Source of the DNA: an uncultured Nitrospirales bacterium
GTDB taxonomy: Bacteria; Nitrospirota; Nitrospiria; Nitrospirales; NS-4
Length of the DNA: 64,000 nt
Assembly: GCA_964472655.1 (NCBI GenBank)
Contig: CAYYLQ010000002.1
Coordinates: 66,295-130,294, forward strand
Direction: 5' to 3'
Shown here one piece after another: positions 1 through 64,000 of the stretch (the first letter of the stretch is position 1; each line of letters opens with the position of its first letter). Below the pieces are notes generated by a model. The model did not search any database. It saw only the letters and a program-made list of their open reading frames with translations, and had not been told where the DNA came from. A program made the position numbers and the translations under genes.

Positions 1-287
1 AAAGCCAGAACATCTTCGCGATGATTGTTCCGGGCGTCCTCGTCGGAATTCCTCTCGGCGCCTATCTCATTCGACAACTCGACGCCGAGACATTTCGCCG
101 CATCTGCATGAGCTTTGACGCTTGGGTTGTGGGATTCGGGCTCTCCCGGGTGTTGATCGATCTGAAATTGTTGCCCAGCCCGTGGGCGTACAGCGTGATG
201 GCGTTGGCGATTGTCGTGGACAGCTATCTGCTTTACGTCTTTTTCACGACGCGAAGACCGGTTGCACTTCAGGAAAATGGACCGTGA
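1..287 (+). CDS. C-terminal fragment of a polytopic membrane protein, possibly a TauE/SafE-type anion exporter (gene starts left of the window)
   Basis: The frame is open from the window edge. Hydrophobic helices (VPGVLVGIPLGAYLIRQL, WVVGFGLSRVLIDL, AYSVMALAIVVDSYLLYVFF) are present. The family call is by eye only. Confidence 0.45.
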   Translation, partial: SQNIFAMIVPGVLVGIPLGAYLIRQLDAETFRRICMSFDAWVVGFGLSRVLIDLKLLPSPWAYSVMALAIVVDSYLLYVFFTTRRPVALQENGP

Positions 288-342
288 ATTTTTGTTTGCT
301 ATAATGTTTAGTAAGTCAGGTTATTTAAAGAACAATTGGAGG

Positions 343-1869
343 ATGGCCATGCGGAACAGGGTATTCGCAATAATGCTGACAATTGGTTTAGGGATCTTCG
401 CCGCAGCTGGACCGGCGACCGCGGCGGATCCGGCGCTGAATCTGTTGTTGAAAAAGGGCGTGATCACACAGCAGGAGTACGACCAAGCGCTCAAGGAAAC
501 CGCGCAGGCCGCTCCCGCACCGCCTGCCAAGGCAGAGCCGCCTGCCCAGGCCCCAGCGGAACCGGAAATCCCGGCCAAGGCGATCGCCGTAGCCAAGGAT
601 GCCGACGGCGATAACACCGTAGACCTCGGCAAGGGCATCAAGTTCGGCTACGACCGGGGGCTCTACACGCAGTTCAAGGACAAGTTCCGGCTCAAGATCC
701 GGATTCGGATCCAGCCTCGGTTCACCGATAGCCGTTTCAACTCGGCGTACAGCACGATTGGGGATGCAAAGAATTATCCCGGCGTCTCTTCGGCGGGCGT
801 CATCTCGGCCACGCAACATGGCGAAAATCTGGCTTTCTTCGGCGTGCATCGCACTCGGCTGGTGTTCGAAGGGTTCGCCTTCAGCCCGGACATTAATTAC
901 TTCGTGCAGTTCCGGAACGACACGGCCGATGCCTCAAATCAATTGGGAGGCTCGCGTTCGACGACCCAGCTCTACGATGCCTACCTGACCTTCAAGCAGA
1001 TCCCCTGGGCGAATCTCCGCTTCGGCCAGTACCGCACGCACTTCGGCCGACAGGAATTCCAAAGCTCGGCGTTCATGCAGTTTGTGGATCGGGGTTTTGT
1101 CGCCGAGGCATTTGTGCCGAACGTCATTGATCGCCGCGATCAGGGCGTCACGATTTTCAGCGACCAGGAGAAATATCCCGTCAATTATGCCTTCGGCGTG
1201 TTCAACGGCGTCGGCATTGGCCTGAACAGGCTAGGCCTGAGCACGCCGAGCAACGCCAATGAATTGATGTATGTCGGTCGGATCACGGCGGACATCCTCG
1301 GCAAGCCCGGATATCCGGAAGGAGACCTGGCCAATTCCCAGACTCCCCAATTGGCGGTCGGTGCAAGTTACGGATACAACGGAGGTCTTCAGACGAACAC
1401 CACCGGCGTCGGCAGCAACAACCAAGTCTCCACGGCGATCGCATCGTTGGGCAATGGGCGGTTGCTCAACCAAGGTGTGGTGGATATCGGGACGGGGGGC
1501 CTCGATTTCATCGTGAAATACAGGGGGCTGTCCCTTCAGGCAGAGGGTTTCGTTCGAAACGTCGATACCCATGACCATTCCAAACGCATCGGGAATGCGA
1601 CAGGCTATTACGTCCAGACGGGGTACTTCCTCATCCCGTCGAAGTTCGAAGTGGTGGGACGGTACGGCGTGATGGACCCGGATACGCACCTCGGACACGA
1701 CTTGATCACGTCAGCCGTGGGCGGGTTGAACTGGTATCTCAACGGCCACGAACACAAATTACAGTTTGATTACGGCGTGATCACCACCCGCCTGGGCGGC
1801 GCGGATGTCGGCGGCAACGTCTCGTTGATCGAGAACCGGGCACGGCTACAGTACACGATCGTGTTCTAG
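343..1869 (+). CDS. Outer-membrane porin, phosphate-selective porin O/P-like
   Basis: ORF 211..1869 trimmed to ATG 343, which follows GGAGG (338-342). Signal peptide MAMRNRVFAIMLTIGLGIFAAAGPATA. The body is beta-rich and ends in an aromatic residue (LQYTIVF), as in OM beta-barrels. Confidence 0.7.
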   Translation: MAMRNRVFAIMLTIGLGIFAAAGPATAADPALNLLLKKGVITQQEYDQALKETAQAAPAPPAKAEPPAQAPAEPEIPAKAIAVAKDADGDNTVDLGKGIKFGYDRGLYTQFKDKFRLKIRIRIQPRFTDSRFNSAYSTIGDAKNYPGVSSAGVISATQHGENLAFFGVHRTRLVFEGFAFSPDINYFVQFRNDTADASNQLGGSRSTTQLYDAYLTFKQIPWANLRFGQYRTHFGRQEFQSSAFMQFVDRGFVAEAFVPNVIDRRDQGVTIFSDQEKYPVNYAFGVFNGVGIGLNRLGLSTPSNANELMYVGRITADILGKPGYPEGDLANSQTPQLAVGASYGYNGGLQTNTTGVGSNNQVSTAIASLGNGRLLNQGVVDIGTGGLDFIVKYRGLSLQAEGFVRNVDTHDHSKRIGNATGYYVQTGYFLIPSKFEVVGRYGVMDPDTHLGHDLITSAVGGLNWYLNGHEHKLQFDYGVITTRLGGADVGGNVSLIENRARLQYTIVF

Positions 1870-1985
1870 GCGGCGTAAGGCCCATCAGGCTGTGTTTTTA
1901 TTTGCAATTGCCCACAAGATATGGTATTTCTCCCGCCTAGGGTAACGCCTCTCAGGTGCTTACCTCAATAAGAGATAAGGGGCAT

Positions 1986-4900
1986 ATGTACCTTAAGCAT
2001 CTCGAATTGCGGGGGTTTAAGTCTTTTGTCGACGCGCGGCTGACCTTGCAGCCGGGTATCACGGCCGTGGTCGGACCGAACGGAACGGGCAAAAGCAACA
2101 TCCTCGATGCGGTCCTCTGGGTCTTGGGCGAACAGAGTACCAAAACCTTGCGGAGCGAACGGATGGAGGACGTCATTTTCAACGGCACCGAGTCCCGCCA
2201 GCCGTTGGGAATGGGCGAGGTTTCGCTGATTCTGGGCGACGTCGATGGAAAGTCCGCGCCCGGCAACGGCAACGGCAATGGAAATGGCAATGGGAACGGC
2301 AACGGTGACGGTGAAGCCGCTACGCTTCCGCATGCGCTAGGGGAATGTCAGGAAGTGATGCTCACGCGGCGGCTGCACCGTGACGGGGTGAGCGAGTATT
2401 TCATCAACAAGATACCATGCCGTTTGAAGGACATCCGCGGGCTTCTGCTGGACACCCGCGCCGGCAGCAAGGGCCATACGGTCATCGAGCAGGGGCGGAT
2501 CGATCGCGTGCTGAAGGCCACGCCCATCGAGCGCCGCGAGCTTATCGAAGAGACGGCCGGCATCGTCCGCTACAAAAAACAGAAGGCCGAGGCGCTGCGG
2601 AAGCTGGAGGCCACGAGCCAGAACCTACTGCGTGTCCGCGATGTCGTCAACGAGGTCAAACGTCAGCTCGGCTCGCTAGAGCGCCAGGCGCGGGCGGCCG
2701 AACAGTATCAAGCGCTTCGGCAGGAAGTCCGTAAGCTCGAACTCACCATCCTCGTCCACGACTACCGCGGCTTGCTTCACGAGCGCGAGGAGTCTGATCG
2801 GACCCTGAGCGATCTGGCCGTTCGCGAGAGCGCCGAGTCCGCCGCGGCTGCCCGCCTGGCCACAGAAGTCGAAACGCTCCATCTCGGCGTGACAGAGGGC
2901 GAGACCGCGCTGACCGGGTTGCGCGATCAGGTCGCCCAGGCAGAGACGCGACTGGCGCAGGCCGGCGCCGCTATCGAGTTGCTGGCCCAGCGGGCGGCGC
3001 TGCTCGACGAGCAGCGGGTGCGCGTGCAGGCCGATGTCGAGCACGTTCGTCGGGAGCAGAAGGAGGCGGGCGCGATCCTCGCCCCGCTGCGGTCCCGCAT
3101 CGCACAATTGACCAAAGACTTTTCCAAGCGGTCCGGCGTTGTCGCACAATCCGAAGCGACGCTGACGGAGGCCACGCAGCGTCATCGCGATGCCCAGGCT
3201 GCGCTCGAAACCGCGCGCGTTGCTGTCATGGAGCGGGTGATGGCCGCCACAGCTTCCGGCAATCGTCTGGCCAGCGATCAGGCCCGAGCCGCGGAGTTCC
3301 GGCGGCGGGCCGAGGGCGTAGAGAAAGAACGACTCCAAGCCGTTTCCTCACTGGAAGCGGCCCAGACAGGACTGGCGGCCTCCGTCAAGCGCTGCCGCCA
3401 ACTGGAAACGAATATGGCTACGGCCCGCGGCGCGCGCGCTGATCTCGTTGACGCGCTGGCCTGCCTCAAGAGTCAGCTGGCGGAGGCCGAGCAGCGGCTC
3501 GCCCGCATGCAGGAAGAGAAAGCCGTGTCGGCTGCCCGGCACAAGGTCCTTCAAGCGGTCAGCCGTGACGCGGTTGAGGACGATCCCGCGTCGTTTCTCA
3601 AGGAGACCGTCGCGCAGGTGCTTGCCGTTCCCGCCGAATACGAGCCGGCCATCGAAACGGTCTTGGGCCATCGGTTGACGGGCGTGCTCGTCGAAGGGCC
3701 GGCGGAAGCCGTCCGCGTACTGCGCGCGCTTGCGGCGAAGGGCGCGGCCGGCGGGACCTTCATTCCGAAACACCCGCGGGTGTTCGGCGCGCGCGTGACC
3801 GCGAAGCTCGAGGGAGTTGGCGTGGTCGGCCTGGCGCGGGACGTGGTGACACCGCGCAAGGGCTACGACGAGTTGGTGAGCCATCTCCTAGCCGGCGTGG
3901 TGATCGTTGAGACGCTGGACCAGGCTGTTGCTCTGTGGAAGGGCATGACGGAGTCCAAACAGGCGCTCCTGGTGACACCGAAAGGTGAAGTGGTTGCGCC
4001 GGATGGGATCGTCAGTGCGGGCGCGCCGGGCCCCTCCGCCGGCGCAATGGGCCGCGAGCGCGAATTGAAGGCATTGACCGCACGGATGAAGGAACTTGAG
4101 AAGGAGGTGCCTGCGGTGCAGGCGAGCAAGGACAAGCTCAGCGCGACGTTGGCTGCGGAGACGGCTCGCTTGGAGTCGCTGGATGGGGAGATCCGCACGA
4201 TAGAAATGGCGCTGGTCGGCGAGCGCAAGGACGAGCAACGAGGCGAGCAGGAGGTCGCGCGATGGAATCAGGCGATCGCGCTGTTCCAGACCGAGCGTGA
4301 AGGAGCCGAGGCTGAGCTGGCTGCCTTGGCCGTTTCTGAGAAAACGCTGCGCGACGATCGCCAACGAGGGGAGAAGGAGCGGGCGGCTGCGGAGCAGGCC
4401 GTACTGCTGCGGCAAAAGGCGGTCGCGACCTCGCAGGCTGAACTGGAACGGCAGCAGGCAGCAACGGCGGAGGTTCGTGCGGACGCGGCGGGGTGGCAGG
4501 AACGGCTTGAGCAGGCCAAGGCTGAACTGGCGCGCGTGGAGAGCGCGTCAGCCCTTCGTGAGACAAGGATCAAGGAATTGGAAGCAGAATTGGTGCGGTT
4601 GAAGGATGCGAGCGCTACTGCCGTCGCTGAACGGAAGCAGACCGACAAAAGCGTGCCGGCCATGGAAGCGGCCATCAAGGAGTCCCGCCAGCGCTTGGTG
4701 AAAGCGCAAGAAGCGCAGACCGGCCGGGTCACCAAGTCTCGTGCGCTGGAAGCAGACTGGAATCGGACGCGGCATTTGCTCGATGAACTTCACAAGCGGC
4801 AGGAGGCGATTCGCCTGCGGCGCGTGGAGGCCCAGACCCGCCTGGAAGGATTCGATGCGAGCCTGACCGGAACCTACGCCGTCACGTTCGAGCAGGCCGT

Positions 4901-5594
4901 CGCCGAAGCCGGGAAGTCTGCCGGTGATGAGTTGGAAACGATCAAGGAGACTCTGGCGCAGAAGCGCCGGCGGCTATCCGAATTGGGGCCGGTCAATGTG
5001 ATGGCCATCGACGAACACCGGGAACTGGAAGAACGCCTGCGGTTCCTGACCGCGCAGGAGGAGGATCTCACGCAGTCCATCGCGTCGTTGAAGTCCATCA
5101 TCACCCGCATCAACCGCACGACGAAGCGGCTCTTCATGGAAACCTTCGAGAACTTGCAGGCCAAGTTCAGCGAGACGTTCCGGACGTTCTTCGACGGCGG
5201 CCGCGCCGAACTGATTCTGGTGGAGGATGAAGAGTCCACCGAACCGGGCGTGGATATCGTGGCCCAGCCTCCGGGGAAGCGTCTGAAGAATATCTCCATG
5301 CTGTCGGGCGGAGAGCGGGCGCTGACGGCGATGGCGCTCATCTTCGCCAGCTTCCTGATCCGGCCGACGCCATTCTGCGTGCTGGACGAGATCGATGCGC
5401 CTTTGGACGAGGAAAACACTCTGCGGTTTACCCGGGTCATCCGGGAGTTGGCCGCCCGGACTCAGTTCATTGTCATCACGCACAGCAAGCAGACGATGGA
5501 AATGGCCGATGCGCTCTACGGCGTCACCATGGAAGAAGCCGGAGTTTCTGCCTTGGTCTCCGTCCGCCTGAACAAGCTGCTTGCTCCCGCCTAG
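1986..5594 (+). CDS. smc: Chromosome partition protein SMC
   Basis: Walker [10 protein letters not shown]. Very long Ala/Glu/Arg/Leu-rich coiled-coil arms with a central hinge ([22 protein letters not shown]). C-terminal LSGGE signature and Walker [13 protein letters not shown]. Start placed at ATG 1986 ([14 protein letters not shown]) after AAGGGG. Confidence 0.95.
2262..2312 (+). repeat. In-frame (GGN-AAY)7 hexanucleotide repeat encoding (Gly-Asn)7-Gly-Asp-Gly inside the SMC head domain
   Basis: Sequence ggcaac ggcaac ggcaat ggaaat ggcaat gggaac ggcaac ggtgac ggt translates to [17 protein letters not shown]. Codon usage inside the repeat is heterogeneous. Confidence 0.9.
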
Positions 5595-5655
5595 GGGATC
5601 CTTCCTCCGAGCGCGAAAGTCCATGAAATTCCAGCTTGTTTCACGGTTTGGGCGC

Positions 5656-5686
5656 TTGACACTTAGTGGCCCGTTTGCGGTATACT
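5656..5686 (+). promoter_or_regulatory. Sigma70-like promoter candidate upstream of shc
   Basis: TTGACA (5656-5661) and TATACT (5681-5686) lie in the 172-nt smc-shc intergenic region. The spacer is 19 nt, which is longer than optimal. Confidence 0.35.
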
Positions 5687-5766
5687 CGCAAACTAATGCG
5701 CCCCCAATGGTCCTTCCTTCATGCCATTAGGCGGACGAGCCAATTCGGCGTAGCCCAAAGGACATC

Positions 5767-7932
5767 ATGAAGCGGTTACTCGGCCTTCTGACCAATTGGT
5801 CTGAGAGGATTCTGTCGGCGGCGCCTGCGCGCGTGCAGCAGCAGGCCAGGCAGAAGGCCGGCCGGCTCCTGCGCCTCGTGGGCGGTGATCCCGGCACGGT
5901 GATGGCTTCCCCTGTCCCCGCGCGGGGTCAAGAGCCCAGCCAGGCCTCGAGCCAAGCGGCGGCTCAGAAGGGCCCATCGATCGAGGAGGCCCTCAAGCGG
6001 GGCCAGCAGTGGCTGCTCTCCCAGCAGGCCGAAGCAGGGTACTGGGTCCATGAACTGGAAGCCGATACGACGCTGACTGCGGAGTACCTCATGCTCCGCC
6101 GATTCCTCGGCCTCGTGGACAAGGAGAAAGAACGAAAGGCCGTCCGCTACCTAATCGACGCGCAGTTGTCGGAAGGCGGATGGCCGATCTATTTCGGCGG
6201 GCCCGCGGAGATCAGCGCGTCGGTGAAGGCCTACTTTGCACTCAAGCTCTCCGGTGTCTCTCCCGACGAACCCTTCATGCGGAAGGCCCGCGCGGCGATT
6301 CTGAACATCGGCGGGGTCGTCCGGGCGAACGTCTTTACCAAGATCACGCTGGCACTCTTCGATCAATACGACTGGCGCGGCATTCCGACGATGCCGGTCG
6401 AATTGGCCTTCCTGCCGCCGAACAGCGTGTTCAGCCTCTACGATCTCTCTTACTGGTCGCGAGCCGTGCTGACTCCGCTGCTGATCATTTTCCATGACAA
6501 GCCCCTGTGCCGTATCCCTGAAGAGCAGGGGATCAATGAGCTCTGGTGCGTCCCGCGGAGTCAGATGGACTTTCGGCATGCGCCGCCTTTTCTCAGGGAC
6601 CGGTTCTGGTTTACCTGGAAGAATTTCTTCATTACGCTGGATCGCTGTTTGCGCATTTATGAGCGCATGATCCCCGAGGGGCTGAGCAGAAAAGCCGTCG
6701 AACGCGCCGCTGCTTGGATGATCGAGCGGATGGAGGGAGAGGGCGGGCTCGGCGCCATCTATCCGGCGATGGCCAATTCGGTCGTGGCGCTGCGGTGCCT
6801 GGGCCGTTCTGTGGATGATCCCCTCTTGCGCAGGGCTCTCGGCGAGATCGAGGCGCTGGAAGTACACGACGGGGACGCGATGCATCTGCAGCCGTGCTTC
6901 TCGCCGATTTGGGATACGCCGCTGACGATCAACAGCCTGATCGAGAGCGGCCTGCCGCAGGACCATCCCGCGCTCATCCGGGCCGCACGCTGGGTTGTGA
7001 CGAAGCAGTGCCGGAAGGTCGGCGACTGGATCGTCTCGTCGCCCAAGGCTTCGCCGGGCGGGTGGTACTTCCAGTTCGAGAATGAATTCTATCCGGACAA
7101 CGACGACACGGCGGTCGTGATCATTGCCCTGTCGAAGCTCGCCATGCCGGAGGCGGACGTCCAACGCGCCGCCATGCAGCGCGGGATCCGATGGACGCTG
7201 GCGATGCAGGGGAGCGACGGCGGGTGGGGGGCGTACGACAAGGACAACAACAAGCTGTTCCTGAACCAGATCCCCTTTGCCGATCATAAGGCGCTGCTCG
7301 ATCCCAGCACGGCCGATCTGGCCGGGCGCGAATTGGAGATGCTGGGAGCGCTGGGCTATGACCTGAGTCATCCGGCGGCGGTGCGCGCGATCCGGTTCCT
7401 CCGGAAGAACCAGGAGGCCGATGGATCGTGGTACGGCCGCTGGGGCGTTAATTACGTCTATGGGACCTGGTCCGTGCTCGCCGGCTTGAAGGCGATCGGC
7501 GAGGACATGCAGGCCGAATACGTCCGCCGGGCGGTGACATGGCTGGTGTCGAAGCAGAACCCGGACGGCGGATGGGGCGAGTCCTGTCTCTCGTACGCGG
7601 AGGCCGGCGCGCATGGCGTGGGGGAGAGCACGCCTTCCCAGACCGCATGGGCGCTCCTCGGACTGTTGTGCGCCGGCGAGGTGGAGACGATCAGCGTGGT
7701 GCGGGGCGTCAACTATCTCCTGCGACGTCAGGCCCCCCAAGGGTTCTGGCCTGAACGCATGCACACCGGCACGGGCTTCCCGCGCGTGTTCTACCTCCGC
7801 TACCACGGCTACAGCCATTTCTTTTCCCTGTGGGCCTTGTCCATGTACCGGTCGCTCAAAGCGCGCGGGCGCACCCGCGCGGACGAGATCCGAGAGCAGA
7901 ACCGGCAAGCCGGGCGGTTCCGTCTCGCGTAA
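5767..7932 (+). CDS. shc: Squalene-hopene cyclase
   Basis: Catalytic DxDDTA motif (YPDNDDTAVVIIAL). Repeated QW-type motifs (QNPDGGWGE, QGSDGGWGAY, QEADGSWYGRWG). ATG 5767 is preceded by AAAGGA. About 70 N-terminal residues precede the region that aligns by eye with characterised SHCs, so ATG 5902 is an alternative start. Confidence 0.95.
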   Translation: MKRLLGLLTNWSERILSAAPARVQQQARQKAGRLLRLVGGDPGTVMASPVPARGQEPSQASSQAAAQKGPSIEEALKRGQQWLLSQQAEAGYWVHELEADTTLTAEYLMLRRFLGLVDKEKERKAVRYLIDAQLSEGGWPIYFGGPAEISASVKAYFALKLSGVSPDEPFMRKARAAILNIGGVVRANVFTKITLALFDQYDWRGIPTMPVELAFLPPNSVFSLYDLSYWSRAVLTPLLIIFHDKPLCRIPEEQGINELWCVPRSQMDFRHAPPFLRDRFWFTWKNFFITLDRCLRIYERMIPEGLSRKAVERAAAWMIERMEGEGGLGAIYPAMANSVVALRCLGRSVDDPLLRRALGEIEALEVHDGDAMHLQPCFSPIWDTPLTINSLIESGLPQDHPALIRAARWVVTKQCRKVGDWIVSSPKASPGGWYFQFENEFYPDNDDTAVVIIALSKLAMPEADVQRAAMQRGIRWTLAMQGSDGGWGAYDKDNNKLFLNQIPFADHKALLDPSTADLAGRELEMLGALGYDLSHPAAVRAIRFLRKNQEADGSWYGRWGVNYVYGTWSVLAGLKAIGEDMQAEYVRRAVTWLVSKQNPDGGWGESCLSYAEAGAHGVGESTPSQTAWALLGLLCAGEVETISVVRGVNYLLRRQAPQGFWPERMHTGTGFPRVFYLRYHGYSHFFSLWALSMYRSLKARGRTRADEIREQNRQAGRFRLA

Positions 7933-7938
7933 TGAGCG

Positions 7939-8706
7939 ATGCGACGCGTCGCCATCTTGGCCGCTTCCGGACGCGAGTTGGCGCTCATACGCGGGGTGTT
8001 TGGTGTCGGCTGGAATACCCGGAGGGGGCGTCTCGGCCCATTCTGGCATGAAGTCGGACGGACGGAAGAGATCGAAGTGCATCTGATCAGGACCGGCGTC
8101 GGCCGGGAGCGCGCGCGGGAAGCCAGTGAAACGGCGGTGTCCGCATTCGCCCCGGATGCGCTGATCTCGACGGGGTACGCGGGATCCTTGGGTGTCGCGA
8201 ATATCGGCGAGGTCATTCTCGGCACCAAGATTTTCGATTGGACCAAGGAACGAACAGGCCAGGGCATCCAGACCGATCCGGCGCTGCTCGACCGCGCGCG
8301 CGAGGCCGCTCGCGATGCGCGGATTGCCTGGACGCAAGGGCCGGTTGTCACGGTGGAACACGTGGTGTGGCGGGCCAGCGAGAAGCAGGCGCTCGGGGAA
8401 GTCAGCGGCGCTGTTGCGGTGGACATGGAGAGCGCCGCCATCGCCAAAGTAGCGGCCTCCGCCGGTATCCCGTTTCTGTTGGTCCGCGCGATCTCCGATC
8501 GTGTCCAAGACGACCTGCCGATGGACTTCAACCTCTGGTTCGCGCCGTTCGGGTCCCTGCGGTGTGTTCTGCTGATTCTGAAAAGCCCGTCGATTGTGCG
8601 GGGGCTCTATGAGATGAAACGCCATGCGGACCAGGCTTCCGAAAGCCTGCAGCGGTTCTTTTCCAAGTTGGTGGCGGAGATGCCTATGATTGCAGGAGCG
8701 CACTGA
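7939..8706 (+). CDS. hpnG: Hopanoid-associated nucleosidase/phosphorylase (PNP/MTA-nucleosidase fold), HpnG-like
   Basis: PNP_UDP-type motifs AVAVDMESAAIA and FLLVRAISD. The start is 6 nt after the shc stop. Confidence 0.75.
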   Translation: MRRVAILAASGRELALIRGVFGVGWNTRRGRLGPFWHEVGRTEEIEVHLIRTGVGRERAREASETAVSAFAPDALISTGYAGSLGVANIGEVILGTKIFDWTKERTGQGIQTDPALLDRAREAARDARIAWTQGPVVTVEHVVWRASEKQALGEVSGAVAVDMESAAIAKVAASAGIPFLLVRAISDRVQDDLPMDFNLWFAPFGSLRCVLLILKSPSIVRGLYEMKRHADQASESLQRFFSKLVAEMPMIAGAH

Positions 8707-9479
8707 TGGTGACCGCCGCTGTTGCCGGATTCGGCCGGAACACCCTGTGGATCGTCGGCGAGATGGGCCGCATGATGATCTTCTTGATCGGCACGGTCGC
8801 GTGGATGGTGCGTCCGCCCTTTCGTTTCATGCAGATCCTGAAGCAGGTCCATTTCATCGGCGTGAAATCCCTCTTTGTGATCGTGCTGACGGGCGCCTTC
8901 ACCGGTATGGTGTTGGGGCTGCAGGGCTATTACTCGCTCCGGAAATTCGGCGCAGAGGGGTGGCTGGGCTCGGCGGTGGCGCTGAGCATCATCAGGGAGC
9001 TGGGGCCGGTGTTGTCGGCCCTCATGGTGACAGGACGCGCGGGTTCCGCCATGACGGCGGAGATCGGCATCATGCGCATCACCGAACAGATTGACGCCCT
9101 CGACACGATGGCGGTTAATCCCATGCAGTACCTGATTGCGCCCAAGGTGCTGGCCAGCGTGTTCATCATGCCGATGCTCTGCTCGATCTTCGATATCATC
9201 GGCATCTACGGCGGTTATCTGGTCGGAGTTGAGCTGCTGGGCGTGAGCTCGGGCGCCTATACCAGCTCGATGGAGTCCAGCGTGGAGTGGAAGGACGTCT
9301 ACGGAGGGTTTCTCAAGGCCGTCAGCTTCGGCGTGATCGTCTCCTGGGTCTGTACTTATAAGGGCTATCATACGACGATGAGCGCGGAGGGATTGGGAAC
9401 GGCCACCACGGAGGCGGTCGTGCTCTCTTCCGTCCTCATCCTCATCTGGGACTATTTCGTGACCTCGGTGTTGATGTGA
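8706..9479 (+). CDS. mlaE: MlaE-family ABC transporter permease
   Basis: Polytopic protein with MlaE-type conserved block ELGPVLSALMVTGRAGSAMTAEIGIMRITEQIDAL. The ATG overlaps the hpnG stop (TGATG). Confidence 0.85.
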   Translation: MVTAAVAGFGRNTLWIVGEMGRMMIFLIGTVAWMVRPPFRFMQILKQVHFIGVKSLFVIVLTGAFTGMVLGLQGYYSLRKFGAEGWLGSAVALSIIRELGPVLSALMVTGRAGSAMTAEIGIMRITEQIDALDTMAVNPMQYLIAPKVLASVFIMPMLCSIFDIIGIYGGYLVGVELLGVSSGAYTSSMESSVEWKDVYGGFLKAVSFGVIVSWVCTYKGYHTTMSAEGLGTATTEAVVLSSVLILIWDYFVTSVLM

Positions 9480-10270
9480 AGGGAGGGGGGGCATCCACAC
9501 CCGTGATTCGTCTTGTAGGAGTGGAGAAGGCCTTGGGCGGGCAGCCGGTCCTGACGGGCGTGAATCTGGAGATTCCCCGGGGAAAGGTGACCACGGTCAT
9601 CGGCAAGAGCGGGGGCGGGAAAAGCGTCCTGCTCAAGCACATGATCGGGCTTCTCAGGCCGGACCGGGGGCAGGTGCTGGTGGACGAAACCGACATCGCG
9701 CGACTCAGCGCGCGCAATCTGAACGAGGTCCGCAAGAAGTTCGCCATGCTGTTCCAGGGCGCGGCGCTGTTCGATTCGCTCACCGTCTTTGAGAACGTCG
9801 CCTTTCCCCTGCGCGAGAAGACGAAGCTCAGGGCGGTGGAGGTCGAACACAAAGTCCTCGAGATGTTGGAGGCCGTCGGGCTCACGGGCATGGGGCATAA
9901 GTTTCCCGCTGAACTCAGCGGCGGCATGCGCAAGAGGGCGGGGCTGGCGCGCGCGCTCGTGATGGGGCCGGAGATCATTCTCTTCGACGAGCCGACCACG
10001 GGGCTCGATCCGCTCCTGGCGCGTACGATCCACGACCTGATCCTCGAGACCCAGCGGCGGTTCGGGTTCACGGCCGTCATGGTGAGCCACGAAATCCCTG
10101 AAATCTTCGGGATCTCGGATTACGTGGCGATGCTGTTGGACGGGGTGATCGCCGAGATGGCGCCGCCGGAGCAGTTTCAGCGCACGAGGCATCCCGGCGT
10201 GCGGGAATTCATTAACCTTGGCCCGAGGTCAGAGACCGTCTCCTCCGGGGCCGGCAGGGAGATTCGATGA
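9476..10270 (+). CDS. mlaF: MlaF-family ABC transporter ATPase
   Basis: Walker A GKSGGGKS, signature LSGGMRKR, Walker B ILFDEPTTGLD. GTG 9476 overlaps the mlaE stop. GTG 9503 is an alternative start. Confidence 0.9.
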   Translation: MKGGGASTPVIRLVGVEKALGGQPVLTGVNLEIPRGKVTTVIGKSGGGKSVLLKHMIGLLRPDRGQVLVDETDIARLSARNLNEVRKKFAMLFQGAALFDSLTVFENVAFPLREKTKLRAVEVEHKVLEMLEAVGLTGMGHKFPAELSGGMRKRAGLARALVMGPEIILFDEPTTGLDPLLARTIHDLILETQRRFGFTAVMVSHEIPEIFGISDYVAMLLDGVIAEMAPPEQFQRTRHPGVREFINLGPRSETVSSGAGREIR

Positions 10271-10716
10271 CTATGAACGACACCAAATTGGAGCTCGTCG
10301 TCGGGGTCTTTGTGCTGGTCGGGATCACGGCCCTGACATATCTTGCGGTCAAGCTCGGGAAACTTGAGGTGATCGGCGGCAACCAGTATGAGATACAGGC
10401 GGAGTTTGATTCAGTGGCCGGGCTCAAGACGGGCGCGACGGTCGAGATTGCCGGCGTGCAGGTCGGCCAGGTGAAGAAGATCGGACTGAAGGGGGACCGT
10501 GCGGTGGTGCTCTTTACGCTGACGCCGGGCGTGAAGCTGTACGGCGATGCCATCGCTTCGGTCAAGACCCGCGGTCTGATCGGCGACAAGTACCTCTCGC
10601 TCTCGCCGGGCGGGTCGCAGAAGGAATTGCCGCCGGGCGCACAAATCCGCGATACCGAGTCCGGAGTCGACCTGGAATCGTTGATCGGAGAATTCATTCA
10701 TGGAAACGTCAAGTAG
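10267..10716 (+). CDS. mlaD: MlaD-family MCE-domain protein (membrane-anchored, periplasmic)
   Basis: N-terminal TM segment (LELVVGVFVLVGITALTYLAV) followed by a single MCE-like domain (AEFDSVAGLKTGATVEIAGVQVGQVKKI). ATGA overlap with mlaF. Confidence 0.8.
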   Translation: MTMNDTKLELVVGVFVLVGITALTYLAVKLGKLEVIGGNQYEIQAEFDSVAGLKTGATVEIAGVQVGQVKKIGLKGDRAVVLFTLTPGVKLYGDAIASVKTRGLIGDKYLSLSPGGSQKELPPGAQIRDTESGVDLESLIGEFIHGNVK

Positions 10717-10738
10717 AACCGCGGAGGAGACAAAGGTG

Positions 10739-11395
10739 ATGCGACGTCGTGCAAACAGGCTGGCGGTTGTCCTGGCCGGCAGCTTGATCGGCGGGGCTAT
10801 CGGGGGGATGACGGCGACGGCGTGGGCAGGGCCTTCGACCGATGCTATCAAGAAGTCCGTTGACGAGGTGATCCGCATCCTGGAAGACCCGGCGTGGAAG
10901 AAACCGGAAAAAAAGGAAGAGCGCCGCAAGCTGCTGGAACAGACCATCGCCCAACGGTTCAATTTTACCGAAATGGCGAAGCGGAGTCTGGGGGCTGAAT
11001 GGGCCAAGCGGACGCCGGAGGAGCAAAAGGAATTCGCGGCCAATTTCCAGACCTTGCTGGCCAATACGTACATCGGACGGATCGAGGCCTACTCAGGCGA
11101 GAAGGTGCAGTACCTCAAGGAAATGAGTGACGGTGAGTTCGCGGAAGTCTATACGCATGTCGACACCGGCAAGTCCGTGGTCGACATCAATTACCGACTT
11201 CAGAAAAATTCCGAGGACTGGCGCGTCTACGATGTGGTGGTGGAAGGCACCAGCCTGGTCCAGAATTACCGCGAGCAGTTCAAGAGAATCCTCCGCAAGG
11301 ATTCATTTGCGGGACTGTCCAAGCAACTTCGGGATAAGTCGGCCAACATACGCGCTCCTGCTCCGGACGGCAGCGACACGGCCAAAGGTCGATGA
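10739..11395 (+). CDS. mlaC: MlaC/Ttg2D-like periplasmic lipid-binding protein
   Basis: ATG 10739 follows GGAGGAG (10723-10729). Signal peptide MRRRANRLAVVLAGSLIGGAIGGMTATAWA. MlaC-like blocks (FNFTEMAKRSLG, FQTLLANTYI, WRVYDVVVEGTSLVQNYREQF). The ORF track starts at 10700. Confidence 0.7.
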   Translation: MRRRANRLAVVLAGSLIGGAIGGMTATAWAGPSTDAIKKSVDEVIRILEDPAWKKPEKKEERRKLLEQTIAQRFNFTEMAKRSLGAEWAKRTPEEQKEFAANFQTLLANTYIGRIEAYSGEKVQYLKEMSDGEFAEVYTHVDTGKSVVDINYRLQKNSEDWRVYDVVVEGTSLVQNYREQFKRILRKDSFAGLSKQLRDKSANIRAPAPDGSDTAKGR

Positions 11396-11401
11396 GCTCT
11401 G

Positions 11402-12610
11402 GTGACACTTTTTCTTCGCGTTGTTGGTGTTGCCTCAGCCTATGCGTTCGGATTGTTTCTTGCCCCGTTGCCGGAGGCGCGTGCCGAGGAGCAGTCCTAT
11501 TTCGTGATCCCGGCCGTCGCGGCGTCGAAGAACGACGGCGTGGACGTGGGGGTGATCGTCCCCTATGTCTTTGCGGACGACGAGGGCCGCGTGACCCAGA
11601 TCGTCGCGCCGATGTATATTCACAATGAATTTGTGGGCTCACGCGGGACAATCAACATCTTTCAGTATCCGGAGCGCGGGGAACAATACAAGCTCATTGC
11701 GTCGTTCACGGAGAAGATTGAGCGCAAATTCCTGCTCGACTACCAGAATCTCTTTCTGGAGCAAGGGCGGTACAGCCTGGAAGGAAACGTCGGGTTTTTC
11801 AAAAATGCGACGGCGCGGTTTTTCGGGATCGGCCCTCAGACCTCTGTAGCGCAAGAAACCAACTATACTGACCGCGAACTCCTGGGGCATATCACGGGCG
11901 GGCTCTATGTCGGACCCGGCCGGCGGGTGCTGTTCACTGAACGGCTGCGGAATGTAGATGTACAGGTGGGTGCGGTGCACAATCTCCCTTTTACCCAAGC
12001 GGTGTTTCCGACGATCAAAGGGACGGGCGGGGCGACGGTATGGGGCCACAAGCTGGCGTTCCTCGACGATACGCGGGACGACACGCTGACGCCCACGATC
12101 GGGACCTACTTTACAATGTTCGCGGAACTGGCGCAGACCCTGACGGCCGACACGAAAACCATCTTCAGCCGGTACGGGTTCGACTATCGGATGCTGCTGC
12201 CGAATCAGACCAAGGAGTACACTTTTGTGGTCCGGGCAAAATTGGAGGCCACGGTCGGCGGCGCTGAAATTCCGTTCTTCGAACGGAGCAGTCTGGGCGG
12301 CCAGAACTCGCTGCGCGGATTTGGCGTGGGCCGTTTTGTCGACAACCATGCCCTTGTTCTGAACGTCGAGGAGCGGATCCAGTTGTTTCATCTGAAGGTC
12401 TTTGGCACCGTCGCCGAAGTGGAGACGGCGCCCTTCCTCGACGTCGGCAAGGTGACAAATACATTCCGGTACCGGGCCTTCTCCCAGTACGAGGCCAACC
12501 CCGGCATCGGGTTTCGGGCAATCGCACGTCCCAATGTCGTGGGACGGGTGGATTTTGCAAACGGTAACGAAGGGCAAACCGTGTTTGCGGGACTGGACTT
12601 TCCCTTCTGA
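11402..12610 (+). CDS. Omp85-family outer-membrane beta-barrel without recognisable POTRA domains
   Basis: Signal peptide ending EARA. Bacterial-surface-antigen type C-terminal barrel motifs (FFERSSLGGQNSLRGFGVGRF). Terminal Phe (GLDFPF). Confidence 0.65.
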   Translation: MTLFLRVVGVASAYAFGLFLAPLPEARAEEQSYFVIPAVAASKNDGVDVGVIVPYVFADDEGRVTQIVAPMYIHNEFVGSRGTINIFQYPERGEQYKLIASFTEKIERKFLLDYQNLFLEQGRYSLEGNVGFFKNATARFFGIGPQTSVAQETNYTDRELLGHITGGLYVGPGRRVLFTERLRNVDVQVGAVHNLPFTQAVFPTIKGTGGATVWGHKLAFLDDTRDDTLTPTIGTYFTMFAELAQTLTADTKTIFSRYGFDYRMLLPNQTKEYTFVVRAKLEATVGGAEIPFFERSSLGGQNSLRGFGVGRFVDNHALVLNVEERIQLFHLKVFGTVAEVETAPFLDVGKVTNTFRYRAFSQYEANPGIGFRAIARPNVVGRVDFANGNEGQTVFAGLDFPF

Positions 12611-12624
12611 CGCATGAGGCGATA

Positions 12625-13677
12625 TTGAACGATCAGCAGAAGGGAGGGGGCCGGCCGGGTGCCCCGTGGTTCGTGCTGGGCGTGCTCACGGTCGTGCTCT
12701 TTCTGGGGCAGTCGACAGGGACCGCCGCCGCTGAAGTTTTCATCGGCCAGGGCCTCGTGCCAGTCCGAAACTACCAGCCCCTCCAGGGGCTGTCGTTGCA
12801 GATGCCGGGAGAGTCGGCGATTCCGTTGAAAAAGGGCGAACTCAGTCTACGCGCCGATTTTGCCGAAACGAGCACCATCCTGCATGAGGTGACTCCCGTC
12901 GCGAATGGCGTGCTGAAGTTCGGCCAGCTCCGTTCCGCCATTGACGTCCGGTATGGAACCGCCATGGAGAACGTGGAGGTGGGACTCGAGATCGCGTCGG
13001 TGTATCGCCATTCGACCGGACTGGACGGGCTGATCCTGGCGGTAGAGAGTTTCTTTGATAGGAGAGCCCCCGCTCGGAAGCAACTCAAGAATTCCGGTTT
13101 CGTCTACGTGCTCAACCGAAACGGACAGACTCTGCTCAATGGGCCGAACGACGCCTATGGGCTCACCGATGCTGTTTTGCACGCTAAAGGCCTGATGGTC
13201 GATGAAGGGCAGTACGCTCCGGCAGTGTCCCTGCGGCTGGCTCTGAATGTGCCGATGGGTGACCGGAGCCGTGCGTTCGGGACCCGTGTTGCGGATCTGG
13301 GCGTCGGATTGGCGCTCCAAAAGACCGTCTGGAATCGGGTGGTCCTCTATGTCAACGTCAATGAAATCCTGCCGACCGGGCAGTATTTGGGGGTAGGGCT
13401 TCGAAGCTATTTCACGTCGATCACGGGCGTGGAGTTCATGGTGACGCCGCAGTTCTCGATCACGGGACAGTTTGACTATTACCAGTCGCCGTTCGGCAAC
13501 ACGGGACTCAAGCTTTTGGATAACGGAGTCACCGAAGCCGTCTTGGCCTTCGGCTACCGTTTCACGCCGACTCTCCTCTGGCAGATCTACGGCGTAGAGA
13601 ACCTCGATTTTATCAGGGATTCCGCCGCAGATTTTACGCTTGCGACGGTGCTGACCTATCGAATTCCTCCGAGGTAG
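12625..13677 (+). CDS. Putative outer-membrane beta-barrel protein of unknown function (DUF3187-like, tentative)
   Basis: TTG start after GAGG. Signal peptide (WFVLGVLTVVLFLGQSTGTAAA). Alternating beta-strand pattern through to the C-terminus. It is the last gene of the shc operon. Confidence 0.45.
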   Translation: MNDQQKGGGRPGAPWFVLGVLTVVLFLGQSTGTAAAEVFIGQGLVPVRNYQPLQGLSLQMPGESAIPLKKGELSLRADFAETSTILHEVTPVANGVLKFGQLRSAIDVRYGTAMENVEVGLEIASVYRHSTGLDGLILAVESFFDRRAPARKQLKNSGFVYVLNRNGQTLLNGPNDAYGLTDAVLHAKGLMVDEGQYAPAVSLRLALNVPMGDRSRAFGTRVADLGVGLALQKTVWNRVVLYVNVNEILPTGQYLGVGLRSYFTSITGVEFMVTPQFSITGQFDYYQSPFGNTGLKLLDNGVTEAVLAFGYRFTPTLLWQIYGVENLDFIRDSAADFTLATVLTYRIPPR

Positions 13678-13690
13678 GAGATGGGAATTC

Positions 13691-13719
13691 TTGACACGCA
13701 CGTGTGGCTGTGTGAAAAT
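13691..13719 (+). promoter_or_regulatory. Sigma70-like promoter candidate upstream of dxs
   Basis: TTGACA (13691-13696), a 17-nt spacer, then GAAAAT (13714-13719) preceded by TGT, which resembles an extended -10. Confidence 0.35.
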
Positions 13720-13793
13720 AACCTGGTTTTTCGTGCAGTTTTCCCATCACAGCAAGAGAAGACGTTGCACGCAGTCACCAAGAGGCCGATGAC

Positions 13794-15692
13794 ATGTCCC
13801 TTTTGAAGACGATCAACAGCCCGGCCGATTTGAAACGGGTGCCGGTCGAGCAACTTCCAGCACTGGCTGAGGAGATCCGTGAGCAGATCATCTCAGTGAC
13901 GTCGGCCGTGGGCGGGCATCTGTCGTCCAACCTCGGTGTGGTCGAGCTCACCCTGGCGTTGCATTACCTGCTGGACACGCCCAAAGACAAGATCGTCTGG
14001 GATACCAGCAATCAGGCATACGCCCACAAGCTCCTGACCGGCCGGCGCGAGCTGTTCCGCACGCTCCGCCAGTACGGCGGGGTCAGCGGCTTCTGCAAGC
14101 GAGAGGAGAGCATCTACGATACGTTCAACGCGGGCCATGCCGGAACCGGCGTCTCAGCGGCGATGGGGATGGCAGTGGCGCGAGACTTGGCGGAACAGCA
14201 CCATAAAGTCGTGTGCGTAGTGGGCGATGGGGCGATGACGTCCGGCATGACCCTGGAGGCCATGCAGCACGCGGGCGGTCTGCGCAAGGACCTGCTGGTC
14301 ATTCTCAACGACAATCAGATGTCCATCTCCAAGAACGTCGGCTCGCTCTCGGCCTATCTGAACCGCACGTTCACCGGCGAATTTATGACCCATATGAAGG
14401 CAGAGGCCAAGCATCTCATCCAGGCGATCCCACAGGTGGGCGGTCAGATCAGTCGGATGGCGCACCGCGCCGAGGAGCTGGCGAAAGGCCTGATCCTGCC
14501 GGGCGTCCTATTCGAGGAACTGGGCTTCCGGTATGTCGGTCCGATCGACGGGCACAGCTTCGAGCAGTTGCTGCCGACCCTGGAGAACGTGCTCAAATTA
14601 CAGGGGCCGACGCTGTTCCACGTGATTACGAAGAAGGGGCTCGGCTACGAGCCCGCCATGAAGGATCCGGTCTGGTTCCATGCCTGCTCGGCGTTCGTGC
14701 GTGAGACGGGGCAGCCCGCTACGAAAAGCGCGAAGCCGTCCTACACCGCGGTGGCGATCAACACCCTCTGCCGGCTGGCGCGTGAAGACAAACGCATCGT
14801 CGCGATCACGGCGGCTATGTGCGACGGCACGGGCCTGAACGCCTTCGCCAAGCAGTTCCCAGACCGCTTCCACGACGTCGGCATCGCAGAGCAGCACGCG
14901 CTGACTTTTGCCGCGGGCCTTGCGACGCAAGGCGTCCGGCCGGTGGTGGCGATGTACTCCACGTTCCTGCAGCGGGCGTTTGACCAAGTCGTGCACGACG
15001 TGGCGACACAGAACCTGCCGGTCTCCATTTTCATCGACCGGGGCGGGCTGGTGGCCGAGGACGGCACGACGCACCACGGCGCGTTCGATTACGCCTTTCT
15101 CCGGCACGTGCCGAACATGGTGGTGATGGCGCCGAAGGATGAGAACGAGCTCCAGCACATGGTCAAGACATGCCTGAGCCACGAAGGCCCGGCCTCCGTC
15201 CGGTACTCCCGCGGGAGCGCCTGGGGCGTACCTATGGACCCTGAGCCGAAGGCCCTGCCGCTCGGGCGGGGCGAGCTGTTGCGCGAAGGGCATGACGTGG
15301 CCCTCGTCGCAATCGGGATTACAGTGCTCCCCGCGTTGCGGGCTGCCGAACGGCTGGCGGAGGAAGGCATCTCGGCCGCCGTCGTAAACGCCCGCTTCGT
15401 CAAGCCGCTCGATCATGCGCTGATCGCGCGGGTCGCCGGCCGGGTGAAGTGCCTTGTGACGGTGGAGGAAGGCTGCCGCATGGGCGGCTTCGGGTCCGCG
15501 GTATTGGAATCGTTGTCGGAGCAGGGCATCGGCCCCCTGTTGACGAAGGTGATGGGCCTGCCCGATAAATACATCGAGCAGGGGCCACAAGATCTGCTGC
15601 GCGTGCAGTACGGGTTGACGGCGGACGGGATCTACGAAGAGACGAAGGACTTGCTGGCCAAGGCCGATTTTCAGGTCGAGGAACGGTTCTGA
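13794..15692 (+). CDS. dxs: 1-deoxy-D-xylulose-5-phosphate synthase
   Basis: Typical N-terminus MSLLKTINSPADLK. TPP-binding motif GDGAMTSGMTLEAM...LNDNQMSIS. Transketolase-like pyrimidine-binding and C-terminal domains. Confidence 0.95.
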   Translation: MSLLKTINSPADLKRVPVEQLPALAEEIREQIISVTSAVGGHLSSNLGVVELTLALHYLLDTPKDKIVWDTSNQAYAHKLLTGRRELFRTLRQYGGVSGFCKREESIYDTFNAGHAGTGVSAAMGMAVARDLAEQHHKVVCVVGDGAMTSGMTLEAMQHAGGLRKDLLVILNDNQMSISKNVGSLSAYLNRTFTGEFMTHMKAEAKHLIQAIPQVGGQISRMAHRAEELAKGLILPGVLFEELGFRYVGPIDGHSFEQLLPTLENVLKLQGPTLFHVITKKGLGYEPAMKDPVWFHACSAFVRETGQPATKSAKPSYTAVAINTLCRLAREDKRIVAITAAMCDGTGLNAFAKQFPDRFHDVGIAEQHALTFAAGLATQGVRPVVAMYSTFLQRAFDQVVHDVATQNLPVSIFIDRGGLVAEDGTTHHGAFDYAFLRHVPNMVVMAPKDENELQHMVKTCLSHEGPASVRYSRGSAWGVPMDPEPKALPLGRGELLREGHDVALVAIGITVLPALRAAERLAEEGISAAVVNARFVKPLDHALIARVAGRVKCLVTVEEGCRMGGFGSAVLESLSEQGIGPLLTKVMGLPDKYIEQGPQDLLRVQYGLTADGIYEETKDLLAKADFQVEERF

Positions 15693-15694
15693 GC

Positions 15695-16870
15695 ATGTTC
15701 ATCAAGCGGCGCAAGACGAAGCAGATCCGCGTGGGCCAGGTGCCCATCGGCGGGGGCGCGCCGGTGGTGGTCCAGTCCATGACGACGCCGGACACGGCTG
15801 ACGTCAAAGCCACGGTCGAGCAGATCCATCAGCTGGAGCAGGTCGGGTGCGAGATCGTCCGGGTGACGGTGAACACGCCGGAGGCCGCGAAGGCGCTCCC
15901 GGCCATCAGAAAACAGACTGTGGTGCCGCTCATCGCCGACATTCACTTCGACCACCGGCTGGCGCTCAAGGCCGCGGAGGTCGTGGACTGTGTGCGCATC
16001 AATCCCGGCAACATCGGGGCCTGGTGGAAGGTGGAAGAAGTGGTGAAGGCCGTGCGGGAACGGAACATCCCCCTGCGGATCGGCGTCAACGGCGGCTCAC
16101 TCGAACGGGAACTGCTGACGAAGTACGGCTATCCGACGGCCGAGGCGCTGGCGGAGTCGGCGCTCAACGCCGTACACGCGATCGAGGACATCGGCTTCAC
16201 GAACATGAAGGTGTCGCTCAAGGCGTCGGACGTGCCCTTGATGGTGGATGCGTACCGGCTCTTTGCCCTGCAATCGGACTACCCCCTGCACCTGGGCGTG
16301 ACGGAGGCCGGCACGCTGCTGACCGGTTCGATCAAGTCCTCGGTTGGTATCGGCCTGCTGCTGGCCGACGGCATCGGGGACACGATCCGCGTGTCGCTGG
16401 CGGCCGATCCGGTGGAGGAAGTCAAGGTCGGGTTCGAGGTTCTCAAGGCGCTCGAATTGCGGCACCGCGGGGTCAACGTCATCGCCTGTCCGACGTGCGG
16501 GCGGGTGGAGATTGACGTGGTCAAGCTCGCCAATGAGATCGAGAAACGGGTGGGGCATATCCGGGTTCCGTTGACGGTGTCGGTGCTGGGCTGCGTCGTG
16601 AACGGGATCGGCGAAGGCAAGGAGGCCGACATCGGCATCGCCGGCGGCGAGGGCCAAGGGGGTCATGGCATTCTCTTCAAAGAGGGGAAGCTGATCCGGA
16701 AGGTCAAGTCGGAAGATCTGATGGAGACGTTGCTCGCCGAAATCGAGATCATGGCCAAGGAGCGGGAAGCCGGCGGCGCGGAAGACAAAGACAACGGGCA
16801 CGGCCACGGCGGTGCTCAGGGTGATGCGGCGACTCCCGCGAAGAAGGAAATTCCGGTCCTCAAGGTCTGA
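15695..16870 (+). CDS. ispG: 4-hydroxy-3-methylbut-2-enyl diphosphate synthase (GcpE)
   Basis: GcpE-type sequence throughout (VQSMTTPDT, RVTVNTPEAA, RINPGNIG). Cluster cysteines CPTCGR and GCVVNGIGE. Starts 2 nt after the dxs stop. Carries a roughly 35-aa Gly/His/Asp-rich C-terminal tail. Confidence 0.95.
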   Translation: MFIKRRKTKQIRVGQVPIGGGAPVVVQSMTTPDTADVKATVEQIHQLEQVGCEIVRVTVNTPEAAKALPAIRKQTVVPLIADIHFDHRLALKAAEVVDCVRINPGNIGAWWKVEEVVKAVRERNIPLRIGVNGGSLERELLTKYGYPTAEALAESALNAVHAIEDIGFTNMKVSLKASDVPLMVDAYRLFALQSDYPLHLGVTEAGTLLTGSIKSSVGIGLLLADGIGDTIRVSLAADPVEEVKVGFEVLKALELRHRGVNVIACPTCGRVEIDVVKLANEIEKRVGHIRVPLTVSVLGCVVNGIGEGKEADIGIAGGEGQGGHGILFKEGKLIRKVKSEDLMETLLAEIEIMAKEREAGGAEDKDNGHGHGGAQGDAATPAKKEIPVLKV

Positions 16871-16926
16871 TCGCGACTTGCCCGTCTTGTGCCGGTGTCG
16901 GCACTCCGTTTATAATCCCTCGCGAA

Positions 16927-17002
16927 GGCGCCGTACCCAAGTGGTTAAGGGAGCAGTCTGCAAAACTGCGATGCAGCGGTTCGACCCCGCTCGGCGCCTC
17001 CA
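16927..17002 (+). tRNA. tRNA-Cys (anticodon GCA), CCA encoded
   Basis: Hand-folded cloverleaf. Acceptor GGCGCCG/CGGCGCC. Anticodon stem GCAGT/ACTGC with loop CTGCAAA. T-arm AGCGG-TTCGACC-CCGCT. Discriminator T followed by CCA. Confidence 0.9.
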
Positions 17003-17047
17003 AGCCCGCCTTCGAAATTTTCGCCGCGAACCATTTTTTCTCGGAGG

Positions 17048-17326
17048 CTAACCCGAGGTTGTTTTCGCATCAGACTCCGAGAGGCGATGACAAATCAAAT
17101 CTAAGACATCTGCGAAGGTTTGGAGCTTCTTCATGTCGGCATCTAGAATTGTAAGGCCGAACTCATCCTCTATGCCCATTGCCAGCTCGACGGCATCGAG
17201 CGAATCCAGCGCCAGGTCGTCGACGAGACGATCCGTGGGCTTGATCACTTCCTTCTTCACCCCGGTCTTCTCGATCAAGATTTTCTTTAAACGTTCTCGT
17301 ATATTTTCCAGATCCATCCAAGCCAA
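17048..17326 (-). CDS. Acyl carrier protein (dedicated, second-copy type)
   Basis: Phosphopantetheine attachment motif LALDSLDAVEL. Size of 92 aa. Confidence 0.85.
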   Translation of the reverse strand: MAWMDLENIRERLKKILIEKTGVKKEVIKPTDRLVDDLALDSLDAVELAMGIEDEFGLTILDADMKKLQTFADVLDLICHRLSESDAKTTSG

Positions 17327-17380
17327 CTCCTTGCCGAAGCGTTAATCTTCAAGCATTCTAATCAAGAAAGCCGAAAAGGG

Positions 17381-18628
17381 TCAAGCGGATACCCTGCGTA
17401 GCGCAAGAACTGCGTTCGTACCGCCAAACGCAAAAGCGTTGACCAGGGCCGTCCGCACATCGGTACGTCGAGCGGTGTTAGGAATGTAATCAAGATCGCA
17501 TTCCGGGTCATGGTGTTCATAATTGATGGTGGGGGGCAAGCTTTGGTCGCGCAGCGCCATGATCGTCGCGATGGTCGCCAACGCCCCTGAAGCTCCGAGC
17601 GTATGCCCGATCATGGACTTGATTGAGCTCACCGCCAGTTTCGAAACATGGGGGCCGAAAACCTGCTTGATAGCTTTTGTCTCTCTTGCATCATTGAACG
17701 GAGTGGAGGTGCCGTGGGCGCTGATGTAATCGATGTCGCCGGGATGGAAACCGGCATCGGACAGCACCAAAGCCAAGCAACGAGTAGCGCCATCGGCGTC
17801 TGGCGCGGGGGTTGTGGAATGGTAGGCGTCAGCCGTCATCGCGTACCCGCAGAGTTCGGCGTAGATGCGGGCCCCACGGGCAAGGGCATGGTCTCGTTCC
17901 TCCAAGATGACGACCCCGGACCCTTCGCCCAGCACGAAGCCGTCCCGCTGCGCATCAAAGGGACGGCTGGCATGCTGGGGGGCTTCGTTCCGTGACGAAA
18001 GTGCCCGCATCGAGTCAAAGCCCCAGAGGACAAGCGGCGTAACGATGGCCTCGCTTCCCCCGGCCAGCATGATGTCGGCATCGCCGCGCTGAATTAGCCG
18101 GAAGGCATCGCCAATGGCATGACTCCCGGCAGCGCAGGCGGTGCTGGGAGAGGTATTCGGTCCTTTCGCGCCATACCGCATCGAAATCCATCCCGCGGCC
18201 ATGTTGGGGATGATCGCCGGGATCATATACGGCACCGCTCTGCCGGCTCCATATTGCGATAGGATGCTCTGGGCTTCCATGAGCTTCGGCACTCCTCCCA
18301 TTGCCGTGCCAATACTCGTCCCTGTCCGGTCAGCGGTCCCTCCGGACAAGACGAGCGAAGCATCGCGCATGGCTTCTTCGGTTGCCGCCAGGGCGTATTG
18401 AATAAAGAGGTCCGTCCGGAGAACGTCCTTCTTTTCCATAAACGCCAGAGGATCGAAATTCGGGACTTGCGCGGCGATTTGCGTTCTATGTTGGTGGGGG
18501 TCGAATCGCGTAATCCGGCCGACTCCGGAACGTCCTTCCGTGAGGCCTTGCCAAAATCTTCTGACCCCTGCACCCAGTGGTGTGACCGCGCCCATCCCTG
18601 TTACAACGACGCGTTGCCTAGCCATCAC
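17381..18628 (-). CDS. Beta-ketoacyl-ACP synthase II-like (FabF family)
   Basis: Cys-His-His triad contexts are present (PSTACAAGSHAIG, ADAYHSTTP, ISAHGTSTPFND). C-terminal GFGGTNA-type motif (FAFGGTNAVL). Confidence 0.9.
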   Translation of the reverse strand: MMARQRVVVTGMGAVTPLGAGVRRFWQGLTEGRSGVGRITRFDPHQHRTQIAAQVPNFDPLAFMEKKDVLRTDLFIQYALAATEEAMRDASLVLSGGTADRTGTSIGTAMGGVPKLMEAQSILSQYGAGRAVPYMIPAIIPNMAAGWISMRYGAKGPNTSPSTACAAGSHAIGDAFRLIQRGDADIMLAGGSEAIVTPLVLWGFDSMRALSSRNEAPQHASRPFDAQRDGFVLGEGSGVVILEERDHALARGARIYAELCGYAMTADAYHSTTPAPDADGATRCLALVLSDAGFHPGDIDYISAHGTSTPFNDARETKAIKQVFGPHVSKLAVSSIKSMIGHTLGASGALATIATIMALRDQSLPPTINYEHHDPECDLDYIPNTARRTDVRTALVNAFAFGGTNAVLALRRVSA

Positions 18629-18675
18629 TTTCCCCCAATAAGCGTTGGATGGCGGTCAGTCGCAGACGAGTTCTA

Positions 18676-19677
18676 TTATAACAGGGAGTCGGCGGAATGG
18701 TGATTGCGCAGTGTAGGCTTTTCCTTGGGCAACTGGGCGCCGAAAAACTCGGCCAACGCTGCCACCACTGAGTGCCTCTGCTTATCGACCGTAATCACGT
18801 GGTAGCAGTCTTCTAAGAGGACCAACCGTTTCTCCCTGGAGGAGATTTCGTCATGGACGATCTGGGCATTGCGTGGGCTGGAAAGGTCATCCTCCAGGGC
18901 TTGGAGAATGACGGTGGGTGCGGTGACGGCTCGCAACCGGCTGCGAACGCGTGTGATGAGCCGATCGAGATCGGTGAACGTTTTCAATGGAAATACCGGG
19001 TAGCCTATCGTTGCCGCCGAAGAGGCTGAAATCCCGTTATTCCCGGCATGGTTGGTCCAACGTGTCCAATGGGCGCGCAGCCACTCCCGCAGCAACGTGA
19101 GCATACTATAAGACTGCTGCATACGAGCCTGGAGTTGCTCGTCCTTGATTCCGAAGGGAGGCCCATCGACGTGAAAGAAGAAAGATTGCAAGGGACGGGG
19201 GATCCATTTCATGGCCAATGGCAGGATTGCGTGTGTCCAGGGAGTATTCCACCCATCGTAGATGAATGTCGGGGAAAGGACCCCGACGCCATTAATACCC
19301 ACGAAGGCTGAGGCTTCCAGGGCCAGGAGTCCACCTGCGCTGAGACCGGCCACAAAGATATAGTCGTAGCGATCCCGCGCAAAGGCAAGTTGCGCCTTGA
19401 TATGTTCCAGCCAGTCATGGTCATTGGTCTTCAGAAGGTCTCTGAGCCGCGTGCCGTGGCCTGGCAGCGTCGTTGCGTAGACGTCCCATCGATGGCGCGC
19501 CAGTCCCCGGCCCAGGTAGCGCATCTCGGTCGGTGTGCCGGTCACACCGTGGATCAGGTACACCAAGACCTTCGAACCGTTCTCAAAGGCCAGGTCGGTG
19601 CTCCGGCGACCGACCATGCCATCGAGCAGGCTCGGCGGTTTGGCAGGGTTCTGGCTGAGGTTTAGTGTTTCGTGCAT
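18676..19677 (-). CDS. Alpha/beta-fold hydrolase (esterase, lipase or thioesterase-like)
   Basis: Oxyanion-type LIHGVTGTP. Nucleophile elbow GLSAGG. Candidate acid and His residues (LEDDLS, CYHVITVD). Confidence 0.75.
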   Translation of the reverse strand: MHETLNLSQNPAKPPSLLDGMVGRRSTDLAFENGSKVLVYLIHGVTGTPTEMRYLGRGLARHRWDVYATTLPGHGTRLRDLLKTNDHDWLEHIKAQLAFARDRYDYIFVAGLSAGGLLALEASAFVGINGVGVLSPTFIYDGWNTPWTHAILPLAMKWIPRPLQSFFFHVDGPPFGIKDEQLQARMQQSYSMLTLLREWLRAHWTRWTNHAGNNGISASSAATIGYPVFPLKTFTDLDRLITRVRSRLRAVTAPTVILQALEDDLSSPRNAQIVHDEISSREKRLVLLEDCYHVITVDKQRHSVVAALAEFFGAQLPKEKPTLRNHHSADSLL

Positions 19678-21056
19678 TGGGTAAATAGATAATCCAGCAA
19701 CTCGATCCCCAGATCGATCTCCTCTCGGGTGATGTCCAGGGACGGCGCCAGGGTGAAGACGTTCTTGTAGTATCCCCCGATGTCCAGCACCAGTCCCATC
19801 GGGCCGCGGGACGTGGGAATTCTCCCGGCCAGGCCGGCTTCAAAGATGCGGTCCGTCAAGGCCTTGTCCGGGGTAAACCGGTCGGGTTGCGTCACTTCGA
19901 TGCGCAGGGCCAGCCCCAAGCCGGAAACGTCGCCGATGACGGCGTGACGTTTCTTGAGTTCTTCGAGTCTTTGCAGAAAATAGGCCCCCGATGCGGCCAC
20001 TTTTTCCTGATAGCGCTGCTGGTCAATCCACTGGAGCGTGGCCCATGCCGCGGCGGTCCCCAGCGGATTGGAGGAAAACGTGGAATGGGTCGACCCCGGA
20101 GGAAACTGCTCAGGCGAGATGAGCGATTCCTCTGCCCACAGGCCCGAGATAGGATTTAATCCATTCGTCATTGCCTTGCCGAACACGACGATGCGCGGCT
20201 TTATGCCGAAGTGCTCCATGGCCCAGAATTTCCCGGTCCTGAAAAATGCCATCTGGATTTCGTCATCCACCAGGAGAATTTTGCGTTCATCCAGGATCTT
20301 CTGGAGTCGCGTAAAATACTCCGGCGGCGGCACGATGTACCCGCCCGTGGCCTGCACCGGCTCCACGTAGAAGGCGACGAATTCCGGCTCCTCCGCCCTC
20401 GAATCCCAGAACGAGTTGTACTCCGTCTCAAACAAGCGCTCGACTTGATTGACGCAATAATAGTCGCAGGTTTCCAGCTTCTTTCCGTACGGGCAGCGGT
20501 AACAGTACGGGAAGGGGACGAAGTGCGCGCGGTTGGAAAAATGGCCGAAGCGGCGGCGATACCGGTAGCTGGACGTGATCTCCGATGCGCCGAGCGTCCG
20601 GCCATGGTACCCGCCCGTAAACGCCATGAAGAGGCTTTTCCCGGTGGCGTTGCGCACAAGTTTCATGGAGTCCTCGATCGCCTGTGCTCCGCCGACATTG
20701 AACTGCACGCGCCCCTCGAGGCCGAACGCGCGCAGACACTCCGTCGCCAGTCGTTCGGCGACCAAGACCTTTTCTTCGTGGAGATACTGGCAGGCCAACT
20801 GAGGCAACCGGTCAAGCTGCACTTTCAAGGCCTCGATGATGGTTTTGTTCCGATAGCCGAAGTTGACGGCGGAGTACCACATTTGAAGGTCGAGGTAGGG
20901 CCTGTCATCCCGGTCATACAGAAAACTCCCCTCGCAGCTCTGAAAAAACTTGGGCGATGGTGAGTAGTGGACCGTATCGCCATGCGAGCAATACTGGGCT
21001 TCCTTCTTGCGGAGAACATCTTCGCTCATCAGACGCCGCTTCTCAGGAGGATTCAT
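19662..21056 (-). CDS. Class III PLP-dependent aminotransferase
   Basis: Class III blocks (FTGGYHGRT, LLVDDEIQMAFFRTGKFWA) and PLP lysine context VVFGKAMTNG. Start placed at ATG 21056, which forms an ATGA overlap with the upstream HAD gene stop. The longer ORF to 21269 would overlap that gene. Confidence 0.85.
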   Translation of the reverse strand: MNPPEKRRLMSEDVLRKKEAQYCSHGDTVHYSPSPKFFQSCEGSFLYDRDDRPYLDLQMWYSAVNFGYRNKTIIEALKVQLDRLPQLACQYLHEEKVLVAERLATECLRAFGLEGRVQFNVGGAQAIEDSMKLVRNATGKSLFMAFTGGYHGRTLGASEITSSYRYRRRFGHFSNRAHFVPFPYCYRCPYGKKLETCDYYCVNQVERLFETEYNSFWDSRAEEPEFVAFYVEPVQATGGYIVPPPEYFTRLQKILDERKILLVDDEIQMAFFRTGKFWAMEHFGIKPRIVVFGKAMTNGLNPISGLWAEESLISPEQFPPGSTHSTFSSNPLGTAAAWATLQWIDQQRYQEKVAASGAYFLQRLEELKKRHAVIGDVSGLGLALRIEVTQPDRFTPDKALTDRIFEAGLAGRIPTSRGPMGLVLDIGGYYKNVFTLAPSLDITREEIDLGIELLDYLFTQCTKH

Positions 21057-21763
21057 GTCGCCGTATCTTTCCCGTGAAAGATTTGTTCGGTAACTTGCGT
21101 GAGGGTCTCGAACGGTTCGCACGCGATTCCCTGGAGCTTGCACCAGTCTCGAAGGTTCCCCTTGGCAAAGACCTTGCCAGCTTTCGCCGAGACACACCGG
21201 TCGGATTGACCGTCTCCGATGTACACGGACCTGGGGGACGAAAGTCCGGAAGGCACGGCCAGCGCGCACTTACATGTGGCGGCTCCACTCTCACACCCTG
21301 ATACAGCACACGGGAAACTGAGTGAGGGCCGTCCGTCTAGGGCCCAGCTCAGGTGACTCGCAAACACGGGGATGTGCGACAGACCGTGTCGAGACAGCAC
21401 CGTCTTGATAAACAGGTCGATGCCGTCACTCACGATCGTAAGGCGTGTGCCGTGCTCGGCGCATCGCTGGTCAAGAGAAAAAATTCCTTCGTCTATGGGG
21501 AGATCGGCCACAAACTGGACAAGCGTTGCCTCATCTGCCCGGATCAGCTCCACTTGCCGCGCAAGACATTCCTGGCTGTTGATCTCTCCCTTTTGCCATT
21601 GCTGCTCCCACTCTCGGAATGCAGGAAGCGCAAAGGCCTCAAGGACAGCATCGGTGATATCGACTTCGGTTATCGTCCCATCGAAATCACAGTAAACTTC
21701 CGCCGGAGGTAGCCAACCACGCGCGGGGAGTTCCTCGCGGCATCCGACCGATTTCGTTAACAA
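21053..21763 (-). CDS. HAD-IB family phosphatase, MtnX-like (2-hydroxy-3-keto-5-methylthiopentenyl-1-phosphate phosphatase-like)
   Basis: HAD motif I DFDGTIT, motif II TIVSDG, motif IV YIGDGQSDRC. Cys-rich insert CAVSGCESGAATCKC occupies the same position as the Cys cluster of MtnX as I recall its sequence. TTG start. Confidence 0.7.
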   Translation of the reverse strand: MLTKSVGCREELPARGWLPPAEVYCDFDGTITEVDITDAVLEAFALPAFREWEQQWQKGEINSQECLARQVELIRADEATLVQFVADLPIDEGIFSLDQRCAEHGTRLTIVSDGIDLFIKTVLSRHGLSHIPVFASHLSWALDGRPSLSFPCAVSGCESGAATCKCALAVPSGLSSPRSVYIGDGQSDRCVSAKAGKVFAKGNLRDWCKLQGIACEPFETLTQVTEQIFHGKDTAT

Positions 21764-21926
21764 ACGTGCCCTCCCGAATAGGGGTGAAAATGGATGGATA
21801 GTGACTTCAAAGGGTGGTATTTAAACACGAAATCCTTCCCAAAATCCAGCTTTTTCACAATTCTGCAACCCCATGCACGAGGATTCTCAAGCCCGCTAGC
21901 TCGATCCCGCCGCTGTTGCCCCTTAT

Positions 21927-22385
21927 TCATTCAGCCGTACGGGGGAGCAGTTCAAGATCGACCGTTCCCAATGCTCCGGTAATATTGACGGCATAGGGGA
22001 ATCGCGCCTGGAGGTCGGCAAACGCCTTCCGGCTGCCCTTGGTTTCCAGATGCGCCATCACGATTTTCACGCCGCGCGGCCGCATGGCGTGGTTCACCGC
22101 CTCGAACACGTACCACCAGCCGTCCGCCGCGTACTTGTCCTTTATGATGATCCGGGCGAAGGAAATGGTCGCCTCGTAGGCGTTGCTCGCCCGATCGAAA
22201 TGGACGGCGAACAAGGCTTCGGGCCGGCCGTTGTGGCTGACAGTGTAGTACACGCGCTCCTGCGGGACGAACATCGTAGGCGCGGAGGCGTATTCCGGCA
22301 GAAACGCAGTCTTAAAGTTGGGAAAGACATTCTTCATGCGGTCGGCATAGTCTGTCGCGTCGCTTCCGGTAATTGCGTTGACCAT
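21927..22385 (-). CDS. Hypothetical protein (152 aa), no family recognised
   Basis: ATG-initiated ORF with a plausible amino-acid composition. It is divergent from the XRE regulator gene. No motif was recognised. Confidence 0.4.
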   Translation of the reverse strand: MVNAITGSDATDYADRMKNVFPNFKTAFLPEYASAPTMFVPQERVYYTVSHNGRPEALFAVHFDRASNAYEATISFARIIIKDKYAADGWWYVFEAVNHAMRPRGVKIVMAHLETKGSRKAFADLQARFPYAVNITGALGTVDLELLPRTAE

Positions 22386-22460
22386 GGCAGGACCTCAATA
22401 CCTCCTCTTGCTTCGTATCACCGGGTTGCTCCCGCCATATTAAATCAGTATCATCCCGCC

Positions 22461-22922
22461 ATGTCTATTGCCGCCAACATTCAAGCGTGGCGCCTGTCCA
22501 AGAAGCAGTCCATCGCGGCGGTGGCCCAGCGGGCGGGGCTGGCGGCGGAGTCGCTGGAGGCCATCGAAGCCGGCGAAGTTGATCCGTCCGCCTCGGCATT
22601 GGAGAATCTCGCGTCGGCCCTCGGGATTCCTGCCGCCTGGCTCCATGGCGATCCCGAGCACTTGGAGCGCCTGCTGGATGCCGACGAACGGACGGAATCA
22701 GCGCGGACGAGGGCGGTCGATCCGGTTACCGAGCGGGTGCTCCTCGGGTCGCGGGAGGAGTTCGAGCTCTACGTGCTGCTGACTTCCATCTTGATGTCCA
22801 GCGATCCCAAACTGCGGCTGGCGGTGGAAGCCAGCCTTCGCAGTCTTGCCAAACAGGCCAAGCAGCCGACCGTCCCGTGGCAATCCCGGCCGCCGGGACA
22901 TTTTGAGCCGCCTTCCGACTAA
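22461..22922 (+). CDS. XRE-family helix-turn-helix transcriptional regulator
   Basis: N-terminal HTH (IQAWRLSKKQSIAAVAQRAGLAAESLEAIEAGEVDPSASALENLASALGIPAAWL). ORF 22050..22922 trimmed to ATG 22461, because the upstream part is antisense to the 152-aa gene. Confidence 0.7.
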   Translation: MSIAANIQAWRLSKKQSIAAVAQRAGLAAESLEAIEAGEVDPSASALENLASALGIPAAWLHGDPEHLERLLDADERTESARTRAVDPVTERVLLGSREEFELYVLLTSILMSSDPKLRLAVEASLRSLAKQAKQPTVPWQSRPPGHFEPPSD

Positions 22923-22933
22923 GAGAGACTTAT

Positions 22934-23275
22934 TCAGACATGCGTGACGGCCCAGAGCAGGGCCGCGCGGCAGATCGCGAGCGGCGCCGTGTCGGCGCAG
23001 AGCACGACTTTATTGAGCAGCTTGGTGTTGAGCACGCAGTACCAGCACTCGGTGCCCTCGGGGTAGCCCAGCGAGGCGAGGTTCTGGTGCTTGTGCTTGA
23101 AGTGCGGCGCGCCGAAATAAACCCCGTCTTTGCGGATCATGGTCTCGACGACGGTCCAGGCCGCCGCGATGTCGGTGGAGTAGGGAGGAATGGGATCGCG
23201 CGTGAGCCCCACGACCTTCTCTGCGATCAAGGCGTCCAGTTCCGGGCTGGCCGGCACGGTCTTGGGATCCACCAT
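22934..23275 (-). CDS. Small conserved hypothetical protein, phage 'ABA sandwich'-like (tentative)
   Basis: Sequence LDALIAEKVVGL...PPYSTDIAAAWTVVETM resembles, by recollection, a small domain common in phage and prophage genes. Start trimmed to ATG 23275 so that it does not overlap hpnH. Confidence 0.45.
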   Translation of the reverse strand: MVDPKTVPASPELDALIAEKVVGLTRDPIPPYSTDIAAAWTVVETMIRKDGVYFGAPHFKHKHQNLASLGYPEGTECWYCVLNTKLLNKVVLCADTAPLAICRAALLWAVTHV

Positions 23276-23360
23276 AGGAGCCAGAGTGTAGCATACCTCC
23301 GTACGGGTTCCGAGCGGCCGGCATTGACGCTGCTGCCTGCGTGATGATAGAGTCCTCCCT

Positions 23361-24377
23361 ATGGCCGTGCCTGTCTCCCAGATGTTCACTGTCACTAAGT
23401 ACGTGTTGACCCAGAAGCTCAAAGGGGTCAAACGCTATCCGCTCGTCCTGATGCTGGAACCACTCTTTCGCTGCAATCTTGCCTGTGCGGGCTGCGGCAA
23501 GATCCAGTATCCCGATCATGTCCTGGACAAGCGTCTGACGCCGGAACAGTGCTGGGCGGCCGCCGAGGAATGCGGCGCGCCGATCGTGAGCATTCCGGGC
23601 GGGGAGCCGCTCATCCATCCTGAGATGCCGGCGATCGTGAAAGGACTGGTCGATCGGAAGAAGTACGTCTATCTTTGCACCAACGCCATCTTATTGGAGC
23701 GCAAGCTCGACGAGTACCAGCCGTCGCAATACCTGACATTCAGCATTCACATGGACGGCTTGCAGGCAGAGCACGACCTGGCGGTCTGTCGGGACGGCGT
23801 GTACGACGTCGCCGTCAAAGCGATCAAGGCGGCGCTCACGCGAGGGTTCCGGGTCACCACGAACACGACGCTCTTCGACGACGCCGATCCCGCGCGCGTC
23901 CGGAAGTTCTTCGATGCCATGATGGAGTTGGGCGTCGAAGGCATGATGATTTCTCCGGGGTACAGCTACGAGAAGGCGCCCGACCAAAAGAACTTCCTCA
24001 AGCGGCAGCGGACGCGCGAGCTTTTTTCGCGGATTCTCCACCGGCCCAAGACCGGCTGGCGGTTCAATCAGTCCCCGCTCTTCCTCGACTTCCTCATGGG
24101 CAAGGTGGACTACCAATGCACGCCCTGGGGCAATCCGACCTACAACATCTTCGGCTGGCAGAAGCCCTGTTACCTGCTCCAGGACGGCTATGTGGCGAGT
24201 TTCAGGGAACTCATGGACCAGACCGCCTGGGACAGCTACGGAACCGGACGTAACGAGAAATGCGCCGATTGCATGGTGCATTGCGGATATGAAGCGTCCG
24301 CCGTGGACGATACGTTCGGCTCGCTGCGGGGGTTCGGCCGATCGGTCGTGGCGACGCTGATGCCGACCGCCCGGTAG
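23361..24377 (+). CDS. hpnH: Radical-SAM adenosylhopane synthase HpnH-like
   Basis: CxxxCxxC motif CNLACAGC near the N-terminus. HpnH-like blocks (VSIPGGEPLIHPE, YLCTNAILL, RVTTNTTLF). C-terminal Cys pair (CADCMVHCGYE). Confidence 0.85.
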   Translation: MAVPVSQMFTVTKYVLTQKLKGVKRYPLVLMLEPLFRCNLACAGCGKIQYPDHVLDKRLTPEQCWAAAEECGAPIVSIPGGEPLIHPEMPAIVKGLVDRKKYVYLCTNAILLERKLDEYQPSQYLTFSIHMDGLQAEHDLAVCRDGVYDVAVKAIKAALTRGFRVTTNTTLFDDADPARVRKFFDAMMELGVEGMMISPGYSYEKAPDQKNFLKRQRTRELFSRILHRPKTGWRFNQSPLFLDFLMGKVDYQCTPWGNPTYNIFGWQKPCYLLQDGYVASFRELMDQTAWDSYGTGRNEKCADCMVHCGYEASAVDDTFGSLRGFGRSVVATLMPTAR

Positions 24378-24387
24378 CCCGCGAGTC

Positions 24388-24777
24388 GTGACTGCCGATA
24401 AATCTCCCTCCTCGGAATTGCGCAATCTTCAAGGTCGGGTCTTCCAGCCGGCTGATGACGGCGAGCGGCGTCAGGCCGTGGAGATTGCGTTCGACTATCG
24501 CGGTGACGTGACGCTGGAGCTGGTCTCCGGCGAGACGATCACGGGGTACATCTTCAACCGGAACGACTCGGCCTCCCCCCCTGTCCTCCAGCTTTTTCCC
24601 AAGGACCAGCCCGGCACCAGGGCGATCCCTTACGCCGACATCGTGACGATCGCTTTTACCGGCGAAGACACCGCCTCAGGGAATTCCTGGGAAGCCTGGG
24701 TGAAGAAGAAAGAATCGGAACGTAAGGCGGAAGCTGACCGTATCAAGGCCGAGGCGCAGGCCCGCGGGCACCTATAA
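24388..24777 (+). CDS. Hypothetical protein (129 aa) with Lys/Glu-rich C-terminal tail
   Basis: GTG start 10 nt after the hpnH stop. No motif recognised. Tail sequence KKKESERKAEADRIKAEAQARG. Confidence 0.45.
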   Translation: MTADKSPSSELRNLQGRVFQPADDGERRQAVEIAFDYRGDVTLELVSGETITGYIFNRNDSASPPVLQLFPKDQPGTRAIPYADIVTIAFTGEDTASGNSWEAWVKKKESERKAEADRIKAEAQARGHL

Positions 24778-24870
24778 ACCGGACGTCCAAGACCGCAAGT
24801 TATTCTTTGAATTTGAGCGCTTAGCAGCTGTTCTGACAGCGCAGGAATTTATTGACAAAGGTGGACACCT

Positions 24871-25506
24871 ATGTTAGATAGGCCGCACTTTGGCTGGGCT
24901 GTTCGGGACATTTTGAACTTGCCGGAAGGGAGACCGTCGTGGGGTCGCGCGGCGGTCTTTTTCGGTCTGGTCGGCCTGATCTGCTGGTCGGAAGCGCTGG
25001 TTCCCGGTGCGGCTTGGGCGACTCACGAAATGGATCACCGGTTCACCATTTCGGGGCGTGTGCGGGATCAAGGCGGCAAACCGATCGGGGATGTCAGGGT
25101 CCATGCGAGGAACCTGCGTGACCAGACGGTTGATCCTGTCACCGGCTACGCGGATGGGTCCGGATTTTATAAGCTGGTCCTTCACCTGCACAACCAGAAT
25201 GCAGGGGACCCCATTCAAATTTCGGTCAAAGACGAACGATCGGGGCTGGACGAAGTCAAGAAAGTCCGGGCTGAGTTTGACCCGACCGACCGGCACACCG
25301 AGCGTCAGGCAAAGGTGGATTTCGGGCCGGAATCGGAACAGTCGGCGGGTGGTTCAGGAGGAGTCGTTGGGACGGAGGACGCATCGAAGCTCTGGCTCTA
25401 TGGAGCGGGAGGAGTCCTCGTTGCGGCGGCAATCGGCGTGGCGGTGGTGCACGCTCGACACCGGCGGGCCGCCGTGCCAGCCAAACGGCGCGGGAAGAAA
25501 CGTTGA
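24871..25506 (+). CDS. Secreted or membrane-anchored protein with a carboxypeptidase-regulatory-like beta-sandwich (tentative)
   Basis: Signal-like segment AAVFFGLVGLICWSEALVPGAAWA. ISGRVRDQGGKPIGDVRVHA is typical of CarboxypepD_reg-like folds. C-terminal TM plus a basic tail. A TTGACA-17-TAGATA promoter candidate (24852-24880) overlaps ATG 24871, so the true start may be TTG 24913 or 24919. Confidence 0.45.
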   Translation: MLDRPHFGWAVRDILNLPEGRPSWGRAAVFFGLVGLICWSEALVPGAAWATHEMDHRFTISGRVRDQGGKPIGDVRVHARNLRDQTVDPVTGYADGSGFYKLVLHLHNQNAGDPIQISVKDERSGLDEVKKVRAEFDPTDRHTERQAKVDFGPESEQSAGGSGGVVGTEDASKLWLYGAGGVLVAAAIGVAVVHARHRRAAVPAKRRGKKR

Positions 25507-25531
25507 GCGATTGAGCGCACGGTACGACTTA

Positions 25532-25579
25532 GACGCTGTTGCCGTCGGGAGCAGGTTCCCCCGGTGAAGCGTCTTTTTT
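25532..25579 (+). terminator. Rho-independent terminator candidate
   Basis: Outer stem GACGCT (25532-25537) pairs with AGCGTC (25568-25573). The inner pairing is GC-rich and imperfect. The hairpin is followed by TTTTTT (25574-25579). Confidence 0.45.
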
Positions 25580-25620
25580 ATGCGGGGAATCCGGAGATGG
25601 GAAAGGAGTTGGGAGCGATT

Positions 25621-26178
25621 ATGAAAATTACACGCTTGCTTGGATTGTTGATCATCGGCGGTGTGGCATTTCTTGCGGCCGGTTGCGCGGAAGAGCAGGA
25701 GAGTACGGGGCCGCCTCCGCCCGCGCCGCCCGAATACGCCGACAAGCACATGCCGGCCGGGTGGTGGGCCGATGAGAAAATCATCGCTGAGGGCAAGGAG
25801 ATTTTCGAAGGCGTCAAGAATATCGATGTGAATTGCTCCTCGTGCCACGGCAAGGACGGCAAGCCGGTCAAGGCCGGCGCGCGGGACTTCCGCAAGGGCG
25901 AGCGGATGAAGCTCTACTCCGACAGCGTCTGGTTCTGGCGAATTTCCGAAGGGGTGCCGAACACCAAGATGAAAGCCTGGAAGAGCAAGCTCAGCGAAGA
26001 AGACCGCTGGAAAGCCATGGCCTATGAGCGGACCTTCGGATTGAAGGGGCTGGGTTACGACGTGGCCGCCAAGGACTGGGTTCCGGTCGATCAGTTAGGT
26101 AAAGCAAAACCGGCGGCCGGCGACGGCAAGGCTCCGGCGGCGACGCCCGTGAAGGACGACAAGAAAAAAGGGAAGTAA
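25621..26178 (+). CDS. Monoheme c-type cytochrome, lipoprotein
   Basis: ATG 25621. Lipobox LAAGC. Single CxxCH (CSSCH) with a distal Met candidate (PNTKMKAW). Lys-rich tail. Confidence 0.8.
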   Translation: MKITRLLGLLIIGGVAFLAAGCAEEQESTGPPPPAPPEYADKHMPAGWWADEKIIAEGKEIFEGVKNIDVNCSSCHGKDGKPVKAGARDFRKGERMKLYSDSVWFWRISEGVPNTKMKAWKSKLSEEDRWKAMAYERTFGLKGLGYDVAAKDWVPVDQLGKAKPAAGDGKAPAATPVKDDKKKGK

Positions 26179-26210
26179 GCGCGGTCAATCAGTAAGGGAG
26201 CGGGGAAAGC

Positions 26211-27959
26211 ATGAGGACCTGGCAACGCAGCCTTCTTCTTGTACTGGGGCTTTTGTTAGTGGGAACGGCGGCCTATGCGCAACTCCCTGACCCCAAGCCG
26301 CATGAATTCCCCATCGGAGGAAACCGCGCCGCCGTCTGGGTCGTGGCCCAGCTGCACATCCTGTTCGCAGCGTTCATTCTCGGCGCGCCGATCTTCGTGG
26401 TCGTCAGCGAGATCATCGGATGGAAGAACCGCGACGGGCGCTACGAACGGCTGGCGAAGGAAGTCATCAAGGTCACGGTGATCCTCTACAGCATGACTGC
26501 GCTGACGGGCGGTCTCTTCATTTTCGTGCTGCTCGCTACCTATCCGCAGTTGACGGGCTGGCTGATCACCCACTTCTTCGACGTCTTCGCCATCTGGTAC
26601 CCGCTGCTCTTCATTGCGGAGACAATCGTCCTCTACCTCTATTGGTATACCTGGGACGCGTTGCAGGGGCCGCTCAAGCTCCGTCATATCGCGCTTGGGG
26701 TCCTGCTGAACGTGATCGGGCTGGCGACGCTCATTGTGATTGATGGCCCCACTGCGTTCATGAATACCCCGGTGAAATCCGCGGAGGGGCTGGACCTCAG
26801 AACTTTCATCGAAACCACGGCCACGCTGTGGGACAAGATGAACAATTTCAGCTGGTGGCCCCTAAACATCCACCGGACGGTCGGCAACGTGGTCTTCGGC
26901 GGGTTCATCACCGGCCTGATCGCCGCCTACATGTACATGGCCGCCAAAACAGAAGAGGAACGGGCCTTTTACGACTGGTTCGGGTTTGTGGGCAATCTGA
27001 TCGGCGTCGGCGCGCTGTTGTTGCTGCCCTTCGCCGGCTACCTGCTGGCCTACGAGCTCTGCGACTACGATGCCTCCATCTGTCCCTACATGATGGCCGA
27101 TCAGCTGTCCATGTTTTTCGAGATGCAGGGGGCGATGGTCGGGCTGATTTTCCTGGCGAGCAACTATTACATCTGGCTCAGCATGAAGCGGATCGAAGGG
27201 CTGGAACAGATCCGGATGAGGACCACCACACTGGTCCTTATGGCAAGCATCCCGGTCGTCTTCATGTTGATCTGGACCAAGTGGCCGATACCGGACATCA
27301 TGGCGCTCATTGTCCCGGCCTGCTGGGTCGCGGCGTTCCTGATCGCCGGAAAGTTTCTCATGTGGACGGTCCCGGCGCAGACGTTGGTCAGAGTGGCGTT
27401 CTTGATGGTGATCGTCGGCAACGCGATCTGGATGACGCCGCACGCCTTTGTGGCCACGCAGGCCTTGGCGCCCGATGACGGCTCGTTGAGCCTGCCGCAC
27501 GGCGAGCTCAGTCTGGGGTTCGTCACGGTGGATTGGGGCATGCTGGCGCTTATGCCTGCGAAGAACGCGGCGGCCTTCACCCTCGTCTTCGTCACGATCT
27601 GCAACTACATCCTGTACAACCGGGCCCTGAGTCGGGGGCGGATCGTTTGGGGCAAGATCGATTTCGTGTCCCAATTCGTGCTCGTCTTCCTGGCCTTCAG
27701 CGCAATCTGGACGATGGGCCTGATGGGGGCGGTCCGCGAACTGACCCGGAAATACTTCCACGTGTTCAACCTCCAGTACGATTTCACACCGGAGTCCTTC
27801 ACGCCGACCCTTGCATACTCCAGTTGGGTGATCACCGGAGTCACGCTGACGTTCTACATCGTCGTGAGTTTCGCGATCGTCCTGACGCTACGAACCGGGA
27901 AGGATAAGGCTCATGCCGAGGCGTCGAAAGCGGTCCCGGCCGCCGTGGGCGCAAAGTAA
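26211..27959 (+). CDS. Cytochrome bd-like oxidase subunit I homolog (CydA-like), paralog 1
   Basis: CydA-like landmarks: His in VAQLHILFAAF (compare CydA H19), Glu block FIAETIVLYLYWYTW (compare CydA FFLESTF..FGW), His in NIHRTVGNV (compare H186), and WMTPHAF. It also has an N-terminal signal-like segment and extra C-terminal hydrophobic segments. No cydB is adjacent. Confidence 0.8.
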   Translation: MRTWQRSLLLVLGLLLVGTAAYAQLPDPKPHEFPIGGNRAAVWVVAQLHILFAAFILGAPIFVVVSEIIGWKNRDGRYERLAKEVIKVTVILYSMTALTGGLFIFVLLATYPQLTGWLITHFFDVFAIWYPLLFIAETIVLYLYWYTWDALQGPLKLRHIALGVLLNVIGLATLIVIDGPTAFMNTPVKSAEGLDLRTFIETTATLWDKMNNFSWWPLNIHRTVGNVVFGGFITGLIAAYMYMAAKTEEERAFYDWFGFVGNLIGVGALLLLPFAGYLLAYELCDYDASICPYMMADQLSMFFEMQGAMVGLIFLASNYYIWLSMKRIEGLEQIRMRTTTLVLMASIPVVFMLIWTKWPIPDIMALIVPACWVAAFLIAGKFLMWTVPAQTLVRVAFLMVIVGNAIWMTPHAFVATQALAPDDGSLSLPHGELSLGFVTVDWGMLALMPAKNAAAFTLVFVTICNYILYNRALSRGRIVWGKIDFVSQFVLVFLAFSAIWTMGLMGAVRELTRKYFHVFNLQYDFTPESFTPTLAYSSWVITGVTLTFYIVVSFAIVLTLRTGKDKAHAEASKAVPAAVGAK

Positions 27960-27968
27960 GGGGGAGCC

Positions 27969-28796
27969 ATGGCTGGGGAACGAAGCTTCATCGGAATCCT
28001 GATCAAGCGCCTCTTCCTGGGTGGAGTCGCGGCGGTCGTCCTGTTCCTTTTAGGTCGTTTCGTCTTCCACTTCCCCCTCGTGTTTCAGGTCATGTTCGTT
28101 CTCTACGCAGGGCTGGGCACACTCGTTTTTATCCTTCTGGATGCTCCTGCCGTGTCGCCGTTCAGCGGCGTGAAGGCCTTGGTGGCCCTGGTGGCTTTCT
28201 ACGCGGTGATCTCGGGAGCCTTCATCGCCGGCGCCAACTTCCTGCCGCAGTACGATCCCACGGTCGAAAAAGGGAAGATCGACAAGATCGTGAAGCCGAA
28301 GCTGGCGGCGACCGACAAAGGCAAGATGGATGAACTGCTGAAGCGCAGCGTGGAGCTGAACGCCCAGAGCCAGGCCATCATGAAGCGGCTGGAGGCTCTG
28401 GGCGGCGCGGACAAGCTCAAGGCGGTCGGAGGCGACAAAGGCGGCGGCGGGGCTTCGCCCAAAGCGGCGGCCGGCGATCTGGTCGCGATCGGCAAGGAGC
28501 AGTACGACCTGCAGGAGTGCTACAACTGCCACAAGATCGGCGGCAAAGGCTCGGTCAAGAAGCGCGGTCCGATTCTGGACAACATTGGCAGCCTTATGAA
28601 GCCCGAGGAGATGAAGGAAAAATTGCTGAACCCCCGCGCGTGGATGGCCGATGGATTCGAGAAGGAATACAACAAGAAACTCATGCCGGATAAGTACAAG
28701 GAGCTGATGTCGGACCAGGAGATCGACGCCCTGGTGGCGTATCTGGCCACTTTGAAGGACGCGTCGGTCCAGACTCCCAAACCCATCAAGAAGTAA
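27969..28796 (+). CDS. Membrane-anchored monoheme c-type cytochrome
   Basis: Three N-terminal hydrophobic helices, a linker, then CYNCH with a class I cytochrome c-like C-terminus (DQEIDALVAYLATL). Confidence 0.8.
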   Translation: MAGERSFIGILIKRLFLGGVAAVVLFLLGRFVFHFPLVFQVMFVLYAGLGTLVFILLDAPAVSPFSGVKALVALVAFYAVISGAFIAGANFLPQYDPTVEKGKIDKIVKPKLAATDKGKMDELLKRSVELNAQSQAIMKRLEALGGADKLKAVGGDKGGGGASPKAAAGDLVAIGKEQYDLQECYNCHKIGGKGSVKKRGPILDNIGSLMKPEEMKEKLLNPRAWMADGFEKEYNKKLMPDKYKELMSDQEIDALVAYLATLKDASVQTPKPIKK

Positions 28797-28818
28797 ACGA
28801 GCGCCGGGTACGATCTTC

Positions 28819-29754
28819 ATGGCCAGCGTGCAACCAAAGATCAAATCGAAAGTCCGTTGCCTTGACGGCGAGATCGGAGAAATCGTTCACGTCATTGCCG
28901 ACCCCATCTCGCTCGAAGTCAGCCACATCGTCGTCCGCGCGAACGGAACCCAGCGGCAGGTGCCGGCCAGCTCGATCGCCGTGGTGCGGGACGATGCGGT
29001 CGAGCTGCTCTGCAGCGCGTCCCAGGTGGCGGGCTTTCCTGAACACAAGCCGGAAGACTTCCTGACGTCGAAACAGGTCGAGATCCCGCATCTCGAGAAC
29101 CGCATTCACGTCGACCCCGGCGAGTTGCTCGTGCCCTTTCCGGCGCTTGAGAAGAGCTGCGCCCGGCGGAATTTCTTCGCGGGCTTCATCCATGTCATCG
29201 GCGCGCTCATCGCTCTCCCGCTCGTGTGGCCCGTCCTCCGCTTCATCATGAAGCCCATGTACGCCCCGTACGACAACCACTGGATCAAGATCGGGAACGT
29301 GAGCAAGATCAAGACCGACGACATCGGGGTGCAGTTTATCTTCAAGAAGTCCTTCAAAGACTCGGTGTTGGAACGCGAAGAGGACAAGAACCATTGGGTC
29401 ATCAAGGCCACCCCCGAGGTGCTCAAGAAGATTTATCAGCATGGCGACATGGCCTTTTATGACGAGAAGGGCGACGTCGTGTGGGTCAACAAGCAAACGA
29501 TTCCTTACGTCGCATTTGCGGGCAAGTGCCCCCATCTCGGCTGCGGCTACAAGTGGCGCTCGCATAAAACACGCGGGCAGGTGTTTCTCTGTCCGTGCCA
29601 TCTCAGTATTTACGACGCCGCCGGGACCGTGTTGGACGGGCCGGCCCCGCGTCCTCTGGACGTGCTGCCGATCAAAGTCTCTGCAACGGGGGACATCGAA
29701 GTCATCGACATTGAGTACAAAGCGGGGAAGAAAGAGCAGGTTCGCATCCTTTAG
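28819..29754 (+). CDS. Rieske [2Fe-2S] protein with a long N-terminal cytoplasmic extension
   Basis: Rieske boxes CPHLGC (from nt 29527) and CPCH (29590-29601). TM helix FFAGFIHVIGALIALPLVWPV is preceded by ARRNFF, a twin-arginine-like motif. About 115 aa precede that motif. Confidence 0.9.
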   Translation: MASVQPKIKSKVRCLDGEIGEIVHVIADPISLEVSHIVVRANGTQRQVPASSIAVVRDDAVELLCSASQVAGFPEHKPEDFLTSKQVEIPHLENRIHVDPGELLVPFPALEKSCARRNFFAGFIHVIGALIALPLVWPVLRFIMKPMYAPYDNHWIKIGNVSKIKTDDIGVQFIFKKSFKDSVLEREEDKNHWVIKATPEVLKKIYQHGDMAFYDEKGDVVWVNKQTIPYVAFAGKCPHLGCGYKWRSHKTRGQVFLCPCHLSIYDAAGTVLDGPAPRPLDVLPIKVSATGDIEVIDIEYKAGKKEQVRIL

Positions 29755-30840
29755 ATGAATACGCTGTTGCAAAAGGTCTACGATTTCGTCGACGAGCGGA
29801 TAGACCTGAAGACGCTCGAGGCGAAGATGATGAAGGAGCCGATCAAGGGCGGCTCCCGCTGGGCTTACGTCTTCGGCTCGGTCCTGCTGTTCATCTTCAT
29901 CATGCAGGCCGTGACCGGCGTCCTGCTGATGTTCTACTACATCCCCAGCGCCGACCATGCGTACGCCAGCACCCAGTTCATCATTCACGAGGTGGACTAC
30001 GGCTGGTTCATTCTCAGCTATCACTTCTGGGGCTCGTCGGCCATGGTCGTCATGGTCTTTGCCCACATGTCGCAGGTCTTTCTCTGGGGCGCCTACAAGA
30101 CGCCCCGCGAGATGATCTGGCTGATCGGCCTGGGGCTCTTCGGCATCGTGATGGCCTTCGGCTTCACCGGCTATCTCCTGCCGTGGGATCAGCGCGCCTA
30201 CTGGGCCACGACCGTCGGCGTCGAGATCATGGACAAGACACCCGTTGTGGGCGACTTTTTGGCCCGGTTCCTCAAAGGCGGCCCCACGCCCGGGCAGATG
30301 ACCTTGAGCCGGTTTTTCGTCATCCACGTCATGATTCTGCCGGGCGCCTTGATGGGGCTCGCGGGGCTGCATCTCTTCCTCTTCCGGTCGGCTGGGCCCG
30401 CCGGCCCGTTCCGCGGCACCCCCGAGGAGCTGAAGGCCAAGACCGATTTCTTTTTCCCGCGCCAGGTGTGGAAGGACATCGTGGCCATGGCGGCGGTTTT
30501 CCTGAGCATCTGCTCGCTGGCGCTCATCGAGCCGGTGGTCCTGCTGGAAGAGGCAAAGCCCGACCCCGGCGATTACCATCCGGAGCCCGAGTGGTACTTC
30601 CTGTTCCTGTTCCAGATGCTCCGGTGGAAGGCCTTTTCGGGCGAGTTCGGCCAGTTCGTGGCAGCGACGGCGATTCCCGCCGCATTCATGCTGTTGCTGG
30701 CCGCACTGCCGTTCATCGACCGGAGCCCGGAGCGCAATATCTTTAAACGCCCGATCGCACTGTTGTCCTGGACCGTAGTCATGATCGGGATTCTGGTCCT
30801 GACCGTGTCCGCGATCCTCAACCGCGAGTTCCTCGACTGA
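29755..30840 (+). CDS. Cytochrome b (fused b6 plus subunit IV-like)
   Basis: Heme ligand pairs H-x13-H (HFWGSSAMVVMVFAH) and H-x14-H (HVMILPGALMGLAGLH). Qo-site PEWY motif (PEPEWYFLF). The ATG directly abuts the Rieske stop. Confidence 0.9.
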   Translation: MNTLLQKVYDFVDERIDLKTLEAKMMKEPIKGGSRWAYVFGSVLLFIFIMQAVTGVLLMFYYIPSADHAYASTQFIIHEVDYGWFILSYHFWGSSAMVVMVFAHMSQVFLWGAYKTPREMIWLIGLGLFGIVMAFGFTGYLLPWDQRAYWATTVGVEIMDKTPVVGDFLARFLKGGPTPGQMTLSRFFVIHVMILPGALMGLAGLHLFLFRSAGPAGPFRGTPEELKAKTDFFFPRQVWKDIVAMAAVFLSICSLALIEPVVLLEEAKPDPGDYHPEPEWYFLFLFQMLRWKAFSGEFGQFVAATAIPAAFMLLLAALPFIDRSPERNIFKRPIALLSWTVVMIGILVLTVSAILNREFLD

Positions 30841-30852
30841 CGGAGGCCGGGC

Positions 30853-31701
30853 ATGTCCCATCCCGCGACCGCCATCTCCTCCATCAAGCTGGCCTGGGCC
30901 CTGTCCTGGTCGGCCTTCTGGACGGGGTTCCCGTTCAAGCTGATCGTCGCCCTGCTGCTGCTCGCGGCGCAGATCCACCCTTGGGAGAGCGCGGGGCTCA
31001 TTGCGTTGCTCGCGCTGTCGGCACCGATCGATATCTGGGCGTTGGGCCTGACGGCCCGGACCTTCTTCCTCGAACGGCTGGGGATGGAGATTCGCGGGCC
31101 GGCGGGGATCGCGCTCTGGTGGCAGGGCGCCGTCCTTGGCGCCGTCGTGCTGGGAGCCGCCTATTTCGCGGTTGGTGCCGTCGCTGCTGTCTGCCAGAAA
31201 GCCGCGGCGGCCACATTCGTCGCGGTGAAGAAAGTCCTTCCCGTTCCCATCGCTGAGCAGATCACCATCGAATTGCTGATGTGGGCCGTGCCGGCCACGA
31301 TCGTGCTCATTGTATGTCTCCTGATCTGGCTGCAGCTCTTCGGGTGGCGGATCAAGCGTTTCCTCGTCGCTTCCGGCCAGACCAGCCCGGCCGGCTTGCA
31401 GGAGCGCGTGCGGGAATGGGACGGCTGGCGCGTGCCGGCCGATTCGATGCTGATGCTGGTGTCCTTTACCGCAGTGGCCGTGCTCTTGACCGTCGCGTTC
31501 TGGGTGCTGCTGCCGGTGACGACGCCGCACCGGCACCCGGACTATCCCCCGCCGCAGACGGACACGGCCAAGAAGACGCCCAAGCCGGAGGAGCTGTTGA
31601 AAAAAACAGATACCACCCTCGCCAAGGCCGAAGCGGTCCTGGAGTTGCTGGAAAAGGAAAAAGCCAAAGAGAAGAAAAAGCCCGCGGCCAAGGGGAAATA
31701 G
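30853..31701 (+). CDS. Polytopic membrane protein of unknown function with Lys/Glu-rich C-terminal tail
   Basis: GGAGG (30842-30846) precedes ATG 30853. Several hydrophobic helices. Tail KKTPKPEELLKKTDTTLAKAEAVLELLEKEKAKEKKKPAAKGK. No family recognised. Confidence 0.6.
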   Translation: MSHPATAISSIKLAWALSWSAFWTGFPFKLIVALLLLAAQIHPWESAGLIALLALSAPIDIWALGLTARTFFLERLGMEIRGPAGIALWWQGAVLGAVVLGAAYFAVGAVAAVCQKAAAATFVAVKKVLPVPIAEQITIELLMWAVPATIVLIVCLLIWLQLFGWRIKRFLVASGQTSPAGLQERVREWDGWRVPADSMLMLVSFTAVAVLLTVAFWVLLPVTTPHRHPDYPPPQTDTAKKTPKPEELLKKTDTTLAKAEAVLELLEKEKAKEKKKPAAKGK

Positions 31702-31715
31702 AAGGAGAGAGCGCT

Positions 31716-33548
31716 ATGGAACACATACGGAACCATAAAAATGTGTATGCCTATGCGGCGCTTTTCCTGGTGCTGGCGTTTGTGGTCGCGATGCCGGTGG
31801 GCCTGGCTTGGGCCGAGGAAGCTTCGGCGGGGGCGGCGACGGAGTATCGCGACATCCCTGGCATGGGCAGCCGGAACCTGATCTGGATCATTGCGCAGCA
31901 GCACCTGCTCCTGGCGGGGTTCGTACTGGGCGTGCCGATCTTCGCGTGGGTATGCGAGATCGTCGGCGTCAGGACCGGCGACCAGCGATACGACAAACTG
32001 GCCAAGGAATTTACCAAGCTGCTCACGTCCTCCTACGCCACGACCGCCCTCTTTGGCGGTATTCTCCTGTTCCTGCTGATCGGGCTCTATCCCAAGCTGA
32101 TGTCCTACCTCACGGACGTCTTCTTCCCCTCGTTTCTCGCGTACAGTGTCCTCTTTCTGCTGGAGACGGCGACTCTGTACCTCTACTGGTACGGGTGGGA
32201 TTCGATGCAGGGGAAGCAGAAAGGTTTGCATCTGTTCCTGGGCTTCCTGCTCAACGTCTTCGCATTCTTCATCATGATCATCCCGAACTCCTGGGCGACC
32301 TTCCAGGCCAGCCCGGTCGTGATCGCGGAAGGCAGCATGTGGTCCAAGGCATGGGCGGCGACGTGGAATCCGACCTGGTGGCCGGTGAACGTCCACCGCC
32401 TGATCGCCAACGTCGTGCTGGGCGGCTACATCTGCGGCGCGTACGCGGGGCTCAAGTACTTGATGGCGCAGAACGCGGAAGAGCGCGTGCATTACGACTG
32501 GATGGGGTACGTCGGGAACTTCATCGGCGTGTTCGGCCTGCTGCCGCTGCCCTTCGCCGGCTACTGGCTGATGCGGGAGATCTACCAGTACAACCAGCAG
32601 ATGGGCATCACCCTCATGGGCGGGTTCCTCTCCTGGCTGTTCATCCTGCAGGCCATGCTGATCGGGATTTTATTCGTCGGCTCGAACTATTACTTCTGGC
32701 TGGGGATCATGCATCGGATTCCCGGGTCCGAAGCCAAGTACCGGCGGCCGATCCTGACGATGCTGGTCATCCTGCTCGTGTGTCTGGGGGTCTGGATGAC
32801 CCCGCATTCCCTGGTCGCGAGCCTGGAAGAGGCGCGGAAGATGGGCGGCACCCACCATCCCCTGCTGGGCGTCTTCGGCGTCATGTCCGCGAAGATGACC
32901 GTGGCGAATCTCATGATCCTGGTAACCTTTATGAGCTTCATCATGTACTGGCGGGCCGGCAAGGTGGAGACCGCCGGGTGGGCGAAGGCGGCCAAGGCCG
33001 GCCAGGGCGTGATCCTTGGAATTGCCGTGATCGTCGTCGTCGTGCTGGGTGTGTGGGGCTATTTCGTGCCGGCCATCACGCGGATCAACTATTTTTCCAC
33101 GACCCAGGTGCTGGTCGTGCTCTTCGTTCTGCTGACCATTACGCCCTTGACGGGGCTCCTGATGAAGAGCGCCAAGACGACCACCGAGATGGTGTGGGGC
33201 GTCATGCCGCCGCGATCGGCGTATGCCCTTGTGCTCAACGCGGTCATGGTCATCCTGCTCATGACCCTCATGGGCTATGCGCGGTCGTCGTCGCGGGTCC
33301 ACTGGCACGTGTACGGAGTGATGCAGGACACCTCGCAATATGCCTATTCGCCTGCGCTCGGCTACGCCGCCGCCTTCATGGCCCTGAACACGTTCATGTT
33401 CTGCATGCTGGTCGCGTTCATTTTCTGGGTCGCCTCCCTGGGTGGCGAGAAGAAAGGCGGCGCTCCGGACAAGGCGGCCGCGAAAGCAAAGGGCGCCGCG
33501 TCGCCGGCCGTCGGGACGGCTCCCGCAGCGGCGACCGGCCGTCGCTAG
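31716..33548 (+). CDS. Cytochrome bd-like oxidase subunit I homolog (CydA-like), paralog 2
   Basis: ORF 31281..33548 trimmed to ATG 31716, which follows AGGAGAGA. It shares the CydA-like landmarks of paralog 1 (AQQHLLL, FLLETATLYLYWYGW, NVHRLIANV, WMTPHS). It also has extra His motifs: THHP (32853-32858) and VHWHV (33300-33308). About 13 hydrophobic segments follow the signal-like N-terminus, counted by eye. Confidence 0.8.
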   Translation: MEHIRNHKNVYAYAALFLVLAFVVAMPVGLAWAEEASAGAATEYRDIPGMGSRNLIWIIAQQHLLLAGFVLGVPIFAWVCEIVGVRTGDQRYDKLAKEFTKLLTSSYATTALFGGILLFLLIGLYPKLMSYLTDVFFPSFLAYSVLFLLETATLYLYWYGWDSMQGKQKGLHLFLGFLLNVFAFFIMIIPNSWATFQASPVVIAEGSMWSKAWAATWNPTWWPVNVHRLIANVVLGGYICGAYAGLKYLMAQNAEERVHYDWMGYVGNFIGVFGLLPLPFAGYWLMREIYQYNQQMGITLMGGFLSWLFILQAMLIGILFVGSNYYFWLGIMHRIPGSEAKYRRPILTMLVILLVCLGVWMTPHSLVASLEEARKMGGTHHPLLGVFGVMSAKMTVANLMILVTFMSFIMYWRAGKVETAGWAKAAKAGQGVILGIAVIVVVVLGVWGYFVPAITRINYFSTTQVLVVLFVLLTITPLTGLLMKSAKTTTEMVWGVMPPRSAYALVLNAVMVILLMTLMGYARSSSRVHWHVYGVMQDTSQYAYSPALGYAAAFMALNTFMFCMLVAFIFWVASLGGEKKGGAPDKAAAKAKGAASPAVGTAPAAATGRR

Positions 33549-33560
33549 GGGTTGGTGTCC

Positions 33561-34148
33561 ATGACTGAAGTCCAACTGTTGCAAGCGATTGGGATGGGCG
33601 TGGTCGGTCTGGGGGGGGCGATCCTCCTCTTTGTGCAAGCCCGCTTCGTCCGCGTGGTCGCCTTCGTGCTGATCGTGCTAGGGGGCTTTGCGTTGGTCGC
33701 CCTGGGGGTTCCCCAAATGGCCTCGTTGCCGCCCGCCGTGGAAAAATTCGACGTGGCGTCCATCAAGGAGAAGAAGGACCTGGCGGCGATCGGCCAGAAG
33801 ATCTTCTTCGGCAAGGGCCAGTGCGCGCTGTGTCATACGATCGGCAGCAGCGAGGGCCGGTGTCCTGACCTCAAGGGCGTCGGGTCCAAGCTGACGCGCG
33901 AATTCATTTACGAAAGCCTGACCCAACCCCAGGCGTACGTCTATAAGGACTACGAGCACGTCGGCCAGGCCAAGTTCTTCCCCGCCAAGATGCCTTACAT
34001 CAACAAGAAACCGATCGGCTTGAGCAACAACGAGATCCTCGCGGTCATCGCCTTCCTGCAGAATATGTCGGGTGAGCCGGTGACCATCGAATTGTCCGAG
34101 ATTGAGGCGCCCAGTTCCGTAAGCGCGGAGAGGAGGAAAGGCCTATGA
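33561..34148 (+). CDS. Membrane-anchored monoheme c-type cytochrome
   Basis: Two N-terminal hydrophobic helices, then CALCH. The C-terminus resembles a class I cytochrome c (ILAVIAFLQNM). TTG 33552 and GTG 33555 are alternative starts. Confidence 0.75.
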   Translation: MTEVQLLQAIGMGVVGLGGAILLFVQARFVRVVAFVLIVLGGFALVALGVPQMASLPPAVEKFDVASIKEKKDLAAIGQKIFFGKGQCALCHTIGSSEGRCPDLKGVGSKLTREFIYESLTQPQAYVYKDYEHVGQAKFFPAKMPYINKKPIGLSNNEILAVIAFLQNMSGEPVTIELSEIEAPSSVSAERRKGL

Positions 34149-34867
34149 GAGGGTCCTCACTGGCGATCAAGGGGGCCATTCTGCTGGCGGCGGTGTTCGC
34201 GGTGCTGAAGTTCATCCTGCCGCTCTTTACCGCGCCCTTGCCCATGAGTCTCATCTGGCTGTATTTGTTTTTGGCCACCGTCGGCATCGTCGTGTACGGC
34301 ACGCTCAGTGGCGAGTCCACGGAGCAATTGATGGGTCCCATCTTCCGGTTTCTAAGCGGGGAAGGGTTGAACGGGGTGGCCCGATATGCCCGTCTCACGG
34401 TCCTGGTGCTGTTCCCGCTCCTCGTGGGCTGGGAAACTTACAGCGGCCTCGTGCCCAGCAGCCAGCCGCCCGCCGAGAACCGGACCATCCACCCGGCGCC
34501 TCCCGGAGAGTTCGTGGGGCTGTCCAATCCCCTGCCCAACACGCCGGAGAATGTGATGATGGGAAAGGGGCTCTATTCCGCCTTCTGTTCGCCCTGCCAC
34601 GGCGCGAAGTTCAACGGCAACGGTCCGGCCTCCGACGGGTTCAACCCGCCGCCGGCCAACTTCTCCGATCCCGGCACCATCGCCATGCTCCAGGAGTCCT
34701 ACCTGTTCTGGCGCATCAAAAAGGGCGGGGTGGGGCTGTCGGTCGAGGGCCATCCGTGGAAATCGGCCATGCCGCGCTGGGAAGTGGAACTGCCCGACGA
34801 CTGGATATGGAAGATCATCATGGCGGAATATGCCGGAGCCGGGCAGAAGCCCAGGACGTGGGAGTAA
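34145..34867 (+). CDS. Membrane-anchored monoheme c-type cytochrome
   Basis: ATGA overlap with the upstream gene. Three hydrophobic helices, then CSPCH with distal Met candidates (KSAMPRW). Confidence 0.8.
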   Translation: MRGSSLAIKGAILLAAVFAVLKFILPLFTAPLPMSLIWLYLFLATVGIVVYGTLSGESTEQLMGPIFRFLSGEGLNGVARYARLTVLVLFPLLVGWETYSGLVPSSQPPAENRTIHPAPPGEFVGLSNPLPNTPENVMMGKGLYSAFCSPCHGAKFNGNGPASDGFNPPPANFSDPGTIAMLQESYLFWRIKKGGVGLSVEGHPWKSAMPRWEVELPDDWIWKIIMAEYAGAGQKPRTWE

Positions 34868-34870
34868 GCG

Positions 34871-35821
34871 ATGAGAACGGTTCCATCACGATACGGGATG
34901 GTGGCTCTCTTGGCCGTTGCGGCGGGCCTGCTGTGGGTCGCGTCGGCGCTCTCGCAAGAGACCGTCGTCGTTCGCGCGAAGCTGATCCAAGGCGAGGTGC
35001 CGACGGATCCGTCCGCGTCGATCTGGGGCACGATCCCGGCGACCGAGTTCCCGATGTCACCCCAGGTCCATTGGCAGAAACGCATCGGGTCGGTGACGGT
35101 CAAGTCCATCAAGGTGCGGGCCGTCCATAACAATAAGCAGATCTCGTTCCTCGTCGAATACGCGGATCCGACCCAGGACCCGGCCGACGCCGCGGCGCTG
35201 GAGTTCATGGTGGGCGACAAGAAGGCCCACTTTGCCCACGGACAGCCCATGGGGCAGGTGGAAGGCGGGCCGGTCAACATCTGGTACTGGCGAAACGACG
35301 CGCCGGCGGCTCTGGACATGAGCGCGCAGGGCTTCGGGACGCTGAAGAAGCAGGCTCAGCAGGACGTTCAGGCGAAAGGCGTCTGGAAAGACGAGAAGAC
35401 CAAGATCAAGTTCAAGGAACGCAAGCTGAATCCCCGCAAGGGCGACAAAGGCGAGGTGCTCAAGGATCCGAAGACGGGCGATCCGCTCTTTGATGAAGAG
35501 ACGAAGGTGGTCGAACAGGACGTAAGCGGCGTGTGGCGCATTGTGTTTACCCGCGCGCTGACCACCACCGACAAGGAGGACGTCCAGATTCAGACAGGGA
35601 CGTTCCCAAACGTCGCCTTCGCGGTGTGGGACGGCAAGAAGCTGGAGAGTGGCGATCTGAAGGAGTCGGGCTCGCAAAAGGCTATCACGTCCTGGTGGTA
35701 CATCAACGCGGAGCCGCCGCCGGATTATTCGATTTATTTGTACGGCCTCATGGCGGTCGTGCTGGCCGCGGGGGTGGAGTTCGTCATCATCCGGAAGGTG
35801 AAGAAGGGGCAGCCGGCGTGA
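34871..35821 (+). CDS. EB_dh-type (ethylbenzene dehydrogenase gamma-like) heme-b binding protein with C-terminal membrane anchor, NxrC-like
   Basis: Signal peptide (GMVALLAVAAGLLWVASALS). The soluble domain resembles, by eye, the gamma subunits of type II DMSO-reductase-family enzymes (WGTIPATEFPMSPQVHW, NIWYWRND, VAFAVWDG). C-terminal TM IYLYGLMAVVLAAGVEFVII followed by a basic tail. Confidence 0.6.
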   Translation: MRTVPSRYGMVALLAVAAGLLWVASALSQETVVVRAKLIQGEVPTDPSASIWGTIPATEFPMSPQVHWQKRIGSVTVKSIKVRAVHNNKQISFLVEYADPTQDPADAAALEFMVGDKKAHFAHGQPMGQVEGGPVNIWYWRNDAPAALDMSAQGFGTLKKQAQQDVQAKGVWKDEKTKIKFKERKLNPRKGDKGEVLKDPKTGDPLFDEETKVVEQDVSGVWRIVFTRALTTTDKEDVQIQTGTFPNVAFAVWDGKKLESGDLKESGSQKAITSWWYINAEPPPDYSIYLYGLMAVVLAAGVEFVIIRKVKKGQPA

Positions 35822-36615
35822 AGGGTCAGCGCATTGCAGGAGGGGCCGCCGTCGTGACGGTGGCGGCGTTGGTCGGACTCGCCGGCTGCGGGCTGTTTCA
35901 GGACGAGCATGTGGCGAAGGGCGCGGACCTGTACGCCTATTATTGCTCCCATTGTCACGGGGAGAAAGGGAAGCCGGGCCAGGGCTTTAACTGGAAGCTC
36001 ATGCCAGATCCCAAACCCAAGGACCTGTCCAACAGGGATGAGATGAGCACCCTCAAGGACCAGGAGATCTTCGAGACCATCTCCCGCGACATGAAGGACA
36101 CGACCCCCCAGGTCGGCGACAAGATCGGCGACGACGAGTTCGCCGTTCCGACGATGCCGACGTTCAAGTACACGCTGTCGGAGGAGGAACTCTGGTCGCT
36201 GGTGGCCTTCGTGCGGACGCTCCACGGGACAAAGATAGAGAAGAAGGACTTCGCCGCGCTGAAGAAGGAGCGGCCAAAGGGTTCGCCGATCGCTAAGCCG
36301 ACGGTCACGGCGACGCCGGCCGAAGAGTCCAAGCTGGCGGCGCGCGGCAAGCAGCTCTATTTGAATAAGTACGGCTGCAATGCCTGCCACAAGGTGGGAG
36401 ACACCGGCGGCGAGGTCGGCCCGCCTTTGGACCGGGCGGGGTTCCGCCTGAACGGCCACTGGGTCTATCGGTGGATCAAATACCCGCAGATTATGAAGCC
36501 CCACACCAAGATGCCGAATCTCGGCGTGAGCGACGACGATGCCAAGGCCCTCATGTTCTACCTGAAGACCTTGAACGCGCCGCCGCCGGACAAGCCGCTG
36601 CCGGCTTCGTCCTAA
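35818..36615 (+). CDS. Diheme c-type cytochrome, lipoprotein
   Basis: GTG 35818 overlaps the upstream stop (GTGA) and follows AAGAAGGGG. Lipobox LAGC. Two CxxCH motifs (CSHCH, CNACH). The ORF track extends upstream to 35533 inside the previous gene. Confidence 0.8.
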   Translation: MKGQRIAGGAAVVTVAALVGLAGCGLFQDEHVAKGADLYAYYCSHCHGEKGKPGQGFNWKLMPDPKPKDLSNRDEMSTLKDQEIFETISRDMKDTTPQVGDKIGDDEFAVPTMPTFKYTLSEEELWSLVAFVRTLHGTKIEKKDFAALKKERPKGSPIAKPTVTATPAEESKLAARGKQLYLNKYGCNACHKVGDTGGEVGPPLDRAGFRLNGHWVYRWIKYPQIMKPHTKMPNLGVSDDDAKALMFYLKTLNAPPPDKPLPASS

Positions 36616-36622
36616 GCCGCGC

Positions 36623-37501
36623 CTACCTGAGCAAGACCCCGCTCCAGATGCCCGCGAGGATCAGCGCGCCGATCCCGACGTGCTGCTTGAACAAGACGGA
36701 GGCTTGAGCCTGCGACACCCCGCGTCTAAGCTGTCGTGCCTGGGCGACGAAGAGTCCCACAGCCAGCGCCAGCGAGAGGTAAAACGGAAGCGCGAGGCGT
36801 ATCGCCGCGCCGACGAATGCCAGGATTGCCGCCATGGCGAGCAGCGCGCCGCCCACGGCGATCCAGCACCACTCTCCAAAAAAGATGGCCGAGGAACGCA
36901 CGCCGACCCGCCGGTCGTCCTCGATGTCCTGCAGAGCATAGATCGTATCGTACCCGACGGCCCAGCAGACGGTCGCTGCGAAGAGGCCGAACGCCGGCCA
37001 GCCGATCTCGTTCCGCACCGCAGACCAGGCCATGACAGCGCCCCAGCCGAACGCGATGCCGAGGATGGCCTGCGGGAGCGGCATGACTCGCTTCGCGAGC
37101 GGGTAGAGGACGGCCAGGAGCAGGGCGACGGGCGCCAGCGCAATGGTGAATTGGTTGAGTAGGGAGACCAGGCCGGCGGCGGCGGCAATCAGCAACGCGA
37201 AGATTCCCAATGCGGCGTGGGGATGCAGACGTCCCGATGCGAGCGGGCGCTCGCAGGTCCGCTGAACTTGGCGGTCCAGGTCGCGATCCCACCAGTCGTT
37301 GATGACGACGCCGGCGCTCCGCATGACGAAGACGCCCGTGATGAAAATTGCGACGAGCGTGAGCGGCGGACGCCCCTCGCCGGCGAGCGTCAGCGCCCAC
37401 AACGTCGGCAACAGCAGCAAGAACGATCCCGTTTGGTTGCGGAGTCGGATGAGGTCGGCCAGAGTGGACCAGGAGAGCGGCGAACCTCCGAAAACGGCCA
37501 T
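36623..37501 (-). CDS. ubiA: 4-hydroxybenzoate polyprenyltransferase-like UbiA-family prenyltransferase
   Basis: First Asp-rich motif NDWWDRDLDRQVQRTCERPLASG matches UbiA (NDxxDRxxDxxxxRTxxRPLxSG). Second motif YALQDIEDD. Polytopic protein. Confidence 0.8.
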   Translation of the reverse strand: MAVFGGSPLSWSTLADLIRLRNQTGSFLLLLPTLWALTLAGEGRPPLTLVAIFITGVFVMRSAGVVINDWWDRDLDRQVQRTCERPLASGRLHPHAALGIFALLIAAAAGLVSLLNQFTIALAPVALLLAVLYPLAKRVMPLPQAILGIAFGWGAVMAWSAVRNEIGWPAFGLFAATVCWAVGYDTIYALQDIEDDRRVGVRSSAIFFGEWCWIAVGGALLAMAAILAFVGAAIRLALPFYLSLALAVGLFVAQARQLRRGVSQAQASVLFKQHVGIGALILAGIWSGVLLR

Positions 37502-37560
37502 GCGCGACGGTACCGAATCGGGTTAGGGGTGTCAAGGGCGCGTCCGGACGTCTTCTGTCA

Positions 37561-37589
37561 TTGCGCTTGCCGTCCGTTTCTTGTATAAG
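37561..37589 (+). promoter_or_regulatory. Sigma70-like promoter candidate upstream of the caspase-fold gene
   Basis: TTGCGC (37561-37566), a 17-nt spacer, then TATAAG (37584-37589). Confidence 0.3.
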
Positions 37590-37645
37590 ACACAGACGAA
37601 ACCACTCGGCCGGCGCCCGCCGTCAATCTCAGGAGACCTGGAGTC

Positions 37646-39514
37646 ATGTCCTTCCGCGTTCCGGCCCTCCGGCCTCTGATAAGCCTCGTCGTCCTGCTGG
37701 CGGCGCTGGCGGGTTTCGGGTGCGGACAGAAGCTCGTTTTCCCCCGGTTGGAATTCAAATCCGACGAGCCCCAAATACCCAGCATCCCACTGACCGTCCG
37801 TCTCGACATTCCCGACGCGTTCAAACAGACCCAGCTGTTTTACAAGGATTCGTGCGGCGTGTCCCAGGGCATTCCCTTGGGTGAGCGTCTCGCCGAGCAA
37901 GTGAAGGCCGATGCGGCCGGCGTCTTTGAAAAGACCTTTGTGGGCGGCCCGAAGGATCCCGCCGACGCCGTCCTGAGCGCCGCGATCGAGACCAGCGAAC
38001 TTACCCTGAACATTCCGCGCCGTGAGCCCAACGAGTACAAGATGACTGTCTTGGTGCGCTTGCGGATCACGATGACCGATTCCGAGGGCAGGTCGCTGTT
38101 CAACGGCGCGGTCAAGGGCGAAGGGAAATGGAACGTGACCACCGACGGGATTGAATGCACGGTGCGAGGGCTGATGCTGCCTGTGACGGAGGCGCTGGAA
38201 AAGCTTTCGGATCGGACCGTCGAGGAACTGGCCCAATCGGTCAAGGTCCGCGACTGGGCCATGCGGCTGCAGACTCGCAAGGAAATGACGGCCGGCGGCG
38301 TCCAGGCGCCGCCGGCCGGGGCCGGCGATCCTCCCACGCTGAGCTTCCGTGCGTCGCTCGAAGACGAGAACCGCAACCAGATCCTCAACGCGGGTGAGAA
38401 GGTCGTCGTCCGGGTGGAAGTGGCCAACAGCGGTCCGGGCGTGGCGCGAGGAGTGACGGTCGTCCTGTCCGGAACCCCGGATCTGGTGAAGGAATTCACC
38501 AACCCCACGCTGCTCGGTGATCTCCAGCCGGGCGAGAAGAAACAGGCAGTCATTACATCGCTCCTGCCGGCGTCCCTCTCTGATCAACAGGCGGAGCTGC
38601 AGGTGCAGGTGACCGAGGCCGGCGGATTCGGGCCGCCGACTCAGAAACGGTTCGCCGCGTCGGTGAAGTCGAAGGAAGGGTCAGTCGAGACGGTCGAAGT
38701 CCCGTCCAGCGACGTGGACCAGATCCCCCCGCGGGCGTCGGGGTTCGATCGGCGCACCTCCTATGCCGTCGTGGTGGGGATCGGAGGGTACCGCGAGGAA
38801 GGTGTCCCCAAGCTGAAGTACGCCAAGCGCGATGCCGAAGTGGTCGCCAAGCACCTGATGGCGCTGGCGGGGTATGCCCCCGAGAACGTGCGGGTCTTGA
38901 CGAACGAGCGGGCGCTGCTGGTGGATCTCCAGGAAACTTTTGAAGACTGGCTTCCCCGAATGGCCGCGTCGTCTGGCGTCGTGTTCGTCTATCTGGTCGG
39001 CAACGCCGTCCTCAATCCGGAAAACGGCACGATCGTCCTGATGCCCTATGAGGGCCGTCAGGACCAGGCCCGCCGGGGCTACTCTCTGAAGCGGCTGCAG
39101 GAGGTACTGGCGCGCTTGCCCTCCAAACTGAACCTGGTCTTTGCCGACCTCTCGTTTCCGGCCGATAAGACGGGGGCCAGCCCGCGGCCCATTCTGTGGA
39201 ACGCCGGCGGGCCTGATGGGAAAAACCGTACCATCATCGTCGGATCGTCCTCAACGAACGGTCCCAGCCTGTCATTCGATGCGGGGCAGCACGGACTGTT
39301 CACGTATCACTTCCTCAAGGCCGTTCGCGGGCAGGCCGATACCGACAATAACGGCTGGGTGGACGTGGGCGAGATCGTCGCCTATCTCCGGGAGCAGGTG
39401 GCCAAGGGGGCTGTGGCGCTCAAACGGGAACAGGTGCCGGTGGTCAGTCCCGATGTTGCGCCGGACGGCCCGATCGGCACGTATCCGGTCAGCAAAGCCA
39501 AACGGCGGGGTTGA
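37646..39514 (+). CDS. Lipoprotein with a C-terminal caspase-fold (peptidase C14-like) domain lacking the canonical His/Cys dyad
   Basis: Lipobox LAGFGC. The middle region resembles a CARDB-like beta-sandwich (GEKVVVRVEVANSGPGVARGVTVVLSG). C14-like blocks are present (YAVVVGIGGYR...LKYAKRDAEVVAKHL, HGLFTYHFLKAVRGQADTDNNGWVDVGEIVAYL). GHG is replaced by VGNAV (N at 39002-39004). DxC is replaced by ADLS (S at 39152-39154). Confidence 0.7.
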   Translation: MSFRVPALRPLISLVVLLAALAGFGCGQKLVFPRLEFKSDEPQIPSIPLTVRLDIPDAFKQTQLFYKDSCGVSQGIPLGERLAEQVKADAAGVFEKTFVGGPKDPADAVLSAAIETSELTLNIPRREPNEYKMTVLVRLRITMTDSEGRSLFNGAVKGEGKWNVTTDGIECTVRGLMLPVTEALEKLSDRTVEELAQSVKVRDWAMRLQTRKEMTAGGVQAPPAGAGDPPTLSFRASLEDENRNQILNAGEKVVVRVEVANSGPGVARGVTVVLSGTPDLVKEFTNPTLLGDLQPGEKKQAVITSLLPASLSDQQAELQVQVTEAGGFGPPTQKRFAASVKSKEGSVETVEVPSSDVDQIPPRASGFDRRTSYAVVVGIGGYREEGVPKLKYAKRDAEVVAKHLMALAGYAPENVRVLTNERALLVDLQETFEDWLPRMAASSGVVFVYLVGNAVLNPENGTIVLMPYEGRQDQARRGYSLKRLQEVLARLPSKLNLVFADLSFPADKTGASPRPILWNAGGPDGKNRTIIVGSSSTNGPSLSFDAGQHGLFTYHFLKAVRGQADTDNNGWVDVGEIVAYLREQVAKGAVALKREQVPVVSPDVAPDGPIGTYPVSKAKRRG

Positions 39515-39549
39515 AATCGCCTGGGGGCCCCTGTTAGAGTTTGCCCCGG

Positions 39550-39624
39550 GCCGGCGTAGCTCAGTGGTAGAGCAGCTGATTCGTAATCAGCAGGTCGGTG
39601 GTTCGATCCCACTCGCCGGCTCCA
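39550..39624 (+). tRNA. tRNA-Thr (anticodon CGT), CCA encoded
   Basis: Hand-folded cloverleaf. Acceptor GCCGGCG/CGCCGGC. D-arm GCTCAGTGGTAGAGC. Anticodon stem GCTGA/TCAGC with loop TTCGTAA. T-loop GGTTCGATCC. Discriminator T followed by CCA. Confidence 0.9.
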
Positions 39625-39635
39625 GTGAGGTTTTC

Positions 39636-40109
39636 ATGCCCATCAACCAAGCGCTCGCCACGATTCCATTTTTCGCTGACTTGACCGACCATGAGCGGGA
39701 ACTGCTGGGCCCGCTGTGCGGCATCCGGGAGGGGAGGGAAGGAGACCATCTCATTATCGAAGGCGCCCCGGTCGAGCACATCTTCTGCCTGCTGTCCGGC
39801 AAGGTGGGGGTCTACAAGAAAGACAAGGAAGGGAAGAAGGTCTTGATCGCGTCGCTCGGCAAGGGCTTTATCTTCGGCGAGATGTCATTTTTGGACGGCG
39901 GACCCGCCTCTGCGACGGTCAAGGCGGGGTTGCCCTTTCAAGTGTTGACCATCAATCAAGGCGCCTTGCATCGGTTGCTCGAAAACCAGCCGAAGCTCGG
40001 GCACAAAATACTCAAGGCCATGGCCCACCTGACCAGCCTTCGCTTGAGACAGGCTGATGATATGCTGGCCGGATTTCCCGGCACCTCCCGCGACCTTACG
40101 GTCGCCTGA
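39636..40109 (+). CDS. Stand-alone cyclic-nucleotide-binding domain protein
   Basis: CAP_ED-type sequence (FFADLTDHERELL, GDHLIIEGAPVEHIFCLLSGKV, GFIFGEMSFLDGGPASATVKA). No DNA-binding or other output domain. ORF 39141..40109 trimmed to ATG 39636, which follows GAGG. Confidence 0.8.
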   Translation: MPINQALATIPFFADLTDHERELLGPLCGIREGREGDHLIIEGAPVEHIFCLLSGKVGVYKKDKEGKKVLIASLGKGFIFGEMSFLDGGPASATVKAGLPFQVLTINQGALHRLLENQPKLGHKILKAMAHLTSLRLRQADDMLAGFPGTSRDLTVA

Positions 40110-40147
40110 CCAAAGCCATCTTTTCCCACGAGCGTCGGCTCAGGCCG

Positions 40148-40495
40148 CTACGGTTTCTTGCCTCTCGGCGGCTTCGCCGGCTTTGGTTGGTATGTTTCTT
40201 TTTCTTTCTCCACCAGGACCCTCTTGGTAGCCTCCAACTGCAGTGACAGCGCCGTCATCTCCTGGCTCGTCTTCTGAAACTTGGCCTCCAAGTCCTTCAG
40301 CTCCTGCTGGACACGCTTCAGTTCACCCGAAAGCTTTGCCACATTATTTTGTGCGGTCTGCACGGCTTGCTTGGAGGTTTGACGCTCGGCGTCGAGCTTG
40401 TTATAGGCCTCGCGGAGCGCGCCATATTCGTCCAACGACACGCATCCCCAGAGCGCTGGCGCGACAAGCAGGAAGAGGAGGATGACTCGAAGCAT
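40148..40495 (-). CDS. Coiled-coil lipoprotein of unknown function
   Basis: Start at ATG 40495 gives MLRVILLFLLVAPALWGC (lipobox). The rest is heptad-like (AERQTSKQAVQTAQNNVAKLSGELKRVQQELKDLEAKFQK). Confidence 0.5.
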   Translation of the reverse strand: MLRVILLFLLVAPALWGCVSLDEYGALREAYNKLDAERQTSKQAVQTAQNNVAKLSGELKRVQQELKDLEAKFQKTSQEMTALSLQLEATKRVLVEKEKETYQPKPAKPPRGKKP

Positions 40496-40758
40496 GGGCA
40501 CCTTCCGAGGGAGTATCCTATACGTAATTCGTCCAGGAAACAAACAAGCGGTGGCTCCACGGAACATCGGCTCGTATTACGACAGAATGGTTCGGTCTGG
40601 CTGTCAATTACACGACGGACATCCGCATTTCAGGCGGACATCCACCTCGAATAGGGTTGCCGTTTGATCGTCATGATCGTCGAACTATCTCAAATATTTC
40701 GCCTTTTCGATTGGCATTGTCTGTGCTCACAGGTATTGACAGGAAAGGGGGTGAGTCT

Positions 40759-40935
40759 ATGAAAACCGTACTCGCAGCACTGTTCGCGGTGATGATCGGC
40801 CTTACGTTTGTTGGATCCACCTTCGCGCAGGCGACACCAGCGGCCCCGGCGGCGGCTGAGAAGAAGGATGACAAGAAAGCGGCGAAGGCCGAGAAGAAAG
40901 CAGCGAAGAAGGCCAAGAAGGAAGAGAAGAAATAA
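40759..40935 (+). CDS. Small secreted Lys/Ala-rich protein (58 aa)
   Basis: AAAGGGGG precedes ATG 40759. Signal peptide MKTVLAALFAVMIGLTFVGSTFA. The mature part is almost entirely A/K/E/P. A strong terminator follows. Confidence 0.45.
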   Translation: MKTVLAALFAVMIGLTFVGSTFAQATPAAPAAAEKKDDKKAAKAEKKAAKKAKKEEKK

Positions 40936-40966
40936 CGTTTCTTCCTTAGCATGCACGACAAGACAA

Positions 40967-41007
40967 AGGCCGACAGGGTCTCCACCCTGTCGGCCTTCTG
41001 TCGTTTT
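40967..41007. terminator. Rho-independent terminator between convergent genes
   Basis: A perfect 13-bp stem AGGCCGACAGGGT/ACCCTGTCGGCCT with loop CTCC, followed by TCTGTCGTTTT on the plus strand and TTTGTCTTG on the minus strand. Confidence 0.65.
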
Positions 41008-42430
41008 ACGGCTCATTTGCCAGCGTCCAGATTAGCGACAGCGTGTAGCGCGTGACCGAAGCGAGCAGGTCAGGATTGATCTTGTCGGGGGTGTCGGCCG
41101 GCTGATGGAAGTCCGGATGCGGTCCTGAAGTGACGATCGTCGCCGTGGGGATGCCGGCCTCGGCGAACGGTACGTGATCGCCGCCTGGGAACAGTCCGAA
41201 CAGTTCGAGCTTCTCACTCATGGCGACCTTTTCCGCGGCCGCCTGCGCGACGGACTTCTCGATCTTTGAGAGGCCCACTGTGATTTTGCCGTTCCCCACC
41301 CCCGCGTGATCCACGTTGACCATGGCCTTGACGCTCTTCAGGGGGAAGGCCGGATTCGAAACGTAGAAGCGGGACCCCAGCAACCCCTGTTCTTCGCCCG
41401 CAAAGGAGAGAAACAGGATGCTGCGCTTGGGCCTGATCCCGGTCGTGGAGAGGACGCGAGCGATCCCGAGCAGGATGGCCGTGCCGGACGCGTTATCGTC
41501 TGCGCCGGGAAACAGCAGCCCTCCCTGTATGCCGAAATGGTCATGGTGCGCCCCGAGGATGATGGTCTCTTTGCCGAGTTCGGTGTCAGAGCCGGGCCAG
41601 AAGGCAAGGAGGTTGGAGGCGGTCGCGTTGAAGAAGCGAGGCCGCATTTCTAGAGTGATTCTGACCCCGGTTTCCAACGATCGGGCGGTGAGGACCTGGT
41701 TCATATCTTCCTGGAATGCGCGCAGATTACGTCCTGCCGGCTTCAGGATGGTATCGGCCACTGATGGGTCGAGCCACAATCCCGGCAGGGCCTCTATGAA
41801 CACTCCTTCATAGAGCAGCAATGGCTTCGTGGTCATACCTCTGCGTTGGTCGTAGGGGCCGAGGAGAGGACCCGTCACGGTCAAATAGGCAACAGCCCCT
41901 TTGGCACGGGCGGTGTTGACCTTGTCTCCATGAGTCAGGTGTCCGGCAAAGCCCTTGGGCTGACCCCGCAGGAACAGCACGACTTTTCCCGACACAGACA
42001 GTCCGGCATACTCGTCCAGTCCCTGGCTCGGCGCACTGATCCCGTACCCGACGAATATGACAGAAGCGGAAATTTTTTCGGCCGACGCGGTGTTTACAAT
42101 CGGAAGAAAATCCCGGCCCAGGTGAAGCGACAGGGATTGCTCTGTAAGCTGGATCTCAGCATGGGCCGGTGTATCAGTTCGTACTGTTCTCAAAGGGAAC
42201 GACTGCAACCTCGCGTCTGATAACCCGCTTTTGACATATGCGACGGCTGCGTCACCACCGGGCGTCCCGGATTGCCGGCCCTCGAGGCGCGCCAAATCCT
42301 GCACCGTCTTCATGAGCTGATCCTGGGCGATCTGCGTGATCAGCCGTGTGAAGTCGTCTGGTTCGGCGGCAAAGGCCGGAGTCTGGAGAATCGTCAGTGC
42401 GACGAGCGGCAGAACCGCGAGGCGAGGCAT
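41006..42430 (-). CDS. M28-family aminopeptidase with PA domain, secreted
   Basis: Signal peptide MPRLAVLPLVALTILQTPAFA. Zinc-ligand contexts LGAHHDHFG and PGADDNASGTAILL. Confidence 0.85.
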   Translation of the reverse strand: MPRLAVLPLVALTILQTPAFAAEPDDFTRLITQIAQDQLMKTVQDLARLEGRQSGTPGGDAAVAYVKSGLSDARLQSFPLRTVRTDTPAHAEIQLTEQSLSLHLGRDFLPIVNTASAEKISASVIFVGYGISAPSQGLDEYAGLSVSGKVVLFLRGQPKGFAGHLTHGDKVNTARAKGAVAYLTVTGPLLGPYDQRRGMTTKPLLLYEGVFIEALPGLWLDPSVADTILKPAGRNLRAFQEDMNQVLTARSLETGVRITLEMRPRFFNATASNLLAFWPGSDTELGKETIILGAHHDHFGIQGGLLFPGADDNASGTAILLGIARVLSTTGIRPKRSILFLSFAGEEQGLLGSRFYVSNPAFPLKSVKAMVNVDHAGVGNGKITVGLSKIEKSVAQAAAEKVAMSEKLELFGLFPGGDHVPFAEAGIPTATIVTSGPHPDFHQPADTPDKINPDLLASVTRYTLSLIWTLANEP

Positions 42431-42658
42431 GGGGCATAATTATAGCACGTGGCTTGCAAGGGCCTTGTCCAGTCGTATTTTGTCGATCTTTCTTCTTGCA
42501 TTCTTTTCCGTCCTTCTGTAGAGTCAGCCGCGTTTGGCCGCTTCCAGAGGGCCTCTGAAGAAGGTACCCCCAGTTGGCGATGGGCCTTACAAATCTCCAG
42601 CACCAGGCATACAGACTCAGACACGCGACGTTTCATTCCAGGTTGTGAGGAATTGAAC

Positions 42659-43531
42659 GTGGAGCGTGTTGTTGACGTCAAGCCGCAGCCCCAGTCGCTT
42701 GATTATCTGTCGGTATCCTTGTTCTCCTTGATCGCGGCCGGCGCGCTCGTAGCCGTCCCGACTTTCGGATACCTCGTCGGCTATACCTGGCTGGACTGGG
42801 TCTTGACGATCATCCTCTACTATGTCTCAGGCATGGGCATTACCGTCGGCTATCACCGCCTGCTTTCCCATCGGAGCTTCGACTGCCGGCCCTGGGTCAA
42901 GGTCGCTCTGTTGGTTGCAGGGGGGTGGGCGCTGGAAAATTCAGCTCTCAAGTGGTGCGCGGACCATATCCGACATCACGCCCGGTGCGACAAGGAGGAA
43001 GACCCTTATAACGCCCAGCGTGGGTTTTGGCACAGCCACCTGCTGTGGGTCTTCTATAAGAGCGATCCGCGTTTGAACGAAAAATACGAAAGCCTGCTCC
43101 GCAAGGATCCCATCGTCATGTGGCAGCATCGCTACTATGCGCCCATCGTCCTGTCCGGTCTGGCGTTCCCGTTTCTGGCGGGATATCTCTACGGCGGCTG
43201 GCTGAGCGGCCTGGGATGTTTTCTCCTGGCCGGCGTGGCCCGTATGTTCCTCGTCCTCAATTCGACCTTCTGCATCAATTCGGTCTGTCACCTTTGGGGC
43301 GATCAGCCGCATACGGTAGCCGATTCGAGCCGGGACAATTGGGTTATCTCTCTGCTGACTTTCGGCGAGGGCTACCACAATTACCACCATGCGCATCAAC
43401 GGGATTATCGGAACGGGCCGCGCTGGTACAATTTCGATCCTTCCAAGTGGTTCATCTTCTGTCTGTCTCTGACGGGCATGGTGTCGAATCTCTGCCGGAT
43501 TCAGCCTGAACGGGTCCGGTATCAGGCGTAG
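42659..43531 (+). CDS. Membrane fatty-acid desaturase (delta-9 acyl-lipid/acyl-CoA type)
   Basis: Three His boxes HRLLSH, HIRHH and HNYHH. GTG 42659 follows GAGGAA at an 8-nt spacing. The ORF track starts at 42449. Confidence 0.85.
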   Translation: MERVVDVKPQPQSLDYLSVSLFSLIAAGALVAVPTFGYLVGYTWLDWVLTIILYYVSGMGITVGYHRLLSHRSFDCRPWVKVALLVAGGWALENSALKWCADHIRHHARCDKEEDPYNAQRGFWHSHLLWVFYKSDPRLNEKYESLLRKDPIVMWQHRYYAPIVLSGLAFPFLAGYLYGGWLSGLGCFLLAGVARMFLVLNSTFCINSVCHLWGDQPHTVADSSRDNWVISLLTFGEGYHNYHHAHQRDYRNGPRWYNFDPSKWFIFCLSLTGMVSNLCRIQPERVRYQA

Positions 43532-43651
43532 TCGTGGTTCATGAAATGAGCGTATCACGCGATTAACCCGGGAAGATCCCGTTGGGATCGGGGCGAAGTT
43601 TAACGGATCAACGAACCGCGCGACGGTTCAACAGGGTGAAAGGAGTCGTGT

Positions 43652-43939
43652 ATGGCGAAAGCGATGACGAAGTCTCAGACGGCAGAGCACTTGGCCAGCA
43701 AGGTGGGGGTCACGAAGAAAGCGGCGGGCGAGTTTCTTGACCATCTCGCCGCGCTTGCCCACAAGGAGGCCAAGAACACCTTCACGTTGCCGGGTATCGG
43801 CAAACTCGTGTTGGTGAACCGGAAGGCCCGCATGGGGCGCAATCCGCAGACCGGCGAGGCGATCAAGATTCCGGCGAAGCGGGTGGTGAAGTTCCGGGTG
43901 GCGAAAGCCTGCAAAGACTCGGTGCTGGGGAAGAAATAA
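43652..43939 (+). CDS. HU/IHF-family DNA-binding protein
   Basis: Beta-arm motif RKARMGRNPQTGEAIKIPAKRVVKFR. Size of 95 aa. AGGAG precedes the ATG. Confidence 0.9.
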   Translation: MAKAMTKSQTAEHLASKVGVTKKAAGEFLDHLAALAHKEAKNTFTLPGIGKLVLVNRKARMGRNPQTGEAIKIPAKRVVKFRVAKACKDSVLGKK

Positions 43940-43963
43940 CACATTACTTCCGAAGTGATGCGT

Positions 43964-44006
43964 GAGGAGGGCCGTCCGGGATTGCCGGGCGGCCCTCCTT
44001 TATTTT
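43964..44006 (+). terminator. Rho-independent terminator after the HU gene
   Basis: GC-rich hairpin AGGAGGGCCGTCCGG...CCGGGCGGCCCTCCT followed by TTATTTTT. Confidence 0.65.
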
Positions 44007-44020
44007 TCCGAGAGCAGCGG

Positions 44021-44371
44021 TTAGAGCAGGATCTTGACGTTTTCCGGAGGGCGTCCCAGAACGGCCTTGTCGTCTTTCTCGATGATCGGGCGTTGGATCA
44101 GTTCGGGATAGACCACCATGAGCCGGATCAATTCCTCGTCGCTCGGTTCCTTCTCGTCCAATTGCAGCTTCTTGTACGCTTCCTCGTTGGTGCGGAGCAG
44201 TTGACGGGCAGTGATACCCAGTTTCTGGATTAGTCTGCGGAGTGTTGCCGTGGACAACGGAGTCGCGAAATAGTCGATGGTTTCAAATTTCGCCTTGGCT
44301 TCGCGCAAGAGGGTCAGCACTTGTCGGCACGTCGAGCAGCTCGGCTTTTGATAGACTGTCAGCTTCTCCAT
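44021..44371 (-). CDS. ArsC/Spx-family thiol-redox protein
   Basis: N-terminal YQKPSCSTCRQ (CxxC) and C-terminal LIQRPII block, typical of the ArsC/Spx/YffB family. Size of 116 aa. Confidence 0.8.
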   Translation of the reverse strand: MEKLTVYQKPSCSTCRQVLTLLREAKAKFETIDYFATPLSTATLRRLIQKLGITARQLLRTNEEAYKKLQLDEKEPSDEELIRLMVVYPELIQRPIIEKDDKAVLGRPPENVKILL

Positions 44372-44474
44372 AAAGATCGGCCCTCTCGTCGCGGTAGGTG
44401 TAGCAATGGAGGAGACGGGTTGTCAAGCGCGGGCGGGAACGATGAAAGGCGCCGGTTCCGGTAAACTAGACGGC

Positions 44475-44504
44475 TTGACCGCTTTCGGGAGCGGGTGGTA
44501 TAGA
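44475..44504 (+). promoter_or_regulatory. Promoter candidate that would produce a leaderless or near-leaderless mRNA
   Basis: TTGACC (44475-44480), an 18-nt spacer, then TATAGA (44499-44504). The ATG of the downstream ORF is at 44512, about where the TSS would fall. Confidence 0.3.
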
Positions 44505-44511
44505 TAGCGCC

Positions 44512-44892
44512 ATGCCAGGCGCGGAAGAAGGCCCGTTCGCACAAGCGGCCGGTTTCGCGGTCGCTACGCCGGAGGCGCGGAACCTCCGCGATCTCCGGCA
44601 TCGCCGGTACGGGCAGCCCGTCTATGTATCTTCGGATCAGGTCCTGTCGCGGAAAGGGCAGGTCGGTACCTGGGAGAAGTTCAACGTCCGACTGGCGGTC
44701 ATTAAGTTTGCGGATAACGTGCTTTTGGGGTACGACCCCGCGGATCTGCTCCTCCCGACCCGCTATGAGGACGGCAAGCCGGTGTTCGAAACACGCATCT
44801 GCGAGCTTTGCCGGGCGGCGTTCGCCCTGACGCAGCAGGAAGTGGACGAGAAGAAGGAACCCACCCGCTGCGTCGACTGCCGGGATTCTTAG
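44512..44892 (+). CDS. Hypothetical protein with C-terminal CxxC...CxxC zinc-ribbon-like motif
   Basis: ICELCRAAF...TRCVDCRDS at the C-terminus. No family recognised. It overlaps the convergent M48 gene by 4 nt. Confidence 0.4.
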   Translation: MPGAEEGPFAQAAGFAVATPEARNLRDLRHRRYGQPVYVSSDQVLSRKGQVGTWEKFNVRLAVIKFADNVLLGYDPADLLLPTRYEDGKPVFETRICELCRAAFALTQQEVDEKKEPTRCVDCRDS

Positions 44893-45767
44893 AGCTTCCC
44901 CCGCAGCCTTGTAAAACGGTCTTCCAGCATCACACCGGTAGGTTTGAGCGCCTGCGCCTGGATGACTGCCTGGACCGACCCGATGCGGGTGGAGAAGTTA
45001 GGGTGGGTTTTGAAGAAGGCGCGGTCGTCGCCCTTCAACACGCGTAAGCGGTTCAGGAGCGTGACGTACGCGGTCGGATCGTAGCCGACGCGGGCTGCGA
45101 ACACGTCGCCGAGATTATCGGCTTCGATCTCCTTTTCCTGGTCCAGCCCCTCATCCAAGAGTTTCTTGACGGCCGCATCGATCACTTTTTTGAAAGCATC
45201 TGGATTCTGGTTGGCATAGGCGAGCCCGGCCTCGCTGACGCCGGCCAGGCGCTTGCTGCGCTGGATCACGTCGAGGATGTGCTTCTGGCTGACATGAGCG
45301 ATCTCATGGCCGAGCACGGCGGCCAGCTCGGCCTCGTTATGGATCTGTTTGAGGAGTCCACGCGTGATGAAAATATAGCCCGCCGGCGCGGCGAAGGCGT
45401 TGATCGAGTCATGGTTCAGCACGGCGAAGTGGTAGGGGATATCCGGCCGGTCGCACGTCAGGGCAACGGCGCGGCCTGCCAGATTCATGTAGTGCGTCAG
45501 TTCGGGCTGGTCGTACAGGCCGCCGTAGCGGGCGATGACCTGAAGCGCGATCGCGGCGCCGATGGCCTGTTCTTCCTCGTAGCTGATCGGCAGGAGCCCG
45601 CTGACCAGTGTGCCGGTGCCGTGAATGACATGGGCGAGCCGTTCATCCCCAGACTGCCGCGCGGCGTCCTCGGCGGCCCGTTGGATCTCCGCGCATCCGC
45701 TCCATGCGACGGCAATGATCGCCAGCGCGAGGAGCAGTCCGATCGAGCGAAGCCGGTTACTTCGCAT
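44889..45767 (-). CDS. M48-family zinc metalloprotease lipoprotein
   Basis: Lipobox AWSGC. HEXXH motif (LGHEIAHVSQKH) with a downstream Glu (EKEIEADN). Confidence 0.85.
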   Translation of the reverse strand: MRSNRLRSIGLLLALAIIAVAWSGCAEIQRAAEDAARQSGDERLAHVIHGTGTLVSGLLPISYEEEQAIGAAIALQVIARYGGLYDQPELTHYMNLAGRAVALTCDRPDIPYHFAVLNHDSINAFAAPAGYIFITRGLLKQIHNEAELAAVLGHEIAHVSQKHILDVIQRSKRLAGVSEAGLAYANQNPDAFKKVIDAAVKKLLDEGLDQEKEIEADNLGDVFAARVGYDPTAYVTLLNRLRVLKGDDRAFFKTHPNFSTRIGSVQAVIQAQALKPTGVMLEDRFTRLRGKL

Positions 45768-46260
45768 ATTCCCCGAGCCTTCCTTCCTTCAGGAAATCTT
45801 CGACTTCTTGGTCGCTCATCCGGTAGGCCGCCATGCGGTCCACCGCGTCACGGTCTCGCTGGGTGATGCCGGCCCGATTAGCGTAACCTTCCGAAGCCTT
45901 GTCCAGCCCGCGGGCACCGGCCGTGGCCGTCACGTCGCTGGCCTCGGTTCGTCGAAAGCTCTTGCCGAGCCGGGCCAGATCATCGTCGCCGCTGCCGGCG
46001 GGCTTGGTGGCTGTTGTCTTGCCGGCGAAGACCCAGCCTTTCGTGCCGCCGCTGGTTTGCACTTCCAGCCAGGCGCCGTCCTTCCGCAGCACCTCCAGGG
46101 CGTCGCCGAACTTCAAGTCGGCCACCACGGAGTCCAGCGATGTCTTGCCGGCGCGCAATTTCACGGTCTTGGCTTGGACGTACACGGTTTCCGCCAGCGC
46201 CGCACCGGCGAACAGACCCAAGCCGATCAAGAGGGCAACAGTAAAGAACGGTCGCTTCAT
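45757..46260 (-). CDS. Secreted bacterial SH3-domain protein
   Basis: ATG 46260 follows AAGGGGGA. Signal peptide MKRPFFTVALLIGLGLFAGAALA. SH3b-like segment VYVQAKTVKLRAGKTSLDSVVADLKFGDALEVLRKDGAWLEVQTSGGTKGWV. Confidence 0.6.
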   Translation of the reverse strand: MKRPFFTVALLIGLGLFAGAALAETVYVQAKTVKLRAGKTSLDSVVADLKFGDALEVLRKDGAWLEVQTSGGTKGWVFAGKTTATKPAGSGDDDLARLGKSFRRTEASDVTATAGARGLDKASEGYANRAGITQRDRDAVDRMAAYRMSDQEVEDFLKEGRLGEYAK

Positions 46261-46276
46261 GCGCGTCCCCCTTTGC

Positions 46277-48322
46277 TCACTTGGATTTGAGGACATAGAC
46301 CCCGTCCCAATCGGGCGGGGGCGGGCTTTGAAGATATTCTTCGGCGCGATGTAGATAGACCCTGGACGGTCCATCGGCAGGGTCCAAGGCCAGCGCGGCC
46401 TGAAACCGGTCCTTGGCCGCGGCGAAGTCCCGCCGTTTATAGGCGGCCAGCCCCTCCAGGTACAGGGCCACCACGCGTTGTTTCTCGGTCGGCAACTCAC
46501 CCTTGCGGGCCAGGAGTTCGTGCACGACCACCGGCTCCAGTTTTCCCTTCACCCGCAGCATGTCCACTTCACGGGCCTCGATATCGGGCTTGGCCAATTC
46601 ATACGTCCGCGGTCCCAGGAGGATGAGCGTGTCGTAGAATTTGTTGGCTCCTTCGAGACGGGACGCCAGGTTGACGCTGTCGCCCATGACAGTATACTCC
46701 ATCCGCACCTGCGACCCGACGTTCCCCACGACCAGCGGGCCGGAGTTGATCCCGATCCGTGCGATGACCTCCGGGTGCCCCTGGGCCTTCCACTCCTTCC
46801 TCAGACGGACGAGGGCGGATTGATTCTTCAGCGCGGCGTAGCAGGCCAGCGTTGCGTGGTTGGGTTCGCCGCGCGGCGCGCCGAAGATCGCCATGATGCC
46901 GTCGCCCAGGTATTTATTCACGTTGCCGCGGTGCCGGAGAATGATGTCCGTCATGGCGGTGAGATACTGGTTGAGCAGGACGACCAGGTCCTCAGGATCC
47001 AGCTTTTCCGAGATGGTCGTGAAGCCGGCCACGTCCGAGAAGAAGATAGTCAGTTCCTTTTTTTCGCCGCCCAGTTTGATGCCTGCCGGATTGCGCATGA
47101 TCTCGTCCACGACTTCGGCGGCCATGTATTTGTCGAAGACGGCCCGCAGGACCCGCCGCTGCCGGCCCTCGGTGAGATACTCCACGGTAGCGGAGACGGC
47201 GTAGGTCAACGCTAATGCGCTCTCAGGAAAGACCAGCTCCATCCAGACGCCGTGGCCTTTAAAGGCATGCACGACGAGGCCGTAGTACGCAGCGGCCAGA
47301 ACGGCAATGGAGAGAAAGATGAGCGCCTGGCGCTGAACCAGCACAAAGGCCCAGGCGGTGCCGAGGCAGAGCGCCAGTGCGCTCGCGATGAATAGCCAGT
47401 ACGGCGCCGGCTGCATGGCCTGCCCGCGTAGGAGATTGTCGAGCGCGGTCATGTGGATCAGGACGCCGGGTGTGAAGGGGGACAGCGGGGTGACACGCAG
47501 GTCGTAGGTGCCGGCGGCGGTTGCGGCCACAAAGACGATCTTGTCTTTGAAGAGCGAGGGATCGAGCAGCGGTTTCCGGCCGGCCTGTCGATCCGTATAG
47601 GACCGAAGAATCGCGCCGATCGAATAGGCGGGGTAGGTCTTCTGTTCCAGCGCGCCGTGCCAGTCGAGCACGAGGTCGCCTTGCCGGGTCAGGGGCACTG
47701 TCATCGAGCCCAGCCGAAGGGTATGCCCGTCTACCACCACCCCTTCGGCGCCTAGGAGGTACCGGGCTGCGGCCGTGGCCAATTGGGGGCGAGCGGCTTG
47801 GGCCGTCTGGATCAGTGGAGGGAGGCGGCGTGTCGTTCCGTCCTCATCGGGCGTCAGATTGATATGGCCGAGACCGCGCGCGGCCTCGGCCAGGGGTGTG
47901 ATGGGCAACTTCAAGCCTTCGCTCTGGAGGAGAAACGGGAAAAACACGTTGCCTGCCGCGCGCACTTCCTTTGCGAAGACAGTGTCAAATTCCGGGTCGT
48001 TTTCGTCCGGCTCGAGAAACAGGATGTCGAAGACTATAGCCTTGGCTCCTGCCTCATGCAGGTACTTCACGATGTAGCCGAAGCGGTCGCGCGGCCAGGG
48101 CCAACGGCCGAAGGCGGCGAGGCTGTCCTCGTCCACGGCTGCCAGGACGATGCCCTTATCGGCTTTCGTCGGGTCGGCGTACTGGTGGTACCGGTGATCC
48201 AGCGATTTCAGTTCGGCGACGGCGAGGATACCCGAGGAATGAACGGCGACCGTCAGGGCGAACACGGCGAGGCCAACGGCCGTGGCCAAGAGCCGCTTCT
48301 TGGACAATTTGGAATCCTGCAT
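46277..48322 (-). CDS. CHASE2-sensor class III adenylate cyclase with C-terminal TPR
   Basis: N-terminal TM, then a periplasmic CHASE2-like region (GILAVAELKSLDHRY...IVFDILFLEPD), then a TM block. Cyclase motifs FFSDVAGFT, LGDGIMAIFGAP and MGDSVNLASRLE. The Lys/Asp specificity pair suggests ATP as substrate. Confidence 0.85.
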   Translation of the reverse strand: MQDSKLSKKRLLATAVGLAVFALTVAVHSSGILAVAELKSLDHRYHQYADPTKADKGIVLAAVDEDSLAAFGRWPWPRDRFGYIVKYLHEAGAKAIVFDILFLEPDENDPEFDTVFAKEVRAAGNVFFPFLLQSEGLKLPITPLAEAARGLGHINLTPDEDGTTRRLPPLIQTAQAARPQLATAAARYLLGAEGVVVDGHTLRLGSMTVPLTRQGDLVLDWHGALEQKTYPAYSIGAILRSYTDRQAGRKPLLDPSLFKDKIVFVAATAAGTYDLRVTPLSPFTPGVLIHMTALDNLLRGQAMQPAPYWLFIASALALCLGTAWAFVLVQRQALIFLSIAVLAAAYYGLVVHAFKGHGVWMELVFPESALALTYAVSATVEYLTEGRQRRVLRAVFDKYMAAEVVDEIMRNPAGIKLGGEKKELTIFFSDVAGFTTISEKLDPEDLVVLLNQYLTAMTDIILRHRGNVNKYLGDGIMAIFGAPRGEPNHATLACYAALKNQSALVRLRKEWKAQGHPEVIARIGINSGPLVVGNVGSQVRMEYTVMGDSVNLASRLEGANKFYDTLILLGPRTYELAKPDIEAREVDMLRVKGKLEPVVVHELLARKGELPTEKQRVVALYLEGLAAYKRRDFAAAKDRFQAALALDPADGPSRVYLHRAEEYLQSPPPPDWDGVYVLKSK

Positions 48323-48493
48323 CGGCGATTAGTATGGCGTACAGTCTGTTCCCTTGCAAGACAAGGCCGTGCCGTGCTTTTCTCATGCTGCGCGGCCTGA
48401 CTGACAGTTCAAGTCCTTCGTCCTTGTGCCTTCTTCCTGTCTGGATTACAATCGGCCTCGGTTCAGGAGCAACCCCCAGAACGGAGACGACCT

Positions 48494-50011
48494 GTGAAAT
48501 CGAAACGAGGTTCCAAACCGCCGATCAAGGCAGGCAAGGGCAAAGCGAAGATCATCTACTTGACGAGGAGACCGCCGGGCAAAACGTCGGGTGGAGCTTC
48601 GCGGCTCGAGCGCGACACGATGGGGGAGCTGGAAGTGCCAGCCGACGCCTACTACGGTGTCCAGACCGCGCGGGCGATCGAGAACTTTCCGATCAGTCCA
48701 TTGCGGCTGCCGCGGCCCATGATCCGGGCGCTGGGCTTGATCAAGTGGGCGGCGGCCAGGGTGAATACGGAGTTGGGGTTCCTCGACCCCAAGCTCGCCA
48801 AGGCGGTCCGCCAGGCGGCCCAGGAAGTGATCGACGGCCGGATGGACGACCAGTTCCCGGTAGACATCTTTCAGACGGGGTCAGGGACGTCGTCCAACAT
48901 GAACGTCAATGAAGTGATCGCGAACCGAGCGGCCGAACTGTTGGGCGGGAAGCCGGGCGGCAAGCTCGTGCACCCGAACGATCATGTGAACATGGGGCAG
49001 TCCAGTAACGACGTCATCCCTTCCGCGATCCACCTCGCGGCATTGGAGCAGATCGACAAAGCGCTGGTTCCGGCTCTCAAGCGGCTCTATACGGCCCTGG
49101 CGGCCAAGGCCAAGGAGTTCGACCCCATCGTTAAGATCGGGCGCACGCACTTGCAGGATGCGACGCCCATCCGGCTCGGCCAGGAGTTCTCAGGCTACGC
49201 CCGGCAGATCGAGCTGGGTATCCAGCGGATCGAGCGGGCGCGTCCCTCGCTCGGCGAACTGGCGCTGGGCGGGACGGCCGTGGGAACGGGCCTCAACGCG
49301 CATCCCGAATTCGCCCTGCGCGTGATCGGCCTGTTGGCGCGGGAAACGAAGTGCCCCGTGAAGGAAGCGCGCAATCACTTTGAGGCGCAGGCCGCCCAGG
49401 ACGCCCTGGTCGAGGCCAGCGGGGCGCTCAAGACCGTCGCGGTCAGCTTGATGAAGATCGCGAACGACCTGCGGTGGCTGGGGTCGGGCCCGCGCTGCGG
49501 GCTCGCGGAGATCCTTCTGCCGGAAACCCAGCCCGGTTCGTCCATTATGCCGGGCAAGGTGAATCCCGTCATCGCCGAATCCGTCATGATGGTTTCCGCA
49601 CAGGTCATCGGCAACGATGCAGCCATTACCGTCGCCGGGCAGACTGGCAACTTCGAGTTGCTCGTGATGCTGCCGGTCATGGCGCACAACATCCTGCAAT
49701 CCATCTCCTTGCTGGCGCGTGCCGCCGAGAATTTTGCGGCTCGGTGCGTGGAGGGGATTGCGGCCGATCAAGAACGATGCCGCGCTGGCATCGAACAGAG
49801 CCTCGCCATGTGCACGGCCCTCGCGCCTGAGATCGGGTACGAAGCCGCGGCCCAGATTGCCAAAGAAGCTTACAAGACCGGCAAGACCGTTCGCGAGGTG
49901 GCATTGCTGAGAAAGGTTCTGCCGGAGTCCCGCCTCAATCATCTCCTAGACCCCTGGCGCATGACCGAACCGGGCCTGACGGGCGGCAAACCGGGCGGCG
50001 CAGGCGGCTAA
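48494..50011 (+). CDS. Class II fumarate hydratase / aspartate ammonia-lyase family enzyme (fumarase-like core)
   Basis: Signature GSSIMPGKVNP. FQTGSGTSSNMNVNEVIANRA and HPNDHVNMGQSSNDV resemble FumC, while VPADAYYGVQTARAIENFPIS resembles AspA. GTG 48494 follows GGAG and adds a roughly 35-aa basic N-terminal extension, so the start is uncertain. Confidence 0.85.
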   Translation: MKSKRGSKPPIKAGKGKAKIIYLTRRPPGKTSGGASRLERDTMGELEVPADAYYGVQTARAIENFPISPLRLPRPMIRALGLIKWAAARVNTELGFLDPKLAKAVRQAAQEVIDGRMDDQFPVDIFQTGSGTSSNMNVNEVIANRAAELLGGKPGGKLVHPNDHVNMGQSSNDVIPSAIHLAALEQIDKALVPALKRLYTALAAKAKEFDPIVKIGRTHLQDATPIRLGQEFSGYARQIELGIQRIERARPSLGELALGGTAVGTGLNAHPEFALRVIGLLARETKCPVKEARNHFEAQAAQDALVEASGALKTVAVSLMKIANDLRWLGSGPRCGLAEILLPETQPGSSIMPGKVNPVIAESVMMVSAQVIGNDAAITVAGQTGNFELLVMLPVMAHNILQSISLLARAAENFAARCVEGIAADQERCRAGIEQSLAMCTALAPEIGYEAAAQIAKEAYKTGKTVREVALLRKVLPESRLNHLLDPWRMTEPGLTGGKPGGAGG

Positions 50012-50097
50012 GCCGTTTTGACATTTCGCTTGAAATTATGCTAGCTTCGGCGCTTATTTTTGCCTAAGGAGAAGGGTCGTAGAGGACGCATCCACTG

Positions 50098-51471
50098 ATG
50101 AGCGCGAAGCATGTGATCATCGTCGTCGGAGCCGGCCCGGCCGGTCTCTCCGTCGCCAACCTGATGTCCAAGCAGGGGCACGAAGTCGTGGTGCTCAATC
50201 GGGATATCAAGTTCGGCGGGCTTGCCGAGTACGGCATTTTCCCCAACAAGCACAAGCTGCGCGGCGGGTTGCGGAAGGGGTACTGGGAGATTCTGACCCG
50301 TCCCAACGTTCATTACTTCGGCAACGTGATGGTAGGCAACGGCTATCACCTGACCGTCGAAGAGTTGCGCGCGCTCGAGCCGAGCGCGCTGGTGTTCTCA
50401 ACCGGCGCCCAGGGCACAAAAACCATCGGTGTGGAAGGGGACATGGCCAAGGGGGTCTATCACGCCAAGGACTGCGTCTATCACTTCAATCTACTGCCTG
50501 GCTTCGGCACCCGGCCGTTCGAGATGGGCCAGCGTGTGGCGGTCATCGGCATCGGGGACGTGATGGTGGATATCGCGCATTGGCTCTCGCGCCGCCGGCG
50601 CGTGGCGGAAGTCCATGTGATCGTCCGTCGGGGCCCGGCCGAACGGAAGTACAATCCCAAGGAAATCCGCGCCGTCTGCGCGCACATCGATCAGGAGTCC
50701 CTTGAAAAGGAATTCGCCCGGGTCGCCTCGCGCATGGAGGCCGTGGGGCAATCGCCGGACAAGGTGCTGGCCGACATGCGGGCGGAGTTCACGAAGTGCG
50801 AGCCCCTGGAGAGCCCAACCCGCATGCACTTCCATTTCCTGTCCTCGCCGAAGCGGATCCTGACCGACGCGCACAATCAAGTTACAGGCCTGGAGCTTGA
50901 AGACACCAGGCTGGAAGTCAAAGGCGCGGACACCGCGGCGGCGGGCATGAAGACGACGTATGCCCTGCCGTGCGACAGCGTCGTTTTCGCCGTCGGCGAC
51001 CGGGTGGACGAGAAGGTGGGCCTTCCTTATAAAGGCGGGGTCTTCATCACGAACCCGAACCGGACGCAGAACGATCCCGATGACAGCCTCTTCCAGGCGT
51101 ACGAGGAAGCAGCCGGCGCTGTCATTCCTGGGGTCTTCCTCAGCGGGTGGGCGCGCAAGGCGAGCGAAGGGCTGGTCGGCGTTGCCAAGCGTGACGGGGA
51201 GTGGTGCAGCGAGGTCGTGACGCGCTACCTGGCGACCAAGGAGCCGCTGTCCTCCGAGGGGGCCTCACGGAAGCTCCGGCAACTGGAAACCCTCCTGAAA
51301 AGCCGGCAGCCGGATCTCGTTCGAGCCGACGAGCTCATGGTCTTGAGCGAGATGGAGAAACAGGAAGGCCAGCGCCGCGACATCGAAGAGTTCAAGTTTC
51401 CCACCAATGAGGAAATGCTGGCCGTGATCCGCAAGAACAAGGCGGGCGTGAAAACCCCGGCGTCCCGCTAG
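50098..51471 (+). CDS. FprA/adrenodoxin-reductase-like NADPH:ferredoxin oxidoreductase
   Basis: FAD-binding GxGxxG (VGAGPAGLS). Second dinucleotide fold (VAVIGIGDVMVDIA). RRGP block. GWARKASEGLVGVAKRD resembles the GWIKRGPTGVIGTNKKD block of FprA. Confidence 0.75.
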   Translation: MSAKHVIIVVGAGPAGLSVANLMSKQGHEVVVLNRDIKFGGLAEYGIFPNKHKLRGGLRKGYWEILTRPNVHYFGNVMVGNGYHLTVEELRALEPSALVFSTGAQGTKTIGVEGDMAKGVYHAKDCVYHFNLLPGFGTRPFEMGQRVAVIGIGDVMVDIAHWLSRRRRVAEVHVIVRRGPAERKYNPKEIRAVCAHIDQESLEKEFARVASRMEAVGQSPDKVLADMRAEFTKCEPLESPTRMHFHFLSSPKRILTDAHNQVTGLELEDTRLEVKGADTAAAGMKTTYALPCDSVVFAVGDRVDEKVGLPYKGGVFITNPNRTQNDPDDSLFQAYEEAAGAVIPGVFLSGWARKASEGLVGVAKRDGEWCSEVVTRYLATKEPLSSEGASRKLRQLETLLKSRQPDLVRADELMVLSEMEKQEGQRRDIEEFKFPTNEEMLAVIRKNKAGVKTPASR

Positions 51472-52319
51472 CTCTCTCCCCACTTCAGTTTCTTGCTGAG
51501 CATATCGTAGTAGGAGCGGTCGGGAAATCGGATCAGGCGGGTCTTATTCTCCGAGGCCCGGATCTCGACCCTGTCGCCCGGCTGCAGCGCAATGCCGACC
51601 TGCCCGTCAAAGGTGGCGGTCGCCCCCTGGTCCCTGCTGACCAGGACGACTTCGACGAGGACGTCTTGCGGAATCACGATGGGCCGGTTGGTGAGGGTGT
51701 GGGGGCAGATGGGCGTGAGGATTAGCGCGTGGACCGACGGGTTCAGGATAGGCCCGCCTGCGGCCATGGAATAGGCCGTAGAGCCTGTCGGGGTCGAGAC
51801 GATCAGGCCGTCCCCCCGCAGGCGCGTGACGAACTGTCCGTTGATCGAGATCTCCAGCTGCACCATGTGAGACGCACCCTTGCCGACCACGGCGTCGTTG
51901 AGGGCTGAGGCCGCGATGACCTCTTCCCCCCGCCGGACGACCCGCGAGCGCAGCATGAGGCGCTCCTCTTCCGCGAAGGCCCGGGAGAAGACGTGCTCCA
52001 GGGCCGTGAAGGCCTCGTCGCGCGTCACCGCAGTGAGGAACCCTAGGCCGCCGGCGTTGACCCCCAGGATCGGAATGGGCCTGCCTTCCACCAGCCGGGC
52101 GGCGGCCAGCATGGTGCCGTCCCCTCCCAGCACCACCAGCATGTCGGCAAGCGTGGCGATGTCTTTCTTCGGATACGAGGCCGTCTCTCCCGCGAGCGCG
52201 GCGGTGGGCGGATCGAGCATCGGCTCTTTGCCGCGGGCCCGCAGCCAGGGCGCAAGCTCCTTCAGGAGAGCCTGGGCGTCCGGCGACTCGGATTTGACAA
52301 TGATACCGATGCGTTTCAT
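51468..52319 (-). CDS. nadK: NAD kinase
   Basis: GGDGT motif (VVLGGDGTML), the NDAVV block and the TPTGSTAYSMAAGGPI block. Confidence 0.9.
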   Translation of the reverse strand: MKRIGIIVKSESPDAQALLKELAPWLRARGKEPMLDPPTAALAGETASYPKKDIATLADMLVVLGGDGTMLAAARLVEGRPIPILGVNAGGLGFLTAVTRDEAFTALEHVFSRAFAEEERLMLRSRVVRRGEEVIAASALNDAVVGKGASHMVQLEISINGQFVTRLRGDGLIVSTPTGSTAYSMAAGGPILNPSVHALILTPICPHTLTNRPIVIPQDVLVEVVLVSRDQGATATFDGQVGIALQPGDRVEIRASENKTRLIRFPDRSYYDMLSKKLKWGES

Positions 52320-52441
52320 GCGCGCATTCTATCGGTGCCCATGAGGGGTTGTCAACGAAACATGTCGTAACATTACCTACGTTGGCTCGATCTCGGCAAT
52401 TCTGATCGGTTTTTAGACGGTCGCTGTTACGACGCTGTCGC

Positions 52442-52470
52442 TTGACAGTGAGCCAAACGCTGGTTAGAAT
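52442..52470 (+). promoter_or_regulatory. Sigma70-like promoter candidate upstream of clpC
   Basis: TTGACA (52442-52447), a 17-nt spacer, then TAGAAT (52465-52470), located 70 nt upstream of the clpC ATG. Confidence 0.45.
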
Positions 52471-52540
52471 AACGATCAAGAATTCTCCGCTAATGGCCGA
52501 CAAACCGTAGAGGTGCCCGACCAGCCGGGGAGGAGACCGA

Positions 52541-54967
<2,427 letters not shown>

Positions 54968-54980
54968 TCCCACGGCATTC

Positions 54981-56003
54981 TTGCCAACAAGTCTTCCGCT
55001 GATTCTCGGAATCGAAACGTCCTGCGACGAGACTGCGGCCGCGGTCGCCGGATCCGATGCCGGCGTTCTGGCGGAGGTCGTGCGGTCGCAGATCGAGACC
55101 CATGCCCGCTTCGGCGGCGTGGTGCCCGAGCTGGCCGGGCGCCGCCACATCGAGTCCATCGACTTGGTGGCGCGGGAAGCCCTTGCGCGGGCGGGTGTCG
55201 GCGTGCGTGATCTCAGCGCGGTCGCGGTGACCGGCGGGCCCGGGCTGATCGGCGCGCTGCTGGTCGGCGTGGCGTACGGCAAGGCGCTGGCGTATTCCCT
55301 GGGCATCCCGCTGATTCCCGTCAATCATCTGGAAGGCCATCTGAGCGCGGCCTGGCTCGGCGCCACCCGTGTGACTCCTCCGTTTGTCGCGCTGATCGCA
55401 TCGGGCGGGCACACGAACCTCTATTGCGTGAAAGCGTGGGACGAGACGGAGCTACTCGGACGGACGATGGATGATGCGGCCGGCGAGGCCTTTGACAAGG
55501 CCGCCAAGATGCTGGGGTTGGGCTATCCCGGCGGCCCCGTGATCGATCGGCTGGCGCGGGAAGGGAACCCGGGCAAGGTGCCGTTCCCTCGTCCCTATCC
55601 CACCTGTGAAGACCTCAATTTTAGTTTCAGCGGGATCAAAACCGCCTTGCTGTACTACCTGCGTGACCGCGAAGCCGCGGGGCGTTCCTGGCATGTGCCA
55701 GACGTCGCGGCGGGATTCCAGCAGGCCATTGTTGACGTGCTTGTGGAGAAGACTCTCGCCGCCGTCCGTCGAGTGGGGGTGCGCGATGTGGTGGTCACCG
55801 GCGGCGTGGCTGCTAACTCGCAGTTGCGGACCCTCTTCGAAACGCGCGGGCAAGAAACGGACATTGCGGTCCACATTCCGCCGTTCCACTACTGCACGGA
55901 CAACGGGGCCATGATCGCCGTTGCCGGCGCCCGGCTTTTCCCGAGCGGCCGCGCGGCGACGCTGGAATTCGAGCCTCAGGCGGATTGGGCCATCGGGGTC
56001 TGA
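54981..56003 (+). CDS. tsaD: tRNA N6-adenosine threonylcarbamoyltransferase
   Basis: ILGIETSCDETAAAV N-terminus. Metal-binding VNHLEGHL. TTG 54981 chosen as the start because the track start at 54936 lies inside clpC. Confidence 0.9.
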   Translation: MPTSLPLILGIETSCDETAAAVAGSDAGVLAEVVRSQIETHARFGGVVPELAGRRHIESIDLVAREALARAGVGVRDLSAVAVTGGPGLIGALLVGVAYGKALAYSLGIPLIPVNHLEGHLSAAWLGATRVTPPFVALIASGGHTNLYCVKAWDETELLGRTMDDAAGEAFDKAAKMLGLGYPGGPVIDRLAREGNPGKVPFPRPYPTCEDLNFSFSGIKTALLYYLRDREAAGRSWHVPDVAAGFQQAIVDVLVEKTLAAVRRVGVRDVVVTGGVAANSQLRTLFETRGQETDIAVHIPPFHYCTDNGAMIAVAGARLFPSGRAATLEFEPQADWAIGV

Positions 56004-56079
56004 CGGGAGTACTGCGATTCCCTCGGCACACGGCAATCTGACAGGTCTCAAGCCCAATCAACTGCGCCGGCTGGAGCAC

Positions 56080-57663
56080 GTGTATCGCCGGCGGGTGCCG
56101 GAAGACGCGATCATTTCCTGGGAACTCGCCCGCTTTTGCACCGGCCTATCGCATGAGATCGGCCGCCAGATCGGGGTGCTGATCAACCGGCGCGGGGCCG
56201 TTGAGGACGTGATCGTCGGCAACGACCGCGAAGTCGTACTGCCGGATCTGTCGGGGTATCGCCTGGGGCGGCGATCGCTGCGCGGTCTCCGGCTGGTCCA
56301 CACGCATCTTCGCGACGAGCCGCTGAGCCAGGACGACCTGACCGATCTGGCGCTCCTGCGGCTCGACCTAATGGCCGCCGTCGGCGTCAAAGGCGACGGC
56401 CAGCCTGGGCACCTGTACGCCGCGAACATCCTGCCTCCCAATCAAGCCGGCAAACCTTATGAAGTCTGGAAACCCGTCGCCCTGCAGGAGTGCGACGTGC
56501 GCCTGGGGGAATTTCTAAACGCTCTCGAAGAAGAATTGAGCCGCACCAGGCCCGCGCATCTGGTGAACGACTTCCAGGAGCAGGCCATTTTGGTCAGCGT
56601 CTCCAGACAGCACCTGGCCGATCAGGAAGAGTCGCTTGTGGAGCTGGCGGAGCTCGCGCGCTCGGCGGGCCTGGTGGTTCTGGACCAGGTTGTCCAGCGG
56701 CCGCAGGCGATTCATTCCAAGTATCTGCTGGGCAGCGGCAAGCTCAAGGAGGTGGTGATCAAAGCGCTTCAGCACGGGGTGGACTTCCTCGTCTTCGACC
56801 AGGACCTCACGCCGGCCCAGGCGACCGCGATCGCGGAGGTCACGGAGCTGAAGGTCATTGACCGGACGCAACTGATCCTCGATATCTTCAGCCGGCGGGC
56901 CCACAGCCGGGAGGGGAAGATTCAGGTCGAGCTGGCCCAGTTGCGCTATCTCCTGCCGCGTCTCACGGGACACGGGACGGCGATGTCGAGGCTAGCGGGC
57001 GGCATCGGGGGGCGCGGCCCGGGCGAGACGAAACTGGAAGTGGATCGCCGGCGGGTACGGGATCGGATCACGCATCTCGAAAAACAGATCGAGGCGCTGG
57101 CCAGGAATCGCGCCCAGCAACGGGCCCGTCGGCTACGCCGAGACGTCCCGATCATCTCGATCGTCGGCTACACGAACGCGGGAAAATCCACGTTGCTGAA
57201 TGTTCTGACCCGCAGCCGGGTCACGGCGCACGATCGCCTCTTCGACACCTTGGATACTGCCAGCCGCCGGTTGCGGTTCCCGGCGGAGCGGGAGGCGGTC
57301 GTGACCGACACGGTCGGGTTCCTTCGGAATCTCCCCGAGGAGCTGATGGGCGCGTTTCGCGCCACGCTCGAGGAACTGCACGATGCCGATCTGCTACTCC
57401 ATGTCGCCGATATCAGCAATCCGAACCTGGAGCAGCAGGTGGCGGTGGTGGAGGGGATTCTCCGGGAGCTGGGCCTTGAGCGAGTGCCCCGCGTGCTGGC
57501 CTTGAACAAGGCTGATCGGGTCGATCCGGCCCAGGCATCCATCCTCAGCGCGCGGCTGGGCGGGTTGGCAGTTGCGGCCGTGCGACCGGAGACGCTGATT
57601 CCGCTTTTGGAAGCGGTCGAAAAGCGGCTCTGGAGTTTGACCCGAGCCGGCCTTCCCTGCTAA
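56080..57663 (+). CDS. hflX: GTPase HflX with an additional N-terminal region
   Basis: G1 GYTNAGKST, G3 DTVGF, G4 NKAD. HflX N-domain (AILVSV...GSGKLKEV). The start is uncertain: GTG 56080 is the first in-frame canonical start after the tsaD stop. Confidence 0.8.
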   Translation: MYRRRVPEDAIISWELARFCTGLSHEIGRQIGVLINRRGAVEDVIVGNDREVVLPDLSGYRLGRRSLRGLRLVHTHLRDEPLSQDDLTDLALLRLDLMAAVGVKGDGQPGHLYAANILPPNQAGKPYEVWKPVALQECDVRLGEFLNALEEELSRTRPAHLVNDFQEQAILVSVSRQHLADQEESLVELAELARSAGLVVLDQVVQRPQAIHSKYLLGSGKLKEVVIKALQHGVDFLVFDQDLTPAQATAIAEVTELKVIDRTQLILDIFSRRAHSREGKIQVELAQLRYLLPRLTGHGTAMSRLAGGIGGRGPGETKLEVDRRRVRDRITHLEKQIEALARNRAQQRARRLRRDVPIISIVGYTNAGKSTLLNVLTRSRVTAHDRLFDTLDTASRRLRFPAEREAVVTDTVGFLRNLPEELMGAFRATLEELHDADLLLHVADISNPNLEQQVAVVEGILRELGLERVPRVLALNKADRVDPAQASILSARLGGLAVAAVRPETLIPLLEAVEKRLWSLTRAGLPC

Positions 57664-57686
57664 CATACCCCATTCTTTTCAAGGCG

Positions 57687-58328
57687 ATGGGTCGCTCCGT
57701 AGACATGGCGAGCCGGCTCCTAAAGCTGCTTGATGAGGAAATCCCGAACCCGAAGGTGGCTCTCCACTATAAGACTCCGTTCCAACTGCTGGTGGCCACG
57801 ATCCTGTCGGCCCAGTGCACGGATGAGCGGGTGAACCGGGTGACTTCGGGATTGTTTGTCCGGTATCGGACGGCTCAAGACTATGCGAACGCCGATCCGT
57901 CCGTTCTTGAGAAGGAAATTCGCGCGACGGGGTTCTATAAGGCGAAAGCCAGGAGTCTCATCCGTTGTGGGCAGGCCTTGGTTAGCCGGTTCGCTGGGCA
58001 GGTGCCGGGGACGATGGAAGAGCTGGTCACCCTGCCCGGCGTGGGGCGTAAGACGGCCAACGTCGTGCTCGGCAATTGTTTCGGGGTGCCCTCGGTGGTC
58101 GTCGACACGCACGTGAAGCGCGTCACCCGGCGACTGGGGCTGGTGGACACGGAAGACCCCGAGAAGATCGAGCGTGCGTTGCAGCGCGCGTTGCCGAAGG
58201 CCTCCTGGACGAGGGGCTCGCACCAGCTGCTGTTGCACGGGCGGCATATCTGCCGGGCGCGCGCGCCTCAGTGCCATGAATGCCGGCTGTATGCGCTGTG
58301 CCCCTGGGAAGGGAAACGCCCGACATGA
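57687..58328 (+). CDS. nth: Endonuclease III
   Basis: HhH-GPD motif (LVTLPGVGRKTANVVL). C-terminal Cx6Cx2Cx5C 4Fe-4S motif (CRARAPQCHECRLYALC). Confidence 0.9.
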   Translation: MGRSVDMASRLLKLLDEEIPNPKVALHYKTPFQLLVATILSAQCTDERVNRVTSGLFVRYRTAQDYANADPSVLEKEIRATGFYKAKARSLIRCGQALVSRFAGQVPGTMEELVTLPGVGRKTANVVLGNCFGVPSVVVDTHVKRVTRRLGLVDTEDPEKIERALQRALPKASWTRGSHQLLLHGRHICRARAPQCHECRLYALCPWEGKRPT

Positions 58329-59218
58329 TCAGGAGCATGACCGGGTATGGCCGGGCCGAAGGCCGCCATAAGAGCACGCCGATCACCGCGGAAGTCCGGT
58401 CGGTGAATCATCGCCATAGCGAGGTCGTGGCGAAGTTGCCCCGCGTCTTGCAGGCCCATGAAGACCGGATCCGCAACTTGATCCAGTCCCACGTGGCCCG
58501 CGGACGGGTGGACGTGACGGTGAACTTCAGCGGCGAGCGGGACCCCGGACGGGGGCTTGTTCTGGACAGGGCGTTGGCACGCCGGTACCGCGCGCTGCTC
58601 AAGGAACTGCAGCAGGAACTCGGTCTGAAAGGGACGTTGGACGTGGCGCTGCTGGCCGGCTTTCGGGATATCATCAAGCCGGCCGAGTTGGCGCCCGAAG
58701 ATCCCGGAGCGGCGCGCGCGGCGGAAAAGGTGTTGGAGCGGGCGCTGAAGGCACTGGATCGCATGCGCCGGCATGAAGGCCGCACGCTGGAGCGGGACCT
58801 GTTGACCCGGCTGCAGGAGATCGTCGGCCATCTGCGGACGGTCCGGCTCCGGTTGCCCGACATCGTGCAGGAGCGACAGGCGCGGTTGCAGGAACGGGTC
58901 AATCGGTTGCTGGAGAACTCGGGTGGAGGAAAGGACGGGGTGGACCAGAGCCGGGTTGCGCAGGAAGTGGCGTTGCTGGCCGATCGGAGCGACGTGAGCG
59001 AGGAACTGACCAGGCTGGACAGCCATCTGGACCAGTTCAGGAATTTCCTTCACAAGTCGGAGCCGGTGGGACGCAGCTTGGACTTCCTGCTGCAGGAGAT
59101 GAACCGGGAAGTCAACACGATCGGCTCGAAGATCGGCGACACGGCCGTGACGCAGGAGATCGTCGCGCTGAAGGCGGAATTCGAGAAGATCCGCGAGCAG
59201 GTGCAGAATGTCGAGTAG
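58325..59218 (+). CDS. yicC: YicC-family protein
   Basis: N-terminus MIRSMTGYGRAEG. C-terminal EMNREVNTIGSK block. ATGA overlap with nth. Confidence 0.85.
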   Translation: MIRSMTGYGRAEGRHKSTPITAEVRSVNHRHSEVVAKLPRVLQAHEDRIRNLIQSHVARGRVDVTVNFSGERDPGRGLVLDRALARRYRALLKELQQELGLKGTLDVALLAGFRDIIKPAELAPEDPGAARAAEKVLERALKALDRMRRHEGRTLERDLLTRLQEIVGHLRTVRLRLPDIVQERQARLQERVNRLLENSGGGKDGVDQSRVAQEVALLADRSDVSEELTRLDSHLDQFRNFLHKSEPVGRSLDFLLQEMNREVNTIGSKIGDTAVTQEIVALKAEFEKIREQVQNVE

Positions 59219-59858
59219 AAGCGTGCCCGACAGACGCCGCCATGGGACGCTCTTCGTCGTGTCGGCTCCTTCCGGCGCCGGCAAGACCTCTCTTTGCCAT
59301 GAGCTCGTCGCACGCCTGCCGGACTTGCGCTATTCAGTCTCGTGTACCACGCGTAAGCCTCGTCCGGGCGAGATGGAATCCCGCGATTATCACTTTGTGG
59401 ATGAAGCGGCGTTTCGGGGGATGATCAAGGAGGGCGCGTTTCTGGAGTGGGCCGAGGTCTACGGAAACCTTTACGGGACGCCTCGGGCGCCCATTCGGGA
59501 GTGGATCGTGCAGGGGGTCGATGTCCTGCTCGACATCGATACCCAAGGGGCATTGCAGATACGGCGGCATGAGCCGGAGGCGGTTTCGATCTACGTCCTG
59601 CCGCCGTCCCTGGAAGTGCTCCGCCATCGCCTGGAGGATCGCAAAGGAGATTCCCCCGAAGAAATCGCCAGAAGGTTGAAAAAGGCGAAGGACGAAGTGA
59701 AGCATTATCATGATTATATGCATGTTATTATCAATGATGACTTTAAGTTTTCAGTTCGTCAGCTTGAGGCGATTGTGCTGGCCGAGCGTACGAGGACGGC
59801 CGTGCTGGACCTGTCGATGCTGGAAGGGGACCTATTGGGGAATGAGGGGGGATGTTAA
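59208..59858 (+). CDS. gmk: Guanylate kinase
   Basis: P-loop SAPSGAGKTS, then TTRKPRPGE and YHFV blocks. Confidence 0.9.
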   Translation: MSSRSVPDRRRHGTLFVVSAPSGAGKTSLCHELVARLPDLRYSVSCTTRKPRPGEMESRDYHFVDEAAFRGMIKEGAFLEWAEVYGNLYGTPRAPIREWIVQGVDVLLDIDTQGALQIRRHEPEAVSIYVLPPSLEVLRHRLEDRKGDSPEEIARRLKKAKDEVKHYHDYMHVIINDDFKFSVRQLEAIVLAERTRTAVLDLSMLEGDLLGNEGGC

Positions 59859-60221
59859 ATGGACGCATTGTCGCTGTTGCCGGATTATGAGAAGGTGCCC
59901 GTTGAGTCGCGGAGCCGTTTGGTCATTATCACGGCCCAGCGGGCTCGGCAGTTGATGCAGGGCGCCCGTCCTGCACTGCCGACCAGGCACGCCAAGCCCA
60001 CGACGATCGCGCTGGAGGAAATGCTCAAGGGCAAAATTGAATTCCTCGTCGGCAAAGAGGCTCGCCAAGCCATGAAGGAGGCCCGCAAGCAGCGCGAACG
60101 CGAGCTTGAGAAGCTGACCATGGCCCAGGTCGCGGGCGCGGACGCCGCCGAGATCAAGAAAGACCTGAGCGTCGTCGTGGACGACTCTCCCAAGCCGGTG
60201 GAGGCGAGTGAAGACGACTGA
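59859..60221 (+). CDS. rpoZ: DNA-directed RNA polymerase subunit omega
   Basis: SRSRLVIITAQRARQLMQGARP is the conserved RpoZ core. It lies directly after gmk, the classical gmk-rpoZ arrangement. Confidence 0.85.
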   Translation: MDALSLLPDYEKVPVESRSRLVIITAQRARQLMQGARPALPTRHAKPTTIALEEMLKGKIEFLVGKEARQAMKEARKQRERELEKLTMAQVAGADAAEIKKDLSVVVDDSPKPVEASEDD

Positions 60222-61503
60222 TCGCACTGCCCGGGCGCCGAGCGGACGTTTCCGGGAGAAAACGATCGTGCTGGGCGTGACCGGGAGCATCGCTGCCTAC
60301 AAGGCGGTGTCGCTGGCGCGGCGTCTGATGGCCGGAGGATCAGCCGTGCACGTGGTCATGACGCACACCGCGCAGCGGTTCATCACGCCGTTGACCTTTG
60401 AGGCCGTCACCGGCCACCCGGTCGGAACAGACCTTTTTGCACAGGAAAGCCAAACAGCGGGTGCGGGAGGGGCGCCTTGGGCGGGGCCCCCTCCTGCTCC
60501 GATGGTCATGCCGCACCTCGCCCTGGCGGAATCGGCTGATCTGATTGCGATCGCGCCCGCGTCGGCCCACTGTGTTGCCAAGCTGGCGCACGGGCTTGCC
60601 GACGATTTGCTCTCCACGTTGGTATTGGCGGCGGAGTGCCCGGTGGTGGTGGCGCCGGCCATGGACGGCGGTATGTGGACCCATCCGGCGGTATGCGACA
60701 ACGTATTGACGCTCAGGCGGCGCGGTGTCATCGTGCTGGAGCCTGAGGTGGGGCCGTTGGCCTCCGGCCGGGTCGGCAAGGGGCGCCTTCCGGAAGAAGA
60801 CGCGATTCTGTCGGCGATCTCGGGGGCGCTGCACCCCGTCAAGGATTTCAGAGACCGACGGGTGCTCATCACGGGCGGTCCGACGCACGAAGCGCTCGAC
60901 CCAGTCCGGTTCATCTCGAACCGCTCCTCCGGGAAAATGGGCTGGGCGCTCGCCGAAGCCGCGCGCGACCGCGGAGCCGAAGTCGTCCTGATTGCGGGCC
61001 CAACCGGCCTGCCGCCGGTTCCCAACACGACCCTTGTATCGGTCCTGACCTCAGAGGAAATGCGGAAGGAAGTGATCACCAGGTTTTCCGATGCCGATGT
61101 CCTGATCATGGCGGCGGCGGTCGCCGACTTCAGGCCCGCCCGTCCTGCCCGTGAAAAAATTCCGAAGGGGCGCGGGCCGCGTGCACTGGCGCTCGAACCG
61201 ACGGCGGATATCCTGATGGATCTGCCGCGGCGCCGGGCCGGTCAGCTCGTCGTCGGGTTTGCGGCCGAAACCGGCGATCTCGTCGCGCGCGCCCGGGCCA
61301 AGCTGCGCAGAAAGTCGCTGGACCTGATCGTGGCCAACGATGTCACGGAGCCCGGGGCCGGGTTCGGCACCGAGACGAACCGGGCGACCCTGCTCGATCG
61401 GGCGGGCCGCTGCGATGCGCTGCCGCTCATGTCCAAGCTGGAACTGGCGCACCGGATCCTTGACGCCGTCCTGGAACTCCGGACCAAAGGAGGAACCGAC
61501 TAA
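60208..61503 (+). CDS. coaBC: Bifunctional phosphopantothenoylcysteine decarboxylase / phosphopantothenate-cysteine ligase
   Basis: Flavoprotein domain (LGVTGSIAAYKA) and CoaB domain (FISNRSSGKMG, AAAVADFRP). Confidence 0.9.
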   Translation: MKTTDRTARAPSGRFREKTIVLGVTGSIAAYKAVSLARRLMAGGSAVHVVMTHTAQRFITPLTFEAVTGHPVGTDLFAQESQTAGAGGAPWAGPPPAPMVMPHLALAESADLIAIAPASAHCVAKLAHGLADDLLSTLVLAAECPVVVAPAMDGGMWTHPAVCDNVLTLRRRGVIVLEPEVGPLASGRVGKGRLPEEDAILSAISGALHPVKDFRDRRVLITGGPTHEALDPVRFISNRSSGKMGWALAEAARDRGAEVVLIAGPTGLPPVPNTTLVSVLTSEEMRKEVITRFSDADVLIMAAAVADFRPARPAREKIPKGRGPRALALEPTADILMDLPRRRAGQLVVGFAAETGDLVARARAKLRRKSLDLIVANDVTEPGAGFGTETNRATLLDRAGRCDALPLMSKLELAHRILDAVLELRTKGGTD

Positions 61504-62285
61504 TGGCGGACTCAGCATCGCGCGCGTTTATGACTGAAGCCAAGGAACTTGCGGACGCGGGGCAATTCGGCAAGGCGATCGAAGTGCTCCAGCAAGGATT
61601 GAAGAAGTTTCCCAAAATGGTGAGCGCCCGGGTGCTGCTCGGGGAAATCTATCAAACCTCGGGGGAGCTCGCGTTGGCGCGCGTCGAACTGGAGCAAGTC
61701 ATCAAGACCACGCCGGACAATTTCGCCGCCCATCGCCACCTGGCGAAGGTGTATCTGGAACTGGGAGACAAGCATGCGGCGGCCAAGGCCTGCGAAACCG
61801 TGCTCCAGGCCAATCCCAAGGATCGGGAGATGAAGGACTTGCTTGAGGAATTGCTGAAAGAGCCCGCCGGGGAAAAGCCCCAAGAAGGACACAAGGCGGC
61901 GGCAAAGAAAGCGAAAGGGAAGGATGCGCCGGCGCCCGCCGAACGGCCCGACACGCTCCGTCTTTCAAAGTCTCCTGTCGACGAGCCGGAGCCGCCGGCG
62001 CCCGCCGACAAAGAGATTTCATTCTCCATGGAAGGCTCGAAGGAGGAGACCGACAGCGAGACCCTGGCGGAGCTCTACATCACGCAGGGGCATCGCGACA
62101 AGGGCCTTGAGGTCTACCGCCGTCTTGCCGAAAAGGATCCCGACAACATGACGCTGCACGAGCGGATCATGGCATTGGAAGAAGGAGAAGCATCGCAAGA
62201 GACGCCGGCCCAGGCCTCGCGCAAGGCCCGCATTCGCCGCCTGGAAGGATGGCTCTCCGTGATCCGGGAGCGGCGCCGGTCGTGA
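61503..62285 (+). CDS. TPR-repeat protein
   Basis: TPR-like helical repeats at both ends, separated by a Pro/Ala/Lys/Glu-rich linker. Its start and stop overlap the neighbouring genes (TAATG and GTGA). Confidence 0.6.
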
Positions 62286-62737
62286 ACGTGCTCGTCCTCC
62301 ACGGCCCGAACCTCAACCTGTTGGGCACTCGTGAAACAGACGTCTACGGTACGGTCACGCTGGATAAAATCAACGGAGAGGTGGAGTCTCTGGCACGGGA
62401 ACTCGGCGTGGCCGTCACGATTCGCCAGTCGAACGGCGAGGGCGAACTGGTGGAATGGATCCAGAACGCCCGGGGCCGGTACGACGCGCTCGTGATCAAT
62501 CCCGGCGCGTATACCCACACGAGCGTCGCCCTGCGGGACGCCGTGGCGGGGGTCGGGATTCCGACCATCGAGGTGCATCTGTCCAACATCTACCGCCGCG
62601 AGGAATTCCGCCAGCATTCCTATGTCGCCGGCGTGGCGGTCGGCCAGATCTCGGGCTTCGGCGCGGACAGCTACGCGTTGGGACTGAGGGCCGCCGTCGC
62701 GCATCTGCGGGCGCAGCAGGCGACAATCAAAAAGTAG
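62282..62737 (+). CDS. aroQ: Type II 3-dehydroquinate dehydratase
   Basis: [29 protein letters not shown] and IEVHLSNI motifs. GTG 62282. Confidence 0.9.
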
Positions 62738-62770
62738 CAGACGTGAACCAGGAGAAGGAGAGACGCACAC

Positions 62771-63328
62771 GTGATTTCAACGTCGGAATTTCGCAATGGC
62801 GCGAAACTCGAACTGGACGGGGAGCCGTTCACGATCATCGAGTTTCAGCACGTCAAGCCGGGCAAAGGCGGGGCCTTTGTACGGACCAAATTGAAGAGCC
62901 TCAGATCGGGCAACGTCATCGAGCGGACGTACCGGTCGGGAGAAAAACTGCCGTCGCCCGATCTGGACGAGCGGGAGATGACCTTTCTCTACGTGGAAGG
63001 CAAGCAGTACACCTTCATGGACACGACGACCTACGAGCAGTTGACGTTCAGCCGGGATCATCTGGGCGACGGATGGGACCTACTCAAGGAAAACATGACC
63101 GTCAAGCTGTTGCTCCATAAGGGGGAGCCGATCGGCATGGAACTGCCGGTGTTCGTCGAGCTCAAGGTCGTCAAGACCGACCCGGGCGTGCGCGGGGATA
63201 CGGCTTCCGGCGGATCGAAGCCCGCCACGCTCGAAAGCGGGGCGACCATCAAGGTGCCGCTCTATCTTGACGAGGGCGTGGTGGTCAAAGTCGATAGCCG
63301 TACCCGCGAATACGTGGAACGAGCCTGA
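62771..63328 (+). CDS. efp: Elongation factor P
   Basis: FRNGAKLELDGEPF...KPGKGGAFVRTKLK with the conserved modified-Lys loop. Three-domain length of 185 aa. Confidence 0.95.
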   Translation: MISTSEFRNGAKLELDGEPFTIIEFQHVKPGKGGAFVRTKLKSLRSGNVIERTYRSGEKLPSPDLDEREMTFLYVEGKQYTFMDTTTYEQLTFSRDHLGDGWDLLKENMTVKLLLHKGEPIGMELPVFVELKVVKTDPGVRGDTASGGSKPATLESGATIKVPLYLDEGVVVKVDSRTREYVERA

Positions 63329-63849
63329 TGAAGGGCCGCACCTCCAAGCCCGCCAAGAAAGCGGCGAAGCCGGAACCGAAGCCGCGCCCGGACGCCCTGG
63401 TGGAACCGAAGGTCCTGCACGATCTGATCGCGGTCTTCCAGAACGCGAATGTGAGCGATCTCGAAGTGGAACGGAACGGGCTCCGCATCCGGCTGCGGCG
63501 GGAGGGGGCGGGGGCTCCGCTCGCTCCGGTCGAGGTATCTGTCCCGGGTCCGGGCTCGACGGAGGCGCCGCCGGCCGAGCAGCCGACCGAAGGGCTGGTC
63601 ACGATGCGCTCGCCCATCGTGGGCACCTTCTACCGGTCGGCCTCTCCCTATGCCGAGTCCTACGTGGAAGAAGGCGCGTATGTGAAGAAGGGCCAGGTGC
63701 TCTGCATCGTCGAGGCGATGAAGCTGATGAACGAAATCGAGTCCGAGGTGGACGGGCGCGTGGTCAAGATCCTGATGGAGAACGCCAAGCCGGTCGAATA
63801 CGGTGAGCCGCTCTTTCTCATCGAGCCGGGTGCGCAGCCGGAGGGCTGA
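63328..63849 (+). CDS. accB: Acetyl-CoA carboxylase biotin carboxyl carrier protein
   Basis: Biotinyl-lysine motif EAMKLMNEI. Pro/Ala-rich linker. Confidence 0.9.
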   Translation: MKGRTSKPAKKAAKPEPKPRPDALVEPKVLHDLIAVFQNANVSDLEVERNGLRIRLRREGAGAPLAPVEVSVPGPGSTEAPPAEQPTEGLVTMRSPIVGTFYRSASPYAESYVEEGAYVKKGQVLCIVEAMKLMNEIESEVDGRVVKILMENAKPVEYGEPLFLIEPGAQPEG

Positions 63850-63852
63850 AGG

Positions 63853-64000
63853 GTGTTCAAGAAAATCCTCATCGCCAACCGCGGCGAGATCGCGGTGCGG
63901 GTCATCCGGGCCTGCAAGGAGCTCGGCATCCGCAGCGTGGCCGTCCATTCGGAGGTCGACAAGGACTCCGTCCATGTGCGGCTCGCGGACGAGCACCTGT
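63853..64000 (+). CDS. accC: Acetyl-CoA carboxylase biotin carboxylase, N-terminal fragment (continues right of the window)
   Basis: My own translation from GTG 63853 gives [47 protein letters not shown], the classical AccC N-terminus. Confidence 0.9.

Follow-up and report, generated by a model that had tools for sequence, protein, structure and literature searches.

Histidine motifs of a cytochrome bd-like subunit in an uncultured Nitrospirales bacterium

Among the nitrite oxidisers and complete ammonia oxidisers of soils, waters and wastewater plants, Nitrospira are dominant, and which terminal oxidase they use, and with what chemistry, has been a standing problem since 2010. The window analysed here, a stretch of 64,000 nt from an uncultured Nitrospirales bacterium, contains two cytochrome bd-like copies only, and the second of these (paralog 2) carries an HH and an HxH motif. 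This raises the question as to whether the motifs form a metal site on a CydA scaffold. A first-pass annotation had proposed that an added His cluster could bind a non-heme metal and make paralog 2 the true O2-reducing protein, leaving paralog 1 with another role. We consider it probable (roughly 0.6) that paralog 2 is an OR-N2 catalytic-type subunit in which the HH and HWH motifs contribute to a conserved cofactor site on the periplasmic side, adjoining the heme-bearing helices. If copper were bound there, O2 reduction would have been solved convergently in a new way, with a bearing on the O2 affinity, copper requirement and energy yield of nitrification.

Identity and fold of paralog 2

The gene for paralog 2 starts at ATG 31716, which has an AAGGAG ribosome-binding site, and orthologs align from residue 1 (Table 1). 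A longer ORF (31281-33548, GTG start, 755 aa) was dismissed on account of its overlap with the upstream membrane-protein gene and because orthologs begin at the equivalent of ATG 31716. The only Pfam match at E <= 0.01 is to PF01654 (E = 4.8e-20, residues 53-293 only), and hence there is none to COX1 (PF00115). In the AlphaFold2 model (pLDDT 86.3, pTM 0.85), an N-terminal signal/anchor helix and 13 TM helices give 14 helices in total. The best 10 Foldseek matches of this model are all CydA chains (probability 1.00), TM-scores on the target for CydA chains are 0.5-0.6, and no heme-copper oxidase was found among the 50 structural matches listed. Judged by the model, the fold is that of CydA and not that of a heme-copper oxidase; the COX1 homology and 12-TM fold of the latter superfamily are both lacking.

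Table 1 Features of the locus, with positions in the window
Feature	Position	Strand	Basis or remark
Monoheme cytochrome c	25564..26178	+	Upstream of paralog 1
Paralog 1, OR-N1-type bd-like subunit, 582 aa	26211..27959	+	S427-L428 and Y515-F-H517 at aligned positions
Membrane-anchored cytochrome c	27969..28796	+	
Rieske iron-sulfur protein	28819..29754	+	Complex III module
Cytochrome b	29755..30840	+	b6/subunit IV-like fusion
Conserved 282-aa membrane protein	30853..31701	+	No family assignment
Paralog 2, OR-N2/Nide0901-type cytochrome bd-like subunit, 610 aa	31716..33548	+	ORF and RBS, PF01654, AF2 model, synteny
N-terminal hydrophobic signal/anchor, aa 1-33 (...GLAWA|EE)	31716..31814	+	Hydropathy and AF2 helix 7-33; cleavage site inferred
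H63, CydA His19 equivalent (ligand of O2-binding heme)	31902..31904	+	HMMER alignment to 9r2g/5doq/6rko; invariant in both paralog groups
E150, proton-channel Glu107 equivalent	32163..32165	+	Glu99 equivalent is Y143
H172, CydA His126 equivalent	32229..32231	+	
H227, CydA His186 equivalent (heme b558 ligand)	32394..32396	+	
H259	32490..32492	+	Invariant in OR-N2, F/Y in OR-N1; predicted cytoplasmic loop
H364 in W-x-TPH motif	32805..32807	+	Periplasmic end of TM helix; common to paralog 1 (H411)
HH motif, H380-H381 in GGTHHPLLG	32853..32858	+	Codons CAC CAT; 9 residues before M390
M390 in M-S-A-K motif, likely CydA Met393 equivalent (second heme b558 ligand)	32883..32885	+	Motif invariant; in both paralog groups
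S524 at CydA Glu445 position (heme b595 ligand)	33285..33287	+	Canonical ligand lost; weak HMMER alignment
HWH motif, H529-W530-H531 in SRVHWHVYG	33300..33308	+	Codons CAC TGG CAC; loop equivalent to CydA GRQPW loop
Cytochrome c	33552..34148	+	Gene 1 of conserved OR-N2 module
Cytochrome c	34145..34867	+	Gene 2 of conserved OR-N2 module
EbdC/NxrC-like heme b subunit, C-terminal TM anchor	34871..35821	+	PF09459, TIGR03477
Diheme cytochrome c	35818..36615	+	GTG 35818 start inferred; mechanical ORF from 35533

The two paralogs are 35% identical, and the CydA-like landmarks that the first-pass annotation saw in both are borne out by the alignment: E. coli H19, E107, H126, H186 and M393 correspond to H63, E150, H172, H227 and M390 in paralog 2 and to H49, E137, H159, H221 and M448 in paralog 1. 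Since paralog 1 has them too, these residues give no reason to pick paralog 2 as the one that reduces O2. The alignment is weak in the diverged C-terminal half, where M390 is the likely Met393 equivalent, at a position consistent with M430 of Murali Table S6. S524 was likewise placed in that half by a weak HMMER alignment (RkhWhV vs RQPWTV of 9r2g). The Glu445 position of OR-N2 is S563(S/A) in Murali et al. (Table S6); among the proteins compared here it is always Ser in OR-N2 and either Glu or Ser in OR-N1.

In overall fold, paralog 2 is closest to canonical CydA (E. coli bd-I 6RKO, Geobacillus 5DOQ, M. smegmatis 9R2G); TM1-5 are homologous and hold the His19, Glu107, His126 and His186 equivalents, and paralog 2 also keeps a Met393-like Met and the loop motif R-x-x-W. 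Homology to CydA stops after TM5/6, and from there on the protein has additional TM helices and a loop of 34 residues. Unlike canonical CydA, paralog 2 has no Q-loop or quinol site, has Tyr for Glu99 and Ser for Glu445 (Y143 and S524, both invariant in OR-N2), and has four extra TM helices, the signal/anchor helix and extra periplasm-side histidines; in place of a cydB gene, its partner genes encode c-type cytochromes and an NxrC-like heme b protein. The marks of a canonical quinol-oxidising bd oxidase (qOR), namely the Q-loop, Glu99, the Glu445 ligand and an adjacent cydB, are therefore absent. Those of OR-N2 are present: about 14 TM helices without a Q-loop, the H/Y/E/H/H/M/S/W pattern of Murali Table S6 (H63, Y143, E150, H172, H227, M390, S524 and W530), an operon that also encodes several cytochromes c and an EbdC/NxrC-like subunit, and orthology by identity and synteny to the N. 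defluvii gene.

This gene, at 877594-879318 of Ca. Nitrospira defluvii FP929003, is 81% identical to paralog 2 over residues 26-608 and fully syntenic, and from published descriptions we infer that its locus tag is Nide0901. The two loci share the order cytochrome c, OR-N1, cytochrome c, Rieske, cytochrome b, membrane protein, OR-N2, two cytochromes c and NxrC-like protein, and the two proteins share 14 helices, the pattern of retained and lost CydA residues and the putative heme b and copper-site histidines. There is no substantive difference between them, paralog 2 being the ortholog from another species. The type is known as bd-like_2 or complex IV in N. moscoviensis, as OR-N2 (Murali, Gennis and Hemp 2021; also for a NIDE0901-like protein in PMC12342949) and as TO_1 in Ca. 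Manganitrophus. According to later papers that restate the proposal (PMC6606698, PMC8115632, PMC10579370), Lucker et al. 2010 proposed it to be a new kind of terminal oxidase, with sites for heme b and a CuB-like site. The copper-histidine idea is thus a standing proposal of 2010 that the first-pass annotation rediscovered, and the window supplies another ortholog of a known candidate and no new hypothesis. Sequence and profile searches of the PDB returned canonical CydA over TM1-5 only and no OR-N structure, and our literature search found neither biochemical nor structural data for any OR-N enzyme, cryo-EM and purification studies of the bd-like oxidase included.

Conservation and location of the histidines

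The motifs GGTHHPLLG and SRVHWHVYG are exactly where the first-pass annotation had put them, with codons for H380/H381 and H529/H531, and HWH lies 5-7 residues past the lost Glu445 position. Paralog 2 has 12 His in 610 aa; by our rough estimate, the chance that such a protein contains one HH and one HxH is ~0.05, which is not very improbable, and chance as an explanation was discarded because of the conservation of the histidines. Without exception, the close homologs (121/121) and the orthologs taken from GTDB species genomes (81/81, 59-93% identity) all have H364, H380, H381, H529 and H531. Invariant positions make up 31% overall vs 52% in the two His loops, and the HH-bearing loop has a fixed length of 34 residues (120/120 OR-N2 proteins). 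As position 380 is S/E, 381 is L and 529 is Y in OR-N1 proteins, the check for conservation in one orthologous group only, suggested with the first-pass annotation, came out positive for OR-N2.

The observation that paralog 2 has histidine motifs which paralog 1 lacks is confirmed. RKYFHVFNL of paralog 1, matched by eye, indeed aligns with RVHWHVYGV and has a single His, with S-L opposite HH and Y opposite H529; H531, on the other hand, is found in paralog 1 too, and H364 is likewise common to both. The first loop of paralog 1 is not His-free either, having H430 in a loop of variable length; one loosely placed His is present there in 100/121 OR-N1 proteins.

Among more distant relatives, H381 remains conserved in OR-N2-like proteins, as part of an H-P motif, H531 occurs in nearly all OR-N1 and OR-N2 proteins, and the two occur together in 33/42 representatives (50% clustering). 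H380 and H529 are restricted to the Nitrospirales/Manganitrophaceae clade, and H529 is present in 6/7 representatives with H380 vs 7/26 without it (Fisher p = 0.008, the representatives not being phylogenetically independent). On these alignments, conservation is two-tiered, with H381/H531 family-wide and H380/H529 clade-specific and tending to co-occur. H381 and H531, being family-wide, are therefore not special additions of paralog 2. For two of the distant relatives that have all of these His, the contigs are only ~3 kb long.

Topology prediction and the AlphaFold2 model place 28 K+R of paralog 2 inside and 10 outside. The five cluster His are all predicted to lie outside, in periplasm-side and not cytoplasmic loops, and the heme ligands H63 and H227 near the same side. 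In the model, HH directly precedes the M390 helix and HWH directly follows the S524 helix; the histidines are thus next to TM helices, as the first-pass annotation had allowed, and not inside them. Its interpretation is partly supported, in that neither of its two computational tests, conservation among orthologs and location relative to the hemes, refuted it. A further paralog-2-specific invariant His, H259, was absent from that annotation; it falls outside the periplasmic cluster, as its loop is predicted to be cytoplasmic.

Gene neighbourhood

No cydB (PF02322) was found among the cluster genes, the neighbours encoding cytochromes c, Rieske, cytochrome b and NxrC-like proteins. Gene order in the window is identical to that of the N. 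moscoviensis region of PMC6606698 (bd-like_1, CIII_1, bd-like_2 = CIV, cytochromes c, alt_nxrC_1), in which the EbdC/NxrC-like subunit is 'alt_NxrC_1'. The 282-aa membrane protein, which has a conserved TPH(P/R)H motif of its own, always lies between cytochrome b and OR-N2 in Nitrospirales, and a UbiA quinone-biosynthesis gene adjoins the cluster. The module of OR-N2, two cytochromes c and the NxrC-like protein is kept in every locus with enough flank, and at least 48/80 loci show the same linked arrangement of OR-N1 and OR-N2. Manganitrophaceae/Troglogloeales loci have the OR-N2 module with the full His set and without OR-N1 and bc genes, and one relative (P0245) is fused to two cytochrome c domains. 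Domains of Sco, PCuAC and Cox11-type copper chaperones were not found among the ~50 window genes scanned. Relative to the literature, the two-tier His set, the OR-N2 module without OR-N1 outside Nitrospirales and the cytochrome c-fused relative are small refinements; the H381/H531 and H380/H529 tiers, the OR-N1-independent module and the fusion could guide mutagenesis and the choice of enzymes for comparison.

What the histidine site may bind

In bovine and bacterial structures of heme-copper oxidases, the HxH of helix X ligates the two hemes and not copper. The analogy behind the first-pass annotation, that paired or HxH histidines bind CuB, applies to the HH pair, which ligates CuB together with one His (PMC3578206), and is weak for the HxH. 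By this analogy, three periplasm-side histidines of paralog 2 (e.g. H380, H381 and H529) could bind a CuB-like copper by a high-spin heme on H531 or H63, giving a convergent heme-copper binuclear centre on a CydA scaffold. CuB requires three His (PMC3578206), and exactly three OR-N2-specific His are on the periplasm side, invariant across the 81 orthologs; the co-occurrence of H380 and H529 and the loss of the second-heme ligand Glu445 also speak for copper, as does the fact that most Nitrospirales have no heme-copper oxidases and yet respire O2 from a high-potential donor. However, the resemblance to heme-copper oxidase subunit I is limited to HH and HxH at the sequence level and to a proposed role as cytochrome c oxidase: sequence and fold are unrelated, the motifs are in loops of the model and not in buried TM helices, and the copper is putative. 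Moreover, many distant relatives have H381 without H380 and H529, canonical bd oxidases reduce O2 without copper, a 2025 paper still regards the enzyme as heme-dependent and, as weak evidence, the window lacks the copper chaperone domains scanned for. We regard copper as rather unlikely. Were it nevertheless bound by H380/H381/H529 beside a heme, the Nitrospirales/Manganitrophaceae OR-N2 might be a fourth, convergent respiratory O2 reductase (a cytochrome c-fed 'heme-copper bd') and the relatives with H381/H531 only its copper-free precursors, an idea that we consider unlikelier still. It is somewhat easier to imagine, at a little short of even odds, that all the conserved extra His serve hemes, either as axial ligands (e.g. 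H531 for Glu445, or H381 in a bis-His or His/Met pair) or as propionate partners, in a cytochrome bb'-type, cytochrome c-fed enzyme without non-heme metal. Family-wide H381/H531 is what would be expected of core cofactor ligands; H531 is in OR-N1 too, HWH sits in the GRQPW-equivalent loop just past the Glu445 position, bd oxidases with heme b only are active (Murali et al.), and four putative heme sites were counted in a Nide0901 relative (Ngugi et al.). By itself, this leaves the joint gain and invariance of H380/H529 in one clade unexplained, and heme b is less typically ligated by loop His than by intramembrane His.

The asymmetry in His between the paralogs might instead be a division of labour within one enzyme, with paralog 1 as the CydB-like partner of paralog 2 in a CydAA' heterodimer coupled to the bc complex. 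A precedent is CydAA' (qOR4) of Caldivirga maquilingensis, a bd-family oxidase of two CydA-like paralogs that is active with b hemes only (Murali et al.); unlike the OR-N1/OR-N2 pair, it is quinol-oxidising, with a Q-loop and 8 TM helices, and lacks cytochrome c partners and the extra His cluster. The absence of cydB, the linkage of OR-N1 and OR-N2 and the high co-expression of all cluster genes in N. moscoviensis (PMC6606698) favour such a pairing, which has been suggested for OR-N1/OR-N2 (PMC12342949; Murali et al.); the current literature suggests for OR-N1, instead of a separate role, that of a partner of OR-N2 (PMC12342949) or of the bc complex. OR-N2 is, however, often alone (Murali et al.), the Manganitrophaceae/Troglogloeales modules have the full His set without OR-N1, and OR-N1 adjoins the Rieske/cytochrome b genes and not OR-N2, so that we hold the pairing to be plausible and lean against it. 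Quite improbable, in our view, is a role other than that of an oxidase, as an electron-transfer or membrane-anchor module (e.g. from NXR or cytochromes c to quinone in reverse electron flow) with the His binding hemes or docking partners. Such a role was proposed for the related bd-like protein of the NXR cluster (Lucker et al. 2013), and the NxrC-like subunit and the adjoining UbiA gene would fit; but the His19, Glu107 and His126 equivalents of the O2-reduction/proton-channel core are invariant, the quinol-binding Q-loop is missing, and the hosts need a cytochrome c oxidase, for which most have no other candidate; strains named as having no other oxidase are N. lenta BS10 and Ca. N. nitrosa (PMC12342949).

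We thus favour a conserved periplasm-side cofactor site in an OR-N2 catalytic-type subunit. Its fold, topology, gene context, orthology, identity and conservation pattern are what the analysis shows; that this subunit reduces O2 with cytochrome c as the donor, and what its histidines bind, we infer. The OR-N2 complex would then be the long-proposed cytochrome-c-oxidising terminal oxidase of hosts that mostly lack heme-copper oxidases. Paralog 2 keeps the CydA four-helix core, with H63 as the O2-heme ligand, E150 as the one proton-channel Glu and H227 and M390 as b558 ligands, whereas neither the quinol-binding Q-loop nor the Glu445 ligand has survived, periplasmic electrons presumably being delivered by the two c-type cytochromes and the NxrC/EbdC-like heme b protein. 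H381 and H531 would be ancient, with the most likely function of ligating or holding the heme deprived of Glu445, and H380 and H529 would be later, co-occurring additions in Nitrospirales/Manganitrophaceae by which the site is extended and a non-heme metal centre might be completed.

Extra histidine motifs of OR-N2 in two conservation layers

Only two cytochrome bd-like proteins are encoded in the window, which belongs to a Nitrospirales MAG: paralog 1 (OR-N1 type) and paralog 2 (OR-N2 or Nide0901 type), which share 35% identity. The first-pass annotation had attributed CydA-like landmarks to both, and extra HH and HxH motifs to paralog 2. Equivalents of E. coli CydA H19, E107, H126, H186 and M393 indeed align in each, with Tyr at the Glu99 position of both, and the codons of paralog 2 do specify the two motifs, H380-H381 and H529-W530-H531. 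In a 242-sequence alignment, HH of paralog 2 is matched by S427-L428 of paralog 1, and HWH by Y515-F-H517. The extra histidines are therefore absent from paralog 1 at the aligned positions 380, 381 and 529, but its HH-equivalent loop is not free of histidine: the OR-N1 counterpart has 33 to 47 residues and usually one loosely placed His, whereas the OR-N2 loop (W-x-TPH to MSAK) has 34 residues in 120/120 proteins.

Coordinates of the features discussed (window positions unless another contig is named)
Feature	Position	Strand	Remarks
OR-N1 (paralog 1)	26211-27959	+	582 aa
OR-N2 (paralog 2)	31716-33548	+	610 aa; ATG start, AAGGAG 5' of it
HH in GGTHHPLLG	32853-32858	+	CAC CAT
HWH in SRVHWHVYG	33300-33308	+	CAC TGG CAC
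Rejected longer OR-N2 ORF	31281-33548	+	755 aa, GTG start; overlaps upstream gene
Membrane protein	30853-31701	+	282 aa, multi-TM; no Pfam or NCBIfam family
Diheme cytochrome c	from 35533		35533 is the start of the listed ORF; true start most likely GTG 35818, overlapping NxrC-like stop codon
UbiA	36623-37501	-	4-hydroxybenzoate polyprenyltransferase
Caspase-domain protein	37646-39514	+	622 aa
Hopanoid and isoprenoid genes	5767-7932, 13794-16870, 23361-24377	+	squalene-hopene cyclase, DXP synthase, IspG (GcpE), HpnH
Mla lipid-transport operon	8706-11395		
Three tandem OR-N2 modules	1471-14564		Ca. Troglogloeales MAG SBBT01000106
OR-N2-cytochrome c fusion	117-2786		Logan SRR15505514 contig; 889 aa
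N. defluvii OR-N2 locus	877.6-879.3 kb		FP929003

Among 120 close database homologs per paralog, the OR-N2 group has H63, H172, H227, H259, H364, H380, H381, H529 and H531 without exception; H63, H172, H227, H364 and H531 are common to both groups, while OR-N1 proteins have F/Y at 259, S/E at 380, L at 381 and Y at 529. Paralog 1 has its own group-specific histidine, H121 (120/121; I/V/M in OR-N2). A GTDB scan with one genome per species returned 80 loci, from Nitrospirales, Manganitrophaceae and Troglogloeales, relatives being encoded by at least 582 stretches. In the resulting 81 orthologous copies (59-93% identity), His is present at 364, 380, 381, 529 and 531 in all 81 and at 259 in 80. 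Since 31% of all positions, and 52% of those within the two His loops, are invariant in this set, the conservation is meaningful rather than extreme, and the contrast with paralog 1 is the stronger signal. OR-N2 orthologs with 72-76% identity also occur in MAGs labelled Nitrospinota (with the Nitrospirales gene order) and Cyclobacteriaceae; probably these contigs come from Nitrospirales and were mis-binned.

HMMER, run exhaustively against 1.84 billion cluster representatives, yielded 1077 relatives. At 30-50% identity, most retain M390, H531 and, as part of an H-P motif, H381, whereas position 380 is F/Y/Q/S and position 529 is D/N/E/Y/H; H529 is found in 6/7 representatives with H380 vs 7/26 without it (Fisher p = 0.008, uncorrected for phylogeny). 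Because H381 and H531 persist while 380 and 529 vary and co-occur, the cluster divides into an old pair, H381 and H531, and a younger pair limited to one clade, H380 and H529.

Predicted position of the motifs in a CydA-like fold

Pfam PF01654 matches only the N-terminal ~240 residues of both paralogs, and no NCBIfam model matches either. Canonical CydA, over TM1-5, is the only PDB sequence or profile match, and OR-N proteins are absent from the solved structures in the PDB copy used. An AlphaFold2 model of paralog 2, built from a 73-sequence alignment (mean pLDDT 86.3, pTM 0.85), has an N-terminal helix and 13 long helices; its top Foldseek matches in the PDB are CydA chains only (probability 1.00, TM-score on target 0.5-0.6), followed by CydB, with no heme-copper oxidase among the 50 matches listed.

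We defined membrane cores from the model helices and hydropathy, and sides from loop K+R counts. These counts (28 on one side vs 10 on the other) orient the protein such that H364, H380, H381, H529 and H531 are predicted to be periplasmic; H259 and H333 come out as cytoplasmic, and H63, H172 and H227 lie within helices. HH is in a segment outside the helices and precedes, by nine residues, the invariant M390 of the MSAK motif, whose position agrees with the Met393 equivalent of Murali et al. (their M430). Helix 499-526 is followed by a short strand that contains HWH, and a weak HMMER alignment of R-x-H-W-H-V with RQPWTV of the M. smegmatis bd oxidase (9R2G) would put S524 at the position of Glu445, the heme b595 ligand, in agreement with S563 (S/A) in the table of Murali et al. 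As HH precedes M390 and HWH follows S524, both motifs are predicted to flank canonical heme-ligand positions, on the bd-heme side of the membrane.

Candidate roles of the histidines

The first-pass annotation had suggested that the added histidines bind a non-heme metal and make paralog 2 the true oxidase. This interpretation is partly supported by the sequence comparisons: 380, 381 and 529 are His in one orthologous group only, and the predicted topology places the motifs in periplasmic loops flanking the Met393 and Glu445 equivalents, not in cytoplasmic loops far from a heme site; the metal site itself is putative. The proposed CuB analogy is imprecise in part. In bovine and bacterial heme-copper oxidases, HxH of helix X ligates the two hemes and not copper. 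The CuB ligands are one His and an HH pair (PMC3578206).

A heme-only site, with H531, and perhaps H381, replacing the lost Glu445 ligand or holding heme propionates, is a serious alternative, favoured by the family-wide conservation of both residues and by the presence of H531 in OR-N1. Copper bound beside a heme by the OR-N2-specific periplasmic H380, H381 and H529 would find three candidate histidines, all invariant in OR-N2, with H380 and H529 co-occurring; we nevertheless consider it rather unlikely, given that the motifs sit in loops and homology to heme-copper oxidases is absent. No copper-chaperone domain was found among about 50 window genes scanned, which is weak negative evidence. 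A non-oxidase electron-transfer role of the OR-N2 complex is disfavoured by the invariance of its O2-site and proton-channel residues. We are inclined to favour a site built in layers: H381 and H531, the old pair, would serve heme, and H380 and H529, the young pair, would be a later addition.

The Glu445 position is Glu in 76/121 OR-N1 members and always Ser in OR-N2, and paralog 1, which keeps E510 at this heme b595 ligand position, is thus the more canonical in one respect. The canonical residues otherwise do not mark either paralog as the O2-reducing subunit, so that the putative assignment of this role to paralog 2, and of another to paralog 1, draws on the His cluster and gene context only.

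The metal-site reading is a rediscovery of a published, putative-site hypothesis. Lucker et al. 2010 proposed heme b and CuB-like sites in the Nide0901-type oxidase, as restated in a later paper (PMC6606698), and the proposal recurs for N. marina (PMC8115632), marine Nitrospirales (PMC10579370) and Nitrospina relatives (PMC5029188). The 'NIDE0901-like OR-N2 subunit' has been suggested to form a CydAA'-type oxidase with OR-N1 (PMC12342949), and the OR-N2 complex of Ca. Manganitrophus is named TO_1 (PMC9040806). As late as December 2025 a paper describes the enzyme as uncharacterised, and we found no purification or cryo-EM work on the bd-like oxidase in the literature searched; an experimental answer on its chemistry would be of high interest.

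Gene neighbourhood and electron donors

The cluster comprises cytochrome c, OR-N1, cytochrome c, Rieske protein, cytochrome b, the unassigned membrane protein, OR-N2, two cytochromes c, a TM-anchored EbdC/NxrC-like heme b protein, and a diheme cytochrome c. This order is present in at least 48 of the 80 loci and is exactly the arrangement already described, the N. defluvii locus being fully syntenic (81% identity to paralog 2). Manganitrophaceae and Troglogloeales loci have an OR-N2-cytochrome c-cytochrome c-NxrC-like module without OR-N1 or bc genes, which fits the remark of Murali et al. that a second CydA-like gene is often missing beside OR-N2. In one Troglogloeales MAG, three such modules lie in tandem, with OR-N1, Rieske and cytochrome b genes absent; two OR-N2 copies have the full His set and the third has Y at 380. 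A distant OR-N2-like relative with H380/H381/H529/H531 carries two cytochrome c domains as a fusion, a hint that cytochrome c may be the direct electron donor. Together, the conserved gene order, the OR-N1-free modules and this fusion suggest that periplasmic cytochromes are the donors and that OR-N2 forms the core of a separate module.

In Nitrospirales, the gene for the unassigned membrane protein always separates those for cytochrome b and OR-N2. The protein may be a subunit of the complex that has so far escaped characterisation; it has a conserved H42 (57/66) and, just after the last TM helix, TPH(P/R)H (H226 61/67, H228 67/67). UbiA, convergent to the cluster end, scores 272.8 bits against TIGR01474 (benzoquinone biosynthesis), just below the cut-off of 275.45; unusual plastoquinones have recently been reported for Nitrospirales, the order of its host (PMC12324825). 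Upstream, the respiratory cluster is preceded by the hopanoid and isoprenoid genes. Directly downstream of the cluster, the caspase-domain protein combines a C-terminal Peptidase_C14 domain with an N-terminal lipoprotein-like signal.

Follow-up and report, generated by a model that had tools for sequence, protein, structure and literature searches.

A membrane-anchored EB_dh protein of the alt_NxrC_1 type within a complex III and bd-like oxidase gene cluster of an uncultured NS-4-like Nitrospirales lineage

The window analysed here, a stretch of 64 kb of DNA from an uncultured Nitrospirales bacterium, carries on its forward strand (+) a cluster of respiratory genes, among which the only EB_dh gene of the window is found. 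In the upstream part of this cluster (25564..31701), where ORF coordinates leave 0-32 nt between successive genes, Pfam assignments identify a cytochrome c (25564-26178), the bd-like oxidase 1/OR-N1 (26211-27959), another cytochrome c (27969-28796), a Rieske protein (28819-29754) and a cytochrome b (29755-30840), which are followed by a conserved 6-TM protein with no Pfam family (30853-31701). The bd-like oxidase 2 (31716..33548, +) is an OR-N2 or NIDE0901-like CydA homologue with at least 11 TM-like segments (Pfam Cyt_bd_oxida_I, E=4.8e-20) and would be the putative oxygen-reducing subunit of the module described below. Two membrane-anchored monoheme cytochromes c belong to the same module: member B (33552..34148, +; Pfam Cytochrom_C), with N-terminal TM segments and CxxCH at residue 91, and member C (34145..34867, +; Pfam Cytochrome_CBB3), with CxxCH at residue 148 and an ATGA overlap with the upstream gene. 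The EB_dh gene comes next (34871..35821, +), followed by a diheme cytochrome c (35818..36615, +) with two Cytochrom_C stretches, CxxCH at residues 43 and 187, and a lipobox-like LAGC in its N-terminus (...ALVGLAGC). The translational coupling that had been reported for the EB_dh gene was found again in the coordinates: 3 nt separate it from cytochrome c C, which ends at 34867, and it shares a GTGA overlap with the diheme cytochrome c (GTG at 35818, TGA at 35819-35821), both spacings being seen again in the closest orthologous loci (offsets -726 and +947). A promoter and terminator scan between 24 and 38 kb gave sites no more numerous than in shuffled sequence, so that the operon boundaries are not informed by it. 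The long antisense ORFs across the operon (e.g. 28786-31536, minus strand) were discarded as shadow ORFs of GC-rich coding DNA.

The EB_dh gene, of the alt_NxrC_1 type, starts with ATG, 6 nt downstream of a Shine-Dalgarno-like GGGAG, and encodes a protein of 316 aa that combines a Sec signal peptide, an EB_dh heme-b domain and a C-terminal TM anchor; a database protein (P0001) is 100% identical to it. The signal peptide occupies residues 1-28 (34871..34954, +), the N-terminus being MRTVPSRYGMVALLAVAAGLLWVASALS|QE, with a positively charged n-region, a hydrophobic core at residues 8-29 (Kyte-Doolittle 2.2), no twin-arginine (RR) motif and a predicted cleavage at ALS|QE, a region which in the orthologues aligns at A-x-A|QE. 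The TM anchor (35729..35794, +) covers residues 287-308, with a KD19 maximum of 2.13, is modelled as a helix at 287-311 and is kept in all orthologues. Both the Sec-type export signal and the C-terminal helix of the preliminary description were confirmed. The residues after the helix, RKVKKG, are positively charged and, by the positive-inside rule, place the EB_dh domain in the periplasm. The protein has no CxxCH motif for heme c.

The assignment to the EB_dh family, which had been put forward without database searches, was confirmed by Pfam: PF09459 matches residues 49-261 over profile positions 1-232 of 236, with E=2.4e-22 and 80.6 bits against a gathering score of 33.3. EbdC (2ivf_C) and the Kuenenia NxrC (7b04_C) were the only significant sequence matches in the PDB, and the same two chains headed the Foldseek comparison (E=1.7e-10 and E=1.1e-9, respectively, both with probability 1.0), which was made with a structure model of moderate quality (pLDDT 67.5) that is poor around both ligand loops. 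Moreover, the protein keeps the signature motifs of gamma subunits, namely PVNIWYW, (D/M)xxAxGFGTL (LDMSAQGFGTL here), FAVWDG and GxQKAxxSWW.

The Met/Lys ligation of heme b in gamma subunits is documented (PMC8387239), and the conserved ligands that had been expected are present. Met127 (codon 35249..35251, +), the predicted axial ligand, lies in a conserved MG motif, aligns to Met108 of EbdC and is found in 77 of 78 orthologues, being invariant in A1. The predicted second axial ligand, Lys270 (codon 35678..35680, +), is present in all of them (78/78); its motif, GSQKAITSWW, matches the family motif ERxGQKAVSxW, and it aligns to Lys305 of the Kuenenia NxrC, a residue named as heme ligand (PMC8387239). 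The profile-to-PDB alignments ended before the Lys position, and phmmer paired Lys201 of EbdC with K264, a residue replaced by Val in around 60% of the orthologues; K264 was rejected because K270 is invariant and aligned to the Kuenenia lysine, whereas K264 is variable. From this residue pattern, Met127 and Lys270 are predicted to coordinate a single high-potential heme b. A non-redox function as a DOMON- or CBM9-like binding domain devoid of heme, for example a carbohydrate or envelope anchor, would be consistent with a sub-threshold DOMON match in Pfam and with the CBM9 carbohydrate-binding modules that follow EbdC and NxrC as the next structural neighbours (E ~1e-4 to 1e-5); however, with both axial ligands near-invariant over 78 orthologues, two heme-b gammas as best matches and an exclusively respiratory gene context, it is hardly credible.

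The protein is about 40 aa longer than its orthologues in Nitrospira sensu stricto (272-280 aa) because of a Lys/Glu-rich insertion of 45 aa, specific to its clade and missing from the latter (residues 174-218; 35390..35524, +). It is located at the tip of a conserved beta-hairpin and is modelled as a long two-stranded beta-arm (E166-188/E207-229) with pLDDT 80-88. Insertions of other EB_dh subfamilies were put by hmmalign into the same columns, and were rejected as homologues since they are located before the EDLNAxGFGTL motif.

Gamma subunits of this family are expected to be encoded with the molybdopterin alpha and Fe-S beta subunits, but the absence of any alpha or beta gene from the 64 kb, as stated beforehand, was confirmed. 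The only coding-strand ORF of more than 900 aa in the window encodes an SMC protein and the other large ORFs have unrelated Pfam assignments; tblastn of the window with molybdopterin alpha, Fe-S beta and NarJ/TorD-like proteins of related loci gave a best E=0.03; and the CxxCxxCxxxCP motif occurs in no frame of the window. Consequently, neither alpha, beta nor chaperone homologues were found in it. The same holds for the orthologous loci: across 80 of them no alpha, beta or chaperone homologue was detected, and nxrAB lies within 10 kb of the orthologous gene in 0/80 Nitrospirales loci, 1.24 Mb in all. Genomes of family NS-4 do carry nxrAB, according to the literature.

As judged by sequence and position, the gene, from an uncultured NS-4-like Nitrospirales lineage, is an orthologue of alt_NxrC_1 of Nitrospira moscoviensis (NITMOv2_0740; Mundinger et al. 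2019, PMC6606698). In both proteins a signal peptide precedes the EB_dh domain, a single C-terminal TM helix follows it and a heme c motif is lacking; both genes are placed after bd-like_2 and two cytochromes c inside the CIII_1 cluster, and the role proposed for them is the same. The difference is that the protein of the window comes from a deeper, NS-4-like clade. Its identity to the Nitrospira loci is 49-55% over the full length, with a typical value of about 52%, and these orthologues are fully syntenic with it. A neighbour-joining tree, crude and without bootstrap, groups it with the Nitrospira orthologues in one clade distinct from soluble NxrC. A search for NITMOv2_0740 in the supplements of PMC12342949, a paper with an 'NXR-diagnostic' set, found nothing.

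The order of genes in the window is kept in Nitrospira, comammox and NS-4 loci. Cytochrome c C accompanies the EB_dh gene in 78/78 loci, cytochrome c B in 73/74 and the bd-like oxidase 2 in 70/71, with cytochrome b (58/60), the Rieske protein (57/59) and the bd-like oxidase 1 (49/51) also retained; the diheme cytochrome c is not detectable, at half-length coverage or more, in most other Nitrospira loci. The OR-N2 oxidase, the two cytochromes c and the anchored EB_dh protein are co-inherited as a module in differing genomic settings, and its composition is constant from NS-4-like Nitrospirales to Binatia. Thus, two loci (L089 and L090) have the full cluster, another (L014) has a second copy of the module without complex III, and in L091 the four genes stand alone beside hypothetical genes, with no dehydrogenase adjacent and with 70/54/55/40% identity to the proteins of the window, the oxidase being the one at 70%. 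In a Binatia locus (L081) the module lies directly behind genes for a molybdopterin alpha and a Fer4_11 beta, in an operon alpha-beta-oxidase-cytochrome c-EB_dh, and a diheme variant occurs close to an nxr-like cluster (L086). Furthermore, in one protein (P0127) the EB_dh protein and the diheme cytochrome c encoded downstream are naturally fused. Other ORFs of 418-441 aa obtained by automatic extraction were not accepted as real fusions; their length most likely results from start codons wrongly assigned in upstream frames that are open in GC-rich DNA.

This distribution bears on the possibility that the protein is an internal redox relay or a structural subunit of a complex III/OR-N oxidase assembly, fed by the bc complex or the cytochromes c and without contact to a periplasmic dehydrogenase. 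One tightly packed cluster that joins the Rieske protein and cytochrome b with six heme c sites on five cytochromes c would suit such a relay, as would the P0127 fusion and the stand-alone module of L091. Nevertheless, modules without complex III exist (L091, L014, L081), which shows that the partnership with the bc complex is not a constant one; elsewhere, proteins of the EB_dh fold are known to carry electrons out of molybdoenzymes, and the adjacency to alpha and beta genes in Binatia speaks for a dehydrogenase partner. Such a relay is therefore regarded as rather improbable.

Among the gamma subunits themselves, EbdC (PDB 2IVF chain C) is the best structural and second-best profile match, its Met108/Lys201 corresponding to M127/K270; it differs in that it is a soluble protein, is encoded together with EbdAB, belongs to an anaerobic hydrocarbon hydroxylase and has no oxidase partner. 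The soluble NxrC or NXR-C (Kuenenia kustd1704, PDB 7B04 chain C; the nxrC_2 type in Nitrospira) has the EB_dh fold, the Met/Lys heme-b ligation, Sec export and a periplasmic or anammoxosomal location in common with the protein of the window, but it has no membrane anchor, is only about 29% identical to it and carries its own large insertion elsewhere, before the EDLNAxGFGTL motif. The genes for soluble NxrC adjoin nxrAB or sit in an NxrC-TorD-pentaheme cluster (L082, L085). The alt_NxrC_2 type, found with bd-like_3 and also in anammox bacteria, Nitrospina and L086, has an EB_dh domain, often a C-terminal TM helix, and an adjoining bd-like oxidase with two cytochromes c; it is set apart by an N-terminal diheme cytochrome c domain fused to EB_dh and by the position of the Lys ligand, which is Met, His, Arg or Cys in many members. 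An interaction with the quinone pool has been proposed for this type.

The signature motifs that the anchored protein has in common with the gammas associated with alpha and beta subunits raise the question of whether it is a true alternative gamma subunit, which would bind NxrB directly instead of soluble NxrC, so that part of NxrAB would become a holoenzyme bound to the membrane and connected to the oxidase. The operon of Binatia L081 has no gamma candidate other than the anchored EB_dh protein, and the NXR of Nitrospira has been reported to be membrane-associated (PMC6606698). Against it, transcripts of alt_nxrC_1 in N. moscoviensis are about 25-fold below those of nxrAB and of soluble nxrC_2, which matches the nxrAB levels (PMC6606698), so that a stoichiometric NXR subunit is not what alt_NxrC_1 can be; in addition, the low identity to soluble NxrC and the separate clade in the tree point the other way. 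Finally, the module has been reported in Ca. Manganitrophus, a host without NXR, where TO_1, by its description, likewise comprises a bd-like oxidase, two cytochromes c and a periplasmic CISM-type cytochrome b (Yu & Leadbetter; 10.1101/2021.11.15.468770). TO_1 is the most highly expressed oxidase complex of that organism and was proposed as the receiver of periplasmic electrons, with a Mn(II)-oxidising system as the presumed donor (10.1101/2021.11.15.468770). Its reported presence there means that the donor need not be NXR and that NXR is not required for the function of the module. An alternative gamma subunit is accordingly unlikely, although it is the least improbable of the competing explanations considered here.

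The reading that we favour, and hold to be probable, is that the anchored heme-b EB_dh protein is the periplasmic electron entry of the four-gene oxidase module, for a donor encoded elsewhere. The protein would be exported by Sec and tethered by its single C-terminal helix to the outer face of the cytoplasmic membrane, where Met127 and Lys270 would hold one high-potential heme b, as in the EbdC and Kuenenia NXR gammas. It is a fixed member of the four-gene module, in which the OR-N2 bd-like oxidase and two membrane-anchored cytochromes c accompany it and which here is built into the complex III operon. Heme b may take electrons from a periplasmic donor, presumably the nitrite oxidoreductase NxrAB(C) in this lineage, and these electrons would pass to the neighbouring cytochromes c and from them to the bd-like oxidase.

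The docking and electron-entry role suggested in the preliminary description agrees with the comparative genomics, as the module travels together and, in Binatia, stands behind alpha and beta genes; it also equals the hypothesis published for alt_NxrC_1 (PMC6606698), in which this protein was proposed as the link between NXR and complex IV, a hypothesis still unproven (Mundinger 2019, PMC6606698). In N. moscoviensis, alt_NxrC_1 is strongly transcribed together with CIII_1 and bd-like_2 during nitrite oxidation (PMC6606698). The gene, its context and the electron-feed hypothesis have therefore already been published for N. moscoviensis and the related TO_1 module, and the finding is correct but not new. 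Operation in the opposite direction might be imagined, since NXR is reversible, a reverse-flow role has been assigned to the paralogous alt_NxrC_2/bd-like_3 cluster (PMC6606698) and the gene is co-located with complex III. Yet the module always has an oxidase homologue, the published assignment of NIDE0901-like proteins is oxygen reduction, and expression is strong under aerobic nitrite oxidation (PMC6606698); reverse operation is thus very improbable.

Nitrospira are the most widespread nitrite oxidisers, and a link is missing in their electron route from periplasmic NXR to oxygen. The anchored heme-b protein is the foremost candidate for it, and the window contributes one more orthologue and confirmation that the ligands are conserved. 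A broader and more tentative idea, which we put forward with reserve, is that the anchored EB_dh protein is not an NXR subunit, having been recruited from molybdoenzyme gammas as the donor-agnostic entry subunit of an autonomous four-subunit heme-b/cytochrome-c/OR-N terminal oxidase. If so, different lithotrophs would connect this oxidase to different periplasmic donors, with nitrite in Nitrospirales, with Mn(II) in Manganitrophus and, in Binatia, with an unknown molybdoenzyme, and the 45-aa beta-arm could be a lineage-specific docking element for the NS-4-like donor. What is new here is minor, namely this arm, which is confined to its clade, and the naturally fused EB_dh-diheme cytochrome c protein, and both may be of help in designing interaction experiments.

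The gene at 34871-35821 (+) has an ATG start with a GGGAG motif 6 nt 5' of it and encodes a protein of 316 aa, which matches the EB_dh family of Pfam (PF09459) over nearly the full profile (E=2.4e-22; 80.6 bits, the gathering score being 33.3), a match to DOMON remaining below threshold. The N-terminus combines a positive n-region, a hydrophobic core and an A-x-S|QE site, no twin arginine being found in it, and a second hydrophobic segment (287-308) is followed by RKVKKG; from these features the protein is predicted to be Sec-exported, with a periplasmic domain and a single C-terminal anchor. The EB_dh domain, Sec-type signal peptide and C-terminal TM helix claimed in the preliminary description are all borne out, as is the close packing of the gene: the upstream cytochrome c gene stops at 34867, leaving a 3-nt gap, and the GTG start of the downstream diheme cytochrome c gene (35818) runs into the TGA stop of the EB_dh gene in a GTGA overlap.

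The only significant sequence matches in the PDB are EbdC (2ivf_C) and Kuenenia NxrC (7b04_C). An AlphaFold2 model from 25 homologues (mean pLDDT 67.5, pTM 0.66) retrieves the same two as best Foldseek matches (E 1.7e-10 and 1.1e-9, respectively), followed by CBM9 modules and, far down the list with a non-significant E, by the cellobiose dehydrogenase cytochrome domain, a ranking that fits the wider DOMON-like fold. The heme of Kuenenia NxrC is ligated by Met155 and Lys305, 'as in EBDH' (Chicano et al., PMC8387239). In the window protein, Met127 aligns with EbdC Met108, and Lys270, within the motif GSQKAITSWW, with Lys305 of Kuenenia NxrC. The Met/Lys ligand pair, which the preliminary description had proposed to look for, is indeed conserved: in 78 orthologues taken out of 80 genomic loci, Met127 is kept in 77 and Lys270 in all, the family-wide motif ERxGQKAVSxW marking Lys270 as the equivalent residue. 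Lys264, paired by phmmer with EbdC Lys201, was ruled out as a ligand, being replaced by Val in most of the 78. We infer that the protein would bind heme b; with CBM9 modules among the structural matches on one side and both ligands so widely kept on the other, a non-redox binding domain is hardly credible. In diheme-fused EB_dh proteins, as aligned among 114 representatives, the position of the Lys ligand is often Met, His, Arg or Cys (e.g. GLRMSLSSWYY, GSRHTMTSWYW), which suggests that this subfamily has either lost the b heme or ligates it differently at the axial positions.

Counted from bd-like oxidase 1, the EB_dh gene stands ninth in a tight row of ten; with a cytochrome c gene at 25564-26178 included, the row has eleven genes and the EB_dh gene is its tenth. 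The series comprises bd-like oxidase 1 (26211-27959), a cytochrome c (27969-28796), Rieske (28819-29754) and cytochrome b (29755-30840) genes, a 6-TM protein (30853-31701, +), bd-like oxidase 2 (31716-33548), cytochromes c B (33552-34148) and C (34145-34867), the EB_dh protein and the diheme cytochrome c (35818-36615, +). All cytochromes c of the cluster have an N-terminal membrane anchor or lipobox, and its oxidases have been classed as OR-N1 and OR-N2 (Murali et al.). When synteny was counted over 80 loci, wherever enough sequence was present, cytochrome c C was in place at 78/78, cytochrome c B at 73/74, bd-like oxidase 2 at 70/71, bd-like oxidase 1 at 49/51, cytochrome b at 58/60 and Rieske at 57/59. 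Flanked by cytochrome b and bd-like oxidase 2, the 6-TM protein (282 aa, about six TM segments, Lys/Glu-rich tail, no Pfam family) keeps its syntenic place in most loci, with identities of 28-85%; L089/L090, from a 'Nitrospiria bacterium' with the full cluster, has only a 91-aa ORF as its counterpart. The diheme cytochrome c is probably a lipoprotein, because it has a lipobox-like signal sequence (..ALVGLAGC); it is well conserved within the NS-4-like clade, the uncultured Nitrospirales lineage that includes the window, and went undetected in most Nitrospira loci by tblastn at a query coverage of at least 50%.

Within the 64 kb, the reported lack of alpha and beta subunit genes holds. The sole coding-strand ORF long enough for an alpha subunit encodes an SMC protein, and the remaining large ones are unrelated (squalene-hopene cyclase, DXS, ClpB-like, adenylate cyclase, caspase-domain, HflX-like, porin, aminotransferase, IspG, KAS, fumarase, CoaBC and M28 peptidase); tblastn of the window with alpha, beta and NarJ/TorD-like queries from related loci gave a best E=0.03; a ferredoxin-type Cys motif is absent in every frame, and there is one EB_dh gene. 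Alpha, beta or chaperone homologues were likewise found in 0/80 orthologous loci (1.24 Mb).

The orthologue in Nitrospira moscoviensis, alt_NxrC_1 (NITMOv2_0740), carries a signal peptide and a single TM helix, and its gene shares a region of strong transcription with those of CIII_1, bd-like_1, bd-like_2 and several cytochromes c; it has been proposed to link soluble NXR directly to complex IV, two intervening cytochromes c acting as shuttles, and not to be a core NXR subunit, since its transcripts are ~25-fold below those of nxrAB and nxrC_2 (Mundinger et al. 2019, PMC6606698). That it serves as a genuine gamma subunit, an alternative to NxrC seated on NxrB, would suit its likeness to NxrC but is doubtful beside such transcript levels. 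Furthermore, the TO_1 module, in which two cytochromes c and a 'CISM periplasmic cytochrome b' accompany a bd-like oxidase, is reported to be widespread in Nitrospirota and to be expressed more highly than any other oxidase complex in NXR-free Manganitrophus (Yu and Leadbetter, 10.1101/2021.11.15.468770). Thus, the preliminary observation and its interpretation match existing accounts, and both are already published. The EB_dh protein, co-inherited with the module, is rather likely to serve the OR-N2 oxidase as its heme-b subunit for electron entry from the periplasm: it would take electrons from a periplasmic donor, here presumably NXR, and would pass them on to the anchored cytochromes c and the oxidase. 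The docking role first suggested is supported, and is the same as that published for alt_NxrC_1; the direction of flow and the partner are what we infer, and operation in reverse, with electrons toward NXR, is highly improbable for a protein so constantly placed beside an oxidase.

Searching 1.84 billion representatives with a profile gave 1,228 relatives. The best 150 of these include many anchored single-domain forms and many that carry two CxxCH motifs, some of the latter with a C-terminal TM helix and others lacking it. At L091, a stand-alone module (oxidase, two cytochromes c and anchored EB_dh; 70, 54, 55 and 40% identical to the window proteins, respectively) lies beside hydrogenase maturation genes. 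One locus (L014) holds a second module copy without complex III, the other copy (L006) being within a complex III cluster. An internal relay in a complex III-oxidase supercomplex, out of contact with any dehydrogenase, would agree with the syntenic Rieske and cytochrome b genes, and is improbable next to a module that also occurs without them. L014 and L006 both belong to MAG CAYLLY01, their EB_dh proteins being 82% and 84% identical to that of the window; the two copies could reflect paralogy or a mixed bin.

Relatives of the EB_dh gene also occur in loci with molybdoenzyme genes. In a Binatia MAG (GCA_046757725.1, L081 1-7130), molybdopterin alpha, Fer4_11 beta, bd-like oxidase (781 aa), cytochrome c and anchored EB_dh genes stand in one row, and 4 kb downstream there is another bd-like oxidase, accompanied by cytochromes c; this may be a molybdoenzyme wired directly to a bd-like oxidase, and nitrite oxidation is not known from the phylum. 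At L086, an nxr-like cluster precedes a bd-like oxidase, two cytochromes c and a diheme-EB_dh protein, and in a Verrucomicrobia locus (L084) Rieske/cytochrome b are followed by a diheme-EB_dh protein and then by alpha and beta genes. Moreover, a representative protein of 509 aa (P0127) is a natural fusion, in which residues 16-273 correspond to the EB_dh protein of the window and 274-506 to the diheme cytochrome c (40% identity, E=4e-55), with a second hydrophobic segment between the two parts; by Rosetta-stone reasoning, this supports a direct association of the two window proteins.

NCBI contains a protein identical to the window EB_dh protein. The closest loci are from uncultured 'Nitrospirales/Nitrospirae bacterium' MAGs (EB_dh 74-89% identical), including soil MAGs NS_1 to NS_12, NS_4 among them, and the orthologues of Nitrospira sensu stricto and comammox reach only 49-55%. 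The family NS-4 was defined, and reported to carry nxrAB, in a 2025 comparative study (PMC12342949); judged by the similarities above, the window probably belongs in or near this family. A 45-aa Lys/Glu-rich insertion (residues 174-218, window 35390-35524), a modest new point of this analysis, is restricted to the NS-4-like clade, occurring in 14 of 25 aligned sequences and at loci L001-L019 and L077. It is placed at the tip of a conserved hairpin (GVW...VWR), where Nitrospira sensu stricto orthologues (272-280 aa) have a 3-residue turn instead, and is modelled as a long two-stranded beta-arm (pLDDT 80-88), which, speculatively, might be a docking element.

A UbiA-family prenyltransferase gene (36623-37501, -) is convergent with the oxidase operon in nearly all loci, and is accompanied at L089/L090 by UbiD and chorismate lyase genes (L089 11655-15463); the respiratory cluster therefore has a quinone-biosynthesis unit as a constant neighbour. 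Hopanoid/isoprenoid genes (squalene-hopene cyclase, HpnG-like PNP_UDP_1, DXS, IspG and HpnH-like radical-SAM/DUF3463) are scattered upstream at 5767-7932, 7939-8706, 13794-16870 and 23361-24377. Finally, in most loci the operon is closely followed by the gene for an exported caspase-domain (Peptidase_C14) protein (622 aa, 37646-39514, + in the window), and the window also encodes a stand-alone cNMP-binding protein (about 39630-40109) and a CHASE2-adenylate/guanylate cyclase-TPR protein (46277-48322, -).
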